Below, one piece after another: positions 1 to 64,000 of a stretch of 64,000 nucleotides of DNA. The position numbers were made by a program, and so were the translations under genes. This DNA is from Ophelia neglecta. Its lineage: Eukaryota. The first letter of the stretch is position 1; every line of letters begins with the position of its first letter. The notes under the pieces are model-generated. The model had not been told where the DNA came from and made no database searches. It saw nothing but the letters and a program-made list of their open reading frames with translations. Location of the stretch: the NCBI GenBank assembly GCA_965285935.1, contig OZ260663.1, forward strand, positions 75,888,001 through 75,952,000, in the 5' to 3' direction.

Positions 1-1815
1 CTAATTGACCTACTTTCAAAATCAAGGTCAAACCGTGACATTGAAAATTTTAAATGGCTATATCTCAGCTGTTTACTCACCGATTTCCAGATAATTTGGC
101 ACGGATGTAGCCAGTTAGAAAGTCTTCTGACGAAAATTATTTTATTAACCTACTTTTAAATTCAAGGTCAAACTGTGACATTGAAAATTCAAACGGCTAT
201 ATCTCAGCCGTTTACTGACCGATTTCTGCAAAATTTGGCACGAATGTAGCCAGTAAAAAAGTCTTCTGATCAAAATTATCTAATTGACCTACTTTCAAAA
301 TCAAGGTCAAACCGTGACATTGAAAATTTTAAATGGCTATATCTCAGCTGTTTACTGGCCGATTTCCGCAAAATTTGGCACGGATGTAGCCAGTTAGAAA
401 GTCATCTGACCAAAGTTATCTAATTGACCTACTTTCAAAATCAAGGTCAAACCGTGACATTGAAAATTTTAAATGGCTATATCTCAGCTGTTTACTCACC
501 GATTTCCAGATAATTTGGCACGGATGTAGCCAGTTAGAAAGTCTTCTGACCAAAATTATCTTATTAACCTACTTTTAAATTCAAGGTCAAACTGTGACAT
601 TGAAAATTCAAATGGCTATATCTCAGCCGTTTACTGACCGATTTCTGCAAAATTTGGCACGAATGTAGCCAGTAAGAAAGTCTTCTGATCAAAATTATCT
701 AATTGACCTACTTTCAAAATCAAGGTCAAACCGTGACATTGAAAATTTTAAATGGCTATATCTCAGCTGTTTACTGGCCGATTTCCGCAAAATTTGGCAC
801 GGATGTAGCCAGTTAGAAAGTCTTCTGACCAAAGTTATCTAATTGACCTACTTTCAAAATCAAGGTCAAACCGTGACATTGAAAATTTTAAATGGCTATA
901 TCTCAGCTGTTTACTCACCGATTTCCAGATAATTTGGCACGGATGTAGCCAGTTAGAAAGTCTTCTGACCAAAATTATCTTATTAACCTACTTTTAAATT
1001 CAAGGTCAAACTGTGACATTGAAAATTCAAATGGCTATATCTCAGCCGTTTACGGACCGATTTCTGCAAAATTTGGCACGAATGTAGCCAGTAAGAAAGT
1101 CTTCTGATCAAAATTATCTAATTGACCTACTTTCAAAATCAAGGTCAAACCGTGACATTGAAAATTTTAAATGGCTATATCTCAGCTGTTTACTGGCCGA
1201 TTTCCGCAAAATTTGGCACGGATGTAGCCAGTTAGAAAGTCTTCTGACCAAAGTTATCTAATTGACCTACTTTCAAAATCAAGGTCAAACCGTGACATTG
1301 AAAATTTTAAATGGCTATATCTCAGCTGTTTAATCACCGATTTCCAGATAATTTGGCACGGATGTAGCCAGTTAGAAAGTCTTCTGACCAAAATTATCTT
1401 ATTAACCTACTTTTAAATTCAAGGTCAAACTGTGACATTGAAAATTCAAATGGCTATATCTCAGCCGTTTACGGACCGATTTCTGCAAAATTTGGCACGA
1501 ATGTAGCCAGTAAGAAAGTCTTCTGATCAAAATTATCTAATTGACCTACTTTCAAAATCAAGGTCAAACCGTGACATTGAAAATTTTAAATGCCTGTGTC
1601 TCAGCCATTTATTGAACGATTTTTATAAAATTTGAATATAGCCAGTTAGAAGGTCTTTGGGCTAATCTTATTTGGTTGATTACTTTGAAAATCAAGGTCA
1701 GGCCATGACCTTGATAAGTTCAAATTGCTTTATCTCAGCTGTTTATTGACCGATTTTTGTAAAATTTTGCATTCATGTAGCCAGTTAGAAGCTCTTGATC
1801 GAAATACTTTAGTCA
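1..1815. repeat. Tandem satellite of ~140-bp monomers organised as a 419-bp three-monomer higher-order repeat, probably inside a CLCA intron
   Basis: The A monomer start TAATTGACCTACTTTCAAAATCAAGGTCA recurs at 2, 421, 840 and 1259 (period 419 = 140+139+140). Diagnostic variants are A 'tttactcaccgatttccagat', B 'ttattaacctacttttaaattc' and C 'tttactggccgatttccgca'. Monomers are degenerate from ~1590 to 1815. Confidence 0.97.
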
Positions 1816-2124
1816 TCTAGATTATTTGCTTATTTTTGCTGATCTATATTTTGCAGAATTTTTTTTTACGATTGAGAAACTATCAAAGGGCAAAGATATC
1901 GTAGTCGATAGGATATACCTTAAATTTGGTTATTGTTTTACCATCATGAAACTTGCGGGTTAAACTTACTAGATTTAACTGCGTGTCCTTACAACGTACT
2001 AGAACATGGTCAATTTATAAAAGTGAACTTGTGCGATAAGGCTTGACCCAAGGCCTAGACCAGTACGATGTTTACATTCTAGGATGACCTCATCTTTAAA
2101 AGATGAAGCATTGATTTAACCAAC

Positions 2125-5100
2125 CTGATTGGAATTTTTCCAATTCGAAAGAACCACCGGCAGCCAGTCGTTGAAGGTTGCTGATAGGAAGATCAGGATC
2201 GTCGTCAAGTAGTAAATTGCCAATTCCTCGTGGCGCCCCCTGTCCAATTATACGGCGAGGCTTCACTACTGTGGCTGGCGTACTGTTTACAGCAACCTTA
2301 AAATATGCATAACAAACATATAATGACTAGAGTTTTTGGTTTCTTTTTTATTCAAGAATCGTACGACCGGGCGAAAATAGACCGTATTTACGCCAATGAT
2401 TTGAAAAATGATCCCCAATTGCTATTCAGTAATTACTAATTGGGTCCATTGGTTTTATATATAATTATACATGTATCTTTTTTATATGTTAGCCTACACA
2501 CTTTGTATAGCAATAAAACATCCGAAAGACGAAGCTTATCATTATGTATATTGTCATGCTCACCGACCTTCACGTTGTATCTTCCATTGGCGTTGACATG
2601 AACAAAGAATGCTGAATAGATACCGTCTTCTGCGACCTTGTCAGCTCCTAAAGGTTAAACATGAGACGGGGTCACTGTGGAAAGAATACTTATACCAAAC
2701 AAAATTTGTGTGCAGAATTCTCCATAAAGTGATACCCTCGATATCAATAATGAACTAAAGGATATACCCTATCAAATTAGTAATGTCTGGCAACGAGTCA
2801 TTTTTTTTAAAAAAACTGGCCTTATCAGCTATAGCCCTAGACATCAGGCTATAGGATATACACAGAATTTTGGCAAAATAATGACCATCTTCCTAAGAGA
2901 GATGAGACGGGCATTATTTGTTAATTTGGCAGGCAAATTTTTAACTAAACGCCTGCCCAATATGCTTTCTGTTAACCTAACAATGATAAACCTACTGGCG
3001 TTCAATTTTCGTAGTTTTGGTCCCATCATTTTCCACCAATTCTTTCGGGAAATTGTCGAAAGTTAGCTCAAACCCTGGGGCAATACTTGTTATACTAGAG
3101 GCACTTAAACGGGAAGGTTGGTGACCCTGGTTGCTGTGCATACCACTCCGAGTTTGCAAAACTCAGCCCGGGGAGAAAATATTCCCTCCATTTATATCTT
3201 AATTGCTGACAGTAAAATAACCTATTTCTAATGTCCCTGTTTTTGGAAAACCATGACATTGTATCAATTTTATAGTGAATGATAGATTAGTCTTTGATTG
3301 CAGACAGTTTGCAGCTTCATAACCCAATAAAGGTCATTGTATGACAAATGTTAAGTTTACTAGAACCTGCATATCATAATAATATATACCCCAAATATTT
3401 TTGCCGGAGTTCCATGATCTGTTAAACATGGCGCTCTAAACATCAGCCACATGGGGCTTGCTCGGAGTATACATTTTTGGTAAAGTTAACAAACAGTATC
3501 TGCCATTGAGGGTAATAAGAAGGAGTTGCCTTTCTAAGTTAGTGTGCGTGGATTGCTATATTGCAGAGTCGGACGGAATACACTTATAGGATATTCCTAA
3601 AGGGATGATAATAGCCCTTATTTCCTGAAAAATATGACATTCAATAGGACTAAATGCACTATACATATATAACCACCAAAAAGGTAGCAATATAGTTGAC
3701 TATACTATTGTTTACATCAGTGTATTTATGAAGTGCTTTGACCCTTTGGCCCTCTCCTTTCAAAATGGGATCCAATGGGCCAAAACCCGCCTGGGATTTC
3801 TTCCCGCTCCTTAGCTCGGATAATAGGCACCGGAGAGCGGAGCACTTGAATAGGATTCCTTATGCCCCTATGTGTTTTTGGAAACTCGGATGGATTGAAT
3901 ACAAAAAGAGGCCCATGTTTTATTGTCTCGCGTTGGTCGGGGTGCCCTCAGAATTTGTTCCTCTCGTACTAAATATTGCCTACCTGCGCCGTTGTCTTTG
4001 AGATCCACGTACCGAGGAGGGGCGTTACCGGGTCTTTCAACCGTGGCCAAAACATCCGCGTATAAAACGGGTGCGTATCCTGAAAAATACACAGGAATGA
4101 AACAAGTCTAGACACCCATTAAATGATTAGAAGAAGAAAAACAGGGTTTTTCCGGTAGACCTATTCCGTGATTAGTTTTTAATTAATTAATCACGGCTGA
4201 ACATATAATTGATACACCGTTTTATGAAATTAGTAGCATAGCCTATCTAAACGACTGGATGGCTCACCTTGTGAGATACTAGCGAAGAGAGCTTGTCTGC
4301 CTGGATTTCTGCCAGGTACAATGAGGTCCAGGTTCCGGCGGGCCCAGAAGGCTTGGGCCACCACGGGGTACAGACCTGGTACAGCCGACTGTGAGGTGAC
4401 CGTTATGGCCACGCGCTGCCTAGCTCTCGTGTTTGTGATCTCATAAACCCATTTACCTCTCTGTAACAGGAAACAACATTCTTAGCTATAAACTTTATGG
4501 TAGTTAATAATATGATCAAGAAATATAAAAAAGGAAATTTTGCCACAGGTGAACGTCAACAGTGGAAATTCAACATGAAGGTTGCCTAAATTGAACATTT
4601 CAAATGGAATCCAAGAAAAGCATGAATCACCTCGACGATTCCAGCAAAGTTGAACCTATAGATGCCGAAGGTGTCATCTTTCGAGCATTCTGGTGAGGTT
4701 TTGTCATATTGCACGTTGCTAGGGGACGTCAACACCACATCAATGTCGGCACCGGCGTAGTCGAAAATAAACTCAGTTTGACGTCCAAGAGAAGTATCGA
4801 TACTGACTAAATCAGAGAATTGTCCGTTCCTGCCAATGGTTTCCGCCCTGCTAACAAGGGTGTATGAACGGTCGGCCGGATCTAAATAAGCCAATAGTAA
4901 ATACTGATTACATCATTTATTTTAACTACTGATAGTTTGATTTATTTATTTATTTATTTATTAGTTTCCTTGACTTAACAAGAGCATATGAATGTGTATA
5001 ATACATTATAATGTAAACGACACAATTTTTAACGGGAATCACTCCTCCCGGACACGTCATCGTGACTTCACTTGAATTTGAACTTATCTTCGCCCCCACG

Positions 5101-8100
5101 TTAAAGACCATCGATCTAATACAAGTAAGTGACATTTCCTTACTTTGATTGAGTTCGCCTATGGCCTGGAAAGCCTCGTTGAGGGCGTTGGAGCGGTCAC
5201 TGGCGGAGTAGAGGAACGAGAGACCACCAGTAGCCTGAGCTAGGGCGTCTACCGTAGAATCAGCGTCGTTTGTAATGGCTATCGAGTGTACAGTTACCCC
5301 AGAACTCACTGTCTCATCCCATATGTCCCTGAAAGACGTGACAAACTTTACGTCTAAATATGATTTATAAGCAAATATTGCATAGAATCTGTAAATTTTC
5401 GTTAATATGAATATGTATCAAATATAAGCGATGCCATTATTATTTCTCAATGCCTCGATATACAGCGATATAGGGGCCTACAAGCATTACCCTCTGGAAT
5501 ATGATAAGTTGGATACTAATTGTAGTAATTTAGTATTTTTATCTTTAAAAAGTCCCTAAAATGCTGTATATTGTCTAACTTAAATGATCTCTTCCCTCTG
5601 TACAAGTGATTGTTGTTGTGTTTATTTTCTTGTCAAAATTAAGCTATTTTGGTTGCTGTTTTTTCCCTTTGGGCACTAGCAATATGATGCTTAATTGTCC
5701 CTAATGAGAGGGCACATACGCTAGTGGGCGTCCAGTACTCTCTAACTCCAAAGTTTTTTGGTATAATTATGGTGTTACAAACTGTTTACATTTTCTGCAG
5801 GCAAAAACTGCCTTTCGATTTAATTTCTTTGGGATTTTCGTCTGAATTTATGAGTTTGATACGTTAACTTGATTTTTCTTAGTTCTTGTTTGTACTTTAT
5901 GGTGCTTTAGTAAGGTAACAAATACTTACTTCCTATACTTACTGCCATGGGCCTGCAGTGTTAAGGCATGTGAGGTGTTCTACCATTTCAGTCCACTTGT
6001 TCAAAAACATTTGGTGTAATTTGAAGTAGATAACTGATTATCGGGCTTTGAAACTAACCTTTTTGGTTTACTACACTAGTTAAATGGACCTTGTCATCTG
6101 ACATAAGTTTCAATGCCTGAATTATTCTGCATACACCACTTACCTTATATATGGAGCCCGATTTTCCTCCCCGTCGGATACCACTATAAGCTGACCGCCG
6201 ATTGTCCCACCACCACGTACTAACATATTGAGTGCCTGACGTATTCCTAAAAATATATAGTAGTAAAAAATGCTGCAGTTCAGAAAATAGGTATTGTGTA
6301 TGGTGTTGAAACTCCAATAGCATTATACCTTAACCAGATTAAGTCGAAATAGAATGCTATAAGCTGAAGGGTAAACAGAAATGAACCACTGTGGGAACTG
6401 TGCTATCTATAGCCATGTGTCGAAAACGGGATTGGCTAAGCGGCAGAAAATGCATAATCATTATACAAGTATATATGCATTTTAAAAATCGGTTCCAAAG
6501 CATCAGAATCCGCCAGCTGCAGGCACACAAAAATCATTCCCCATTATGTATCTACAACATACATCGACGTACAAGTTTGAGCTAGACTTGGCTGTCTCAC
6601 CGCAGGCGAAATTGTCTAACCTTGGTTTTCAAGTATATACTGTAGTGACAGGTTTGGGTCTGGACGGACACGCCTTTAGGGTTTGCTATTGATCTACCAC
6701 TCTGTGGGAGTATAAGCACATAATGTCTTGTTCTGTTTGAGACCATTTGAACTTGCTAGGTAAGTCGTAAATTTGATTTTTAGACACACTTACTTAAAAC
6801 AATAGTGAACATGCAGACTTTCGCGTGAATGACCTTTAAAATCACTCATTGGTTAACTCAGTAACGCCGCAGTGTGTTGTTTTGTGTTCTGTTTTCATAG
6901 TTGTAAAATTTTGATGTTGATTTTCACATTTACTTATATTTATATAAAGGCTCTGGTAATTTTACCATGACACAACATAATGACTGGGAAAATTAATCGA
7001 ATCAAATCGGGTGCTAAATGACATCTCTTCCCGCACGCCTTATTTCATTGCATGTATTAAATCTTATTCACTACAGACCTATTTCTAATAGTATAGCATT
7101 AGAGTTTTATATAACCAGCACTGCTTAAGGTTTTTATGGCATCTCGTCGTGATTGTATCGGTGTTTATTTGCACACCTGAGAGGAAACTCGGTGGCTTAG
7201 TTTTAATAAAAGTTGTCTTTACTAGGTTATTATAAGGCCGGCTTGAACGTGTTTGAAAGACGCCGTATTCCCTGCCAGCCACTTGTTCTTTCAACGTTTG
7301 TGCTATATATTGGATAAATTAAAGGAGAAGGAGAAGAGCACGACATAACGTACGCTTTTTCTGTGTTAATGCCAGGAATGAATATATGGTATAGATTTGC
7401 AAGTATTAAAGTGGATGCTGTCGTTACCTCCGCCGATGGAGGTTGCTCCCCTGGCAAGACGTGGTATATATCGAAGAAGTTCTCTGCGCGAGTCACTGTC
7501 GATAACGGTCAGATCTTTGATGGGCATGCCTGTCCCATTAAACCAAACGATACCAAGCTGTTCCTCGTCTCGAATGATGGAAGTTATGTAAGTACTGCAA
7601 GACTGATATATAAACGACGTCAATTAATGGCATTGACATAAGAAAAGTATTTTCAATATGTCCATATTCATATCTACGTTTGTCATCATTATCGAGGCGA
7701 CTGTATAATTTCATTTGAAACTTTCAGGGTCAAATGTCAACCAGCAAAGTTTAAATGTGAAAATTGATTTTGAAATGATGTTTTTATTATTATGCTTTTA
7801 TTTGAATCTTCTGCCACAATATTTCCTAAAAGTACAAAATCTGACGATTGAACCTATCGCAATGAATTTACCTGTCCCAGTTTAACGATACTATTGCCGT
7901 AGCTGGGACCCATGCTGCCAGAGACATCCAGCACTAAGACCGTACGTCCGGTGTTCTTCGGTCGAACAACTCGAAAAGTGGGCTCAGTACTCGATATGTT
8001 GCGAGGTTGGTTGGCTACCTCAAAGTCAGGATGAGACCTCAAAACCTGATATTATTCGGACAAATGAATAATGAATTACTTGTAGCATAACGTGACCTAT

Positions 8101-11100
8101 TTACTAATGGAGTTTTTGACTCAGTAAATAAGAAGGTCTTGTTATCCGTGGATAGCCCTATCAACATAGCTGGTTTTCGTAGGGGTCCAGCTATGTTTTA
8201 ATATATCACATCATCATTACATTAAATGAACTTGCGATATTGCCAAACGTCACAGAGAATGCGAAATAAAATAAATACATTACAATTGCTAATATGTTAA
8301 TGCAAGAGGTAAGCATAACGATAAAAAGGTTAATGATTAAACAATAATTTATGGATAAAAGCCTAATGGAAGTTGAGTGGTTTCTTTGTAGATCTTGAAG
8401 TATTGCAAATGGCCTTTTTAAATTTTATAGTTACAATACATCAATAGGTTTCGCTTACCTCCCAGACGCTGCGACCATTGCAGTGGGTGTTCTGCAGGGT
8501 GGGTGCCTCCGAGTTGTGTAATGTGTTACCATTGGTCGGGTCATTGTCGCAAAACTCCACAATCTGTCGCATGTAAACATTTTTATATCCACATGTTTGT
8601 TTTTGCTTGTTGTCCCATAAATTGGTATTATTAAGTTCCTGTGGTTTTTCAATGATAATAGCTTTACATAAATACAATTTTCTTTAAGCTATAACACAGC
8701 TCATACAATAAGACATATTTCAATGAATAGTATATATGTAAATATTGCAAAGCTCCAGAAGAAGGGAGAAAAGTTTGCTTTAGTTTGTTTGCCTTTGCCT
8801 ATATCAGTGGCGCCAGGCTGGTCACGTGTATGTACATGAAATTGTCCAGGCCACCTATCAAACAATGTTGACACTAAATGTGCCATGAGTTTAGTTCTGA
8901 AATTGTGAAGCAGAATATATCGAGAGTCGGGATGTATAGTTGTCTTACATGGTTAAGTGTTGTTTTATACATAAGCGATCCATAGTTTCCGGTCAAGCCG
9001 GCCTCGTCCCTGAATCTGCAATCCGCTTCCGGTAAGTTACCTTGGTAGGAGCACCAGTCGTTTCCTGTCCGGCGATTATACCAACGTCCTGAGGAGAAAG
9101 TTATTTAATTTGGTTTAATTATTAACCTGTATCTAAATATATAATTATCTTGTTCAACTGTTTCCGAATGTAAAATAATGCCACGAGTCTGTGATAACCG
9201 CACCTCTTAGATTTGAGGAGCAGCGGGTGGCCTCGATTTCACCGACAGAGTTAGCGTAGAAGTGTCGTTTGGAGTTCTCTGCAGGATATTCGTCGTAAAC
9301 TCCGAACCGGAGATGTGACCATTCGTGTACAATTACCTGAAAAACCGCTCTATTATAGCATCAAACTAAAAAAGTTATACAAAATCTTACTTCTTTTTAG
9401 ACATATAAAATTAATTTAATGGTATATATAAATCACGGATATGATAGTCATGATGATATAAAGCATCTAAAGCCACTTAATTTGTTTAATTTTCTTTTTT
9501 TCCTTTCGGGTGTTACTAACTAGTAACTAACAGTTATTTGTTGATTTAACGATGTAAACAACATACCAACCTTGTCATACGCTCCGTACTGGTCAGCCAC
9601 CTTGACGTCGAGCAGGTAATCGGGGGTAACGTGCATGTAGTGGCCGAGCTCACCGCAATCCGTGTTCTTAATGACGAATGGCCGGTGTCCATGATCAAAT
9701 CGGCTGTCGGGCTCATCAACCAGGATGTCACTCTTATCTATGGTCTCTCGCCCGGCGGGCTCGTATTCAGGCCTGTCCGACCAGGTGGTAGGAACCAGAA
9801 TGGTGATCTCATCGAAAAAGGCTCGTTTTCTAAGGAAATAAATGACCAAACTGAGATTATAAGAAAGAATACCTGATCACGTTTCTTTTCTTAGAATGTA
9901 CTATATAATTATATCACAAATATAATATTGGAGGTCTTGGGATATCTTAAAAGAATTATTGGTCCTCTTACAGTTTTAATCGCTATTGGGTGTAAGGAAG
10001 TCCTTGAATATTAGTGTACAATCAACTTTTCTCGAACAAGCAAAACTAATTAGATGCAGAATTATAAAAAGGGTTGAGGGTGCCTAATATATTTGTACTT
10101 AAGCATAGTAACCACATTTGAAAGTTTAGTTTACTAGTGAAAACGGGATCGATCTTAAAGGCCAGAATGAGGATGTACATCATCCTTACACACTTACACA
10201 AGACAAGCAGATGTAACCAATTCATATAAATACCTGTCGCCAAAATAGTTTCATGCTTCGAAATTCATTGTTCCGACGCATTTAATTTAAACATATATAT
10301 TAAGCGTGTTAATAGCATAAGCTATAAATTGTCCATTACATTCATTTAGGAAATATTAAGATTACATTGCTTCACAAACTAGTTATCGCCACCATTAACC
10401 TGGTTTTTTTTCTCTATATGCTTATAATGCCTGTCTTGTTTTGTATATATGTGTATAGGTTTTATTTGTTTACCCTATAAGCATAATTGTTAATCCACGT
10501 ATAAATACTTCTGAACAAAACAATTATGCACAAATGTGCAATTTAAATGTAAATACGTGTACAAGATTTACCAGCGTAAAATATTGATGAATTTATTTTG
10601 CTTGTTTTTCGTGGGATATGTAAGGCTAAGTCTTCTCACCCCTGCTTATTAATTATAGTGTAACTTATGATTTCATTATTTTCTGTTAATACACATGTAA
10701 ATATTATGATAGTTAATAGAGCAAAAAAAAATGATTAAAAATCAAATGTTGTTAGCGGACATAATTGATTGTGCGCTTATTAAATTAGAAATTAGTGCGT
10801 AGTTTTATTTTTTTCGCGAAGTGCGCGGAAACTTAGAAGAATTCATGCTACGCTATACGTCTATCCTTTTTACAAATATTAATTAATGTATGTAAAAACC
10901 TGGTGCTACAAAACGTGGTAATAAGTTGCGGAATTAAACCGCGGGATACAGGTAATCTGGATACAAAGTCCTGCTATAAATGATAACACATTCCCTTTTC
11001 AAACAAACACATTAAACAAAATCTTTTTTGTTTTAATTTTTCTTTGCATTCATACAAAAAAACACTCAATTCCCACTGTAACATGTAGTATGTCTCGTTT

Positions 11101-11507
11101 AAAAAGTTTCCTATAAACATACAAAACAAAAGCGTTCGGCGCGTGTAAGTCTGTAAATTATGTTTCTTTAATGTTCAAATATTCAAATGTTCACAATATA
11201 TCAAGAAGCATTCTTTCTTTAATCAAAGATTTGTTTATACCATTCAGAAGGGGAATGAATGGTAGTTAATATGATATGAAATCACCTACCGCGTGGCTTG
11301 GTACAGGAACGCCGATGCTTCCGTGAAGACGTCTTTGATTCGTTGGATAATTTGTACGTTTTCTGTCACGTTCTGACCGATTGCAACGAGCATCTGCTTG
11401 TATCCATTGTTTTGAATATAAATCGAACCCCTCCCACAACCTTCTACCAAGGCATGAGAACTCAGCACAAGGATAACTAGCACCAAGCTGACTCCTTTAG
11501 ACATCAT
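2125..11507 (-). CDS. CLCA: Calcium-activated chloride channel regulator (CLCA) family protein, multi-exon; 3' end lies beyond the left window edge
   Basis: Signal-peptide exon at 11507-11290 (MMSKGVSLVLV...NNGYKQMLVAI). Further exons at ~9829-9570 (FFDEITILVPTTW, CGELGHYMHVTPDY), ~9337-9203 (metalloprotease VHEWSHLRFGVYDEY), ~9089-8948, ~8563-8458 (EFCD...HNSEAPTLQNTHC), ~8045-7872 (VWA MIDAS LDVSGSM), ~7600-7428, 6246-6144 (VVSDGEEN), ~5328-5143, ~4880-4632, ~4460-4268, ~4080-3984 (GYAPVLYADV...DLKDNGA), 2647-~2568 (GADKVAEDGIYS) and 2296-2125. The junctions I traced are GT-AG and in phase. A likely 5'UTR exon ends at ~11663. Confidence 0.95.
8140..8200 (-). mobile_element. Putative CR1/L2-type LINE 3'-end stem-loop relic
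   Basis: Hairpin AACATAGCTGG...CCAGCTATGTT preceded by GGATAGCCCTATC. A related motif occurs at ~46425-46480 (GGTAGCCCTTTCAAGATAGC...GGGACC). The assignment rests on resemblance to invertebrate LINE 3' tails. Confidence 0.35.
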
Positions 11508-14261
11508 TGATGTACCTGTTTAATTTATAAAAATAAATAACATAACAATAATGCTATCATTTATAAACAAAGTAATTGCTTAAACAGTTTTTTCCTTATT
11601 GTTCTAAAGAACCTAGAGGAAACCAAGTATAATCCGATATAAAATGATTGACCAAGACATACCTGACAGCCAGTATATGAAGGGCAACAATACTAATATG
11701 TGCTGATTGAAGTGTATGGACTTTCAAACTTACCAATAATCAGAACGATTGTGGCCTATCGTTTGTTGTCTATTTTTTTTTGCATATCGGTTATCGCCTG
11801 CTAGTTTTGTCGATGTTTTGGTCACTTGTAAACACCTGACAAAGTTTAATCAAACGAAATGACACGACATGTTTGCATATTCGCCATAGGAAATACAGTA
11901 CTTTAAAGCTCTGGGATTATAAGTATGGCATAATGACATGTATGGCAACATCATAGTAAAATATGATATATACATGTATATATGTATAATATGTTTATAT
12001 TAAAAATTTGGGTAGCTGCTGCATTATTGGTTCATTTGAGAGTTTAATATCTTTGTGGTTTTACAGCCCCGGTCGATTGACGAGGACCGCTGGAATCTGC
12101 CTAGAAGTATTCTCCCATAAATGTTCCACTCAAATAGTAAATGGACATGGGACTAAAGAAATTCTGTTCATACTGATTTTGGCAGAGGAGGAGCTTTTTT
12201 ACCTCCCTGAATCCCTGCTCTCCGACACAGGGTTAGTATGAGGCCAGTCTAATCAGGAACATAACCATGTATATACATGTAACTTTAATTTATATCAATT
12301 TCATAAAAAACATTGTTTTTACTGGATGGCCCTATCAGATGTGCTCTTTTTCATAGTGGTCAGATATGTACGTAACATGGTATATGTATATGAAAGTACA
12401 AATAATTCCTAGTAAAAACTCGGACCGACCAAATTAACACGGAAAACAATTAATGCGCTCTGACTGAAAGTATCTAACAAGTCTAGCTGGCTCTTTATCT
12501 ATCATTTAACATAGCTCGGTTGAATTCGTGTTGATTGGATTGCCCAACTTCGTGACTTAGATCTCATCGCAATCTGTGCCCTTCGGTATCGATGTTCTGA
12601 TCATGATAGAAACTTCAAATATATCTATTCCATGGTACTGTGTCATGGCTACGCAACTTAAAACATCAACAAAGTAATCCTGTTAACAGATAATAAGGAT
12701 TAAGGGATGAACTAAACGGCACACATGTGTCAATCACTCTTATTTACAAGATTAGCCTTATCGTCTTATACAGAAAACAGTGCAAAATGTTTGACTGATA
12801 AACTGACGTTGTCGTTGATGACAGCTATCAGCGGCTTTCCGAAAAAGGAAGCTTTAATTTGGCTATGGCTATGTGATATGCGATAAAAGATTATTGATGT
12901 TGGTTAGATTATTATAGGTTTTCTACTTTAGTAGATGTGGCTTATCACGAAACTAAATTAATAGAGCGGGTTTAAGTTTAACATTATATGTGATCGGAGA
13001 GGCTAGTTAGTCAACAGGCATAATTATTTATTATTATATAAATGTAGGCCTATAATCATTTATACATGATGGCAGCCTCAATGGGAGTTAGCCAAGTAAC
13101 CTAAGATAATACTGGGAGTCAATGACAAGTATTTGGGTAGTTATGGGGTTGTATGTAGCCAGAACAGTATACGGATATACCTTTTTATACAAAGAGAATC
13201 TGCTCTGGTCTCGGTGACATTTTTGTCCTGAATAAACAATTTTATCTTGTTATTTTTTTCGCACGCAATTGAGCCTTCTTTATCTGCATCGGTTCTGCAG
13301 GGGCCGGAAATACTACATTATTCAAAACCTCTATGCGTCATTCCGATTTTACCTTAAAAATAATCTGGTAGCGCGGCCTTCACCTACCAGTCTAAAACAT
13401 ATTAAGAGCCTAGCTAGCACTTCGATCAGTCCATTAATATAATAAGGCTATGAAATCGCCATTGTGATTTAAAAATTAACATTTTATAAATAAACAAAAA
13501 TAGAAGCTAGTCAATATCCAACAAGTTAATCGTGTTAAAGGCGTCTGTTTTTATTAGTGTCGGTTCTGAATTGATGGGAGAACATTCGGAAATCATTCTA
13601 GATCCACGATTTACATGAGTTGGCAGGGATTTTTTGGTTCCCACAAGATTAACTAAGGTTTTTTTACTCAGGGGAAAGGGTTCAGGTCTTAACTATATAA
13701 TTAACGTAAACTATTACCAAGTATTACGAAATACGTGTGTCCTCAAACTACATTTTGTTTACTTTTATGGTAATTTTAATTCATATTGTATATAGGCACC
13801 ACAAAATTTAAATATTTGTAAAGGCAATATCCCCCTCTTTAGCCATTATTGTAAAAGGTGAACTAGGCCTGGTAAATTAACCAAACGGAATCATTCTGGT
13901 AATGGAATGAACAGGCTTAGTTATATCGGCTCATGGCGTATAAGACATAGCAAGGATATCCATTTCCTCAATTTTTATTTTGCTTATTTTCATTCCATGT
14001 TCTTTTATTTGCCTTCATTTCTCATTGAATAGTAAGTCACATTTTTCATTAATAAACGTTGCTCTCGTATTGATGTGCCCGTTGTATATAGGCATGAAGA
14101 TATAGTTCAAATAAATTTAATTTGATTGATTTGACTTGATGTAGGCCTACATATCCCTCATTGGCATTAAATTAGATATTTAGTAGCTAATGTTTTTTTC
14201 ATGATTAATTTGTTATTATATAGGGCTAAATAATATTGGAAATTACTTTTTTTTAAGATAC

Positions 14262-14422
14262 AAAAAGGTATGGGTCCCACTGTATTGGACGGGCTACCGA
14301 ACGCCGCCTATTCACAGGCGCGATCCCACTACTGCTCGACACGGAGACTTTTGCCTGCTGCGTTTCCGCCCTGGGCCGGTACGTCTCTCCTTAGACAACC
14401 TGGTACCCCTGGACTCCTCCGA
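14262..14422 (-). pseudogene. 7SL (SRP) RNA copy lacking its 5' 142 nt
   Basis: Identical to 30807-30967 of the full 7SL gene and ends in a T5 terminator. The junction is at CCGA (14419-14422), beyond which the sequence resembles the upstream flank of the full gene. Confidence 0.9.
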
Positions 14423-15341
14423 CAACGCATCTTTAAGTGGTCTATTCTATACTGAGTTGGTCTACAACATATGTGGGATGATAACCTGTTCCTCGCCGAA
14501 CGAAAAGATAGGGTGTTTTGCGGCACAATTTTCAGATAAAACCTTATACTGCCCGAGTCTCAGCTTTTGCTTCAGTGATACATTGTCAAAAGTAATTGGT
14601 ATCAGTACACTTGTTTAATACAAATGCCGGTTCTTTTGTACTCTACAGGCTATCCATTTTCCATTGGTGGCCATTATGACATTTGTCTCAATTGCGTACA
14701 TTTCGACCGTTTCGGCCATTTGCTGCTTAACTGTAAAAATGTAATGTATACATAATATAATAATTTCACGGAAGCAAGCGTTTTTATTCTTCACAAATTA
14801 CGATAAAAGCGACCGGGTAACAGCGGGCTATGAAGAGTGCATCACGAAACTCGAACAATCCCATTGTCATATTAACAAAATTGGAAATAACATTTCTATT
14901 CAGCGAAATTCTTTGAAAAAGTTACTATCGGTGGGAACTTAGTACTACGCTCTGTGCACTGCTCCCATTTAATTTGCATTATATAGATTGTCCGGACATA
15001 CAGTAATGAAATAGCTTTATAAATGCACAGATTTACAATAGTGTGTTATTCCATTGCCATCAGTAATTTTGGTTTTCTGTTTCACCATGATTAAGCGCTT
15101 GTTCTGCATGTTTACTACTTCAACACAGCGACATGCTCACTTTCCATGCCCAACATACCTTACCCACCCTGCCCACCTATCCGAACTCATTTGAACATTC
15201 TTCAACATACCCCCCATTCACAGTAATTAAAACTATAGAGAAACCATCGAAATCACCAAGGGTTTTATTTAGATACAGATATAATTGTTACACAAACTAA
15301 TAGTGGTTTGTTTTCCTTTAAAGGTAAATGACACGATAGTC

Positions 15342-18300
15342 TTAACAACAGGTGTTTGTGTTCAACTCAGACAAGGGAAGCTCTATAAGACTGTGGTCCG
15401 GATTATTCAACGTGTCTTCTCCTAATGTATTCATCGCGTTTGTTTTGTCATTTTGTCTACGGCAGCAATTTGAAGAGCATTTCCTTTCCTTGTACGACGG
15501 TAAAAATGGTATGTACGAACAGCACTTGTTGCGCAATAACTTTGAAGATATCAGTGGTAGGTCATAAATAGAGGCATCCTTGTCCGGCATTTTGTCAGTC
15601 CTGCCCAGTTGTACTTGGTAAGAAATCAGTCCACGTTCTGCAGGTGAACCTTGAAAACAAAATCTACAAGTTTTTTATACAAATTTTATAACAAGACCAA
15701 GACTGTCGATACTGTTAAGCAGTTGTTTATACGAAACGTCAAGCGCATTAATTATACTCTCAAGCAATGATCTTTAAAAATTTTGATTTTTGAGAAGATT
15801 CAATTTCGATAAGTGTTTTGATACCTGGAATAAGATTGTCCAGGGTAAATCCAATAAACGAACCAATAAACATGCTAGTGCCTAATAAACCTCTCACGAT
15901 GTCGTCAAAAATGACATAGCCTGTGGCGGGAAATAAGTCATTACACAGAAATGATGATAATGTTCAGGAATAAATAGTCTGATTGATGCAAAAGTTTGGC
16001 AATTCCTTAGAGTCAGACTCTCATTGCGATAAATATGGGCAAAAGGAAATACTGATTAGTGCAGGTTATTTTTGATTATCATTTAAAATTTAAACAACGC
16101 GAGGGAAGTTGTGTATGTATTAAAGCTTAACATGTATTACGCCATGACTGTCATTGGTGCCTTCCATCATAAAAATGGGAACCGATACCCGGCAGGCAAA
16201 GTTCGCTAACCGTTAATCAGCTTATTACGAAACTAATAAGAAAATGTAAATTGCTATCCCTTGGAATGAGAATGAGTCACTTATGAATTCCTAGCAAGAA
16301 TATGTACAGTTAGAGAATGTGGATTGATGTTTGTTTGTGGGCCTGTAGCTGAAAAGACAGTTCCTGATGATTTCAGACCCATTTGATGGAATATTCTTGA
16401 TTAAAGGTTTCGGTTTGTCTGGTGTCCGCTCTCTGGTTTTGCTTTTTGTTTTCTTCTGAATCTAGATATGTTTGGCATCATCATTTGACATATCATTTAT
16501 CAAGAACAGTCCATTTAATTAGTTCGAAACCAAGGTATCTTTTATATCAGATGTTTGAATTGTATATGTTACAAGGAAATAATCGCCATGTCCTCATAAA
16601 ATGATTTGAAAGTGTTCAAATTGACTCATGGTGTTATTGCGTCTGTTCTAATTAAAAGAAAGGCATAAATCTTCAGAAACAAATTAAGCATTAAATAGCA
16701 GGGTTTTTTTTACTTAATACGACATTATGTGTGGGTTATTTTTTTTTTTTGAAACCAGAAGTAGTGTTTATGAAGAATTCATTTAATAGTATGATTTTAT
16801 TTCTGGACTATCTACACCTGGAGCTGGAGGGTAGACAATATTGTAAAGCAAGTGTTCTGTTGTTTAAACAATTGTCCACCTGCTAGGTCTCATGACTTCA
16901 AGCCAAGCCAAGAGTTAGGCTTTTCAGCATTATGCATTGCATTTTAACTTTTACCCAAGTCCTTGCATTATGTTTCAAGACTCTTCATGGTAGTCTGCTT
17001 CCCATGAGACTCTTCTCTGTTCCCTGTTCTTAGGACATTAGGCATATTTGTATGTACGACCAGGGTTACTTATATTAAGTCGAGGTTACCACTAACACTG
17101 TAGCCACATAACTCATATCTAAAACTAGGAAACAGTTATCCATAACACAAGAAGAGGTCGTTGTATTTGTTCCAGGATTCGCCGTATGCATTTTCTAAAC
17201 AGACTGAGAAAAAAATCTTACAGGCAATAGATTTTAGATCAGAGTAACTGATCTTATGTGATGGTGTTTTTTAAAAGACACACATAATTTTATACTGATA
17301 TCATGGGTGTCTCTGTGTCCTTTGTTTCTAAATAAATTATAATATGCCAAAAATTTTAAAGTATGAATAATACAATATCTTTCCTGCCCTCTCGGTTGTA
17401 CCACACATTTTATATTATATTATATATTTTTCCCAAAATGTTATAACTATAACTAGAAGTCTATATAAATCGTACATATGCTCTCATCGTTTGCGTTACC
17501 TTATATTTTAGAGAGAGTTTACAGAGTGTCTTTCAATTATATTTAAAGCATGAGAATCTTACAAAAGAAAAATTATATGGCGTTTATATTAAATCGTTTA
17601 GATATGACATGAAATCAAAAGTCATTTTGTGTGCTCACCTGTGTTTAAAATTTCGGGGTTGTCTGCAATCCAGAAAGGCACCGCCAATCCCATAATAATA
17701 CTAACCCCAAAAGTCATCAGGTTTCTGGCGGCATTCATATCAAGATGCTGTAAGTGGCTGATACCTATGCTTGTTAACATTCCCAATCCGATGATATTAT
17801 ATCCCCCTTTATGAGAGATAGTGTTATATTAAACATTCGTGCACATAGTTAGGGACATACAGAATATACGGCCATTGCTTTTTCTTTGATATTCCGTAAT
17901 CGCATTCTTAATTTTCCACACCAATTCTCAGTATCCAAGATACCTCAAACAAGTAGTATTCGTCTATAATACTTGATTTTTCGAACTTCCTGTTCGACCA
18001 CTAATTCAGCTATCGCTGCCCAGCCCGGCTACGCAGTTTCATTGAAGGCGATAGTGTTCGATAGAACGCGGAGTTCAAATGCAATCTAAATAAGAAACAT
18101 TAGACTAACAGAGAAAGAAGTGGAAATTAACGAGTTCGACACGTCCGATCAACACGTTTCGGAGCTTAATATCAGACTTTAATACAGCATAACATCCATT
18201 TTTATAGGCGAAAATCGAACTGTCTGCTTAACCGAAACAAACTGATACATTTCGGGACTTACGGAGATAGCTAGATGCACTGCTCATAACTTGACACGTG

Positions 18301-21300
18301 TTGATTACTAAGCAGCGCTTTCACGCCTTCAACCGTAGGCTTCTGTGTTATTTCTAATTTAAGGCTCATAAAAGGCCATCTTTACGTGTTGCACCGTTTA
18401 TCGGCATAAACCCTCGCGCATCGAAATGCCATGTAAAACGGAGACCCTTCGTTTCATAATATTTTGACGTGTTGTCCTTTTATCAATCGCTTAGCGGCTA
18501 TTAAATTTTACACCATTCTGAATGTCACTTTTCGATTTGACATATGCCTGTACTTGTACTGGAATATTTGCATTTTGTAACGAAATTGTGATCGCCTCGT
18601 TTATAGAAACGATAGTGGTCGACCAGGAAGTTTGAAAAATCGTCTTGTAATTACCTAGTATGGGTTCTGGAATCATCGCCAATGCTCCGCTAAATTTAGC
18701 AATTACACCTGCAACTATTAAAGCAACACTATATAGTTGCCATGTCGTTCTGCTGGCCATCTGAAATATTATAATTTCCACAAAATGTAAGACATAATTA
18801 TGGAAAAAACATTCATGTTATTGTAAAACCAAAATGTGTGACTAAATAGCTACAAGAGTATAGAGTCGGATTTTGTGGTCTTACATTATCATTTTTAGGT
18901 CCTACCTCAAGAAGCTTTCTACTTATAGCACATTTATTGGCGAGGTCAATATTACAGCAGTTTTAAACATTGTCGGTAAAATAAAAAGCTAAATCTAGCG
19001 GTGGTGTTGATATTAAATTGTAGCTACCATGTGTTATGCTCAAAATCATCTATTCACCTAAGAGGAACTTACGCCGATAAGCAACATTTTATTACTCTTA
19101 CTGACCCTATCTTAAAAAAATTCTGCGTCTTAAACTTGAAGATCTGTTCATCAAAAGTGTGTTTCCTTATACAATAATTATTTAACATTATATGCAAACT
19201 GTCGTTGACAAACTACGTTTTTATATTTGATTCTTGATCTTCCGACCCACATGTACTTACCCCACTGACGTTTATGAAGGAAACCGGTTCACTGTACGAT
19301 ACTGTTCCAATTCCCATGTTTAGAGAACCACATATGACATTAAGCAGACCCTCTGTGGCTAATGCTCTATTGATTGCATGTTTAGGTGGTGAAGACTTTT
19401 CACAGCAGGCGGCCAACACGTAATAATCGCCAATTGATTCCAACATGCCGACTAAGCTTGCAGCCAGGTAGGAACACATGATTCCGGCGTCAAATAATGG
19501 TGTTCCCCACCTTCCTTTCAAGGAAAATGAAGTTAAACATACGGGTGCATAGTATTATTGGTCGTCAATGTACATATAGCTTCCTCGTTGAATACTATCC
19601 TACTTTGACAGTGCGAAATAGAGTTAAAAGTAAGATTAGATACTTAGACATGATTACTACCACTGACAATAAAATAATTTGACACAAACTTCATACCAAG
19701 TGCCAGATAATCTATTCGTATGATGAACATAGGTATAATTCAGTATATGAAACGAGAGTCGTCCCTTGTATATTTCGTACCTTGCTTCACTGTCTTTTGC
19801 ATTTAAAATAACATTAACGAATAATAAACGCTTAAAATAGTTCTTCTGGGTCAATGAAATTTCTCTGAATCCTCTAACTGTTTCTTTTCTTTTTTTCCTT
19901 TAGTTCTCATTTTACTTCATGACACCGGCGTATCCATTTACTATTTATACAAGTGTATACATCTAATCTCCATCTTTTTAATTCATCGCACTCACTATCA
20001 ATTGGAATACATTTTGTGCAACTAAGTTGAGGAACCAAATTTCAGTCTCGTCCTGTTAGTTCCTTTCCTATCGGCATTTTAACTAGAAACTGCATTACTG
20101 TATTATTATATTATGCATATGTCGTATACAACAATCAAGAACAAACGGGAGACGATACACAGCCGACAAAGCAAAACATTGATCAAGAATAGACCATTAA
20201 ATTGGTCCGATAACATCAGAAACCATCATCTGCATGCATTAACACCCTAATTCCCGACTGCAAATAAGCTTGTAATAAAATGTCTAACAATGCTAAACTT
20301 GTTATCACTTGGGAGAGACGAAGTCAAAAGTGGCCAATGATACAGGCCAAGGCACAAAGAAACGAGCCGGGGTCAAACAGAGGGACAATGATGAAAAATC
20401 CCCTAACATAGTTGGCCTGAGCTCATTAATAAATGTGAGACTAAAGATGAATTTGTCTCGATAGAAAAATACAAAAAAAATGAATGTAAAACCTTCTTGT
20501 AATCGAAAGAGGGAAGTAATATTATATATCTTCTAGATACTGCAATAAAATAGATAATTCCATAGGGTGGAACCTAAATGTTTATCGCTTTCTGTTATAT
20601 GCTGCCTGCTTATTTTTATGGAAGATTCAAAAAGTCTGCATTGAATAGATTAATCCGTCTGTTTAGAAAGTCTGCGATGTCTCTGTTCTTCTCTATGTAA
20701 TTCCATGTTCGTCTATTGTGGTGCGCAACAGCCTTATATACTGTTAAGAGTAATTATAGTAGTTAATTATCTTTTCGTTTTGGTCTTAAATGTCGCATTT
20801 CCTGAGTCATTTGGCATCAATTAGACAATAACGTATCACGACAAACTTAATGATTATTAGGGCCTACTGCAGCGTTACCTAAGCTAAGACGGTCAACAGT
20901 TAGATATTAGGATCTGAATCTTGGATTGAAATGTGTTAAATGTCCTGCTATACGTCCTGTACAACCCTAGTATATTTAGGAATTAGATGTATTTCAATTT
21001 GACCTATCCGTGATTTAAGTAGTTTTAAAGCTATTATTGTTCTCAGTATTACTATAATTACTATATGAATTACTATTAGTATGAGTGGAAGTGATAGGGA
21101 AAGAAATAGCAGGAGTGGTAGAAATAGTAGTGGAAGTGGCAGCAGCAGCAGTAGCAGTTGTATGACTCTAGTTTGATTTGGTTTTATCAATTGTATTTCC
21201 ATTTTCTACTATTCATGCTTCTTTTCTTTTTTAATTTTCTGCAATTTTTTTCATATTAATTCGTTACAGACATTGTCGTAAGGTTCTTTCTTTGATAAGA

Positions 21301-24300
21301 TTTTAAACTTTTTCATAAACAAGCTTTTTTGTAAATTTGTTATTATAGAAAGTTGTGCTAGAAACATTTTTTAACCAAACAACTGAACTAACAACATAAT
21401 GCTAAGATTGTTGGAACGCATATCCATAAGCAATAAAATTTAAATCGTTTCAAAATCGCATGTTGTTTGCCTTTAGGCAATAGCTGGCACACTTATACGA
21501 TTACCTGGATATGGAAAGTAGAACCACTTTGAATGGCGAAGACTTTCCAATTTGACATCTGTTCTGGCCTTATAATAAGGATGACTTGGATCATTTGGAA
21601 ATGTGTCTGTTACTGTCAGTATGTAACATAGTAACCAAGGCACAACTAGGGCTATCAGTTTCTAGAGTTAAAGAAAATCAATCACAGATCTGTATAGGTA
21701 ATTTGGAACCAAAATTTGATATGGCACAATCCGAGTCTATAGAAGGAAACAATGTTTAGGGGTTTCCTGAAGATACACAATTTGTGGTTCATATGTTTGG
21801 TAATAACTTCCTTTTTGCATATGAAATTTGACAGAGTAGTGGTCCATAAAACACACAAAATATGTCATTTGTATATTGAATGACCATCCATTCTTAAGCA
21901 AATGTATATCATTAACTTACTGGAAATAACCTAAATAAATAATACTTCTCCCCGCGTTTGAAACCATCTCTCTTGTTGCAGGTTGGCAAAGGAACCTGTA
22001 CATCTCTGAGGCCAATTGCACAAACTATAACAATCGTGGCAGTTCTGGAAACAAATATAGTGTGTTATTCACAATGAACACTAAGACTGAAACCGACAAC
22101 ATACATGCATTAGCATAGATATAAACGTTTATCATAAGATCCATTGATTGATTTATTTTCGTTACAACAATACAAATAAGCATATAAAAATTTTGTTAAA
22201 CAACTGTGCCTTAAAAATATATTAATCAGGGAGCATCAGCTATACATAGCTATCCTTATAACAGTATATTCGCAGAAAGTTACAAAGTACCAAATTGTAT
22301 GCAAATGAGAATAGTAAAAAAAATAACATTATCTGTTTTGTCAGCAAAAGGTACTAATCATTTTACAATATAAAAATAACATGATTTCGAGGGAGTTATA
22401 CTTTTTTAGCGGCACTCGGATAATCATTAGCGCCCGAAGCCCAGGAGAGGGTGCTAATGACAATGAAGGGCTTAATATCGTTGATGGAAGGACGCTAATA
22501 TAGCTCAGCTAAAGGAACTTTTTTACTAATATTGTCATCTTCAACATTACTTTACTGGTACAGGTAAGTCGAAAAAAACAATAATACACTGGTTTGATAA
22601 CAGAAATCTTTATTTGTATTGTATTGACTCATGACTAAACTAGCGCACCGGTGTCCTAGCTGCTTCCTCCCCTGGGTACTCCCGCCCTTGCATACCCTCG
22701 ACCCTACATACCCTCTCCCCTGCATTACAAATACTACTATCGCTCGACGGCAAGTTGCCTGCAGGTAGCTTTCATAAACAGCCCGACCACCTTATGTGTA
22801 TCTCAATCATGATAAGCAGTCACTCATTGTCATGGGCAAGAATGTGTTTGGTTTTTAATGAATTTACGATCTTCGAAAGGAAGCTGTGTAAATAACACTA
22901 AATAAGAATCCAGACAGTAGCTGCTATAACTTACAATATGGCGATAACCCACTGGTGCTGGGATGAGTTGATGACTGCTGGGTAGAGAGAGAGACCGACG
23001 AGAGAGATGGCGGGAGCGATGGTCAAAGGTCCTACGTAGGGGATGAGCAAGCCGAACACTCCGGTCAGACCCAGAAGTACTTGAATGGCTGCCGCCACCA
23101 TAAGAGACCCAGATACCTGAGGGTTTTAAACTTATACCATTTCAAGCATCTAAATTTGGTTTCGACTTAATAGCTTATCTGCCTCTTATTCCATTCCAGT
23201 TAATTTATCATTAGTCATACTGAANNNNNNNNNNNNNNNNNNNNNNNNNNNNNNNNNNNNNNNNNNNNNNNNNNNNNNNNNNNNNNNNNNNNNNNNNNNN
23301 NNNNNNNNNNNNNNNNNNNNNNNNNNNNNNNNNNNNNNNNNNNNNNNNNNNNNNNNNNNNNNNNNNNNNNNNNNNNNNNNNNNNNNNNNNNNNNNNNNNN
23401 NNNNNNNNNNNNNNNNNNNNNNNNNNNNNNNNNNNNNNCTTGAATTCCATGGTGGCAACTCATCGCTCATTGTTTTATTGAGGTAAGCTGGAATATATGA
23501 AATTACGAAAAGTCGCACAGGATCTAGTAGTTTGTTAAGAAACTGAGCGTAACTTGGAATGCTTTTAAAACTTCTTTTAGTTTACTATCATATTCTTTTT
23601 TTAAACAAAGGTGCGATGGAATAAAGTTGAATATATCGTACCATCTTCACTGGGACATTTATATTTATCGCTCGACATAGCAGCAAATAGTGGGGCAATG
23701 AACAAAAACGACATTCCTTGGACGATTGGCAACCTGAGAAAAAAACCGAAGTTAATTTGTCTATGACCGATAAACATACAAAACGCTAAAACAAAAATTT
23801 GGTTTTGACTTATATCCGCGCGACATCTGATTAAGATTTGTACAATTTATAACATGGAGTCCGATAAAGTAGTTTAATTTAATGTTACAAGAAACAATAT
23901 TTGGCATATTTATCTAGGCTTGACAAAATGCAATAAATAGATCCATACCACGGACACATTGAGTCTATATAACTATATATAAATAAAACCGTTTGCATTG
24001 GGTTGGGGCTAGGGTGGGATTGGTCCGGGTGGGGGTGGGGGGACGGGGGTTGAGCTTGGCTTCATTGAAACTGTTCTGGTGTGATTGCTTTGATGGTAAA
24101 TATTGATGCGGGTGTCGCCAATATTTTATTTTGAAGCAAAAAATTGTCTACCTTATTCCCAAAGAAATCTGCAGTATTGTCCCAATCCCGCAAAGGATCA
24201 CACTACTTGCCACCAACTCCGCTAGGAAACCATAATCGTCCCCTCCACAAACCGCAGAATGGACCAGCGATGCAAGCACAACCTTCCCAGGAGAGTTCAT

Positions 24301-26026
24301 TACTACTTGCTGAATAAGAAACATCTCAGTATTATGATTCGACGACTATGTAAATTATGTCATATTTATAAGTTATTAATGGTCAAATAGTGCCAACCCG
24401 GAGGCAACTGAACACTGTAAGCAATTAAAAAGATGTGGCAGAAAGACTAAATAGAATTATATAGTCCGCGAGCGTAATGGGGAATATTGACGCCTGTGTC
24501 AAATTTCAAATACTCTTTCAGAACACTAAATGGTAAGGTTAAATGTAAAGAGCCTAAAAAAAGGTTGACCGGGCCAGACGGACATGGAAATTTAACAATG
24601 CTGTTTTACAGGAAGAATTATTTCTGCAAGCAGATACAAAATTACTTAACTTTTTTGGAAAAATTAAAACCACAAGCTGAAGAAAAGTATAGACATTTGG
24701 TATTGTGGTGGGAAGAAGGCAAACAACGAATCAAGAAAATAGCTATGGCATCTAGTAAGAAAAAATGAAGTCTGAAGACCTGCTACACGTAGCACATAAA
24801 AATCATGTTTTGGAAGATAACTTAGATTACTATGACCAAGTAGATATTACTGTATTGGCAAGTGAGAAAAAAATCTTGAATGATTTATAAACAATCTAGA
24901 AGACAAAAGTCTAGGAGTTTGAAGAAGGGAAAAATCCGCAGAAAATTATTTAAACCTAGAAATAAGCGAACGTTAACAAAAATCGTTAGTGAAGTTATAA
25001 AAACAGATGGTAGCATGGTTTCTGATTTAAAGAAATTTAGAAAATGCAAATTCTGTTGTATAAAATTTGTACATTGAAGATATAGTTGACCCAAAGATTC
25101 AAGTTTGTTTGTGTGAACCGGACAACATTTGTTTGTGTGAACCGGAGAAAATGTTCTAAGTGCAGACGAGAGCTTGAAATGTGAAGGCAACATAAATTAA
25201 AAGAGCTATCCACTGCACTCCATGGCATGAAAAACAAGTCCCCTGGATCAGATGAACTTACTAGAGAATTTTATGATCGAGCGGGTTTTGGAACACTATT
25301 GGGATAGATTTTTGCGAGATATTAAACAGATGGTATACAGCACAAAAACTGGCAAAATCCACGAACTTGGCCGTATCAAAACTACTTTCTTCCTACAGCT
25401 CACCCCTCTTTAAGGGGTCATTCGGGAGCTCCAGATCACCAAATTTCCTCACGAATCGCAAGAACGATCTTAGAACATCAAGCACCCAGCTAGAATTCAA
25501 CTAGAACCCAACCCGGATGTAACGCATGTTATTCAAGAAATGTTAGATATATTTCACACGGTTCGGTGTGACAGGACCATTTAATGCGATTTTTTTGAAA
25601 AGATATTACAACCCATATTCCGTAATTCATTGGAGTGAATCAAAAATGGCACACGGGCTTATATCACATCTTTTTCTACATTTGCTAACAAAATGTGTCT
25701 ATAAATATTTTAAATACTCTGATCCAGCAACTCAGATAAATGTGATTCCGCCTCAAGACCTACCTGATATCTGAACTAAGTCCCACTAGGTTTGCTATCT
25801 AAGTTCAGGAGCAAAACGTAATTGGCATGTAATGCACACCCGATTTAAAATAGACCTTTGTATTCAATAACGTCGGCCAGCCCAGGGTAATAGTCCTTAC
25901 CTGTATAATAAACACCAAGGTTAAGTGCCATGGCGCAGTCTCCTCTACTCGATAGAGTATACCACTCTTTTTGCTGCTTTTCGTGGACGCCAGCCCGCCT
26001 TCAGGATCCTCTTCGGGTCTCATCAT
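15342..26026 (-). CDS. SLC23A-like: SLC23 / nucleobase-ascorbate transporter (NAT/NCS2) family member, divergent
   Basis: Exons: 26026-25901 (ILYRVEETAPWHLTLVFIIQ), ~24309-24152 (GIGTILQISLGIR), ~23733-23640 (LPIVQGMSF), ~23487 into the gap (PWNS), ~23117-22934 (GPLTIAPAISLVGLSL), ~22045-21920, ~21662-21504 (ARTDV...WFYFPYP), ~19515-19261 (WGTP...ESIGDYY...PPKHAINR), ~18760-18655, ~17790-17639 (RNLMTFG), ~15922-15824 (LDNLIP) and ~15650-15342 (GSPAERG). Confidence 0.93.
21040..21165. repeat. Low-complexity degenerate trinucleotide tract (AGT/AGC-rich) in an SLC23 intron
   Basis: Sequence reads agtagtggaagtggcagcagcagcagtagcagt. It gives rise to the spurious Leu-rich ORF 20948-21202. Confidence 0.7.
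22376..22445. repeat. Short dispersed repeat with an inverted copy at ~46328-46397
   Basis: taacatgatttcgagggagttat...tagcggcactcggataatcattagcgcccga aligns with the reverse complement of 46328-46397 (taacattgatttttgagggcgttgt...tagcagcccgacatagtcattagcgcccga). Confidence 0.7.
23225..23438. other. Assembly gap (214 N) that cuts the end of an SLC23 exon
   Basis: Run of n. The exon reading AYLNKTMSDELPPWNS runs into it. Confidence 1.
24620..25340 (+). mobile_element. Degenerate L1/Tx1-clade LINE ORF2 fragment in an SLC23 intron
   Basis: Frameshifted peptides WWEEGKQRIKKIAMASSKK, IVSEVIKTDGSMVSD and NKSPGSDELTREFY (compare KSPGxDGLxxEFY just ahead of the RT domain). Confidence 0.8.
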
Positions 26027-29000
26027 AATATTACACTGTGTATTCCTTCCTTGAGGTCGTTCACAGTTGTCGATATTGTAAAGCAGAGACTTTGATACAA
26101 CCTAAACAAAGGAGGGAGGCAAATTAATCCCAGTAAAAATATGTTAAAACCAAGCTGAACCTAAACAAATATATTCGCATGTGTAATTAAAGGTTGTAAA
26201 TAACTCATATAAGGAAGATGTTTGTGGCTGATATTTATTTTGCCTAGGCAATAACCCGATTTTTGAGATGAAAGGGAAATTCCTTGGTTTATGATTTCGC
26301 CAGGCCTATGCATGGCCGTTTTTCTACCTCGATTACAGATAAAAACAGTGCAGGGGCTTACGTTTTTGTGTGATTTGTTAGTTTAGTAGTACCCCATGAT
26401 CAACTACCAAAAAAGAAAACAACAATGATATGTTTGATATTATATAAATAAAATCATTCATATGTTTGGCATCGTTTGGACCCAACCGTGATCACTTTTC
26501 TTCGCTTAGAAACATCTTTATAGGCAAAAATTTGATTCATGTGAACAAAATATAAAAAGGCACCCTAGATTTAAGCTAGCGTTATCTAGCCACCTTAACG
26601 AGCTGCTAAATTAATGGCGAGGTCTACAGTCCATGCAAAAACAGACTATCGAAGTACGCCGTCAACATGGATGTAGAAGGTGATTACGTATGGATATATT
26701 CATCGAACATTAACCTCCTGTATTTACCGCCTTAAAAAAGAAAAATGACAATGATTTATTTGTCTAAAGGTATAAACATTGCAGAGCCCTGTTTACAGGG
26801 TGTAAGCACCAAACAATATAAGTTGTTACTTCTTTTAGACATACATGAAGGGGTCAGCAATTACAGTCAACAAAACACTTGATTGATCTTCGCTGTATAG
26901 CTTGACAAGCATCTTTAAAATAATTATGCGTTTTGTAATGCTTACTTCGATGGCGGACAGAAACGTGACTTATAATGCTATGATGAAATAGCAATCTGGA
27001 TACTTTAAATGTCTTTGATGCTGCACTGCAAGGAATCCTTGTTTTTTTTTTGTTTTTTCGTTCTTTTTTTTTCGCTTCGCAATCAAATTTATGGTTTCAT
27101 CTGTACCAGTTCTGAAGTGTCCGGAAATATTCTTGAATTTAAAACATGACTGCATTTTTGTAGTTCCTAAATTAAAAATTGAGCTTTAAGTTGGCCTTCA
27201 AAATCTTATATAAGGTTATTGAACATTTTGCATTAGAAATCCCAAACTTTCAAGTTGAAGTTATCATATTGCCCTTGTGGGTTGTCTGCATCAAAATATC
27301 AGAATAATTATTGTTAGACAAAATGCCTTATCTGCAACACTTGTCACCATGTTTAATTTCAGAACTGGTGTCAGCTAACTTTCATCTTATCTGAAATCAT
27401 AACTTCAATGAGAATGTTTTTACTCTCATGGGTCTAGAATGGGTGTAAGCAAAACTTAATTTGTGATTTGAATGAGTTTTATATATTAGGTATACCTTGA
27501 GCTGGAATATCATGGGACCATTAAAATAATCTAATTTAGAATTCATAATATCAATACATTTCCTGTTGTATGTCCCTGCTAATTCGACTTGTTTTTATGA
27601 TGTAGATGTCCTTGTTTCTACTGTAAACGGCAGGATGCAAAAGTGAATGAAAAACAATCAGAACACCCAGTAAAAACGAACGACCTGTGAGAAAAATTAG
27701 CTTCGATGAGTCGTACATTGCTTAATAGTCAATATGGCGCAATTTTCACCTAAGCCATCCTAAAGAGGACGGCTGTCTCAATAATGTCATACTGATTTGT
27801 TACTGAGAACTAATTGTTCTCAAAACGAAATTTAAACATCTAGTGGTCATTCCGTTTTATCATGATAAATGCATATGCCGACATCTCCAGGCCACATTTA
27901 AATAACAGGGAAATAGATTTATAATAAGGTTTATGAGCTTTACGTACATATACATACTTTTCCGCATAACATGTACACTATTAAAAATTCTGTAAGCAAT
28001 TATACGTTATATAGTTTCACTTGTATATTTTAATCATAGATGCATCAGAGATTATTGCCTATATAAATGATCAATATTCGTACCATGTTCATGAAAACGC
28101 TTTGGGCCTAAATTGAATTGAATTGAATTGAAAAAAATTATTTGATTCTACAACGACAATTATTTACAATATATTTATATTGATGACAATAAGTAAGTAG
28201 AAACGTGGACGCCAGCAATGGCTAAAGCTGTATGAGCTGGACGCCCACATAGTATTCATGATTAGATGCCAGTTACCAGACTGCTTAAGGCTACATAGAG
28301 CGAATGTTATTTACATTGAGGGAACATTTCATAAAGTGAACGTAAACAAGCGAAAATAAGAAAAAGATAGCATAGAGAAAGAGGGCAAGGAAAGAAGGAG
28401 AGAGAGTCATACAAATTGGGTATCATTTTATAGACAAGAGAAATGTTGGACAGACTTAAGAGGGCAACTCAAATAATGCTAACAAAAGTAAGAACAAAAC
28501 TACCAAATGTAAAAAGTACACTATGGCTAAGCCATGTAGAACATATATTATGGCACACAATTAAGGCAAATGGGACAAACATTGTTCGTATACAATTTGA
28601 AATTAAACTATGGCTAGGCCATGTAGAAATTAACATATGATTAACATTGGAATATTGGTCACAGATATATCTTTTAGTGTGATTATTTTCATTGAACTCC
28701 TGCTAAACTTGAAAATCTAGACAAAGAATAACTACAGTCATGGAATGTAGTGAAAAAAATGATATTTTCGGTGCATCATAATCTCTGGCGAAAACCGGCC
28801 ACATTACACTTCAATTGGAACCTCGGGGCTCCGGGATGCACGCGGGGCTAGCGCCCCTTGTGAATCAGCTACGCCCCTCGGCAGTTAATCATTACATGAA
28901 ACATTAAAATCTTACCTGTTTTCTCTGTAACTTCAATAATTATGATATTCCTCGCCAATGCGTCCCTGCATCAATTCTTTGGGACGCCTCTCATTGGATG

Positions 29001-29266
29001 CACCAAATTGCTTGTTGCGCTGAAATTATACTTCAGCTTTCTGCGCTTTTAATCAAAAAGTTCGCAAAATTTACACTACTGTCAATAAATATGCACAAAA
29101 CAAGGCATGTAAATGCGGATGCATGTCCGCATAAATCATATTGCTATTAATTGGCTGAATAAATCCAATCAGAATGTACGTACTGCGCTTATCCGTGCAG
29201 CGTATACTCTCGCACACTTTCCAATTTCGTTCCATAGATCGATAGATATGTATAATCCATATATGT

Positions 29267-30134
29267 ATAGCCTATTCTATTCATATTATTATAATTCTCT
29301 AATAATGTAGGCAAATGAATCAAAAGACCACATGAGACTAACTATTTTATATTCTTTTCTGTAACATATTATGTAGAGCATACATTCGAGGATTTGGCCT
29401 TCCAGTTAGGCTTGGCTAAACTAAAGGTGGGAGAAAAATGGCCAAACTAGAACCCCCCCCCTCCCTGGGTTGGGGGGGGGGGGCGCATGCGCGTTTACGA
29501 TTTCTCGGTAAAAGGGGTACTTTTTGGGTTTTGATCTCGGGCCCGAGAATTCCCGGAAAAGAGGTCCATTTTCGTTTTTTTTCTCCCGAGAAATTGAAAA
29601 AAAGGGTCTTTTTTATCAGCCTCCCTAGAAATTAAAAATGGGTATTTTTACAAGGATTTGCCGATAAAAGGGTTGGAAAGTTACCCGAGAATGGGGGGGG
29701 GTAAACATAGAGAACACCCCTTCCATCTCCCATGCCTTTCTATGTGTTCAATTTAAATATGTTACCTCATGTTAATGCCCCCTATAAAAGGGGGTTAGGT
29801 GCTTCCTGGAGCCTGAGTATAGGGCGGTGATATTTCATCAAGCCTGAGTTAGGGGGTAAAAAAACCTAAAAAAAAACCGCGTTAGCCTGAGATAAGGGGT
29901 GAAAAATTCAATGCCTTTCCTGAGATAGGGGTCAGTTTTCAAAAGTGGTGAACAAGCCTGGGTACGCTCTAAAATGGCGGAGTAGGGGGGCCGGGAAACT
30001 AGAATGACTATAGACAAAATTTAATATCTTAATAGCCTATTCTATTCGTATTATTATGATTCTCTAATTATAGGGGCAAATGATTCAAAAGACAACATGA
30101 GGCTAGCTATTATTTATTATTTTATGTAACATAT
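29267..30134. repeat. ~100-bp diverged direct repeat (29267-29370 and 30032-30134) on either side of the MITE
   Basis: atagcctattctattc(a/g)tattattat...ggcaaatga(a/t)tcaaaagac(c/a)acatgag...tgtaacatat is present twice. Confidence 0.85.
29453..29995. mobile_element. 543-bp non-autonomous DNA transposon (MITE-like) with a 9-bp target-site duplication
   Basis: AAACTAGAA flanks both ends (29444-29452 and 29996-30004). Ends are C-run/CCC and GGG, internal subrepeats are CCCGAGA and CCTGAGWTAGGG, and there is no ORF. Confidence 0.8.
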
Positions 30135-30804
30135 ATTGTGGATTCCTGTGTTTATACCTACATGTACGTATGTATGTGCAGTTGAAGCCATTCACATTGC
30201 ATCCTAGCGAAATTGCCCTTTTACTGCTGTTAAATTGGGTTAAAATCTTGGATTTTATCTTGTCTGTAAGCTGTTTTATGGGCCGATTTGAACAACATAC
30301 CTTTTAACTTCGATCATCCGTCATATACCTCGGAAATGTTGATGAAAGTGAAGAATTATTGGCTGGAACAGACGCTATTTATGATTCATTCAATTGCCGC
30401 ATAATCTCGCAGCCGAATCTCGCGAAACACCGTTCAAATCTCGCAGGGCAAAGGCCAGCCAGAAATACTACTGCGAATCTATGTATTCTCTATATCTATG
30501 ATAGAACTACAATTTCTTAAATTGAATTAGATCTACATTGAAATGCAGCATGATTCCTGCATATTCCTGGTGGGATATATTACGTAGGCTTGTAAGCTTG
30601 TTATATGAAATCCAAAAGTACATATTTCTCGTAGGCCTACTCAATCAATAGACACCTCATACAGTTTCTATAATTCACATCCAAAGCATGCCGGCTGTCT
30701 GTTTCTATATGCATACATTGATACTTAAAGGTTATATCACTCATTGATGAAAGCTTCAGTACGTATATATCCATAAATGATATTTGAATTGCTGAAAAAA
30801 ATTT

Positions 30805-30811
30805 AAAAAAA
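30805..30811 (-). terminator. RNA polymerase III oligo-T terminator of 7SL
   Basis: T7 run immediately after ...GGGACCCATACC. Confidence 0.9.
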
Positions 30812-31106
30812 GGTATGGGTCCCACTGTATTGGACGGGCTACCGAACGCCGCCTATTCACAGGCGCGATCCCACTACTGCTCGACACGGAGACTTTTGCC
30901 TGCTGCGTTTCCGCCCTGGGCCGGTACGTCTCTCCTTAGACAACCTGGTACCCCTGGACTCCTCCGAAGGCACCATATTGATGCCGAGCTTAGCGCGGAC
31001 ACCCGATCGACATAGAACGACGAGCGACAGGAACCCCGCCCTCAAGCCGTCCACCACACCCGGCCTCCAAGTAGCTGGATTACAGGAGAGCGCCGCCACT
31101 CCCGGC
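30808..31106 (-). ncRNA. RN7SL: 7SL signal recognition particle RNA gene, full length (~300 nt)
   Basis: The minus strand begins GCCGGGAGTGGCGGCGCTCTCCTGTAATCCAGCTAC (Alu domain). It contains GATCGGGTGTCCGCGCTAAGCTCGGCATCAATATGGTG, the helix 6 GGAG tetraloop, helix 8 GCCCAGGGCGGAAACGCAGCAGGC and CAGTAGTGGGATCGCGCCTGTGAATAG, all closely matching metazoan 7SL. Confidence 0.98.
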
Positions 31107-31129
31107 CGACAACTCAAGATAAAGTGGTC

Positions 31130-31180
31130 TTAAATACACGAAGCAGGCCATGTAGGCAGGTTACCTGTCACTCGCAGTAC
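31130..31180 (-). promoter_or_regulatory. Upstream Pol III promoter elements of 7SL: TATA-like TATTTAA at about -30 and a PSE-like block at -44 to -74
   Basis: TATTTAA at 31136-31130. The block 31150-31180 matches 14471-14501, upstream of the second 7SL copy, at 22/31 nt. Confidence 0.55.
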
Positions 31181-31407
31181 ACTAAAGTTCCAAGGCAGAT
31201 TGGTTTACCACATAATATATACCACATAAGATGAACCTTCCGTAGAAGTCAAATGTTTAAGCTCACCTTGAGTTCAGCTGTGGTTAGTCTATCTTGTGGA
31301 ACCTATTCAGGTCCCGAGCGTTCTTCTATATTGGCAGCAATGCATGATATGGTAATTAGTATACGTTTCTATTGTCACAAGTCAAGATTCTTTTGGGGAA
31401 GGTGGAA

Positions 31408-31478
31408 GGCAACTGTCTACTACAACATTATCAATAATGTTCTAGAAGATTATTGATAATGTTCAGCAGACGGTTGTC
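31408..31478. repeat. Near-perfect palindrome (40-bp core with one mismatch, plus imperfect outer arms)
   Basis: AACATTATCAATAATGTTCT|AGAAGATTATTGATAATGTT at 31424-31463. Outer arms are ggcaactgtct and agacggttgtc. Confidence 0.9.
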
Positions 31479-32037
31479 TAGTCACTGTCTGGCTTGACCG
31501 TCTGGCACAATCTGTGACTGCCTGACTGCATATACCTGTGAATATGTATAGCACAGGTCCCGATGGTGCTGTGCTACACAGTATATGGTTTTTCACCTGG
31601 TCTGACAGTTCTGCCTATTAGAAAGAGACAATCATTACCAATAAATTTAATAGTAAGATATTATAGTCATATAATACAAATATTTATTTTGCTTGATATT
31701 AACAAGAAATGGATAGGCCCATTAATCTCATTTGAAATGTGTTAATTAAATTCATGGCCAGGGCCCCGCCTGTTTGAAGCAGGACCAAATCAAGCATACC
31801 TAGCCTTACTTGTGGACACAGGTTCACTGCATATTTAATTTTGTACATCAAATCACTAGGCCTGTATATCAGTCCATTTATTGCCAGACGAGTGTCCCGC
31901 GAATGACCACCTAGGGGCGGAGCAGACAGTGTCTGCAGCACAGTCTAGGATTTTGGTCACATTGGCCAACTGTCTGGTTTATAATTATTCCAACAAAATC
32001 TATTTAAACGTTTATACTAAGTCATTCCTAATTAGTC

Positions 32038-32088
32038 ATTCCTAATAAAGTGCTCCAGGGCGGCGCCCTGTCGCACTTTATTATGAAT
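32038..32088. repeat. Imperfect hairpin, possibly a MITE remnant
   Basis: ATTCCTAATAAAGTGC-tc-CAGGGCG-g-CGCCCTG-tc-GCACTTTATTATGAAT. Confidence 0.75.
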
Positions 32089-33580
32089 AACCCTGGAGCC
32101 TTGAACACTATCTCTCACGTAAAAGGCATAGAAGGGGTAGGACCACTTTATAATTTGCATAATAAAAGGACTTAGAGGAGTGAAATCGGACCATGGTTTA
32201 CTACAGCAACCTTGTCAATGCGCTTGGCCAGATAAAAGGCAATATATTCAATTCATATTAATATTTATTCCTGTTGTTTAATAATCTGAATGTATAATAT
32301 ATGTCATTAAAAACTTACAATTAATTATAACATGTATATTATTATAATCTGTATTCTATATATAATATGATTTATAAACTCTCTGGAAAGCCAAAAAATA
32401 ATAAACATTATTCATATACACACACCGTAAATTTGTTTCTACTCGAAACACAGTGAACCTGGGTAGTGAGTGTTGGTAAGATATGGGAATTTGATAATGA
32501 TGTTTTTCGTCAAAAGGAGAAGGTCTCACAGATCCTTAGAAATAATGAAAACTTTAAGAATGATAATCTAAGGAAAATTTGTCGAATATATTGCAGGTTC
32601 ACGGTTATTCCATTTTAAAACTCCAAATTCATGGATGTAAGCCTTCAGACACATTGAGAAATGACAGAGGTCGTTTGAATAATTAGATCCACTTCGCTTC
32701 GGCCCTCTGCCGGCAACCTGAAATCACAACGGCTCGGCCTTCACAGAAGAGAATACTGAATCCCGTGCCTCACAGGAAGCCATTTTGAATACTCAATGCG
32801 CATGCCCAACAATCATAATCAATATAGAAATAAGGTGTGATTGGTGTAAAATTGGTTGTATTTTATACGCGTTGATCGGCTCTGAAACTGCGTATTGTTA
32901 TAGACTTAATGGCCGCCACCACCAGACCTTGTAGCACATGAATGATGTCAAGTCCTGTCAATCCGGTATAACCGGCAAAAATGGTAATATTCTGAAAAAT
33001 GTTTAGGGTTGTAAATTCCAGGGTCGGTCGGGTAATCGGAAACTAATTATTTTGTTCTATGCCCAAGGCTCTGTGCCAGGGCATCAATTTCCAAGGCCGA
33101 TTTGCGAATGTATTATAGGTTGTTGTGAGACTAATTAAACACAATACATTTTATAGTAGTATAATTAAACGTGTGAAGTGACTGATTATTACGTTAAGGA
33201 CACAGCTAAAATCTGCCTTCTTCCTGCAATCGTTTTAAGGGATTGCTGAGGGCATCCGGCAGACAAAGTCAAGAACATATATTCTGAGTTATGAAGGTAT
33301 TCATATTTGTCAAAATGTACTAAGAATACACAAAGAAACATGGATAGATCATAATTGTATTTCAGCATTACCTGTTAAACTTATAATACATATATTGTAT
33401 ATAACAGTCGCAATATGGTCTAAATAAAATGTATTACATATCTTTATAGCGTTCACAAATATTCCATATTCTGTATTTATATTATAGTTTATGGCACACA
33501 TTTTACTGTGTTTGTGCTGGGGTTATTAAATTGAATTCATTAATATGTCTTTAAGTAGATCGAGTTGGTTATTACAAGTC

Positions 33581-36500
33581 CTATGTTATGTTGACGAAGA
33601 ACTTCGGCAGGTGTCGCCTTGTCACGGAAGCTGTAAGAAGAAGAAACATGTACGCTTGTGTGTACTATTCAGATAGATATGTTTCTAGAACGTACTTCTA
33701 GGCATTATTTCACGGTGGGGAGAATGACTACATGCTGTTCATTAATCATTCACAGTTAGTGTTACTTTGCGAGCCATTTCTTCACCAATTCAAGCGGACA
33801 CAAGTGCATATCACAGTTCTACTGTGAATGACATTAACCTCAAGCTTAATAATGGAATATGTACCTGCAACTCTGTGATAGCCGATAGTTTCTAAACCCT
33901 TAATGAAGCATAACAGTATATCTCGGAGAAAATCAAACTCCTGTCGTAATCGAGAAAACACTAGTTTAAGCATGGCTCCGCATCTCTTCCTAACATCACG
34001 ATGGTCCGTTTGAATTTCGTACACGTCTTGTTCAGTCAGCCCCAGAGCTAGGCCCAAGGACCTCCAGTTGACTAGCACCGATGAACACTGTTTTAGCTCC
34101 TCGAAGAGGGACATCAATCTATTGCCTTTTATTGCGAACAAAATATGAAAGACGATATTTCTTTTAAATTACGTTTGTAACGTTGCTATCGTGAATTCAT
34201 TTAGTGGAGAAATCAAGCAGATAACAATTGTTATAATTTGCTATTATTTCAAGTCTTGCCGATGCAGACGATAAGACTTGTCGATGGAGTTCAGACATTT
34301 AATAATTCATACCTTCGCCCTTGATGACGTAGGCACTGTATCTGTCTTGCACAAAAGAAGCCTCCCTGTGTAACCCACTCTCCTTCAGGGTCACAACTAG
34401 TTTTCTTACCTACATTGAAACGTAAAATTATTATCTTCTTTTATTTCATCGTGGGAAATGGTGAAGTATTTATGATCAAAATGATGCCAAATTTACGTGA
34501 ATGGTTATTGTTTTCTTACAAACTGCTATTGTCTGTTGTCTCGAAAATCGTGCTGAAAAAAATTCAAAGGCTTTTTATTTTCAAGTGGCTACTTACAAGC
34601 GTTCCCTCACTTTTCTTGGGGTTGAGATTACGCCAGCGCTTTAGTAACTTGAAAGACACCAGATCAATCGTATTAGAGCTGTTTACAATGTCGTTTGTAG
34701 TGCTGGCATTCAGAAGTTGTCTCCCGAGAGACATAACTTTTAATTCATCTTTTTCCATATCCCAAGACAATCGTTTGAGAAAGTCACCAGTTAGAAATCC
34801 TCCTGTTTTAAATGAAAACAATCTCGATATAAATTTGACAACTGTACCAAAATCCGACATAGGAGATAAAGATATTAGCTCTGTTGCTCAAAAATTAAGA
34901 TATTAATTTGTTACAAGCTCTATATGGCAGAGTATCGAGTTCATCCCTCTCATGGATAAGAATGTATTTTACAAAGCAAACATACCCTCAACGTCTGGCA
35001 GTCCCAGTTCTTCCATCACAGCGTTACGTTGAAGATGTCCGTCAGAAGGCCCCTGAATACAAAAGGGTACCTGCACTAGTTAATTCATTATTGTCATACA
35101 GAAACATGGAACAGACGACAAGAATGTACTGATTTCTCGAGCATTTTACTAATAAACTAGCAGCATAACATTGCTGACCGGCTCTTGTCCTTCTAGTACC
35201 AAGAAACAGTAGCAGCTGGTCCTGCAAATATTAACATGTCCATGTACTGTGTACAAGAGGCGTAAGTTAGGTGGTATTTGTTTAGATCTAAGAACGCTTG
35301 TCTCAAACAACGAAATGCCTGTAACTCTGAATATGATTTTAATAATTACGATCTTTACCAGTGTTTCCATATCCTAACGGTGAATTCGAACTCGTTTGCA
35401 AATTCACGACGAAGACAGGTGTCGGGCTGGTACTTGGAAATTTTCTTATCTTTGACGTATAATGTGACCTTGGAACTTCGGAGATCTACGGATGACCGAA
35501 TAAAATTGGTATTGTTTGGTAAGTACGAGGAAGAAGTGACCGTGAGGCTGGAACGGGATAGATAGTTTCTTCTTAGTATTTAATCTAACTCCTGGCATAC
35601 CTGACAGTTTACACCGCAAACCCAGTTTAACACTTCCAAAAGTGTTCTTTCCTGGTTTAGGGACAAACAGGCTGATAGGTCGTTTTGTGGGCTCGCTCGA
35701 GGTGACCTTGATGATGGGACTCACAGCTGCGGTGCGCATGGCATTCTGGGTTGGTATCAGTGTCCGAAGATCTGTCTCATTCATATCAAGGGGTTCAATC
35801 TGTGTACAAAAAAAAATTTTTACTTGTATAGAAAATCGTATATTTCTAATTGACTAAATTGTATATTGTGAAGGATGTTTCTTTTGAGCTTTTTCGACTA
35901 ATAATGAATTTTTACGTAGTCATGTTGAATTCAGAAACGATAAATACAATTCAAGAAAAGCAAGATTGTAGAAAATGATGAGCGTATTGCCAAGGAGCAA
36001 TTGTTAAACGGCCAGGGTTTAAAATATTATTCTAAAATAAAGCATCTACCCTTATTTTGACGGTAGCGGACGTATCAAAAGATCTCCGTGCGACTTGGAC
36101 ACGAATATTTGGTTCCATGGTTGAGTGAAACTCTGTTCCCACCTCTTCTACTTCTCTAGCGTCCTCAATATACCTGGCTTTTAGATCAAAGACCATCATT
36201 CTGAAAGGGTCATTGATAAGGACCTCCAAGAAGTCAAACTCTTGGTTGTCCACCGGCATGCGAACCATACGACATTCAGCAAATCTCCATTGCAGAAGGT
36301 CCACAGTGTAGAGAAACGACATGTGCTGGAGAACATCGTTATATACGCCTGTGTTTACAGGCATATACAAGTAGATAGGTTCCTGGAAATATATGAATTA
36401 TCAAACTACTCTTAATTTTTAAAAGGATTTGATGAATATGAGGAATTAACATTCATATCAAAATTTGATCCATATTCACATATATGGATAGAATATGGAC

Positions 36501-39323
36501 ATATATCCGTGCCCTCGTCAAATGTATTATAAATAGACGCATGTTATCTAAGGATTAAGAACCAACAATACATGTATACATAAGAAATTCGAACTTTCTT
36601 GAATTCAATTGTAATGTTTGAAATTCATATGAACTGGATTAAAGTAAATGAAAACGTTTATCATAATTATGTACGTATGTATACTATACTATACTATACT
36701 ATATTTATATGTACATGTACATGTAGACCTTCATGATATCACACTCTCGCCTTTTGAATAACCTTCAACAAAATTGGTATGACCCATTAGGGCCTATAGA
36801 AGAATTTTGGACACCACGGTTTCTCCTGTTTTTCCCAGGCAACTTAATCTTAAAAGCAACATATTTAAGTAATAAAACAGCCCACGTACCCCTAAGGTGT
36901 GTACTTGTCGGTTAGTGTTCTTCCAGACAAGCTGCATCGGTGACAACACAACGGTCTCGTCTGCATCGAACTCAGCTTGCGGCAGGGGTGGTAGTTTACT
37001 GATTACATCACGTGCAACGTTGTCCACCAATTGAAGGCCTCGCTTCACATCCTCCAGCAATGACGGTGACGCTCGAACAAGGCAAGCAATGACATCTTCT
37101 TTCTGAAATCTATAAACACAAGAGCTTGCTATTTATTAGCATGTTTCATATCGTATCAAACTAAAGCTTACAGTGGTTAAAAGGTCAGTCCCTAACACTC
37201 AGGCAGAACGGGTACTGCCGTCATCCATAAGTTTTACTTCTAATTATCAATGTACAGTAACTGTGGTAAACATATTTATGTGTCACTGTTCGGTTGCTAT
37301 TTTTTCAAACTGGTTTTAGTCATGTCATACTTGTAAATTGGCCAACTTCTGTGTTCCTGGAAAGCTCTTGGCGGCACAAACTCCTCTTGAATATTACTTT
37401 CCGCGCCCTAAATTTAAAACAAGATGGAAAATCATTTACATTTTGTATGAAATGGCCAACAACCGGAGAGGCTTAACGGGTGCTTTAACCATTTTCCCTA
37501 TCAATCGAAGAAATTCTCATGCCAATTAAATTACTCACCGGCCCACGAGCACTGCTTTCAGGTAGTGATAATGCCTGGCTACTGCTCTCGTCGATGGCAG
37601 ACTCCTGTTCAAAGCGATCATAAGAAGTCGCCGGTTCTGGAGATTGGTATGCCCTTCTCACTTCTTCTCCTCTTCTGTCATCGTGAAAGCTTCGTTGGCC
37701 CGATTTGATGGACTGCAAATCAAAATCCTTGGCCTGTCTTTTAGAAGGCCTGCTTATCATATTCGTTGTGACAGAATTCTGACTGCTGTCTAAATGCAGT
37801 GTGGACAGACTATTGGTGTCAATACTTGCCGCTTCTTTCTTCCTTTGTCTAGGTTGAGAAGATACGATTTCATTCCAAGTTTCGCGGTCTGTAAACCGTG
37901 TTTTCTTCTCTTCTGTCTCGCCTAGTATTCTTTTGTACCGGAACAAAGAGTCCTTGTCGGTGTCAGAGTTAACACTCGGGAGAGAATACCTACTTAGGTC
38001 TGGCGTTTTGACGCTTGGGTTGACTGGTTTGGGGCTGTAATATGCTCCTCTAATTTCCGGAAGTCTTTCCCTTTTTCCGACGGTTGCAGGCTGATGCGCT
38101 CTGGCCTGTTGGTAGGTTTTAGGATCAGGGTCATGCCCATAATCCTCTACCCGGGAAGTGGATTTTATCACTGTCTTTATATCAGGTCTCACTGTCTCGG
38201 GAGTATTCCAGTGCTCGTTGTACATATATTCCCGACGATCTGCCTCCCTTATAGGCAACGAAGGCCTCTTCCTTTTTGGTGTCTTTCGTTTCGCTTCGAA
38301 CTCTGTGTCATTATACTCATGAAAGTCTTCTTCCTTCATGTAAATTTCTCCACTAACTTTATACATGCCTTTGTCCTTCTGATAAGTTCGGTTTTGTTTA
38401 GTGGGTTCCGGGGATCTATCGCTTATACTTCTTTGGGGTATGTCATAATAGTACTCATGTCCATGTATTTCCTGCGTTTTCGCCCTCCTTTCCTCTGTGG
38501 GACTATGAGTAGTATCTTGTCCATTTCTTTTGTCCCATATAGATCCACCACCACGGATTACTGGATGATCCCTTGTATGATTGTATGGACGTTTACTTTT
38601 ACTTATACGTTCACTCTGTGAATAATCATATAGTCTTGGCGATACATGGTCAAACTTCTTAGCTTTAGCAACATGTCGGCGTAAAATCGGGTCGTTTTCA
38701 CCATAGACATTTGGTGAAAATCTAGATTTGTCGTCATGCTGTGTGATTTGTTTTGGTGATAACACGTGGTCATTTTCTTTCTTATGGCGATTAGTTTCAT
38801 TTCTAGTTGTAAACTCTTTGTTTCTCTTGCGGGGTAGTGATTGTTCTGTAGCGGGAGAGAAGTTAGTCTTGTTCCGTATTGCCACTTTCCTTTCATGGTT
38901 ATTCTTTGGGCTCGGCTTAAGAACCTTATTAATAACCTGAGCCGTCTTTTCGGGATATTCTGGCTTCAGAGGATAATTTTTCTTACTGTTCTGCTTCGAG
39001 GACACTGGTTTTAAAGCGTTTCTTTTGACCACAGTATCCTGAGAATTTTGTCCTGACTTATTGTGTTCTACGGCTTTCTTCACTAAAACACTGTTGTTAG
39101 GCTGGTTATGTGATTTTTCCTCTGTGACTTTAAATGCTGCCAATGCCGCCTTCCTTCGTTGTTCATCCATTACTCTCTGGTTATTAATTTTCGTGCGTAC
39201 TTTCCTCTGGTTTTCTGCTTCCTCTGCCTTTCTTTCAGCCTCTTTCTGTTGCAGCAGGGCTTTGTATTGCCTCCATGACATACGCTGTGCCTGCTCGCCT
39301 GTATCCATAGTTCCACTGGGCAT
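33581..39323 (-). CDS. Protein with a ~595-aa basic low-complexity N-terminus, ZU5-ZU5-like domains and two tandem death domains (DTHD1/PIDD/ankyrin-type module)
   Basis: The large exon 39323-37539 splices in phase 0 to ~37102-36908 (ETVVLSPMQL). Then follow ~36383-36050 (HSTMEPNIRVQV), ~35800-35601 (AVSPIIKVTSSEPTKRPISLFVPKP, ZU5-like), ~35485-35359, ~35221-35179, ~35070-34986, ~34880-34597 plus ~34409-34313 (death domain 1: LTGDFLKRLS...LLKRWRN...LVVTLKESG), ~34125-33864 (death domain 2: NWRSLGLALGLTEQDVYEIQ...AMLK...GLETIG) and ~33630-33581 (stop TAG). Confidence 0.8.
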
Positions 39324-41205
39324 TTTGAATATATGAATCCTAAAAACTTCAGGAAAAGGAAAGCCTTACTCACTTAGTACCGCCGCATACCCAATATGTC
39401 ATGCTTCAAACAGTACTTCGATGATGTCCAAAAACATATCAAACTGACATTTTATCATTTAAGTCAAAGGCAAGATTTACCCAAACTTGTAGACTGTGAT
39501 TTTTATCACCGGACTAATTGATTTTGCCGTATACTCGGCGCTTTGCCTGGCGTTGAGGCGATGTGGACGGAACACATTTGGGTGTTTACTTCTTTGTGTT
39601 AGCGCATAGTGACCATAGCACATATCATGCATAACCAAACATTTTGAACGGTAGCACTGTTTAAAAAGCAAACACGGTCTTAACATCAAATGTGCGTCCA
39701 GTTCACTAACAGAATATCATGTTTGTCTCACCTCAAACCTTACCAACCGCATGATCGAGGCGACTTCTGATAGTAGACAAGTACATACAACCAACACTTG
39801 TCCATATAGTAAGGGTCAGAATTCGAAGAAAGAATTATTGCATTCCATTTATAGAGCTTTGTAAATTGTATGGGTATAAGTTGTTCTCTTCCGTATAGCG
39901 AACGTTATAGACATGTTGCTGAACTCATATGAGGATTTTAAAACGAGTAGATATATACATATAGCTAGAGTGCTTCAAATAGCATCTACTGGGGGGGGGT
40001 CATGTTCGTGATTTGGACTTCTATTTAATACTTGTCCCGTGGGTCATTATGTATTCATCCTATTATATATTTCCATTTTACTAAAATTTTAATCGTGAAC
40101 TTATATAAATTTGAAAATGAACCACTTCCAATGTCCCCTGCACACAGATCCTGGTCTTCTACCCTGATAACACCAGACAATGTGGGCAGGGTAGGCCCAC
40201 TTCCAATAGCACAGAAAGTCGAGAGATCATACATTTAAGTATACACTTTCTTGATAATATCACGAATCCGTAAAACACCAACTGCCAATGGACAAGAGGT
40301 TCAATGGAATGGAAAATATGCTTTACAAAACGTCATGCCTAAGTCTTGTTTTAAAAGTTTGCTTAAAGGAAAAAGACAATGTCAACTTCTTATCTAAGTT
40401 TGCAACAGATGTATTGATATATACATACATGTATTATAACTAACTGGCCTATATTAGGAACTATAGCAGTAAAATCATCATCAAGAAATGGTAAGCATAG
40501 CAACCACTTGATCATCACGTGAGAATTGTTACCCCTGATGAGTATCTAGGAAAAAATTCCTTTCTTTATACAACTATATTTGTGCAGAATGTTTTTGTTT
40601 TTTTTATGAGCTGCATGTGAACCTAACTGTCAGTTAATTTAATGTTTTAAATATCTCTAACGGTGTTTACCAGACAGTTCTAGACGTGCACTCATTCCCT
40701 AGTTTATTTCGACAATATGAGAATAATTATACTCTATGTTTAGCAAAGAATTTCATCGTGACCTTATCGCTGACATTGTATTTTATTCTGAAGGGCATAA
40801 ATAAACCAAGATTTTAAACCAGGCCTCATTATTTATTTTATTTTAATAACATATCTCAGTCATTTGGCTTACTTTACCAACAACAAATAACTAAAACTTT
40901 TATTTCAGTTTTGCACAAATATTTCCAATTTATTGATCAGCGGAAGACAACTTAATAATATAGATTGACGGAAAAAAATAGTTAAGCAAGTGTCAACACG
41001 ACCATCATTTAGAGTTCCTGTTGCACTGTTGCCTATAGACAATTGCTTATCTATTTTGTAACGTTAATCTACTCAATGATTACACTAAGATAAATTTGAA
41101 TGTGATAACACACGAAAGTTAAAATAAAATATATGTTATTTATTATTTTTGTCAGCTCAGAAGACAATTTTGTTCAGCCTGCATCAGTGGATAACTAGGC
41201 TCTCC

Positions 41206-42724
41206 TCACGGAGTTGGTCCGTCTGACCCGGACTCTGAAAATATTCGAGAAGAGAACATATAGGCTCTTGACAATTATCTTAGATAAATTGGACAAAAAT
41301 GGAAGTATGAGACGGTGAAGGGTTATAGACAATATTAATACTATGTTTGTACTTTCATTGATGGATACGTTGTTAAGATAAGATTCTGTTTTAATTGAGC
41401 CTATGAACTATACCTGACGAAACGGATTCAACAGAATCCGATGACGGAGCGGATGTTCCACTTACACCTGAAAAAAAAACTCCTTTTAGTTTTGTATTGT
41501 ATAAGTTCTTCATTTTTCTTAAACTTATTTTAATTAGACAAAAAGGCACACAATAGTCACATTTTAAGACAAGTGGTGTACAAAGTGACCAAGTGACCAA
41601 CTGCATGGTTAAGTGGCTGCGGCGGAGCGAGGTCAAGCCAAGAAAAAAATAACAATATGCTGGGCTTGGCAGCATCAGTTATATTTATTGCATTGTGCCT
41701 ACATATAGTAAAAAACTGGCCAGAGGTGGCCATGGTCACAGAATATGAAGGACGGAACAAAGTTAGACCTATCGCTAAACTGGTGCATGATGATCGATCC
41801 AAAGTGAAAATATAGGTGAACTTTCTCAGACAATTTGAGAAACAAATGAGCACAATAGCAAAAAGCACTTATTTGATTTTGTAAAGAAATCATTTTCGAG
41901 GTTATTATGCAGCTTAAATACACATAATCAGCGAGAGCAATTTATCCAACGATAGATCCAGTATTGAATATTTTACACCCACCGGAGGAATCTGAATCAA
42001 CAGACGGCGCAGAGTCCGAAGCAGAGGAAATACCATCACCTGAAAGAAAATTATATATAATTATATCACCTTATATCAAATTGTATCATAGTGTATTTTG
42101 AACGATATCCAGTTGACAATTTAACCAGGTTTAAATCTAATTTGATGTTCACCTTGAATGAAACAAAACGTGTCAAAAATGCGTGACAATATACCAGTAA
42201 GACAATAACGTTCTACCAGGTACTATACGTCTGGTATATTGTACACGCACATTGCTATCAAGATCTCAAGCAAAGTAAGTAAGATTACCATAAATGATAT
42301 CAGTACAGTTTAACCTTATAGTTAATACAAGTAAAAATTGACAAACAACTAGTTATTTATTACTTATTTATTACTAATTACTTTTTTTACTATTAACATT
42401 CACTAAATATTTGTAAAAAGCAATTTAAGGTGCTTTGTGGAAACATTCTACTTGAAATGAATATAAAGTACATGTGACCAGCCACATGTGCGCGAACTGT
42501 TTAGATGTTGTCGAATATTTACCATTGGCAAAGTCGTTCTTTTAGTGTATTTCAAGTGAATTAATAGCGTACATATATTAAGCTGACTGGCGAACGGTTA
42601 GGTGAGCGTATTTTTTGCTTTTCTTACCTTGACGGTCCTTTTCTTTTCCTTTCCCTTCCTTCTTTGACACCACAACATTGATTAGCAAGATAGCCAACAG
42701 GCTCAAAGCCAGTAGAGTGCGCAT
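41206..42724 (-). CDS. Four-exon 78-aa secreted Ser/Asp/Gly-rich orphan protein
   Basis: Exons 42724-42628 (97 nt), 42039-41983 (57 nt), 41467-41414 (54 nt) and 41234-41206 (29 nt) total 237 nt. All introns are GT-AG phase 1 with TTTCAG acceptors. Kozak context is gcaaccATG and AATAAA lies at 41144-41139. Translation: MRTLLALSLLAILLINVVVSKKEGKGKEKDRQGDGISSASDSAPSVDSDSSGVSGTSAPSSDSVESVSSESGSDGPTP. Confidence 0.85.
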
Positions 42725-42756
42725 GGTTGCAGTACGTGGTAGGACAACAGAAAAAC

Positions 42757-42807
42757 TGCGACGACAGAAAGAAAACAGTCACTAGTTTTATCATACTCCC
42801 CGCCCCC
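42757..42807 (-). promoter_or_regulatory. Candidate core promoter of the small secreted gene
   Basis: GC box GGGGGCGGGG (42807-42798), TATA-like GATAAAA (42792-42786) and Inr-like GCAGTT around 42757. Confidence 0.45.
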
Positions 42808-45800
42808 TGATACTCAATATGTTATTTGCCTTCGACTTGTGGACGCCTAATTGATTAATTTAATTTAACGTCATCGATATCGCCGCAACCTTCTGTCATC
42901 GTCAACATTGCTGGCAGAATAACAGTGATGTACACTCATACAGAGTATGACTACATTCAACGAAGGAATAAATCAATAAAATATTAAGTATTATTTAGTC
43001 TTTACCTTCGACGTGAAATGTAGTCTTATTCTTGTTATACAAATCAAAATGTTTAAACCCGTGCGTCAACAATCCAGACGGAAGACAAAAAAATGGGTCA
43101 TTTTTGTAAAATGCCCAATTAATCTGATAAGGAAATTCTCATACCCTCTCTCTTTCTTCGTTATAAAATCACCTTCTATCTTACCTGTAGTTCTTGGTCT
43201 CAAATTTCCCTGGTCTCTGACAAGACAAGCAATTAATCATATCTCAATTTGCGCCTTTTATATACTAAGAATTCCAGAGAACAAAACCGATGAGTACCAC
43301 TTATAGGACGAATAATCCTAAAACTATATTATCAATCACAATTGAAAGTACTTCAAGTCAATAGCCTTCCCATACAGCTGTTTGTGGCTTGAAAATCGAA
43401 GACATCTTCCTTGAAACGAAGAGACATCCATGCATAAGGACGCGGTTGTTGACCTATATGATTGCAGCATGTGTTAGTAGAATCACAGGGGATAATTATT
43501 GGATGGACGTGTGGATCGAATGTTGGACTAATTGAAAGACAGCCATCCGAAGTTGATGGCTTAATAAAGAAAACTCTATGTATATGCCGAGCTAAAATCT
43601 CTCACATGCAAAAAGCTGGGTGGTACGATAGACTCTGATGTTTCGACCTATTTGTGTAACATGCATGATAGACATTAAAGTTAATTTTCTTTCTGCAATA
43701 CATCTGTGACTCGTATACATTTTAGCTGCAATGATGCTTCAGTGATATGATTGGCATTGCTCTCAGAGGCCAATTATTTTGAACTGAATAATATAACCAA
43801 ACAAATATATCAGTCTCCAGACCCACCTGAAAATTTGCAATCTTCCTGACCTTCGAGTTGTTTTCGGGAGAAAATATGCAACCTGATAAGTGTAATATTT
43901 GCGATAAGTTGAGTTTATAGAATATGTTGGTGTTGAAAAATCTGTCGTACCAGGTTTCTTTTCAGAATATCTCCCTACTTTGTTATTAGTCATTAGATTT
44001 TTTCAAACATTCCTAACTACTAAGAAATAATGTTTCTTTTATTGTGCACATTTTCAAATCAGCAAACGTCATTGTTATGTTTGGGATATTACACCGATGA
44101 TTCTTTCATTCAAGAAATTTTCTCATTTTACTTTTTACCCGGGTCCCGAACTACAATAAAAGTGGAACAAGATAACAATATCGTTCAAAATATTAAATTG
44201 TCGATGAATCAATTACCCTCTGTTTTTCGAAAACGCATCTATTACTGTTTGACTCTTAACAGTGCATACTGTCCTTATTTTCCGACCCGGTAAGACCAAA
44301 TAAAATCAGTATGTCTCAAATTAAAGAACTTAAAATACATAGTCATAAATTCCTAATCAAAGAGGAAGATGGTGGAAAAAATAACTGAAATGCATGTTTA
44401 TGAATATCATGATGGGGCTAGAAACATGCTTCTAAATATGACAGCTAAATGATTGACCACTGCCAGATGATTGGCCGCTGCAGTTTTAGAAGAAGGAAAT
44501 ATCTAATAACAACGGCAAAAAGAAAATGAGGCAGTTTAATGCCGTTGATGCAATATCTTTAAGCGTATATTTGAGAAATTTGATGGGCAAATTGGTGTTT
44601 GTGCTTGTAGTCTACTATGCCTACGGACATGCTATAAATATAACATGTATTTGACGAATTTATCAAATGTGAATAATGATTTTTTTTTAAACCAACAGAA
44701 ATATGTGTTTATTTCAAGTGCTTTTAAGGTCAGGTGCCAAAGAAAATCAATGCTTCAAGTATTATTCACCTTAGTGGAGATCTGTCAGAAATGTTATGTT
44801 TTGAAGTGCTATTTTTCGATTGGCAACAAGCCCAAATTCGCTCAAATATCTATTAAAAGACTGTCACGTGCACTTTTAAAGTAAACTTTTGCGACTGCAT
44901 TTTTTATTGCGAAGAAACAGGTTATCAATTCAACCTTAATGTAGCAATTTACAACAGTCACAGCCGTAAAATAGAATAATATAAGTTTTTTTTAGCGTAA
45001 CGGATCTACAAATGGTGGGGAAAAAATTATCACTTTATCTGTGTAAACAAATAACAATAATAAATTTTCAGACTATGCATGATACGCAATAATATATCTC
45101 AAACTGTCTTAATCTCAAAAAAAAAAGATAATCAAGTTCAAAGGGGGGGGGGGGGGGGAATTCCAAATAACCAATTGCAATTGAGACTTCAAAACACAAA
45201 AAGCATATATATTACAAATATTGGTGGAGGTAGGGATGTGGAGGAGGGTACCACTTCCCAATGAACAAACATATATATCGGGCAACTATTGGGTATATAC
45301 CTTACCACTGGCCCAATACAAGGCTAAGTATCGGACCATATTCAGCATGCTGCAAGCTAAATGAACTCAACTGCGGCGCTATCAGTAACCACAAGTAGTC
45401 AGTAGTGGCCAATTTCACACATTCTGTTACCATTTCATGTACTTAACCAGTATTGGCCCAATTCTAACAAACATCATTATAAATGTCGAATTATTATTTC
45501 TTTTTGTGACTTATTTGGCCTTGACTTTTTATTTCAAGCAATGTGAAAAAATTCCTTAGAGACAGTTTATCGGGTATTCAATATTTTAGGTTTAATTTAT
45601 TGCATTTCAGTGCGAAGCTGCTGTTTTGCGGGATTGTTTTTTGCGCACTTATTTTTATTGAAAAACTAAATCAATTAGATCTAAAAGAAATAGTGGTGGA
45701 AATGATGGAGAAAAAATATCGACATACAAAATTTAATGACTTATATCTATTTATTTTTTCTGAAAGAATATCTTTTTAAAAAGAAGTTCGAGTTCCTGTG

Positions 45801-47266
45801 CATATATGTACTACGAGGCCTTTGGTCAGGAAGTAGTAAGCGGCGACTTGAATGCAGATTAGGGTACTCCTGAACAACTTGGAAAAAGTGTAAACCGTTA
45901 TTGTTTAAGAAGACCACACATTAACCACCTTTCTACATACAGATGGAGTTAAGTGGATAGAAATAACAATAAATTTTGTATTTGCTGAACTAGTATCTAT
46001 TTCAGTGGACTCAGAGGGCGATCATCAGCCCGAATAGACAAACTTATGCAGGCAATCACAAACAGGCTTGAGTAGATCTGTAGCAGAGCGCGTTCCGGGT
46101 TCTTACGTCATATTTACAAAACCTTATTGGGTCAGGGAATTTAATGAAATGCACGCTGAACAGAAACGAAAAAGCTCAATTTTGATTCAAGATGGTTCTC
46201 GTACAGAATTACAATATAATCCTTATGCGGCTTATAAAAGGTCCAAGACCAAATCTTGGATTCTCCAGTGCTTAAAATAAAAGCTCTAAATGATTTAACA
46301 TTGAATAAAGTAGAGAACTATGGTGACTGAGCGTCGGGCGCTAATGACTATGTCGGGCTGCTAATAAAACACAACGCCCTCAAAAATCAATGTTAAACGT
46401 GAAATATTTATTTTTCTTCAGTATATTGACCTTTGGTAGCCCTTTCAAGATAGCCTGTTATTCAAAGGGACCTAGCATATTTACATATAAATATTAGCAT
46501 ATAAAACAGATGTACATGTATATATAGTAACAATGATTCTAGATACATGCGCTGTATATACACATAGGCTAGCACCAGGTTTATTGCTATCATTACAAGT
46601 GAATTCAAATAGAAATACAACTTTCTGACATTATCTCTTACATAACACTAAGATTTAGATACTCAAATTTATATTTTTGTTTTATATTATTTATTGATAT
46701 ATACTATGTACCACTGCTCTCATTTAGTTGAGATAACTAATAAAGTACCTACAAATGTATACACACTTTATATATTTTGGCTGGTCTGTAACATGTAACA
46801 TGTTGTGGCAAGCATGTGGCGCTCATTAAAATAGGTTTATACGGGTTTTGCTGGGTATATGATCTAAGTTGATCTGATGTCATTTGGTTAAATCTACGTG
46901 GATCATAATATATGTATATAATTTTTGTAGGAATAGTATTTAGTATTGCCATTATACATGTTATATCTAACATACCTAAATTCAATATAAAACTACGGTT
47001 CTGCCATGATCATCTACAAATCTCATGTCATTGTGATAATAAAACCATTTCATTCAAATTGCGTTGACAAAGTATGAAATGGAACATTTTAAATATAAAT
47101 ATAAATAGTATTGTGGTTACAGTATTTTACATTGCAGGACACATGAAAGTTATGGCCAGTTATTTTAGTTCACGTTTGAAAAACCTAGATATCTTAATTC
47201 TAAATATATTATTTCTTTTTTAGGACTGGGAAATGGCTTATATGTTTCATATAAAAAAACGAAATG

Positions 47267-50200
47267 TCATGGCATCACAAACCCAGTACAGTTCCACAGA
47301 GGTATTTGTGTACAGTATGGCGGGTGGCACCGGAAGTCATGTAACGCACCCGTAGCCTGCATAGCAAAGCCAATCGCTATACCTCCTCCAAACATGGCCG
47401 GCACAGCAATGAACGAAAACCAGTACAGCAGACCCATGCCAGACAAACCATGGCCGCTGAATCGGGAAAGAACGAATAATGCTTTGACAATGCGCTTTTT
47501 ATCAAAATATATATACGAGTTATTTACTGTTCATAAACTTGACCAGAAATACTATCATTTATTTGTGTCTTGTTGTTAAAAATAATACTCCTATGTAAAC
47601 AGCTGACTGATGTTAAAAATCTGGCAAATTTCTTCAACTTTCTCTTTTAATAGTATAAGAGGTGAAACCCACATTTTGAAAGGATCAACTTATGATTTTA
47701 CAGCTCACTTTTCTAACCATAATTCAACTTTAACATTGCCCCCCCCCCCCCCGCTGCCCCTAAACTCAAGAAAAATAAGGTTTTCACGTTTCATCTGAAG
47801 TAGGTATGTTCCTCTGTGGATAGGATGTAAATACCTGGTACATCCGGCTGCGAGTCTACTCCCAATGAGTAGCAATATTCCACCAAAAATGGCGGTTATT
47901 ATATTAGGACCCTGAGCAGTTGCAATGGACCGCGAGGATAATGCTGAAAAGGCCCCTCCGCCTACTGCAGCAACCACGTAGAAAACCTGAAGCAAAAGCA
48001 TAGAAATGTTGCTGCGTTGCTGAAAATATTTTTCAGTTTCAAGATATCAATACATGTACATCTAAAGCAGTATTAATAGAACCAAAGATAACTTCAATGA
48101 ATATTGTTGCGTTTTTACCAAGATGTCAATACATGTAAATTACTGTATACCTACCTGCCACCAATTTCCTAAGCCACACCTAGCACCTGCGAAATAAGGG
48201 AACAATTTCTGCAGGCGTTTACCAACAAACAGCTGTGCTATTATGGTGACGTAGGCACTGCTGCCGCCCAGCGTGTCGCCTACCGCAAACACTATAAAAA
48301 CCTGTAAGACGCCTATCACAGCTCCTGGGAATAGAAACGTAATGTAGGGTTTAGCGTTAATGTATATTTTCAATATTATACGCAATATGTTTATGAAACA
48401 TTACGATGGGAGCACTGCTACGCCAATATAATATTTAAAATTAATGATTATGTACAGTATAATTAAAAAGTAAATGTATGCAATATTCGACAAGGCAGAA
48501 TTTTCTAGGCCTACTGCAATTATTTAAGTTCACACACTTGCCTGCGACACCTGGCGGCCAAGCCTTCTGTGTAAATATGTTAGAAGACCAGGGTGTGGCT
48601 ATATAATTACGGTCCTGTAATTGTATCATCTCATACTAAATGTGTGGGTTTCATATCATATAATGAACAACATGGTACGTCCTGTGTTGCTTCTGGTATA
48701 AAATTGTATTTCAGAGACATAAAACATTTTAATCAGAATTCCTTTATACGAATTTTGAAAGACGAACTTGCCCAACAATCCAAATCGTTCTGCCAAGGGA
48801 TAAAAAATTCCATGAGAAACACAACCACGCCCAGAAGTATAGCCATAGGGAGGGCCACAGCCACATACGGCCAGTTGAGTTTTTGGTGAATCCTACGAGT
48901 AAATAAAAAGAAATATTAGGCAACACCGAATACATGCCATTTTTCATTATTTAGATTGCGGATTTTCCTGGGAAAAGAGACGTGTGGGTGAAAAAACGCG
49001 ACTTTAATTCCAGCCATTAAATCATGATTTTGGTAGGTGCTGAAGGGTGCTTAAGGATTTTACATTATTTATAGTTGGAGGGGGGGGAGGGGGGGGGTGG
49101 TTGATACGCAAAATGAAACCGTGTAAAACTGAATATCAGTGTCCAAAGTTCCCCCCCCCCCACGAGAATTGGTCAGAAAGTGTTCGTCCCCCCCCCCTTC
49201 CATAGACCATCTTTGACATCATTTCTGACTTTTGACACACCCTGTTCATCTTTGATATAATGTCCGGCTATTGACATCTAAAATCCGCATTTAAGTATTC
49301 CATGTCTGTCTTTTCATGAAGTGTCCTCCTTTTGACAGTAACTGTCCCTTTTGTTTCAATCCCCTGTCTGTTATTCGAGTTATTCCCTAGTTTGCCTTCG
49401 ACCATTATTTCCCTGTCTCGATTTTGTTTTTCGTGCAACCTGTTTGGCATTGATAAGCGTAACTTACGTTAATGTTTTAAAGGAGTTCTTTGGTCTAGTA
49501 ATTCTCACGATAAATGGAGCTATCATTCCGTATATCAAGGCACCTATTAAAACTCCCACAAATGTGAATACTAGAAGAAGAAAAAAAAAGTAGATGATCA
49601 AAACTTTTTTTCAGAATTTTCAATTATTTCCGGTATAATTCTGCAAACTATATTAGCTTCTATAAAAATAAGATACGTACTTGCGTTTTTAGCCCATGTG
49701 CCAACTTGTGGTAGAACCATACCCGGACACTGCAAGTAGGCGAAGTTTAACAATCACCGATATACGATGAAATTCAGCCACATGAAACTGAACATAGACC
49801 TAAAAGTTATTATATTACATCGAAAATTATATATTGACTATTGCATTCAAATCTTTTTATATAACAAGTGATTTGATGAAAATGGTTGCTTGTAGGCCTT
49901 ATGGCTTATTCAAGGAATTGCAATTAGATTAGACATTCAGTAAAAGCTACAAATCAAATCAGCACTCCCAGACCGAGTATAGACATCGAACAACAAAAAC
50001 GTTTTGTTATATCAGAATTTGATAGCTTATATTAAAATAACAGGTAAGGTACTCACAGGTTTTCGAAAGTGTGACATTAACAACTGAAACCTTTTATTTT
50101 ATTGATTTCATGAATAAACTACTGTTTCCTGTTAATTAATTCTATTCCCCTTTATAAGCTAATGCGAATTGACTGGAAAAGCAACCAATTAAAACACTTC

Positions 50201-53200
50201 TGGCTTTAACGGACCAATGAAAAGGCTTACTGCTCCGGACAGAACCATGCCAATTCCTAGAATAAAAGGTCCTAGGGCACTGGTCAGAAGACCTTTGTCG
50301 GCAAAGCAAGATCCGAATGCCTTAAACGCTCCCTGGATGTGGTCTTTGGCCTTCGGGATAACGGAAAGGATGGATAGACAAAGCTGACCTGAAAGGAAAC
50401 CACATTGACATGAGCAGTCCAACATCCATCCCGTTGTATACTAGGCCTAACTACAGTAATAGTCTTTTTCTTGTTATTCATAATTTCTTAAACTATATTG
50501 TTCATTGAAAAGTAGTGATCTCCCATTTATCTCGTAATAAATGTAATTGTTAAAGATCTCTAATAATGAGTAAAGTAGCACAGCTGTGATATATGATAAG
50601 GTTTGGTTAGTAGTTGTTTTAGCAGAGAGGCTAGAAGCGACCCTTCTGTACGAAACCAGTCGCAAGTCGAATCATTCCTCCACAGCCAATAAGAGTGTTC
50701 ATTGGCAGACGTGAATGATATTGAAAAGATGATTTATTATTTTCATTATAAAGTGAGCCGTATGCGAGTTTTATTTTCTCTGGGTAGTCTAGCATTAGGT
50801 AAAACCACCTACTTACGCACTGATCTTCAGCCCGTCGGACAAGAAGCGACGGGGGGGGGGGGTGAAGATGGGGGACGGTGAGGGAGAGGGGGAAGGAGGG
50901 GGGAGGGTAGGTATTGCCTCACCCATTAACAGAAGCATAACAATTTTCCTGCATGTCTATTGGCTAACAACTGCTTCGAATAAGCGGTTATATTACTAAA
51001 ATAAATCTTAGTATTTTACACTGATTTCATGTCAGGATATTTACCAGATGCAACAGCAGCCAGGAACATCTTCAACATGACCCATCGTTTCATCACCATC
51101 TGTAGTCTTATAGAGGCGGCTTCGAATACTAGATTAATAAAAAATACATATAAGTGTGATCAAAGTAGGTTTTATGCATTCAATTGAACACGAACATCTT
51201 GGTTATATATTACAAACATGTAGCGGAACTATGACGCAACAGGATTAAAATAGCGATAAATATATGACAAGATTATATTAGTAAATGACCATGGCTATGA
51301 CATGTTATGATACATGGCTTGTGTATACTGGGAAATAAATATATGGTTTTTGAGACAGCAGTTAGCTCTCTTAATGTTTCTCTTAATGTTTCCTGGCAAA
51401 CTGCACTATCCCCAACGCGAGTATTATGAGAACTGGGACATATCCTCTGTCCTAGGCCCTTGTGATATTTCAGAAGGGCTGCATCTGTTGAGAGTCCTAC
51501 GGTATACAGATTGGAGTGGATCAAACAAGTCATTAATCGCAATATGATATCGATACGATTGTCCACCACCTTCTCGAGCAACTAAAAACGTAGGGCAGGT
51601 AAAACACTGGTCTACAGTTCTTAAAAGTGCACGTGCAATTGCTCGATTGAAACATGCTGGAAAACAAACTGACATCAGGGATTCGTATACACTTTCTCTG
51701 TGATAATAGGGTTAAGTTCATCCTCACATGCCTTCACCAGCCCGGAAGGAATAGGGACAGCCTCACATGATTTTCAAGGCGACTTAAGAATAAGCTCTCT
51801 GATTTCAGACAGAGACGCAAGCTGAAAAGTTGTGAGCGCTGACTCGTCAAAGACAGGATCCCTGGACATAATGGAATTATCCTGGCACTTACAGTTCTCT
51901 TACAGATTACCTCTTATATAGTTATGGTCTTTTTCAAACAACCTCAGGGTACACCTGAAACTGCTCGAGGTACGTGCATTATTCTTCAAAGAATGTTGCT
52001 ATATTTAGTCCAATTGCCATTGAAGACAGTGGTCGATAAGCCGCGCACAAATGTACACGACCCCAATCCAGAATAACTTCATATTGTATGTGTTCAAAAT
52101 TTGTAACAGTCTGCTCAGCCGTAGAATTAACCACTTTAATGCTAATTTCCATTTTAGATACCACAGGAAACCCTCCCCAAATTGTCCATATTGGCGAGGG
52201 GCATTTTCCCATAACCGGAAGGTAAGAGTTCACTAATAACCACTTTATCGATGTCTAAACCATGCCAGGTTTCTGTAATTGTCAGTATGTTTATGTCATT
52301 GGTCACCACATACTCTGAAAGGGAGACCCGGTCTTGTTTTGACAGACCGAGCACTGATACTGTAAGCATAAATGACTTGAATCGGGCTCCCTATAGTTGC
52401 TTAATTTCCTTCTTTTTCAACTACAGAGAAACCTGACAATAAGGGACAGCCAAGGGACTGGGAAATCTGTCTTCTTTTCTCAGTTGTCCTTATTTCACAG
52501 GTTACTTGTAAAGTATCACAACTGTACTAAAAACGATGTCCTTAATAGTCATTGTGTCCATAATTGTCAGGTGCCCTTTGGGCTGGTTTTACTGTAAATG
52601 GGTTCAACCGTAATAACTGTGTTTACATTCAGTCCAGGTTGACCTGAGGAGTTGATTCCAGAGTCCTCGTGCATGCTTGACACTTCTTAATCATAGACCT
52701 ACGGATTGGATATCAATCAAGAGCAACAGTTCAGGATCCAAGCAAATATTAATATGACCAGTCTTCCTACGTGACATGAATAATCTGCTCGGAATGTGTT
52801 TTACCTTCTTCTTGGTCTGAAGCTGACCTTTTCAGGAGATGTACAATTAGAAATCTTCATAATTTATACCAATCGTGACAGTAAAATACCCCCAAAGCGT
52901 GAACAGGCTAGCTACAGCGATACTTAGTTTAGTCCTATATTCACTTGGCTATTCCATGATCTCATTTTTGGTTTAATGTTGTATTGAGGGAACCGAGATT
53001 AGTTTAATATGAGACCTCTGGGGAGAAAATACCTGATTCAAAAGGCACGGTACACAAAATCAGTGTTTGCTTGTATCTGTTTACGAGTTCAGGTGTAGAC
53101 GGTGTCCCCCGGTGGTATCACAGGGGCTTGTGTCAAAGCCTTATAACGTATAGGTATGTTGACACAAGCCCCTGTGGGTAGTATACACTTATAGCCGATA

Positions 53201-53797
53201 TAAAGTGAATCCGGCCTTTAAAAAAAACCTCTATATCAAGACAACGTGAAATTTAAATACCTATCTGTCAACCTAGTAGTCTCTATTCAGATTGAAAATC
53301 AGGATAATAAAGCCAGTTGGAAATTGCCAGCACACGAAAACTTACAGTAAACGGTTAGCCTATATGTGTAGGCGTTTTTCCATAGGAAACCTATCTCTGT
53401 TCTCCCTCAGTAATAAATTTAATTTCCCGACAAAAATATATCGTGATCTGAGAAATTTTCATTTTCGAGAAACTTCTTTACCGTGTTTTAGAAGGATGTG
53501 GCATATGAACTTACCCCTGCCTTTCTCCAAACACCAACCGAATATAATCCCAGCCACCACACACAGGAATAGGTCAAGGAACACCCGTCCTGGGCGACTT
53601 TCAGGCGCACAGCATTTCAAACAACATCCCCCGTCTCTTGCGATGTCGTCTCCTTTTTCTGTTTCCTCAACCACGATTCGTGTTGTTGAGTTATAGGTCG
53701 GGATTGTTCCCGTGCTAGCCAATGGTACGTTTTTGTCCTCATTTTTATCATCATTTTCCATTTTAGCATCTGCCACTGCGGATATTTTTGTTGTCAT
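47267..53797 (-). CDS. YeeE/YedE-family (TsuA-like) sulfur-compound transporter, 10 coding exons
   Basis: Exons: 53797-53515 (GIIFGWCLEKGR), 51128-51045 (MLKMFLAAVASG), 50388-50231 (GIGMVLSGA), 49729-49681 (CPGMVLPQVG), 49570-49468, 48892-48772, 48614-48542 (AWPPGVAG), 48324-48155 (TLGGSSAY), 47986-47835 (GSRLAAGCT) and 47456-47267 (SGHGLSG). The family motifs GxGMxLxGxCPG and GxRxAxGCTSGHG are present and the frame is continuous. Confidence 0.92.
51290..52390 (-). mobile_element. Degenerate CR1/L2-clade LINE ORF2 (endonuclease and start of RT) in YeeE intron 1
   Basis: Peptides INILTITETW, AAYRP, SLSEIRELILKSP*KSCEAVPIP, KNCRPVFYLPY, LEKVV and FDPLQSVY, interrupted by stops and frameshifts. 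Confidence 0.85.
53119..53176. mobile_element. 58-bp mini inverted-repeat element with 18-bp perfect terminal inverted repeats
   Basis: CACAGGGGCTTGTGTCAA-(22 nt)-TTGACACAAGCCCCTGTG, flanked by ggtat and ggtag. Confidence 0.65.
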
Positions 53798-54456
53798 CAG
53801 AATGGCCGTTGCTCAAATGTCGTGGCAGACGATTAGCCTCATCCGGAAAACGCCACCTGGATTAAGGAAAGGAACTAAAATTCTAAAAACGTTATGCTTG
53901 GTGTCCTTGCCACTGTCTCTCTCAGGTGAAACTAGGCTGTCTACTGGGCTCACTGAACAATATAAAACATGACGTTTACACGCAGGAGTCAACCTTGTTA
54001 GTCTCTGTGTTTGCAATATAACACAGATGATTGGTTTGCTGTAGGTATTAAGATCTTATAAAAGATCATGCCATTGCTTGACAATGTACGCACTCTATTT
54101 TGTAAATCAAAGGCTAACCTTGAAGGGTTCTGATAGAAAAAGCCTGTAAGTATTAATCCGCCAGACGCATCACAATATCCACTGTCGAGTTAATATAAAG
54201 ATGGAGCTTAATGCATATCTGTTTGGCGTGCTTTCTCTGTACTTCAATCGATCCGTGATCCCGATCGCTTCTGCTCCGGAACAAAACAAAAGTATTTATG
54301 ATAGATCCTGTAACACTAACTATATAGAACAGAAATTAATGATGTTTACGCATGCACTAACCAGGGCACGAAACAACATTGTTTTGGCAATCACGCTTCG
54401 ATTTATTTAAAGTCACCCGTTTAGACTAGGGTACAATGAGCAGCAGTGATAACAAG

Positions 54457-54491
54457 GTATACATAGGGTATACATAGGGTATACATAGGTA
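54457..54491. repeat. 11-bp minisatellite, three copies
   Basis: (GGTATACATAG) x3. Confidence 0.9.
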
Positions 54492-55911
54492 GTGGCGGAC
54501 AGGCGTCTCGCGTACCTGTGACCATAAGACCTAGACATCACAAACATGCATTGGTAACATTAACTAACAGTTACTGATGCTACTTACAGAGGCTATTACA
54601 GCAGTGACATGTATATCTGTGCGAATGAGTGTCACCCATCAGAGATAAAGGTCAAACCTGCCATTTCCAGGTGAGGTACAGAAAAGACGTGTCCACCCAC
54701 CGCTTGTAGCTTGCAGCATAATGATCCAATAAAGGTATCAATATTACTGTTCGATACGCATCAAATCCATGCCTGTATATATTGATTTTCTGTCTGTGGG
54801 AGGTTGTCAAGCTTATGTATAGTCCTTACTGCTCTCAATACGACATTGATCTGAGGTCGAAAAAGCGACAGTTATGCAATGTTAAGACTAGGAGTAAATT
54901 GTCAACAAGGAATTGGTCCTATGTGCTTTAATATAATATTCGGGCAAAGCCGAACAGACGCGAAGAATAACTTGAGTAATTTGAATGCAAACTTCTTTTG
55001 TTCTTATTCGGTATCCCCATTTTCTGCGCAAACATATCATTTCAGCATGGATGGTGAACGGAAACGCTTGTCTAAAATAATACCATCTATACAGCATTAT
55101 GATATACCGAGATGCATATACTATAAATACCCATGCACCAGGCTAACAAGTCCAAATTTGATCAGAAACATCCTTGAAAAAATCATTATTTTAATAAGTA
55201 GCGAGACTAGGTTCGTCGCATACAGACACTTATTGTACTGGCTAGTAGGTATAAGGGTAGGAATGTACTACTTTCATGCCAAAATGGCGACAGCGGAAAT
55301 GTCCCGGATGTAAAGTCGTAATTTTTTCTAGTAATGCAGTGTTCTTATGGAGTTAGACAGGGCTTGAGTTTCAGCACCAAGATCATTATGATTAATGAAG
55401 TATCAGAACTTGCCATTGGATCCGAGAGAGATACTCACCTATTTCTGTTTTATTTAGATCGGGGGGGGGGGGGGGGGGTACACTATGAACAGAGCCTCGG
55501 GCACACGATGACAGTCTAATTTTAACCACAATGTGCCAAAAAATATCCATTTTGCATTCTCACCTTATTCAGGTATTCATTGATATCTACAGTAATAAAA
55601 AACGAGTCCCAAAATCTGATATTGTATAAAAAATCAGGTATGGCGCCTGGCGGACTGCAATTTTACTGTCTGTCTGTGACAAGACATATCTTGGGAAAGG
55701 GATTATTCTGATAGTTTTATTTTCGAAAGAAATATAAAGGTTTCCGTCATGACTGACGCTCTCCTCTATACATTTATGGAGGCGCCTGACTCATTGCACT
55801 TAGGTAGAAGCTGGTTTGCAAAGATATGACAAACTAAGTGATTTGACTTGAAAAAGGTCATTAACAGTTTATTTAGCAATGACAATTATTATACATAACA
55901 TGAATATCAGA

Positions 55912-55981
55912 GCTGGCTCCTAGCTGACACCATATCATATAAATAGCTTCTTCCACTACACATTAATCTCTAGGAGCCAGC
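55912..55981. repeat. 12-bp inverted repeat with a 46-nt spacer
   Basis: GCTGGCTCCTAG ... CTAGGAGCCAGC. Confidence 0.7.
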
Positions 55982-57445
55982 CAACAATTAATTACATGAA
56001 AGAAATACTACTGGTAAAGATAATTTTCAAAGATCTTAAAGGCAAACATTGCAAAGGTGGGGTGACCACCATGCCACAAGGCCATGAAAATTGGCCCGCC
56101 CAACCCGATACCGCAGTGAGTAAGGCGACTAAAAGTTGATATACGCCACATCTTTGTAGGAATGTTTGTGTTGATATTTTTCTTCTTTTTGGGGCATATT
56201 GCATTGTTTTTCACGATTCTAATCGGTTTGCCAATGCCGATGCTTTGACGCATGGTCATTTATGTGTACACGCTGAAATTATTTGGTTTTCGTGCGTTGC
56301 AGTCACAACTAAGCTGTCTCACTATCACCGAAAACCAGTCCCCTGATTTCCATCGCCGAAAACCTGGTTTTTTACATTCGCCGAATCAAAAGCAAATTGT
56401 GGCCACACTGCAGTGATAACCATATAGTTAATATTTTTACTTTTAAATGACAGCGTTCTCATTTATCTTGTTTTTGTGTTACGTTATATCACCGTCCTCT
56501 TTATAAAAGGTGTCCAAGTTGATGTTCATTATGTTCAATATACATGTCATAATTATACCAATTAACATTTTAATAAAAGCTGAGCTGGTGTTTTGGACGT
56601 GTGCTTAGTTACAAGTAATGGAACGTTCTTCTCGTTATATTTTCAGGCGTAGAGCAAACACAAATATAAACAGCAGGAAGCTAGATGCGGGTCCTCGGTA
56701 ACACACCATCCCGGATAGAATGGCCAAAGAATCGACAAGTTACATCGCGGCCAATCACATGACTGGTTTTAGTATAATGCAGTGGGGATCAATGCAAAAT
56801 GCGGGTATTTTTCATGATGGCTTGTATAACAAGGTAGACCAAGATATGTGTAGGCCTACGCCCTGCATTCGGACAACGTCACTCCAGCAGACGACTGGCT
56901 CTACCGATACTTGCACATACCATTTGACGTGGTCGGAATACCATATAGGTTCATGGAAAATTGAATTCATTTGCAGGAACACAGTCGCAGAAAAACATTA
57001 GGACAGTTTCGCTATTTCAAGGTATTTCTAAGTAAACCAGCTTAACCGTTTATTTTGAAGTTTACCTTTTCCTTTCAATTCTATTGCAAATAATGTATTA
57101 TGAGAGTGTCATAAACCAAAGAAAATAATTGTAGGCCTACTTCTAAAACAAACTATCACTTTATAATTCTTTTCGACGACGAACTTCTCATTAATTCGGT
57201 GCATGTTTGTCTATTTAAAATCGTTATATCACTTTTCATTATCAGTATGAGCATACCTATCATATCTTAACTTTAGAATCACTCCATTAATTCCGATTTG
57301 ATAGAATTTGTAAAGGGCAAAAATTCTGAAAAATAGGACGACTGTAACCAACAAGAGCATAATCCGACATGGGTATATTGGCATTGAATTTACACTAATA
57401 GGTAAACACTGATATTTTCACAGCGACATAGAAGAAAAGAAAAAT

Positions 57446-60400
57446 ATGAAGGATTTGGAGAAGGTATCGCTGCTGAAAGAAGCCAGCCCCATCTCCAGGG
57501 AAGACTCACACAGCCATGACTATCACTCCGTGGCCAACGGTCCGACAGACGAGATAACTCCACTCCAGAGCAATGGAATTGCTAAACCTACCATGAACAG
57601 ACAGAAGTCGCTGGTTTTGAAGGAAGGGATGACTCTCTCCTGGGAAAATATCAATGTACAGACCCCTCCACAAAAACAAGGGGGATGTCTGCCGTGTGGC
57701 AAGAAGAAGGAACCACTGCCTCCGAAACGCATCTTGAAAGACGGTAGGAATAAATACCTCTGACTGCTTGGTATATTCAAAACAACAAATGTGTTTCTTC
57801 CCAGCACCCAATCCAAGCATCCCACCCCCATCCACCCACTCAACTCCCGCCTTCTGGTTATTTTCCCATGAATTATACGTATTTACGCCTAAAATAGCAT
57901 GAGTTGTATTTGTTTTGATAAAAAGTTAACGTATCGTTACTTTCTCTATAACTAATGCCACTGCTTCATTTTTTCAGTTAGTGGGGCTGTTCAGCCGGGC
58001 ACGCTTATGGTAACCATGGGTGCCAGGTAAGAAGTCAATCATTGTACAGTTTGGCAAATACTGCTATTTCTGGCCATAACTGCTAGAAAACGGTTTCATT
58101 CATATAAAACTAAAGTCTACTGGAATCCAGTGTTAAATATGAGTACTCTTACTGAAATCACGCACTATCAACTCCTTCTTGTAAAATATAACAATTGTAA
58201 TTGTGAATTATGAAAAATAGTCGTTGGTCAATAAAATACGAATCTACTTTCCAATTCCCAGTGGCTCCGGAAAGACAACACTCATTAATTGTCTGACAAA
58301 ACGAAATCTTGGAGCTCTCACTGTGTCTGGAGAAATAAGAGTTAATGGTCAAATCATTGATGAAGATATTAACAGTATATCTGGTTATGTCCAGCAAGAA
58401 GACTTATTTGTTGGCACCATGACGGTCAGCGAGCACCTGTGGTTTCAGGTAAGGTAACCCAGCACACAAAACCTTAATACAGAAATGATTTAATAACCAC
58501 CATTTTAAATGTTTGCCGCCGATTACGAAATGAGCAGGTACATTATTATGGTCTCCACACAGGCTAGGTTACGTATGGACAGTGATATTAGCATAGATGA
58601 AAAGAAACAACGTATTCAAGACGTCATGGTTGAGGTGAGAACGTTGGATTAGAAAAAAATTTGATAAATAGATGAAACAATTCAGTATGCTATTTTCATT
58701 ACAAGATGCAAGAGTATCGTTCTTGGATAATTACCATTTGCCTTAATTATGAAATACTGAACATCATTTATCCTTTTTTTATTTATATTTATGCTTTTAA
58801 GTACACGCGTTTGCATTATTAATATTGCACAAATCTAGGCTATATAAACCCGTTGTATTGATATATAAGGCACTTATTAATATTCTTTTATAGATGGGCT
58901 TGCTCAAGTGTAAGGATGTATTTATTGGCGTGCCAGGCATGTTGAAAGGTCTGTCCGGGGGAGAAAAGAAAAGACTATCATTTGCTACAGAAGTGAGTTA
59001 TACCAGGTTTTTAACATGTCTTGCTTGCCCGGAAAACACTGTTAAAGTAGTGTTTTTTAGATCAACATACATGAAATTTACTCATTTTACCTAAGGTCCA
59101 CACTTGTGTATAGGTATTATGCAGCCTTGTAAAGTCAGCTAATATCCGGTAGTATACACTTGGGACCTATATAACAGTATTCTGGCGCTTGCAAATCTCA
59201 TTATTCGCGACCTTCGTAGCCTTTAGAAGCTAATGTTTCAATGTTTTAAATGTTTAGTTGTTAAGAAATCCACCGATACTGTTCTGTGACGAACCAACCA
59301 GCGGCTTGGATTCGTTCATGGCTCAGAGCGTCATGGAAATCCTTCTGAATTTGGCCAATAACGGACGTACTCTGCTGTGTACTGTTCACCAGCCCTCCTC
59401 AAATGTTTTTCAAATGTTTGACAAGTGAGTAAATTACCTTCTATTAGTAAAGTAATGTTTAATATGAAAGGCAATATTAAACTTGATGGATGTAGATAAC
59501 GGAACAACCCTTCATTATATCGTTCTTTCTAGGCTTTTGTTGATGGCCGAAGGCCGCGTAGCCTATATGGGCGAGACAAGTTACCTGAATGAATTCTTCA
59601 GGGGGTATGTATTATACACTTGTATAATAAATATACTAAATTAAACTATATTCATGGCCAGTTTTAGTTTTAGGGCGTGCTATATGTTTAAGTTTCATCC
59701 GCCTTGTTTTGTTTTGATTACTTCAACAAGCACTAAGTAAGGGCTTTTAAAACATCATTCCCATGTTAAATTCCCATATGAACAGCTGAAAGTAGCCCCA
59801 CTTATCCCAGCCTTACCGCTGCCTTTTAATTGCAATCAGCTTTGGAGGTAAGAAAAGTGGTTGTTGGTCAGCAGTATGAAACATATCCGACTGGCCCTAT
59901 TGCTAACAATCTTATGTATGGTATGTCTATGATATGATGGCGCAAGCCCAGCGGGTTAATTTTGGAAATATTACAAGAAATTAATTTCAAAACGTTCGGT
60001 TGTTTATGCTTTCTTTTACCTAACTCTATTGATTAGCTACGTCTTTTTTCATTCAGCTATGATATGGAGTGTCCTCCTAACTTCAACCCGGCCGATTTTT
60101 ACATCCAGTCGCTAGCTATTGTTCCGGGAAATGAGATTGAATGCAGAGCCAAAGTCAATGTAAGACAATATTCAGATAATCATAATGTTCAATTTTCTAT
60201 AATCACATATTTACAGTTTATGAGATTCGTGTAATATTTAATCAAACTTGCATTTAATAATGAGTTATAGCAATGACCTACCGGTAAATGGTAGAAGGTC
60301 GGCTGGCTGTTTCCTTTTCAATAGCCAACTCTTCTTGTTCGTTTTCATCCGCACACCTGTCTCTGCAGGCTATCTGCGACGGTTTTAAAGAGACCAGTCA

Positions 60401-63400
60401 GGCACGAGGAATAAATTGGGAGATTGAACAGAACAGTGGGCAGCACGATGATGAACGAATGGACAAGTTTGTTATGGAGGTTATTAAATAAACCTTTAAA
60501 ATTTTATTGACTCGGTTATTATTCGATGTATAACATTGGCCTCAAGGCTACATGCAATAAACTACTCCCTCTCTATCTCTTTTTTTCTTCCTCGATCGAG
60601 TACCATTTTTGTAGATTGACGTGTAATCTTTACTTTCCTGGAATATCTAATGTTTTTATTTTTATTTTAAGATGGAGAAGGTTGAGAAGAACTTCAATGG
60701 GTAGGTCACCATGTCTCTGAGAAATAGCGTTTCTTGGAATTATATTTTCTAATATTATAAGACTGATATTCCTCTTGGAGTGATTGGCATTATTCATACC
60801 AACCTGGTGTGTCGTAATTTGTTTTTTTATTGACCATTAGAGCTGGCCAAAGTCACACACCAATGAAAAAAGAGGAAAGGAAAGCTTCAAATGGAAACAA
60901 GTAAGTCCTTGGCATGGTTATATCTCAAAGCGAATATTAATAGATGCCCCTAGCCGAAAACAGAAATAGAACAGAATAGTATGGCCTTGACTCGGTGATG
61001 AAATTCTAAGTAGAGCAATATAGAAAATAATGAAGTGACATGTACTTACGAGTCTGTCACGAAGAGGAAACAAGGCATAGCCCATGTCATGACTACTGTG
61101 TACATGTGTAGTGTAGTAAATGTTTACTTCATGATTGGGAATATTGGAAAAAAAGATTATTTGATATATATTTTAAACAAAGCAGGCTTCTATTGACGAC
61201 TGAAAGCGGTATGTGTCTATATTTTAATAGTTACCTCAACTATATTTAATGAGAGCGTGTTCAACATTAAAAAAAATATCTACAAAGTAAACAACAATAT
61301 GAGTCTCTGAATGCTTAAACACGGACTTTGCCAATTGGCCATATGTGTCAACAAATCTCTCAAGGGATTCAATAAATGTGTCAGAGACCATTTTCCCTTA
61401 GTCGGCTGTAAGCAAAAACAATCTGTGTATTCGTTGCTTTCCTATGCCTCACAACTATTCCGAAGAACGTAGTCTCTCTGGCAGAATGTCATTTAAAGCA
61501 CTATCGAACTTATCACTCACTTGAGAAAAGACGTTCATAAGGGCTTGGTATTTTTGCCACGCATCGTGCATTTAACATCATATTGGGCCACTGCGTTGTG
61601 TAAACAGATTCACTATTCAAAATTATTGTACTACAGTTGAGATGTTTTTGGGGGAAATCGTAAAGGGCAAGAGGCACGATATGTACAGTATGTCAACTTT
61701 TAAACAATCTGGATTTCTCTCTCTGTGGACCCTGTGTGTGTGTTGGGGGAGGGGGGGCGGAGTGTTATTATGCTTCAATAGACCATACTGCCATATTGTC
61801 ACCTATCCCAGGTCAGAGGCGGACAGTAAAACTGATGAGACATTTACTGTACCATGGTCTCAAACTGTAATATCCCTCGAGGTTAATGGGAGATTAGTAA
61901 ACAGTTGTCATCAACTCGACCTTGGTCGAAATGTCATGTTGCCACTTCAGGTTTTTAGGCTAGACCTTGGCATGAGACAGATAGGATCAAACAAACTGAT
62001 AAATGGCAATACAGCAAAGGTCGCAGTCTTCATCGCGCCTTATGTCATTCTACTTTATCTGAATTAACAGCATCTGGTGCTGTTAAATTTGAAACAACAC
62101 TAAAATGCTTGTTTTAGCCATTATATCCCTACCAATACTACCATCTTTTATTACAGATACCTTGCTAGTTGGTGGACGCAATTCGCCCTGTTGTACTGGA
62201 GATGCTGGATAGATGTTAAACGAAACAGGAGAGTTTTGCCTGCCAGAGTTGGCCAAATTACGGTAATCTAATATTCTGTATGGTTTTGAATCCACCCGTT
62301 CTGCGTCGTTCGCTTTGAGGAAGCTAACTCAATCCCTGGCAGTGGTTTTCCTATTTTCATTTGGCCTAGTCCTACCTCTATATTAAACCATATGCATTCC
62401 CTGAACTTGAAAACTTAAATTTTTCGACACATTTTTAAAGGAACGTATGTCTTGTAACTAATATGAACTGGATGATATTTTTGTATAGACTGCTGGCCTG
62501 CTGCTGGGCTTAGTGTACTATCAACAGACGTATAATCAGACGGGCGTGGCTAATATTAACAGTGCTCTCTTCATGTTGATGATCCAAGTCTCTTTCAACA
62601 CAGCCTTCACCATTGCCACGGTAAGTCGAAAACAGACGCATTTTTATGAACTTTTACTAATGGAGGGTATTTGAAATGTGTTTTTAATGTATGCATATGA
62701 ACAAAACTCCGAATAAGGTCTGATTACAAATACAGTGTTATATCAAAACAAGCGATCTTAGTAATTTCTATCATTTATTATATGTTACTTTTGTTTCAGT
62801 CTTTTGCTCGTGAATTCCCGGTGTTCATTAAAGAACACAAAGACAGGGCATACAAAGTTAGCGCCTATTACATTGCCAAGGTTATGACTGACGTGAGTAT
62901 ATTTTCCACTTTGTAAACCACTCTATACATACATTTAGTGGTAATTTCACACTTTTGAAGAAAAACACTGAGAGGCTCTTAAAAGGGCCAGTTGATTTAA
63001 AAACAGCGTCGTGGTAGTTGGAAATAACTAAACATTCATTTTGTTCCATTAGATAAATTTGGACTATGTTAAACATAGAATGAAAGGTTGATAATAAAAT
63101 CACCAGATCTAGTCGTCAATTAAAACTTCATTACAATATTTACCAAAATGTTTTACAAAAGTTAAACTCATGGAATGTTTTTACCCAACAAATTTAGGTT
63201 GGATATAATTCCTGGTGTTTTTATTTCAGCTTCCGGTGTTTCTTTTAGCTGCGACTATTTACACGGCGACATCATACTGGATGATAGGTATGTCAGACTG
63301 ACACGCCTTGGTGCTCATAAAAACGATTTCAAAATGGGGCATAATGGATTTGAAATAATGGCTACCGAAAATGAAATTTTAAAGTAAATTGTGTATAGGC

Positions 63401-64000
63401 CTATTCCATGTTGTGATTACCCTTATTATTGTCTACGTTAATTATAATACTAATTGTTGTGATATTTCAGGTCTAAATCCTAATTTCGAGAACTTCTTGA
63501 TCTGCTGGGCAGGATTACTCCTTCTGTCGTACAACGCGATAGCCTTTGGTAAGACGTTGATCAAACTTTTATACAGGTTTTCAAATAAATATTCCCGCGA
63601 AGACATGACCAGGCTTTCCTCGCCAGGTGGCATTGCCTTCGTCTTGTTTAACATTAGTTCATGGTTGTGTATTTTCAGGACACATGGCCTCTGCTATTTT
63701 CCCCAATCCCCAATTGGCTCTGACGTTATTACCATTCATTCTTGGTCTTTCCCTCATCTTCAGTGGATTTCTAGTTAAAGAAGAGTAAGTTTTCTGAAAT
63801 TCTGCCCAAATGATAAACGACGATAACAATGTCAAAGCTGTATAGGCCTACCCACGACACATATCTTAAACCTATTAACGCAGTCACTTGTCACTTTGAC
63901 CATAAACATAGAGAATACATGGATTATACATTTCTATGCTTTGACAAAGTTCCTTATGTATGTTTCAGCTCTATCCTGCCTATATTTATACCATTCCAAG
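57446..64000 (+). CDS. white: ABCG-family half transporter, white-like; continues beyond the right window edge
   Basis: Exons: 57446-57744 (LSWENINV...RILKD), 57979-58026 plus 58262-58448 (Walker A GASGSGKTT; [10 protein letters not shown]), ~58563-58634, 58894-58992 (signature [12 protein letters not shown]), 59258-59424 (Walker [22 protein letters not shown]), ~59533-59603, ~60057-60158 ([10 protein letters not shown]), ~60369-60479, 60672-60700, 60841-60900, 62157-62262 ([12 protein letters not shown]), 62489-62620, ~62800-62892 (EFPVFIKE...AYYIAK), ~63230-63287, ~63471-63548, ~63680-63784 and 63970 onward. The symbol indicates the family, not proven orthology. Confidence 0.95.

What the first reader, a model, noticed from the sequence alone, without database searches (positions are those of the whole stretch)
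14262..14501. Second 7SL locus that lost its 5' half but kept an upstream promoter-like region and terminator: a possible minimal S-domain SRP RNA
Seen in sequence: 14262-14422 is identical to the 3' part of the intact 7SL (30807-30967). In the intact gene CCGA occurs at 30964-30967 and at 31106-31109, and this copy is exactly the product of deleting the 142 nt between them. Beyond the junction the flank matches the intact gene's upstream DNA (cgacaacgcatctttaagtggtct vs cgacaactcaagataaagtggtct, 19/24). A TATA-like TATAGAA lies in a similar position, and a second block matches at 22/31 (14471-14501 vs 31150-31180). It is therefore a genomic duplicate rather than a retrocopy: no poly(A), diverged flanks, identical body. 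Established: helix 8 binds SRP54, and the 5' Alu part mediates elongation arrest and carries the internal Pol III boxes. Inference: if the promoter is external, a ~157-nt RNA would be made that has intact helix 8 and the helix 6 GGAG loop but no complete Alu domain. It could act as a 4.5S-like minimal SRP RNA or an SRP54 decoy. Otherwise this is a very recent deletion in a concertedly evolving 7SL family.
Basis: partly seen in the sequence, partly recalled or inferred. Interest (0 to 1): 0.75.

Follow-up and report, generated by a model that had tools for sequence, protein, structure and literature searches.

The report
Broken spare copy of 7SL gene
One of this invertebrate's fifteen 7SL (signal recognition particle RNA) loci has lost its first 142 bases in a small DNA deletion; what remains cannot fold into the working core of the particle, so it is most likely an ordinary dead gene copy.

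Summary
Window 14262-14422 is identical (161/161) to the 3' part of the intact minus-strand 7SL gene at 30809-31106. CCGA stands at both breakpoints, and the upstream flank resembles 7SL promoter DNA.

Contigs built from reads of three runs of one sample carry both edges of the short copy at single-copy depth, with no branch to a full-length allele. It is not an assembly error.

The genome holds 14 full-length 7SL genes and only this short one. There is no 5'-half partner.

The "minimal S-domain RNA" reading fails on anatomy. The deletion removes the Alu domain and the 5' strands of helices 5 and 6. Only 15 of 100 native pairs keep both partners and 73 are orphaned. Helix 8 is predicted to form with probability 0.02, against 0.80 in the full RNA. 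Rfam scores the copy 60.9 bits, below the threshold of 70.

The flank keeps a TATA-like box at -32, a U6/7SK-like upstream motif displaced by 8 nt, and a T5 terminator. Some transcription is therefore possible, but no RNA run of this animal was listed.

Best reading: a microhomology deletion in a homogenised gene family.

The parts
14262..14266 (-). T5 run, the Pol III terminator-like end of the short copy
   Evidence: Reads TTTTT on the minus strand. Full-length copies end in T5 to T11.
14267..14343 (-). 3' strand of helix 5 (7SL positions about 219-295), left without its pairing partner
   Evidence: Identical to the intact gene. Its 5' partner lies in the deleted 142 nt.
14344..14387 (-). 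Helix 8 (the SRP54-binding hairpin), the only helix with both strands kept
   Evidence: Mapped from the Rfam structure. Its 11 canonical pairs are predicted at mean probability about 0.02 in the short RNA and about 0.9 in the full RNA.
14396..14418 (-). 3' strand of helix 6, the GGAG loop letters and one A; the 5' strand of helix 6 is missing
   Evidence: In one search cmscan could only pair this strand with promoter DNA, through many non-standard pairs.
14419..14422 (-). TCGG microhomology at the deletion junction; the G at 14419 corresponds both to +1 and to position 143 of the intact gene
   Evidence: The junction word occurs once in the genome. Contigs from reads run 14393-14900 unbranched.
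14420..14426 (-). GTTGTCG block at -7..-1, shared with 12 of 14 full-length 7SL genes
14435..14451 (-). TATA-like TATAGAA (-32..-26) followed by GACCACTT (-23..-16)
   Evidence: The same blocks stand at the same distance in L003, L004 and L014, and GACCACTT also in L009. U6 and 7SK have TATA at -31 and -34.
14482..14489 (-). Upstream ACAGGTTA motif (PSE-like) at -70, 8 nt further out than in intact copies
   Evidence: The motif AC[AT]G[GT]T[AT][AG] lies at -62 in 7SK and in four 7SL copies, at -60 in one 7SL copy and at -59 in U6. The motif was defined from these same sequences.
30809..31106 (-). Intact 7SL gene used as reference
   Evidence: RF00017, 272.7 bits, model 1-299. TATTTAA at 31130-31136 and ACAGGTAA at 31161-31168.

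Best explanation
This is a real DNA-level remnant of a 7SL (SRP RNA) gene and most likely has no SRP function.

How it arose. An old member of the chromosome-5 7SL cluster, with its own diverged flanks, lost 142 bp between two TCGG repeats. One repeat spans the transcription start (-3..+1) and the other lies at positions 140-143. That is the signature of microhomology-mediated end joining or replication slippage.

What is lost and kept. The deletion removes the Alu domain (helices 2-4), any internal promoter boxes, and the 5' strands of helices 5 and 6. It leaves helix 8, two orphaned strands, the upstream promoter-like DNA and a T5 terminator.

Why the body is still perfect. The remaining 161 nt match the family because the family is homogenised or strongly constrained, and because the deletion is recent or the remnant is still converted by its neighbours.

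Expected outcome (inference). The locus may still be transcribed weakly by RNA polymerase III; I put that at roughly even odds. Any RNA would be about 155 nt, identical to a sub-fragment of normal 7SL, and unable to build an S domain.
For: Shown:
- The 161/161 identity and the CCGA/TCGG repeats at both breakpoints. A microhomology of 4 nt or more is expected at about 1.6% of random junctions.
- Contigs X1 rec6, X2 rec14 and X3 rec23 run unbranched over 14393-14900 at flank depth. Rec1, rec9 and rec17 run over 13900-14291.
- BLAST of the whole genome scored 15 of 15 candidates: 14 full-length genes plus this one, with no 5'-half copy. The junction word is unique.
- Family bodies differ from the window's intact copy at 0-11 of 298 sites, and 5 of 14 have a 3' part identical to the remnant. 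Flanks are only 65.5% alike over 174 nt at best, and unalignable downstream.
- Rfam gives 60.9 bits, below the gathering score of 70.
- Only 15 of 100 native canonical pairs are kept and 73 are orphaned. The mean probability of the kept native pairs is 0.019, against 0.80 in the full RNA. Forcing helix 8 costs 12.5 kcal/mol. The fold is no better than shuffles, with z = 0.00 and 0.14.

From papers:
- Mammalian 7SL genes use internal A and B boxes together with upstream elements (passages of PMC7279448). Any such boxes would lie in the part deleted here.
Against: - The remnant is a tidy transcription unit. The deletion starts exactly at the predicted start site. A TATA-like box sits at the normal distance (-32), the upstream motif is kept letter for letter as in L003/L004, and a T5 terminator follows.
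- U6, 7SK and 7SL of this genome share that upstream motif and a TATA at similar distances. The promoter may therefore be fully external and survive the deletion.
- There are no substitutions in 161 nt although the flanks are old. Selection on the remnant would also give this.
- S-domain fragments of human 7SL are reported to interfere with SRP assembly (passages of the review PMC8185352).
- Energy models predict the loop-rich helix 8 poorly, and proteins could rescue it.
- No RNA data for this animal were available, so expression is neither shown nor excluded.
Confidence: 0.8

Rival explanations
1. The locus is an active gene with an external Pol III promoter. Its roughly 155-nt RNA presents helix 8 and acts as a decoy for SRP54 (or SRP19), or as a dominant-negative competitor during SRP assembly.
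For: - TATA-like box at -32, upstream motif, GTTGTCG at -7..-1 and a T5 terminator are all kept.
- The helix 8 sequence is intact.
- 0 changes in 161 nt despite old flanks.
- Dicer-made 7SL fragments are reported as dominant-negative regulators of SRP (passages of PMC8185352).
Against: - The upstream motif is 38 nt from the TATA start, against 28-32 nt in U6, 7SK and the intact 7SL copies that have a TATA-like box (L003, L004 and L014 from the sequences).
- Helix 8 is predicted not to form in the short RNA (probability 0.02), and the fold is no better than shuffles.
- The helix 6 hairpin that SRP19 needs is gone.
- It is a single locus with no recurrence in the genome.
- The identity of the body is equally explained by a recent deletion or by gene conversion.
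Confidence: 0.08
2. Assembly artefact: the true locus holds a full-length gene and the assembler collapsed it.
For: The body is a multi-copy repeat. Its contig depth is about 8-33 times that of the flanks, which is the kind of place where assemblers err.
Against: - In 3 of 3 runs of the organism, the unique flank continues without a branch into 30 letters of the S-domain part, at flank depth. A full-length allele would place Alu-domain letters there instead.
- Caveats: the three runs are one sample and may be the source of the assembly. The overlap of 30 letters is one short of the tool's own 31-letter rule for bridging. Contigs also drop rare variants.
Confidence: 0.02
3. Retrocopy of a 5'-truncated 7SL RNA, or one half of a split or permuted SRP RNA gene whose partner lies elsewhere.
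For: - 5'-truncated 7SL retropseudogenes are common in mammals (recalled, not from a call).
- Permuted SRP RNA genes exist in Thermoproteus (PMC4731332; title and start of abstract only).
- An A8 run begins 7 nt past the T-run.
Against: - Upstream DNA, which is not part of the RNA, is homologous to 7SL promoter flanks right up to the junction.
- The A-run does not adjoin the RNA end.
- The only flanking direct repeat is 18/22 in AT-rich DNA.
- No 5'-half-only copy exists among 15 of 15 scored BLAST candidates.
Confidence: 0.02

Closest known systems
7SL pseudogenes in multicopy 7SL families (in mammals mostly truncated retropseudogenes; recalled, not from a call)
   Same: A partial copy of 7SL beside functional full-length genes, scoring below the Rfam threshold.
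   Different: It arose by an internal DNA deletion at a microhomology, not by retroposition. It keeps promoter-like upstream DNA and the terminator, and its body is still identical to the live genes.
S-domain fragments of human 7SL made by processing: 7SLrem (111 nt), S114, sRN7SL (68 nt) and Dicer fragments (passages of review PMC8185352)
   Same: An RNA that would contain helix 8 without the Alu domain. Some such fragments are reported to interfere with SRP assembly.
   Different: Those fragments are cut from full-length, correctly folded 7SL and keep both strands of the S-domain helices. Here the truncation would be encoded in the gene and would leave helices 5 and 6 single-stranded.
Bacterial 4.5S RNA, the minimal SRP RNA
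   Same: No Alu domain, and the helix 8 motif is present.
   Different: 4.5S is one long hairpin in which both strands of helix 5 close helix 8. The remnant has 32 nt on the 5' side of helix 8 and 77 nt on the 3' side, and these are not complementary.
Gene-external (type 3, U6/7SK-like) Pol III promoters
   Same: An upstream motif near -60 plus a TATA near -30 is shared by U6, 7SK and several 7SL genes of this genome. The remnant has both motifs.
   Different: In the remnant the motif-to-TATA distance is 38 nt, not 28-32 nt. Mammalian 7SL genes use internal A and B boxes with a TATA-like box and a CRE (PMC7279448). Whether this animal's 7SL needs internal elements is unknown.

Membership tests
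Metazoa_SRP (Rfam RF00017), a functional 7SL gene | Covariance-model score at or above the gathering score of 70 bits | tested here: not met
   60.9 bits over model positions 124-224 only. The intact neighbour scores 272.7 bits.
Metazoa_SRP (Rfam RF00017), a functional 7SL gene | Alu domain (helices 2, 3 and 4) and a paired helix 5 | tested here: not met
   Positions up to 142/143 are deleted. 73 of 100 native pairs lose their 5' partner.
SRP S domain | Helix 6 hairpin with a GGAG tetraloop (SRP19 site) | tested here: not met
   Only the loop letters and the 3' strand remain. The requirement comes from passages of PMC4615810.
SRP S domain | Helix 8 with its conserved loops (SRP54 M-domain site) | tested here: inconclusive
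   The sequence is fully present and identical. It is predicted to pair at 0.02 in the short RNA against about 0.9 in the full RNA. Prediction only.
4.5S-like minimal SRP RNA | Helix 8 closed by both strands of helix 5 in a single hairpin | tested here: not met
   The 5' strand of helix 5 is deleted. The minimum-free-energy fold is unrelated to the native one, with z = 0.00 and 0.14.
Gene-external Pol III promoter (U6/7SK type of this genome) | TATA-like box about 30 nt before the start | tested here: met
   TATAGAA at -32. U6 has TATA at -31, 7SK at -34 and the intact 7SL at -30.
Gene-external Pol III promoter (U6/7SK type of this genome) | Upstream motif near -60 at a fixed distance from the TATA | tested here: inconclusive
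   The motif is present but at -70. The distance to the TATA start is 38 nt, against 28-32 nt elsewhere. The motif was defined from the same sequences.
Gene-external Pol III promoter (U6/7SK type of this genome) | Transcription actually starts there | not testable with these tools
   No RNA run of this animal was listed. Any RNA would also be identical to part of normal 7SL.
7SL retropseudogene | Poly(A) adjoining the RNA 3' end, target-site duplications, and no homology upstream of the RNA start | tested here: not met
   The A8 run does not adjoin the RNA end. The only flanking repeat is a weak 18/22. Upstream homology to 7SL promoters is present.
Microhomology-mediated deletion | A short direct repeat at both breakpoints in the intact form, with one copy left at the junction | tested here: met
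   TCGG at -3..+1 and at 140..143, with one TCGG at the junction.

The most novel reading that the evidence does not exclude
The deletion created, by accident, a clean U6-type Pol III gene. Its roughly 155-nt product carries the SRP54-binding helix 8 plus long single strands complementary to the 5' half of normal 7SL. It would work as a gene-encoded damper of SRP assembly, by titrating SRP54 or by pairing with nascent 7SL. That would be a heritable counterpart of the Dicer-made 7SL fragments reported in human cells.
Probability: 0.06. Interest if true: 0.6.

Novelty: new member of a known kind. Interest (0 to 1): 0.2.

Why it matters
As it stands the finding matters little. It is one dead or dying copy in a 15-member gene family, and it is useful mainly as a warning for annotation: the locus falls just under the Rfam threshold and looks like a gene.

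Two side results are of more interest:
- The 7SL genes of this lophotrochozoan-like animal appear to carry a U6/7SK-type upstream motif plus a TATA box, unlike the mammalian arrangement.
- The family shows strong homogenisation of gene bodies against unrelated flanks.

If the remnant were shown to be transcribed and bound by SRP54, it would be a rare natural experiment on what a helix-8-only RNA does in an animal cell.

Tried and rejected
Assembly collapse: rejected on the read-derived contigs.

Retrocopy: rejected on the promoter homology upstream and on the lack of an adjoining poly(A).

Split or permuted SRP RNA: rejected. BLAST with the whole gene scored 15 of 15 candidates and found no 5'-half copy. 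The junction word occurs once; the 14 one-mismatch hits are the normal internal site of the full-length genes.

Recurrence elsewhere: an exact scan of metagenome contigs for the 25-nt junction gave 0 hits. This says little, because that collection is mostly microbial.

Expression: not testable.
- One search listed no RNA run of organism A.
- The one RNA run laid (X4, a marine metatranscriptome with a 0.07 share of the words) placed 0 contigs.

tRNA genes as possible promoter donors: 0 in the window.

Literature:
- Searches found no paper on a gene-encoded S-domain-only 7SL or on 7SL promoters of lophotrochozoans. This covers only the held open-access library.
- The Arabidopsis work on an external 7SL promoter and the early human work on 7SL pseudogenes and promoters are recalled only. 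One search did not bring them up.
- PMC7245038 and PMC4731332 were seen only as listing and start of abstract.
- PMC7279448, PMC8185352 and PMC4615810 were read as passages.
- No supplementary files were asked for, and no claim here depends on them.

Earlier notes of the scan:
- One search returned two unrelated notes on this window.
- One search found no note on 7SL or SRP.
- One search returned nothing.

Limits of my own tests:
- The upstream motif was defined from the very sequences in which I then counted it. Its chance figure of 0.04 per 120 nt is therefore optimistic.
- The shuffles were mononucleotide shuffles. Those preserved dinucleotides.
- One search had an off-by-one error in the mapping. 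Its pair table is void and was redone.
- I take X1-X3 to be DNA from their even flank depth and the 8-33-fold body depth. Their kind is not on record.

Full report
WHAT IS THERE

The window holds one intact 7SL (SRP RNA) gene on the minus strand, 31106..30809. It matches Rfam RF00017 end to end at 272.7 bits.

The finding's stretch 14262-14422 is identical to 30807-30967 over 161 of 161 bases, and the identity stops sharply at both ends. On the RNA strand the short copy consists of:
- a G that corresponds both to +1 and to position 143;
- positions 144-298 of 7SL;
- a T5 run.

In the intact gene, TCGG stands at -3..+1 and at 140..143. The short copy has one TCGG at the junction, so it is exactly the product of a 142-nt deletion between 4-nt direct repeats. 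Microhomology of that length is expected at about 1.6% of random junctions.

For the second, none of 200 shuffles reached 22.

IS IT REAL DNA?

The look-up of sequencing runs listed three runs of one sample of the organism (X1-X3) that hold 83-90% of the sampled words. It also listed 21 runs with 4-7%. I laid X1-X3 and one RNA run (X4) on 13900-14900.

- In each of X1-X3, one contig (records 6, 14, 23) runs from 14393 to beyond 14900. That is the unique upstream flank plus 30 letters of the S-domain part. It has no branch and lies at the depth of the flank (11.6, 24.2, 38.8).
- Another contig in each run (records 1, 9, 17) covers 13900-14291.
- A full-length allele would put Alu-domain letters next to the flank, and none is seen.

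Caveats:
- The 30-letter overlap is what a 31-word graph gives at a repeat edge. It is one letter short of the tool's own bridging rule.
- The three runs are one sample and may be the source of the assembly.
- Contigs drop rare variants.
- X4 placed nothing.

I take the junction as real and probably present on both haplotypes of that animal.

THE FAMILY

The genome (762 Mb, 223 contigs) has 14 full-length 7SL genes and this one remnant.
- Thirteen of the full-length genes lie within C5:75.74-75.92 Mb.
- Nine of those form a tandem array of about 1.32 kb period.
- The BLAST search scored 15 of 15 candidates, so there is no 5'-half copy and no second truncated form. The junction word is unique.

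Gene bodies differ from the window's intact copy at 0-11 of 298 sites. Five of the 14 have a 3' part identical to the remnant.

Flanks are another matter. The best flank match of the remnant is 65.5% over 174 nt upstream (L004), and nothing aligns downstream. The locus is therefore an old family member whose body was kept like the others by selection or homogenisation. Zero changes in 161 nt means either that the deletion is recent or that neighbours still convert the remnant. These two cannot be told apart with one genome.

PROMOTER

Aligned on the start site, intact copies L003, L004, L009 and L014 carry:
- ACAGGT[AT]A at -62;
- a TATA-like box at -32/-30;
- GACCACTT;
- GTTGTCG at -7..-1, except L014, which reads AATGTCG there. 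GTTGTCG is found in 12 of 14 copies.

The same 8-nt pattern lies at -59 in U6 and at -62 in 7SK, with TATA at -31 and -34. MRP and U2 lack the pattern as I wrote it. I defined the pattern from these same sequences, so its chance figure is optimistic. Even so, the shared position across three unrelated gene families suggests a U6-type external promoter for 7SL in this animal. Mammalian 7SL differs: internal A and B boxes with a TATA-like box and a CRE (passages of PMC7279448).

The remnant keeps TATAGAA at -32, GACCACTT, GTTGTCG and ACAGGTTA. The last lies at -70, which is 38 nt from the TATA start against 28-32 nt elsewhere.

Transcription is therefore possible but not assured. Any internal elements are gone. 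Eight array copies have the motif at -45 and no TATA-like block, so the spacing rules of this promoter are not clear.

WOULD THE RNA BE AN S DOMAIN?

No. I mapped the Rfam structure onto the intact gene. Of its 100 canonical pairs, 15 keep both partners in the short RNA:
- 11 in helix 8;
- 2 at the tip of helix 6;
- 2 in a small hairpin.

Another 73 pairs keep only the 3' partner. The whole 5' strand of helix 6 and the whole 5' strand of helix 5 are deleted.

Further evidence:
- cmscan could align the locus only locally (model 124-224, 60.9 bits, below the threshold of 70), by pairing the helix 6 strand with promoter DNA through many non-standard pairs.
- The short RNA folds no better than shuffles, with z = 0.00 and 0.14.
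- The kept native pairs have a mean probability of 0.019, against 0.80 for the same pairs in the full RNA.
- Forcing helix 8 costs 12.5 kcal/mol.
[quoted passage not shown] Neither site exists here.
- A 4.5S-like hairpin would need both strands of helix 5 and is equally impossible.

What remains conceivable is a helix 8 decoy or a competitor during assembly. The only precedent is processed S-domain fragments of human 7SL (passages of PMC8185352).

VERDICT

The deletion is real, and the mechanism is an ordinary microhomology deletion in a homogenised multigene family. The "minimal S-domain SRP RNA" reading is not supported. Whether the remnant is transcribed is open, because no RNA data of this animal were available (earlier unchecked notes of the scan say the same for other loci).

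I give 0.8 to a remnant with no SRP function and about 0.06-0.08 to a functional short RNA. Interest is low (0.2).

Noticed in passing
G000:C5:75819052-75829926 (loci L001, L005-L013), outside the window: A tandem array of nine full-length 7SL genes with a period of about 1.32 kb. Eight share an identical upstream region in which the ACAGGTAA motif lies at -45 instead of -60/-62 and the TATA-like block is missing (about 15-17 nt shorter than L001). It is unclear whether these copies are active.
   Followed up: partly
L016/L017 (U6), L037/L038 (7SK), L003/L004/L009/L014 (7SL), 120 nt upstream of each gene: U6, 7SK and 7SL share an AC[AT]G[GT]T[AT][AG] motif at -59 to -62 and a TATA or TATA-like box at -30 to -34. 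This suggests a U6-type external promoter for 7SL in this animal, unlike mammals. The motif was defined post hoc.
   Followed up: partly
window 31107-31113, and the same place in the other 7SL loci: GTTGTCG directly before the RNA start is kept in 12 of 14 full-length copies, and in the remnant, despite otherwise diverged flanks.
   Followed up: partly
window 30809-31106, RNA position 113: The window's intact 7SL is the only one of 14 full-length copies with G at position 113. The other 13 have A.
   Followed up: no
G000:C9:7.93-7.99 Mb and G000:C7:10.50-10.56 Mb: Large tandem arrays of U6 (at least 36 matches, period about 1.59 kb) and U2 (48 matches, period 783 bp).
   Followed up: no
window 14229-14250 and 14874-14895: A 22-nt direct repeat (18/22) brackets the remnant and its promoter at a spacing of 645 nt. 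It is probably chance in AT-rich DNA.
   Followed up: no
window 14207, 14600, 14616: Read-derived contigs differ from the assembly at three flank sites. At 14207, X1 agrees with the assembly while X2 and X3 do not. This fits heterozygosity in the sampled animal.
   Followed up: no
window 23225-23438: A run of 214 N.
   Followed up: no

Follow-up and report, generated by a model that had tools for sequence, protein, structure and literature searches.

Lineage-restricted, low-complexity secreted proteins have been described as typical of the secretomes of skeleton-forming invertebrates, and the RLCD proteins among them are orphan, secreted and disordered, combining modular short repeats with acidic motifs credited with calcium binding (PMC4897951). 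In annelids, the sabellariid proteins Pc-3A/B and Sa-3A/B/C are described as Ser-rich, carrying a signal peptide and acidic once phosphorylated, with FAM20C proposed as the kinase; Pc-3 is given as 72.9 mol% Ser and Sa-3 as 216-405 aa (PMC12621633). The vertebrate SCPP proteins are presented as small, secreted and acidic, with S-x-E motifs, small exons and no folded domain, and their genes, which originated from sparc-L and are adjacent to it, have coding introns mostly in phase 0 (PMC9122587). The micro-exon genes (MEG) of Schistosoma, as characterized in PMC10526429, combine a signal peptide with internal exons of 3n length (range 6-81) that can be skipped without loss of frame, typically comprise 10-20 exons, mostly of 15 bases, and encode a signal peptide followed by a hydrophobic-aromatic motif.

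We analyzed a window of 64,000 nucleotides from Ophelia neglecta (contig OZ260663.1, positions 75,888,001 to 75,952,000), to which all window positions below refer. The stretch between positions 41206 and 42724 is likely an expressed orphan gene, with a 78-codon frame in four coding exons on the minus strand. Sequence comparisons support its description as a small lineage-restricted orphan of an ordinary kind, and the predicted peptide belongs with the lineage-restricted secreted low-complexity proteins, a class defined by composition and tissue and not by descent. Many such small secreted orphans exist in invertebrate genomes, and scallop MSP-1 may be an analogue. Like the RLCD proteins, the peptide is orphan, predicted to be secreted and disordered, acidic and repetitive, but it is far smaller than most of them and its repeats are whole exons. 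It differs from the sabellariid proteins in having 78 residues (a third of the Sa-3 length), 39% Ser in its tail and no Tyr; set against the roughly 73 mol% Ser in polyserine runs and more than 200 residues that mark Pc-3 and Sa-3, the whole protein contains 20 Ser in 78 residues, and no Pc-3/Sa-3-named protein appeared among the protein-collection matches to its first coding exon. With SCPP proteins it shares small exons, the lack of a folded domain, a likely non-coding first exon, a signal peptide (by rule), an acidic region and S-x-E motifs, the last without enrichment. Unlike SCPP genes, however, it is an invertebrate, single-copy gene with phase-1 introns (3/3), no SPARC-like neighbor was found among the window genes scanned (15 exon frames), and it can be considered an SCPP analogue at most. 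The gene was also examined as a schistosome-type micro-exon gene, a candidate that was rejected: its two 3n internal exons, of 57 and 54 bases, permit frame-keeping skips behind a predicted signal peptide, but they are the only internal exons, and there is no aromatic residue to match the MEG motif.

The original prediction had proposed four exons separated by phase-1 GT-AG introns, opening with a Kozak-type ATG and closing with a stop codon and an AATAAA signal. All these elements are present, with splice sites ranking beyond chance, and the four-exon gene model was confirmed; we consider the gene very probably real. The coding sequence spans 237 nt (78 codons plus TGA) on the minus strand, interrupted by three phase-1 GT-AG introns (588, 515 and 179 bases). 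The first coding exon (42755-42628) opens with 31 nt of predicted UTR, followed by 97 nt of coding sequence (42724-42628) that starts at the ATG at 42724, in a Kozak-type context with A at -3, and would encode a signal peptide (residues 1-20) and a charged head (residues 21-32) before ending at a phase-1 donor. The second (42039-41983, 57 nt) and third (41467-41414, 54 nt) coding exons are both symmetric (phase 1-1), the former being Ser/Asp-rich and the latter Ser-rich and carrying the S-x-E sites. The last coding exon (41234-41206, 29 nt to the TGA) has the least secure junction. Downstream of it lies the poly(A) signal AATAAA (41144-41139), with a T- and GT-rich stretch behind, which is weak evidence alone against an AATAAA background of 0.98 per kb. 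GC content is 0.45, 0.53, 0.50 and 0.62 in the four exons, compared to 0.30, 0.36 and 0.31 in the introns.

Splice sites were ranked with generic matrices across the 8-kb intergenic stretch 39300-47260, which yielded 402 acceptors and 475 donors. The acceptors of coding exons 2 and 3 ranked second and third of 402, and the donors of coding exons 1 and 2 third and fifth of 475, with the last junction being weaker (donor 41413, rank 32/475; acceptor 41234, rank 26/402). Only 2 of the 3,487 YAG sites in the window, the last exon included, are followed by eight phase-1 codons all within the set S/G/D/E/P/T/A, a set picked after seeing that exon. Alternative last acceptors at 41178 or 40787, or the omission of the last splice, would give products of 70-76 residues without changing the reading, and skipping coding exon 2, 3 or both preserves the frame, so that the full and skipped forms have 78, 60, 59 or 41 residues. 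Within the 8-kb stretch, no candidates for symmetric phase-1 exons emerged other than coding exons 2 and 3, and no further Ser-rich symmetric exon was found in 464 kb. A scan for signal-peptide exons over both strands of the same 464 kb returned seven matches, the first coding exon among them, and at least four of the other six fall within recognizable genes (CLCA, permease, Ig-like and another secreted-protein gene). Repeats in 40600-43900 amount to short chance pairs. The possibility that the peptide gene is part of the upstream sulphur-transport gene was rejected, the latter having its own stop at about 47267.

Three DNA-like contig sets (three runs from one sample and one study, none recorded as RNA) cover the locus without a break, and it is therefore not an assembly artefact, with the proviso that one of the three sets may be the assembly's own source. 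The sets differ at 14 places, none of them at a splice site, the start, the stop or the poly(A) signal. The one difference that falls within the 237 coding bases (1.4 expected) is residue-changing, a Gly75-to-Val allele that contig set X3 carries at position 41219, within the last coding exon. This difference and the lack of relatives in the collections searched speak for a silent relic, or for transcription of a frame that has no selected function. Against that reading, the locus combines an intact TATA box, leader exon, Kozak ATG, top-ranking splice sites, open frame and poly(A) signal, and in 200 local shuffles of the 8-kb stretch no copy yielded two symmetric phase-1 exons, under thresholds fixed after the exons had been seen; we regard a relic as very unlikely.

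Transcription would start farther upstream than first proposed. The original prediction had named a GC-box/TATA-like promoter, the placement of which is probably mistaken. From the TATA-like word at 42795 to the initiator-like A at 42757 the distance is 38 nt, compared to a usual spacing of 30. The favored arrangement combines a TATA box at 43264-43254 on the minus strand, which from its sequence is likely to be the true promoter, with an initiator-like YYANWY element 28-34 bases behind it (+1 at 43234) and a donor at 43184, 80 nt behind the TATA box, that is the top-ranked of the 475. Of the 912 TATAWAWR sites in 464 kb, only 6 are followed by a MAG|GTRAG donor at a distance of 40-200 nt. At the other end, acceptor 42755, the fifth best of 402, lies 31 nt ahead of the ATG. 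The top donor, the TATA box and this acceptor therefore make it likely that a 50-nt non-coding first exon without ATG (43234-43185, delimited by the best donor and the TATA spacing) precedes the coding exons, in which case transcription would run from the TATA box through this leader and the gene would probably comprise five exons. It follows that the GC box at 42806-42798 (minus strand) is probably intronic, within the first intron (43184-42756), or else belongs to a second promoter.

Downstream on the same strand, the window contains a single-copy death-domain gene (33600-39750, minus) with a 594-codon, basic and hydrophilic first coding exon and a C-terminal death domain; its globular-looking middle exons gave no Pfam, PDB or Atlas match among the exons tested. 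The original prediction had named splicing of the peptide exons into this gene as UTR as a finding that would overturn it. Two acceptors of the downstream gene lie at 39346-39339 (minus): the first (39346, AAG) is in frame and the second (39339, TAG), 7 nt further, is out of frame. A coding variant can thus be envisaged in which the first three coding exons form the 5' end of the death-domain gene through a 41413-to-39346 splice, producing an N-anchored cytosolic protein like Unc5CL, which retains a transmembrane helix and ZU5-UPA-Death domains without an ectodomain, as described in PMC10084454. The in-frame acceptor leads into the long basic exon with a score of 3.0, compared to 2.4 for 41234, and the 594-residue first part of the downstream protein lacks a hydrophobic segment. 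Unc5CL has a type III orientation. However, the in-frame site is the poor AAG, and an in-frame fit would arise by chance in one case in three. The death-domain gene also has a Met of its own in good context at 39323, preceded by donors of its own at 39743 (rank 10 of 475) and 39731 (rank 4) within a stretch richer in CpG. Moreover, no ZU5 or UPA domain was detected in single-exon searches of the downstream exons tested, and the last exon of the peptide gene continues the tail composition, stops and is followed by a poly(A) signal. A fusion of this kind appears highly unlikely, and we retain the four-coding-exon peptide gene.

The predicted mature chain comprises 58 residues (5.6 kDa, pI 4.3), of which 88% are disorder-promoting; it contains no aromatic residue, Cys, Met, His or Asn, and only two Thr. 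Its block design, with a basic head and an acidic tail, is far from random: all six basic residues lie within the first 11 of the 58 residues (P about 1e-5), and Ser is absent from the first 16 (P about 5e-4). The 46-residue tail contains 18 Ser (39%), eight Asp/Glu and no basic residue, with no polyserine run longer than two. The Ser-rich acidic tail initially proposed was thus recovered, whereas the head, which had been called Lys-rich, is of mixed charge (six basic and three acidic residues, net +3). This layout could also be read as that of a precursor from which a cut behind Arg31 would separate a basic head, acting as a small hormone-like or antimicrobial peptide, from an acidic spacer, as its signal peptide, tiny size, Lys-Lys at the mature start and Arg-Gln at 31-32 would allow. 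Convertases prefer a basic residue at P4, P6 or P8. The basic residues here lie instead at P3, P5 and P7, with Asp at P2, and the spliced form has no Gly-Lys-Arg amidation site, no Cys and no hydrophobic face, with a head of only +3; the chances of such a precursor are slim, and it fits less well than the reading developed below, as does the silent relic.

The N-terminus supports the signal-peptide-like start followed by a basic-then-acidic body that had been predicted: residues 3-20 form an uncharged run of 18 that ends in a V(-3)/S(-1) site. Cleavage according to the (-3,-1) rule is well established for signal peptides. The product is probably secreted, and it would enter the secretory pathway with cleavage after Ser20. 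The charge difference across the run is 0, versus -1 and -2 in two neighboring signal-peptide genes, and this value, together with the 18-residue run and the two Lys directly after it, leaves room for an uncleaved anchor, that is, a membrane microprotein with its N-terminus outside, a Lys-rich head that stops transfer and a tail serving as a cytosolic kinase-docking region. The run length falls between those reported for cleaved signals (7-15) and anchors (19-27) (PMC2139883), no Gly or Pro precedes the cleavage site, and the run had the most favorable insertion energy among the starts compared, as a rough estimate with rough weighting. Conversely, the charge difference is not positive, Arg2 favors translocation of the C-terminus, Ser7 and Asn16 break the run and a valid (-3,-1) site is present, making an anchored microprotein clearly unlikely compared to a secreted peptide.

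We propose, with a probability of about 0.4, that the gene encodes a secreted, disordered 58-residue peptide whose tail is phosphorylated by FAM20C and which forms part of an extracellular material. The targets of FAM20C include S-x-E/pS and polyserine stretches, and the kinase has been proposed to act on worm cement proteins (PMC12621633). On the Ophelia peptide, it would phosphorylate Ser63 and Ser68 in the S-x-E context, thereby priming Ser61 and Ser66, with further phospho-sites possible, since the kinase also acts on polyserine stretches. Phosphorylation would take the tail from a net charge of -8 to one of about -16 or lower, and in this form it could associate with calcium or with basic partners, through ion bridging or coacervation, in a material such as tube, cement, cuticle or mucus. 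Several observations count against this reading. Strict rules give four phospho-sites for the 18 Ser, the absence of Tyr from the mature part implies no DOPA cross-linking, and the gene was found as a single copy in our searches. Matrix proteins often occur in families.

The motifs named in the original prediction (S-x-E, repeated SDS and acidic Ser-Gly) are all present, but enrichment over composition failed for S-x-E and Ser-Gly. Compared to 20,000 shuffles of the tail, S-x-E occurs twice (0.77 in shuffles, P 0.14), acidic-Ser-Gly twice (1.2, P 0.34), SDS three times (0.9, P 0.046) and S-x-S-x-E twice (0.28, P 0.018), the latter being one of ten patterns tried and hence weak. FAM20C-type sites amount to two direct (P 0.14) and two primed (P 0.064), and neither S-x-S (P 0.50) nor S-x-[ED] (P 0.36) was enriched over tail shuffles. 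The named motifs do not go beyond tail composition, and the case for functional motifs is hence weak. A caddisfly-like (SX)nE periodicity (PMC13267644) was considered for the tail and rejected, S-x-S being without enrichment.

Ser-Gly motifs raise a different reading of the tail, as the core of a mini chondroitin or heparan proteoglycan or of a mucin-type glycopeptide belonging to mucus or to the lining of the gut. The chondroitin proteoglycan cores of C. elegans are likewise secreted with Ser-Gly near acidic residues, which is given as a general attachment rule (PMC8418075), and the three Ser-Gly of the tail (Ser51, Ser54 and Ser71) include two with an acidic residue directly before. Ser or Thr adjoins Pro in both duplicated exons, and the genome encodes a FAM20B-like xylosylkinase at one locus. 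Nonetheless, Ser-Gly is not enriched (3 vs 2.3 in shuffles, P 0.43), none of the three sites matches the stringent chondroitin motif of nematodes (E/D-G/A-S-G), the Gly after Ser51 stems from the G|GT of a phase-1 junction and would be favored by the splice consensus anyway, and the mature part contains only two Thr. A glycosylated core is, on balance, rather unlikely, and the tail is better read as a candidate FAM20C substrate.

The tail may have grown through the duplication of a symmetric phase-1 exon. The DNA alignment of coding exons 2 and 3 scores 42, against 22.9 +/- 6.5 in codon shuffles, a value reached by 37 of 5,000; at the protein level the likeness is not significant (1,050 of 5,000 shuffles). 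Both exons contain SAPS and SV[DE]S, and TCN accounts for 17 of the 18 Ser codons of the tail. The DNA likeness, the common words and the TCN codons point to tail growth by exon duplication, and coding exons 2 and 3 are likely tandem duplicates, which would illustrate the exon-by-exon growth of a low-complexity tail.

No homolog had been recognized when the gene was predicted, and none was found here in the genome, two protein collections or metagenome contigs. The search with exon 1 for paralogs and orthologs that had been suggested, run as first-exon protein against the own genome (one candidate) and tblastn over 464 kb, recovered the gene itself and nothing else, as did a DNA search of the genome (one match) and a blastn search of the same 464 kb. 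Three pattern searches of the genome were equally negative: the first returned the gene alone, the second three matches (two self and one antisense to an unrelated long frame; two in the control) and the third three matches (one self and two in purine repeats; four in the control). A pattern built from the words common to exons 2 and 3 hit only those two exons in 762 Mb (control 0). In a set of 5.8 billion proteins, neither the one candidate of 36-116 aa nor any of the 32 of 85-2000 aa was a relative, and no relative was accepted among 1.84 billion representative proteins, where the one match, a 235-aa repeat protein without signal peptide (E 5.6e-4), was rejected. None of 597 pattern matches in metagenome contigs was confirmed, a second metagenome search gave 0, Pfam contained no match for the peptide gene, and the ESM Atlas returned no usable match, a result that indicates neither absence nor novelty. 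Queries against the protein sets were limited to the first coding exon or the open frame containing it and are weak for tail-only relatives, and the genome searches represent lower bounds. With such queries, complemented by short patterns, the absence of relatives is therefore only moderately shown.

The intron behind the first coding exon harbors a further frame. If that intron is kept, read-through (42724-42578, minus) yields 48 codons with a mature part of net +8, which may be due to chance, and AATAAA occurs in the intron at 42372 and 42361. Among 44 AG|GTAAG read-through sites in 464 kb, this is the only one with at least three Lys/Arg in codons 3-7, at least 16 codons and no Asp/Glu, although these criteria were set post hoc, the donor consensus dictates the first Lys and AATAAA is common in such introns. 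One could imagine that a single gene produces a coacervating pair, with the spliced acidic phosphopeptide as one partner and, as the other, an intron-retained 28-residue polycation (net +8) that would share the signal peptide and head and be polyadenylated at 42372/42361, within an invertebrate SCPP analogue that arose from duplicated phase-1 exons and is served by an expanded FAM20C set; we deem such a pair extremely unlikely. If expressed as predicted, the spliced peptide alone would represent a small secreted orphan gene of the kind missed by automated annotation, and a 58-residue polyampholyte that can be synthesized whole as a model for phosphoserine mineral binding or coacervation. By itself, the peptide gene does not open a long-standing question.

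To our knowledge, FAM20C genes occur in nearly all animals. In the Ophelia genome, 28 exon matches to Pfam Fam20C, obtained from 37 candidates, resolve into ten loci, of which seven are FAM20C-like, one FAM20B-like and two distant. A DRH-type, intact-looking catalytic loop is present in all seven FAM20C-like loci, five of which lie within 130 kb on contig C8 (34429000-34557100). A tree of eight loci and seven reference proteins, the two distant loci being left out, grouped three FAM20C-like loci (bootstrap 100) near Capitella and arthropod proteins, and three others in a divergent group (100) joined by the seventh (83). The three near-canonical loci appear to be recent duplicates and the remaining four are divergent, and in three of these the DRHHYE loop is altered (to DRHDYY in two and DRHHFY in one); a stray exon fragment with the catalytic loop was also observed on the plus strand of contig C8 at 34458687. 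For comparison, five FAM20C candidates, three with full kinase features, are reported from the transcriptome of Sabellaria alveolata (PMC12621633). No description of a FAM20C expansion in annelids, or of an annelid peptide of this kind, was found in the open-licence literature. The FAM20C-like expansion offers a suggestive context for a secreted phosphopeptide role rather than a link to the peptide gene, and the kinase cluster may be a better lead than the peptide gene itself.

Besides the death-domain gene, the 15 exon frames scanned in the window identified CLCA, SLC23-type permease, sulphur-transport and ABC-2 genes as neighbors. The sulphur-transport gene (47267-53812, minus) is intron-rich and matches Pfam Sulf_transp (YeeE/YedE-type), a family best known from bacteria. 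Two copies of one sequence of about 150 bases or more, with an identical translated stretch, lie at 14205-14618 and 30807-31133 on the plus strand and probably belong to a dispersed repeat. Another small secreted-protein gene, located about 189 kb before the window on the minus strand, combines a signal peptide, a short basic stretch, a phase-1 intron and an acidic exon; it is unrelated in sequence and, with an RR-containing basic end, looks like a peptide precursor. A signal-peptide gene with Ig-like exons was observed on the plus strand from L009:1858 onward. Elsewhere in the genome, two matches to the annelid erythrocruorin linker family accord with its annelid-like character, and 25 exon matches from 27 candidates define about 13 tyrosinase-like loci on contigs C1, C2, C5, C7, C8, C9 and C77, four of them clustered on C1 near 34.3 Mb, which have no bearing on the peptide gene.

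What the first reader, a model, noticed from the sequence alone, without database searches (positions are those of the whole stretch)
47267..53797. Intact, intron-rich animal gene for a YeeE/YedE (TsuA-like) sulfur-compound transporter
Seen in sequence: a 10-exon open frame with the Cys-containing loop motifs SGACPG and AGCTSGHGLSG. Established: YeeE/TsuA mediates thiosulfate uptake in bacteria through conserved cysteines, and the family has been characterised essentially only in prokaryotes. To my knowledge it is absent from mammals, Drosophila and C. elegans. The first-loop Cys of TsuA (RGRFC-type) is replaced here (KGRVFE), while extra Cys clusters occur at the N-terminus (GGCCLKCC) and C-terminus (CHPPYC...NC). 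Inference: an uncharacterised animal route for moving thiosulfate or persulfide, for example exporting sulfide-detoxification products or exchanging sulfur with symbionts. It is either an old eukaryotic gene lost in model animals or a domesticated horizontal transfer.
Basis: partly seen in the sequence, partly recalled or inferred. Interest (0 to 1): 0.72.

Follow-up and report, generated by a model that had tools for sequence, protein, structure and literature searches.

The report
Flipped bacterial-type sulfur channel in animals
An invertebrate carries an intact ten-exon gene for a membrane protein of a sulfur-transporter family studied so far only in prokaryotes; relatives occur in many invertebrates and protists, and they are predicted to sit in the membrane the other way round from the bacterial ones, so they may move reactive sulfur out of the cytosol rather than take thiosulfate in.

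Summary
Observation confirmed: ten exons on the minus strand (53797-47267) give an unbroken 460-residue YeeE/YedE (PF04143) protein; two introns are GC-AG. It is not peculiar to this animal. Orthologues occur in annelids, molluscs, brachiopods, echinoderms, hemichordates, amphioxus, sponges, choanoflagellates and other protists, and RefSeq auto-names them 'TsuA-like'. The scan earlier noted a family member in Naegleria. The eukaryotic proteins form one clade, sister to an uncharacterised two-gene pair found mostly in Alphaproteobacteria; a transfer straight into animals is rejected (AU p=0.0016). It is not a TsuA: it keeps two of three cysteines and lacks the loop-C arginine. New here: charge bias says the eukaryotic proteins are inverted in the membrane (183 of 185, against 0 of 76 bacterial pairs), and one protist lineage fuses a DUF442 sulfurtransferase to the N-terminus. 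Best reading: a two-cysteine relay for sulfane sulfur between cytosol and lumen or exterior, likely outward. Substrate, direction, location and expression in this species are untested. The terminal cysteine clusters are lineage-specific and nothing supports a symbiont role. New variant of a known kind; interest 0.55.

The parts
53515..53797 (-). Exon 1: acidic 70-residue N-tail without signal peptide, lineage-specific CCxxCC, helix H1, start of loop A
51045..51128 (-). Exon 2: loop A (Phe96, codon 51126-51124, stands at the site of StYeeE Cys22), H2, H3 with conserved Gln104 and Lys114
50231..50388 (-). Exon 3: Lys-rich H3-H4 loop and H4
49681..49729 (-). Exon 4: loop B with Cys176 (codon 49729-49727; StYeeE Cys91)
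49468..49570 (-). Exon 5: H6 and Lys/Arg-rich H6-H7 loop
48772..48892 (-). Exon 6: H7 and acidic H7-H8 linker with Cys265; ends at a GC donor
48542..48614 (-). Exon 7: rest of the linker (the fusion point of the two bacterial halves) and start of H8; ends at a GC donor; the following intron is absent from the paralogue
48155..48324 (-). Exon 8: H8, loop C (Asp-Thr, no Arg), H9
47835..47986 (-). Exon 9: H10, H11, Arg391 (47857-47855) and loop D Cys396 (codon 47842-47840; StYeeE Cys293); hits PF04143 alone
47267..47456 (-). Exon 10: SGHG of loop D, H12, H13, C-tail with three Cys and an N-x-T sequon, stop

Best explanation
This is an intact, intron-rich animal gene of the YeeE/YedE fold, inherited from early eukaryotes, whose product is predicted to lie inverted in the membrane relative to bacterial TsuA and likely relays sulfane sulfur (persulfide or polysulfide) through its two conserved cysteines from the cytosol to an organelle lumen or the outside. 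Shown: gene structure, family, fold of the nearest relative, two-cysteine core, eukaryote-wide clade, sister two-gene pair, reversed charge bias. Inferred: fusion of the bacterial pair in reverse gene order; N-terminus and the Cys396 face cytosolic, Cys176 face and C-terminus luminal; a cytosolic persulfide donor (glutathione persulfide or a sulfurtransferase) loads Cys396, sulfur passes to Cys176 and leaves on the far side. Untested: substrate, direction, compartment.
For: Cys176 and Cys396 in 108 of 108 homologues and both in 181 of 185 dereplicated ones; Cys at the C22 site in 2 of 185. AlphaFold model of the 61%-identical P0003: pLDDT 87, Z 31.4-33.2, rmsd 2.5-3.1 A over 296-329 residues to YeeE, next fold Z 5.9. 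Tree: fused proteins 97/87, with the two-gene pairs 100/100. 79 of 80 bacterial loci are split, loop-D half first; the 80th is cut by a contig end. Lys+Arg: four loops against four, the periplasm-equivalent face is richer in 183 of 185 eukaryotic proteins and the cytoplasmic face in 76 of 76 bacterial pairs; E. coli TsuA control 22 in, 2 out; window protein 18 against 10. Sequons 20 vs 6.9 expected in loop A and 18 vs 6.8 in the C-tail, 14 vs 49.6 in loop C, 1 vs 8.3 in loop D. N-terminal DUF442 fusion with a CRxGxR-type motif in one protist lineage; DUF442 is a sulfurtransferase family (PMC11094781, passages). The loop-D Cys codon is an in-frame TGA in 7 Desulfobacterota loci, matching the listed GUxSG selenoprotein form (PMC13188914, passages), which points to covalent chemistry. 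The only tested two-cysteine members, YedE1E2, carry zero-valent sulfur one way and need both Cys, while the single-chain E. coli protein did not (PMC10812762, passages). 12 of 97 neighbours of the bacterial pairs that I scanned are sulfide or persulfide genes. A sponge host PF04143 gene rises by day together with SQOR (PMC12879404).
Against: No transport assay exists for this clade or its sister pair. The tested YedE1E2/PmpAB proteins are the short type, whose look-alikes branch far away. StYeeE C22A and R215A still take up thiosulfate, and Arg391 (177 of 185) could supply the missing positive charge. 85 of the 97 scanned neighbours are not sulfur genes, and I had no background rate. Topology rests on charge and sequon statistics; the H7-H8 linker and H10-H11 loop show no sequon excess, N-tails show no depletion, and the paralogue in this genome has no reversed bias when all five segments a side are counted (14 vs 12). 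Orientation need not fix direction if the relay is reversible. The DUF442 fusion is one lineage (4 of 292 proteins). Orthologues in land and freshwater snails argue against a purely sulfide-habitat role.
Confidence: 0.45

Rival explanations
1. It is a thiosulfate channel like TsuA, used in animals to let thiosulfate made by mitochondrial sulfide oxidation leave the cell (or to take it up).
For: Same fold and the two cysteines that are essential in StYeeE; C22A and R215A still work there. Sponge member co-regulated with SQOR. Inverted topology would put the thiosulfate entry face in the cytosol.
Against: In E. coli TsuA all three Cys and the loop-C Arg are essential; here the sites hold Phe and Val/Gly-Asp. 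NCBIfam TsuA models score 19-48 bits against cut-offs of 400 and 645. TsuA needs YeeD (PMC11073785, passages).
Confidence: 0.25
2. It relays sulfane sulfur inward: polysulfide from sediment, food vacuoles or lysosomes is passed to cytosolic glutathione or a sulfurtransferase.
For: Same two-Cys core; named carriers include phagotrophic protists, sponges, filter and deposit feeders; dileucine motifs in 11 of 138 N-tails against 3.8 expected; a fused DUF442 could accept as well as donate sulfur.
Against: YedE1E2 works from the loop-D face to the loop-B face only, and in eukaryotes the loop-D face is predicted cytosolic. The window protein has no dileucine motif.
Confidence: 0.15
3. It is a transmembrane thiol-disulfide or selenium relay rather than a sulfur carrier (a DsbD/CcdA-like role, recalled, or a YedE-like selenium role).
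For: Two invariant Cys in a thin central constriction; Sec in bacterial relatives; YedE proteins are linked to selenium in prokaryotes (PMC11582611, passages).
Against: Selenium YedE models score 21-34 bits against cut-offs of 200-350. DUF442 fusion and SQR, FCSD, persulfide-dioxygenase-like neighbours point to sulfane sulfur.
Confidence: 0.1
4. The gene is a recent horizontal acquisition of this animal lineage, or a silent relic.
For: Closest prokaryotic relatives are strikingly similar (about 30-40% identity in the best segments); no vertebrate, arthropod or nematode name among listed hits.
Against: Nine spliceosomal introns, eight shared in site and phase with a 38%-identical paralogue; two paralogue groups each hold protostomes and deuterostomes; animals-plus-bacteria clade rejected; animal-type neighbours on a chromosome-size contig; many relatives come from transcript assemblies.
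Confidence: 0.03

Closest known systems
TsuA/YeeE thiosulfate importer (E. coli YeeE; Spirochaeta thermophila YeeE, PDB 6LEO, 8K1R)
   Same: PF04143, nine-helix hourglass fold (Z 31-33 for the nearest relative), single chain in the same half order, Cys at the C91 and C293 sites.
   Different: 16-18% identity; Phe at C22; no loop-C Arg; extra conserved Arg391 and TSGHG loop; long N-tail; predicted opposite orientation; no YeeD partner found; far below NCBIfam cut-offs.
PmpAB / YedE1E2 two-subunit zero-valent sulfur importer (Serratia, Cupriavidus, Sinorhizobium)
   Same: One conserved Cys per half, two in all; RxxxGCTSGHG and CPG loops are shared with the short pairs recovered here.
   Different: Those are two 14-kDa four-helix subunits; this is one 460-residue chain. 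Short look-alike pairs (L090, L093) branch outside the clade. I did not hold the characterised sequences themselves.
Uncharacterised two-gene YeeE/YedE pair, about 172 + 206 residues, mostly Alphaproteobacteria (L002-L078)
   Same: Sister group at 100/100; same loop A (KxRVFEP), Gln104, Lys114, Gln298, Arg391, both Cys, His400.
   Different: Split, loop-D half encoded first, canonical charge bias with an Arg-rich H10-H11 loop that eukaryotes lack. I found no study of it.
SoxT1A/B of Hyphomicrobium denitrificans
   Same: YeeE fold; proposed to pass sulfane-derived sulfur rather than thiosulfate; DUF442 protein Rhd442 acts downstream (PMC11582611, passages).
   Different: Three essential Cys, sox gene context, prokaryotic import.
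RefSeq 'thiosulfate transporter TsuA-like' / 'UPF0394 inner membrane protein YeeE-like' of molluscs, echinoderms, hemichordates, amphioxus
   Same: Orthologues, 35-61% identical.
   Different: Names are automatic; the only mention of an animal member that I found in print is a line in a sponge transcriptome paper (PMC12879404).

Membership tests
YeeE/YedE family (PF04143) | Match to the Pfam model over the cut-off | tested here: met
   Nearest orthologue P0003 111 bits over positions 1-310; window exon 9 alone E=1.1e-4, 22.3 bits. The spliced product itself was not scanned.
YeeE/YedE family (PF04143) | Hourglass fold with nine TM helices and four re-entrant loops | tested here: met
   Model of P0003 (61% identical proxy): Foldseek E 1.3e-7, VIA Z 31.4-33.2 to 6LEO/6LEP/8K1R/8J4C.
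YeeE/YedE family (PF04143) | Cys in loop B and loop D | tested here: met
   Cys176 and Cys396 align with StYeeE C91/C293 and E. coli C94/C302.
TsuA thiosulfate importer | Third Cys in loop A (C22/C25) | tested here: not met
   Phe96; Cys in 2 of 185 homologues at that column.
TsuA thiosulfate importer | Loop-C arginine (R215/R223) | tested here: not met
   No Arg or Lys in loop C of the window protein; alignment there is uncertain by a few residues; 55 of 185 homologues have Lys or Arg within columns 304-308.
TsuA thiosulfate importer | NCBIfam equivalog cut-off (NF052577, NF041049) | tested here: not met
   19-48 bits against 400 and 645 for five homologues.
TsuA thiosulfate importer | N-out, C-in topology | tested here: not met
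   By charge bias only: reversed in 183 of 185 eukaryotic proteins and in the window protein.
TsuA thiosulfate importer | YeeD/TsuB (TusA family) partner | tested here: inconclusive
   PF01206 gave no match in the own genome, but that search is exon by exon.
TsuA thiosulfate importer | Thiosulfate uptake | not testable with these tools
   Needs complementation or proteoliposomes.
PmpAB / YedE1E2 | One conserved Cys per half | tested here: met
   definition from PMC10812762 and PMC11582611.
PmpAB / YedE1E2 | Two separate subunits of about 130-140 residues | tested here: not met
   Single 460-residue chain; short pairs branch elsewhere.
PmpAB / YedE1E2 | Zero-valent sulfur transfer to glutathione | not testable with these tools
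   Needs an assay.
SoxT | Three essential Cys and sox-cluster context | tested here: not met
   Two Cys; neighbours are CLCA, Xan_ur_permease, Death-domain and ABC genes.
Selenoprotein YeeE/YedE (GUxSG) | Sec codon at loop D | tested here: not met
   Codon is TGT here; TGA in 7 Desulfobacterota loci.

The most novel reading that the evidence does not exclude
Early eukaryotes took a two-gene sulfur channel from an alphaproteobacterium, plausibly the mitochondrial ancestor, fused it in reverse order and flipped it in the membrane, making a persulfide exporter. It survives as two ancient paralogues in many invertebrate phyla and is an unrecognised dedicated route by which animal cells move sulfane sulfur across a membrane, downstream of SQOR.
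Probability: 0.25. Interest if true: 0.8.

Novelty: new variant of a known kind. Interest (0 to 1): 0.55.

Why it matters
How sulfane sulfur and thiosulfate cross animal membranes is poorly defined (my own knowledge, no call). This clade offers a concrete candidate with two testable cysteines, present in tractable invertebrates and protists (oyster, Aplysia, sea urchin, amphioxus, Salpingoeca). The predicted flip in orientation between sister bacterial and eukaryotic proteins is a clean natural case of topology inversion after gene fusion, and it warns that the automatic 'TsuA-like thiosulfate transporter' label on these animal proteins is probably wrong in substrate or direction.

Tried and rejected
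Expression: no RNA holder listed for the locus; this is no evidence either way. Three contig runs of unrecorded kind, counted as one sample, cover the locus as DNA; of the 40 substitution rows shown (92 not shown) 7 are exonic, 3 synonymous and 4 missense at variable sites; the 12 indels shown (6 not shown) are intronic; too few and not independent, so not used. A fused, eukaryote-like copy in a gammaproteobacterial genome (G060, E=1.2e-85) was rejected as a eukaryotic contaminant: its neighbours read as an amino-acid permease and an SRPK-type kinase (recognised from recall) and it holds an apparent in-frame intron. A fused Desulfobacterota protein in the same half order (L130) branches with the delta-type pairs, a separate fusion; it was left out of the careful tree as a long branch. 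FastTree left eukaryote monophyly unresolved against the alpha-type pairs; the mixture-model tree on 54 of the 86 rows resolved it (dropped: long single-chain outgroups, five short-type rows, near-duplicates, L130, L089). Palpitomonas nests among animals, unexplained. TusA and DUF442 gave no match in the own genome; exon-wise search, absence not shown. Lysosomal sorting: dileucine excess is modest and absent from this protein; YxxPhi not enriched. No Sec form in eukaryotes was seen among truncated hits. Literature searches (listings) gave no functional or phylogenetic study of the eukaryotic clade; searches were swamped by unrelated papers; subscription journals are mostly not held. PMC6742746 concerns a Vibrio gene and PMC8310684 only cites YeeE (passages).
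Full report
1. The gene. Six-frame translation and splice-site listing give ten exons on the minus strand from ATG 53797 to TGA 47267; joined they read 460 residues with no internal stop. Introns are 110-2386 nt. Seven are GT-AG; introns 6 and 7 have GCAAGT donors. Both GC junctions reproduce the spacing of relatives: the nearest annelid proteins read through the same linker, and the alternative GT near intron 7 would delete three residues of a conserved helix start. The window is G000:C5:75888001-75952000 of a 762-Mb genome; neighbours carry CLCA, Xan_ur_permease, Death and ABC_tran domains (6 of 23 pieces scanned hit Pfam). This is native animal DNA, by the tree probably an annelid (closest named: Paralvinella 61%, Capitella 58%; clade 100/99).

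2. Family and fold. Exon 9 hits PF04143; nine of nine full-length homologues pass the Pfam cut-off. An AlphaFold model of the Paralvinella orthologue (98-row alignment, pLDDT 87, pTM 0.85) matches only YeeE structures: Z 31.4-33.2, next 5.9. The window's own spliced product was not folded; this is a proxy. Alignments to StYeeE and E. coli TsuA place Cys176 at C91/C94, Cys396 at C293/C302 and Phe96 at C22/C25. Loop C has Asp-Thr and no Arg. In E. coli all three Cys and the Arg are essential; in StYeeE C22A and R215A still complement (PMC7449682, parts 1-3 of 5 read). TsuA-specific NCBIfam models score about a tenth of their cut-offs or less. So: family member, not a TsuA.

3. Distribution. A Capitella query gave 118 hits, a 28-row profile 1369 hits of which 120 were listed, and a 98-row profile 703 representatives at E<=1e-30. 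Named carriers: annelids, brachiopod, bryozoan, bivalves, gastropods (marine, freshwater, land), echinoderms, hemichordates, amphioxus, a sponge, four choanoflagellates, Amoebidium, a chytrid, three amoebozoans, stramenopiles, Paulinella, Palpitomonas (30 proteins looked up by name). All 248 proteins with both halves have them in the same order. The genome has a second copy on C1, intact, 408 residues, 38% identical, with eight introns at the same sites and phases as eight of the nine here. The two copies fall in two groups that each contain protostomes and deuterostomes (SH-aLRT 90 and 98, quick LG+G4 tree of 50 rows).

4. Origin. At E<=1e-30 the type was met in 9 of 201 sampled genomes of the alphaproteobacterial class (centre genome included), in the centre genome plus one eukaryotic contaminant of 101 in the class of G004 and in 0 of 61 Desulfobacterota. 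In the LG+C20+F+G4 tree (54 rows, 318 columns) fused proteins form one clade (97/87), sister to these pairs (100/100 together). Holding animals with the pairs, apart from protists, is rejected (p-AU 0.0016). A single early fusion and vertical descent with losses fits best; a mitochondrial source is plausible but unproven, because the pair is patchy, occurs in a few other classes, and archaea and most phyla were not sampled.

5. Orientation. StYeeE is N-out, C-in, with loops A and B cytoplasmic and C and D periplasmic. Counting Lys+Arg recovers this for E. coli TsuA (22 in, 2 out) and for 76 of 76 sister pairs (mean 11.3 vs 7.1). The same four-against-four count is reversed in 183 of 185 eukaryotic proteins dereplicated at 70% (4.7 vs 12.8). 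Eukaryotes lost the Arg-rich H10-H11 loop and gained Lys/Arg in H3-H4, H6-H7 and after loop C. Sequons are in excess in loop A and the C-tail and depleted in loops C and D; three other segments are uninformative and H10-H11 goes slightly the other way. Long N-tails without signal peptide, juxtamembrane CC pairs (9 vs 1.8 expected) and a 380-450-residue N-terminal DUF442 fusion agree with a cytosolic N-terminus. The paralogue is an exception in the five-segment count. The flip is a prediction.

6. Substrate. Direct evidence is lacking. Indirect: (a) two-cysteine core like YedE1E2, which imports zero-valent sulfur, not exports it, and needs both Cys (PMC10812762, passages and section 3.2; yeeE/yedE rise when sulfane sulfur builds up, PMC9959259, passages), though these are the distant short type; (b) DUF442 sulfurtransferase fusion in one protist lineage (E=1.5e-15); (c) TGA at the loop-D Cys in 7 Desulfobacterota loci; (d) 12 of 97 neighbours scanned, out of 290 called, are SQR-like (3), FCSD (2), persulfide-dioxygenase-like (2), BigR-like (2), MBL-rhodanese, TauE or another YeeE; most of the NCBIfam hits are below cut-off and there is no background control; (e) in the sponge Aplysina a host PF04143 gene (log2 change 1.24, adjusted p 5.8e-5) and SQOR (0.55, adjusted p 0.02) are higher by day (PMC12879404, passages and supplement rows); I did not test that this sponge gene is of the same clade. 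If the protein keeps its loop-D-to-loop-B direction, the flip makes it an exporter. I commit to a sulfane-sulfur relay out of the cytosol (0.45), with thiosulfate channel (0.25), inward relay (0.15) and redox or selenium relay (0.10) as rivals.

7. Terminal cysteines. The N-terminal CCxxCC and the C-tail Cys are held by 2-11 of 185 proteins. Cys265 and a C-tail Cys occur together here, in Paralvinella and in Capitella and lie on the same, predicted luminal, face: a likely structural disulfide. The N-terminal pairs may be acylation sites (inference). They do not replace C22.

8. Novelty. The family is known and its presence in 'some eukaryotes' is stated in the abstract of PMC11073785; databases auto-annotate the animal orthologues; one transcriptome paper mentions a sponge member. 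Nine searches showed no study of the eukaryotic clade, its sister pair or its orientation; supplements of other papers were not seen and may list such genes. Verdict: real gene, new variant of a known kind, interest 0.55.

Noticed in passing
window 48615-48771 and 48325-48541: Two consecutive GC-AG introns; the second (after residue 290) is absent from the paralogue, so it was gained here or lost there.
   Followed up: partly
G000:C1:86042997-86051078 (L001, L082, L083): Intact nine-exon paralogue, 408 residues, 38% identical; loop B reads CPT instead of CPG and its charge bias is not clearly reversed.
   Followed up: partly
window about 52420-52600 and 53020-53250 (intron 1): High-copy repeats: summed contig depth about 10^5 and 10^3 in the laid runs.
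   Followed up: no
window 1-1805: Tandem repeat with a unit of about 140 bases.
   Followed up: no
window about 2100-11520, 18500-26100, 33800-39400, 57400-58450: Neighbouring genes: CLCA-like, Xan_ur_permease (SLC23-like), a Death-domain gene with a 626-residue exon, and an ABC transporter.
   Followed up: partly
window 14259-14422 and 30804-30967: A 164-base segment occurs twice at 99% identity.
   Followed up: no
L086 / G060:C23: A eukaryotic contig inside a bacterial genome bin, carrying the fused form next to kinase and permease genes.
   Followed up: partly
L118, L122, L124, L125, L127, L131, L136: Desulfobacterota split YeeE halves with in-frame TGA at the loop-D cysteine (selenocysteine form, listed in PMC13188914).
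   Followed up: partly
P0262, P0288, P0289, P0259: Protist proteins with one or two DUF442 sulfurtransferase domains fused N-terminally to the transporter; one lineage.
   Followed up: partly
P0091: A protein labelled Palpitomonas nests inside the animal clade; contamination, transfer or long-branch error.
   Followed up: no
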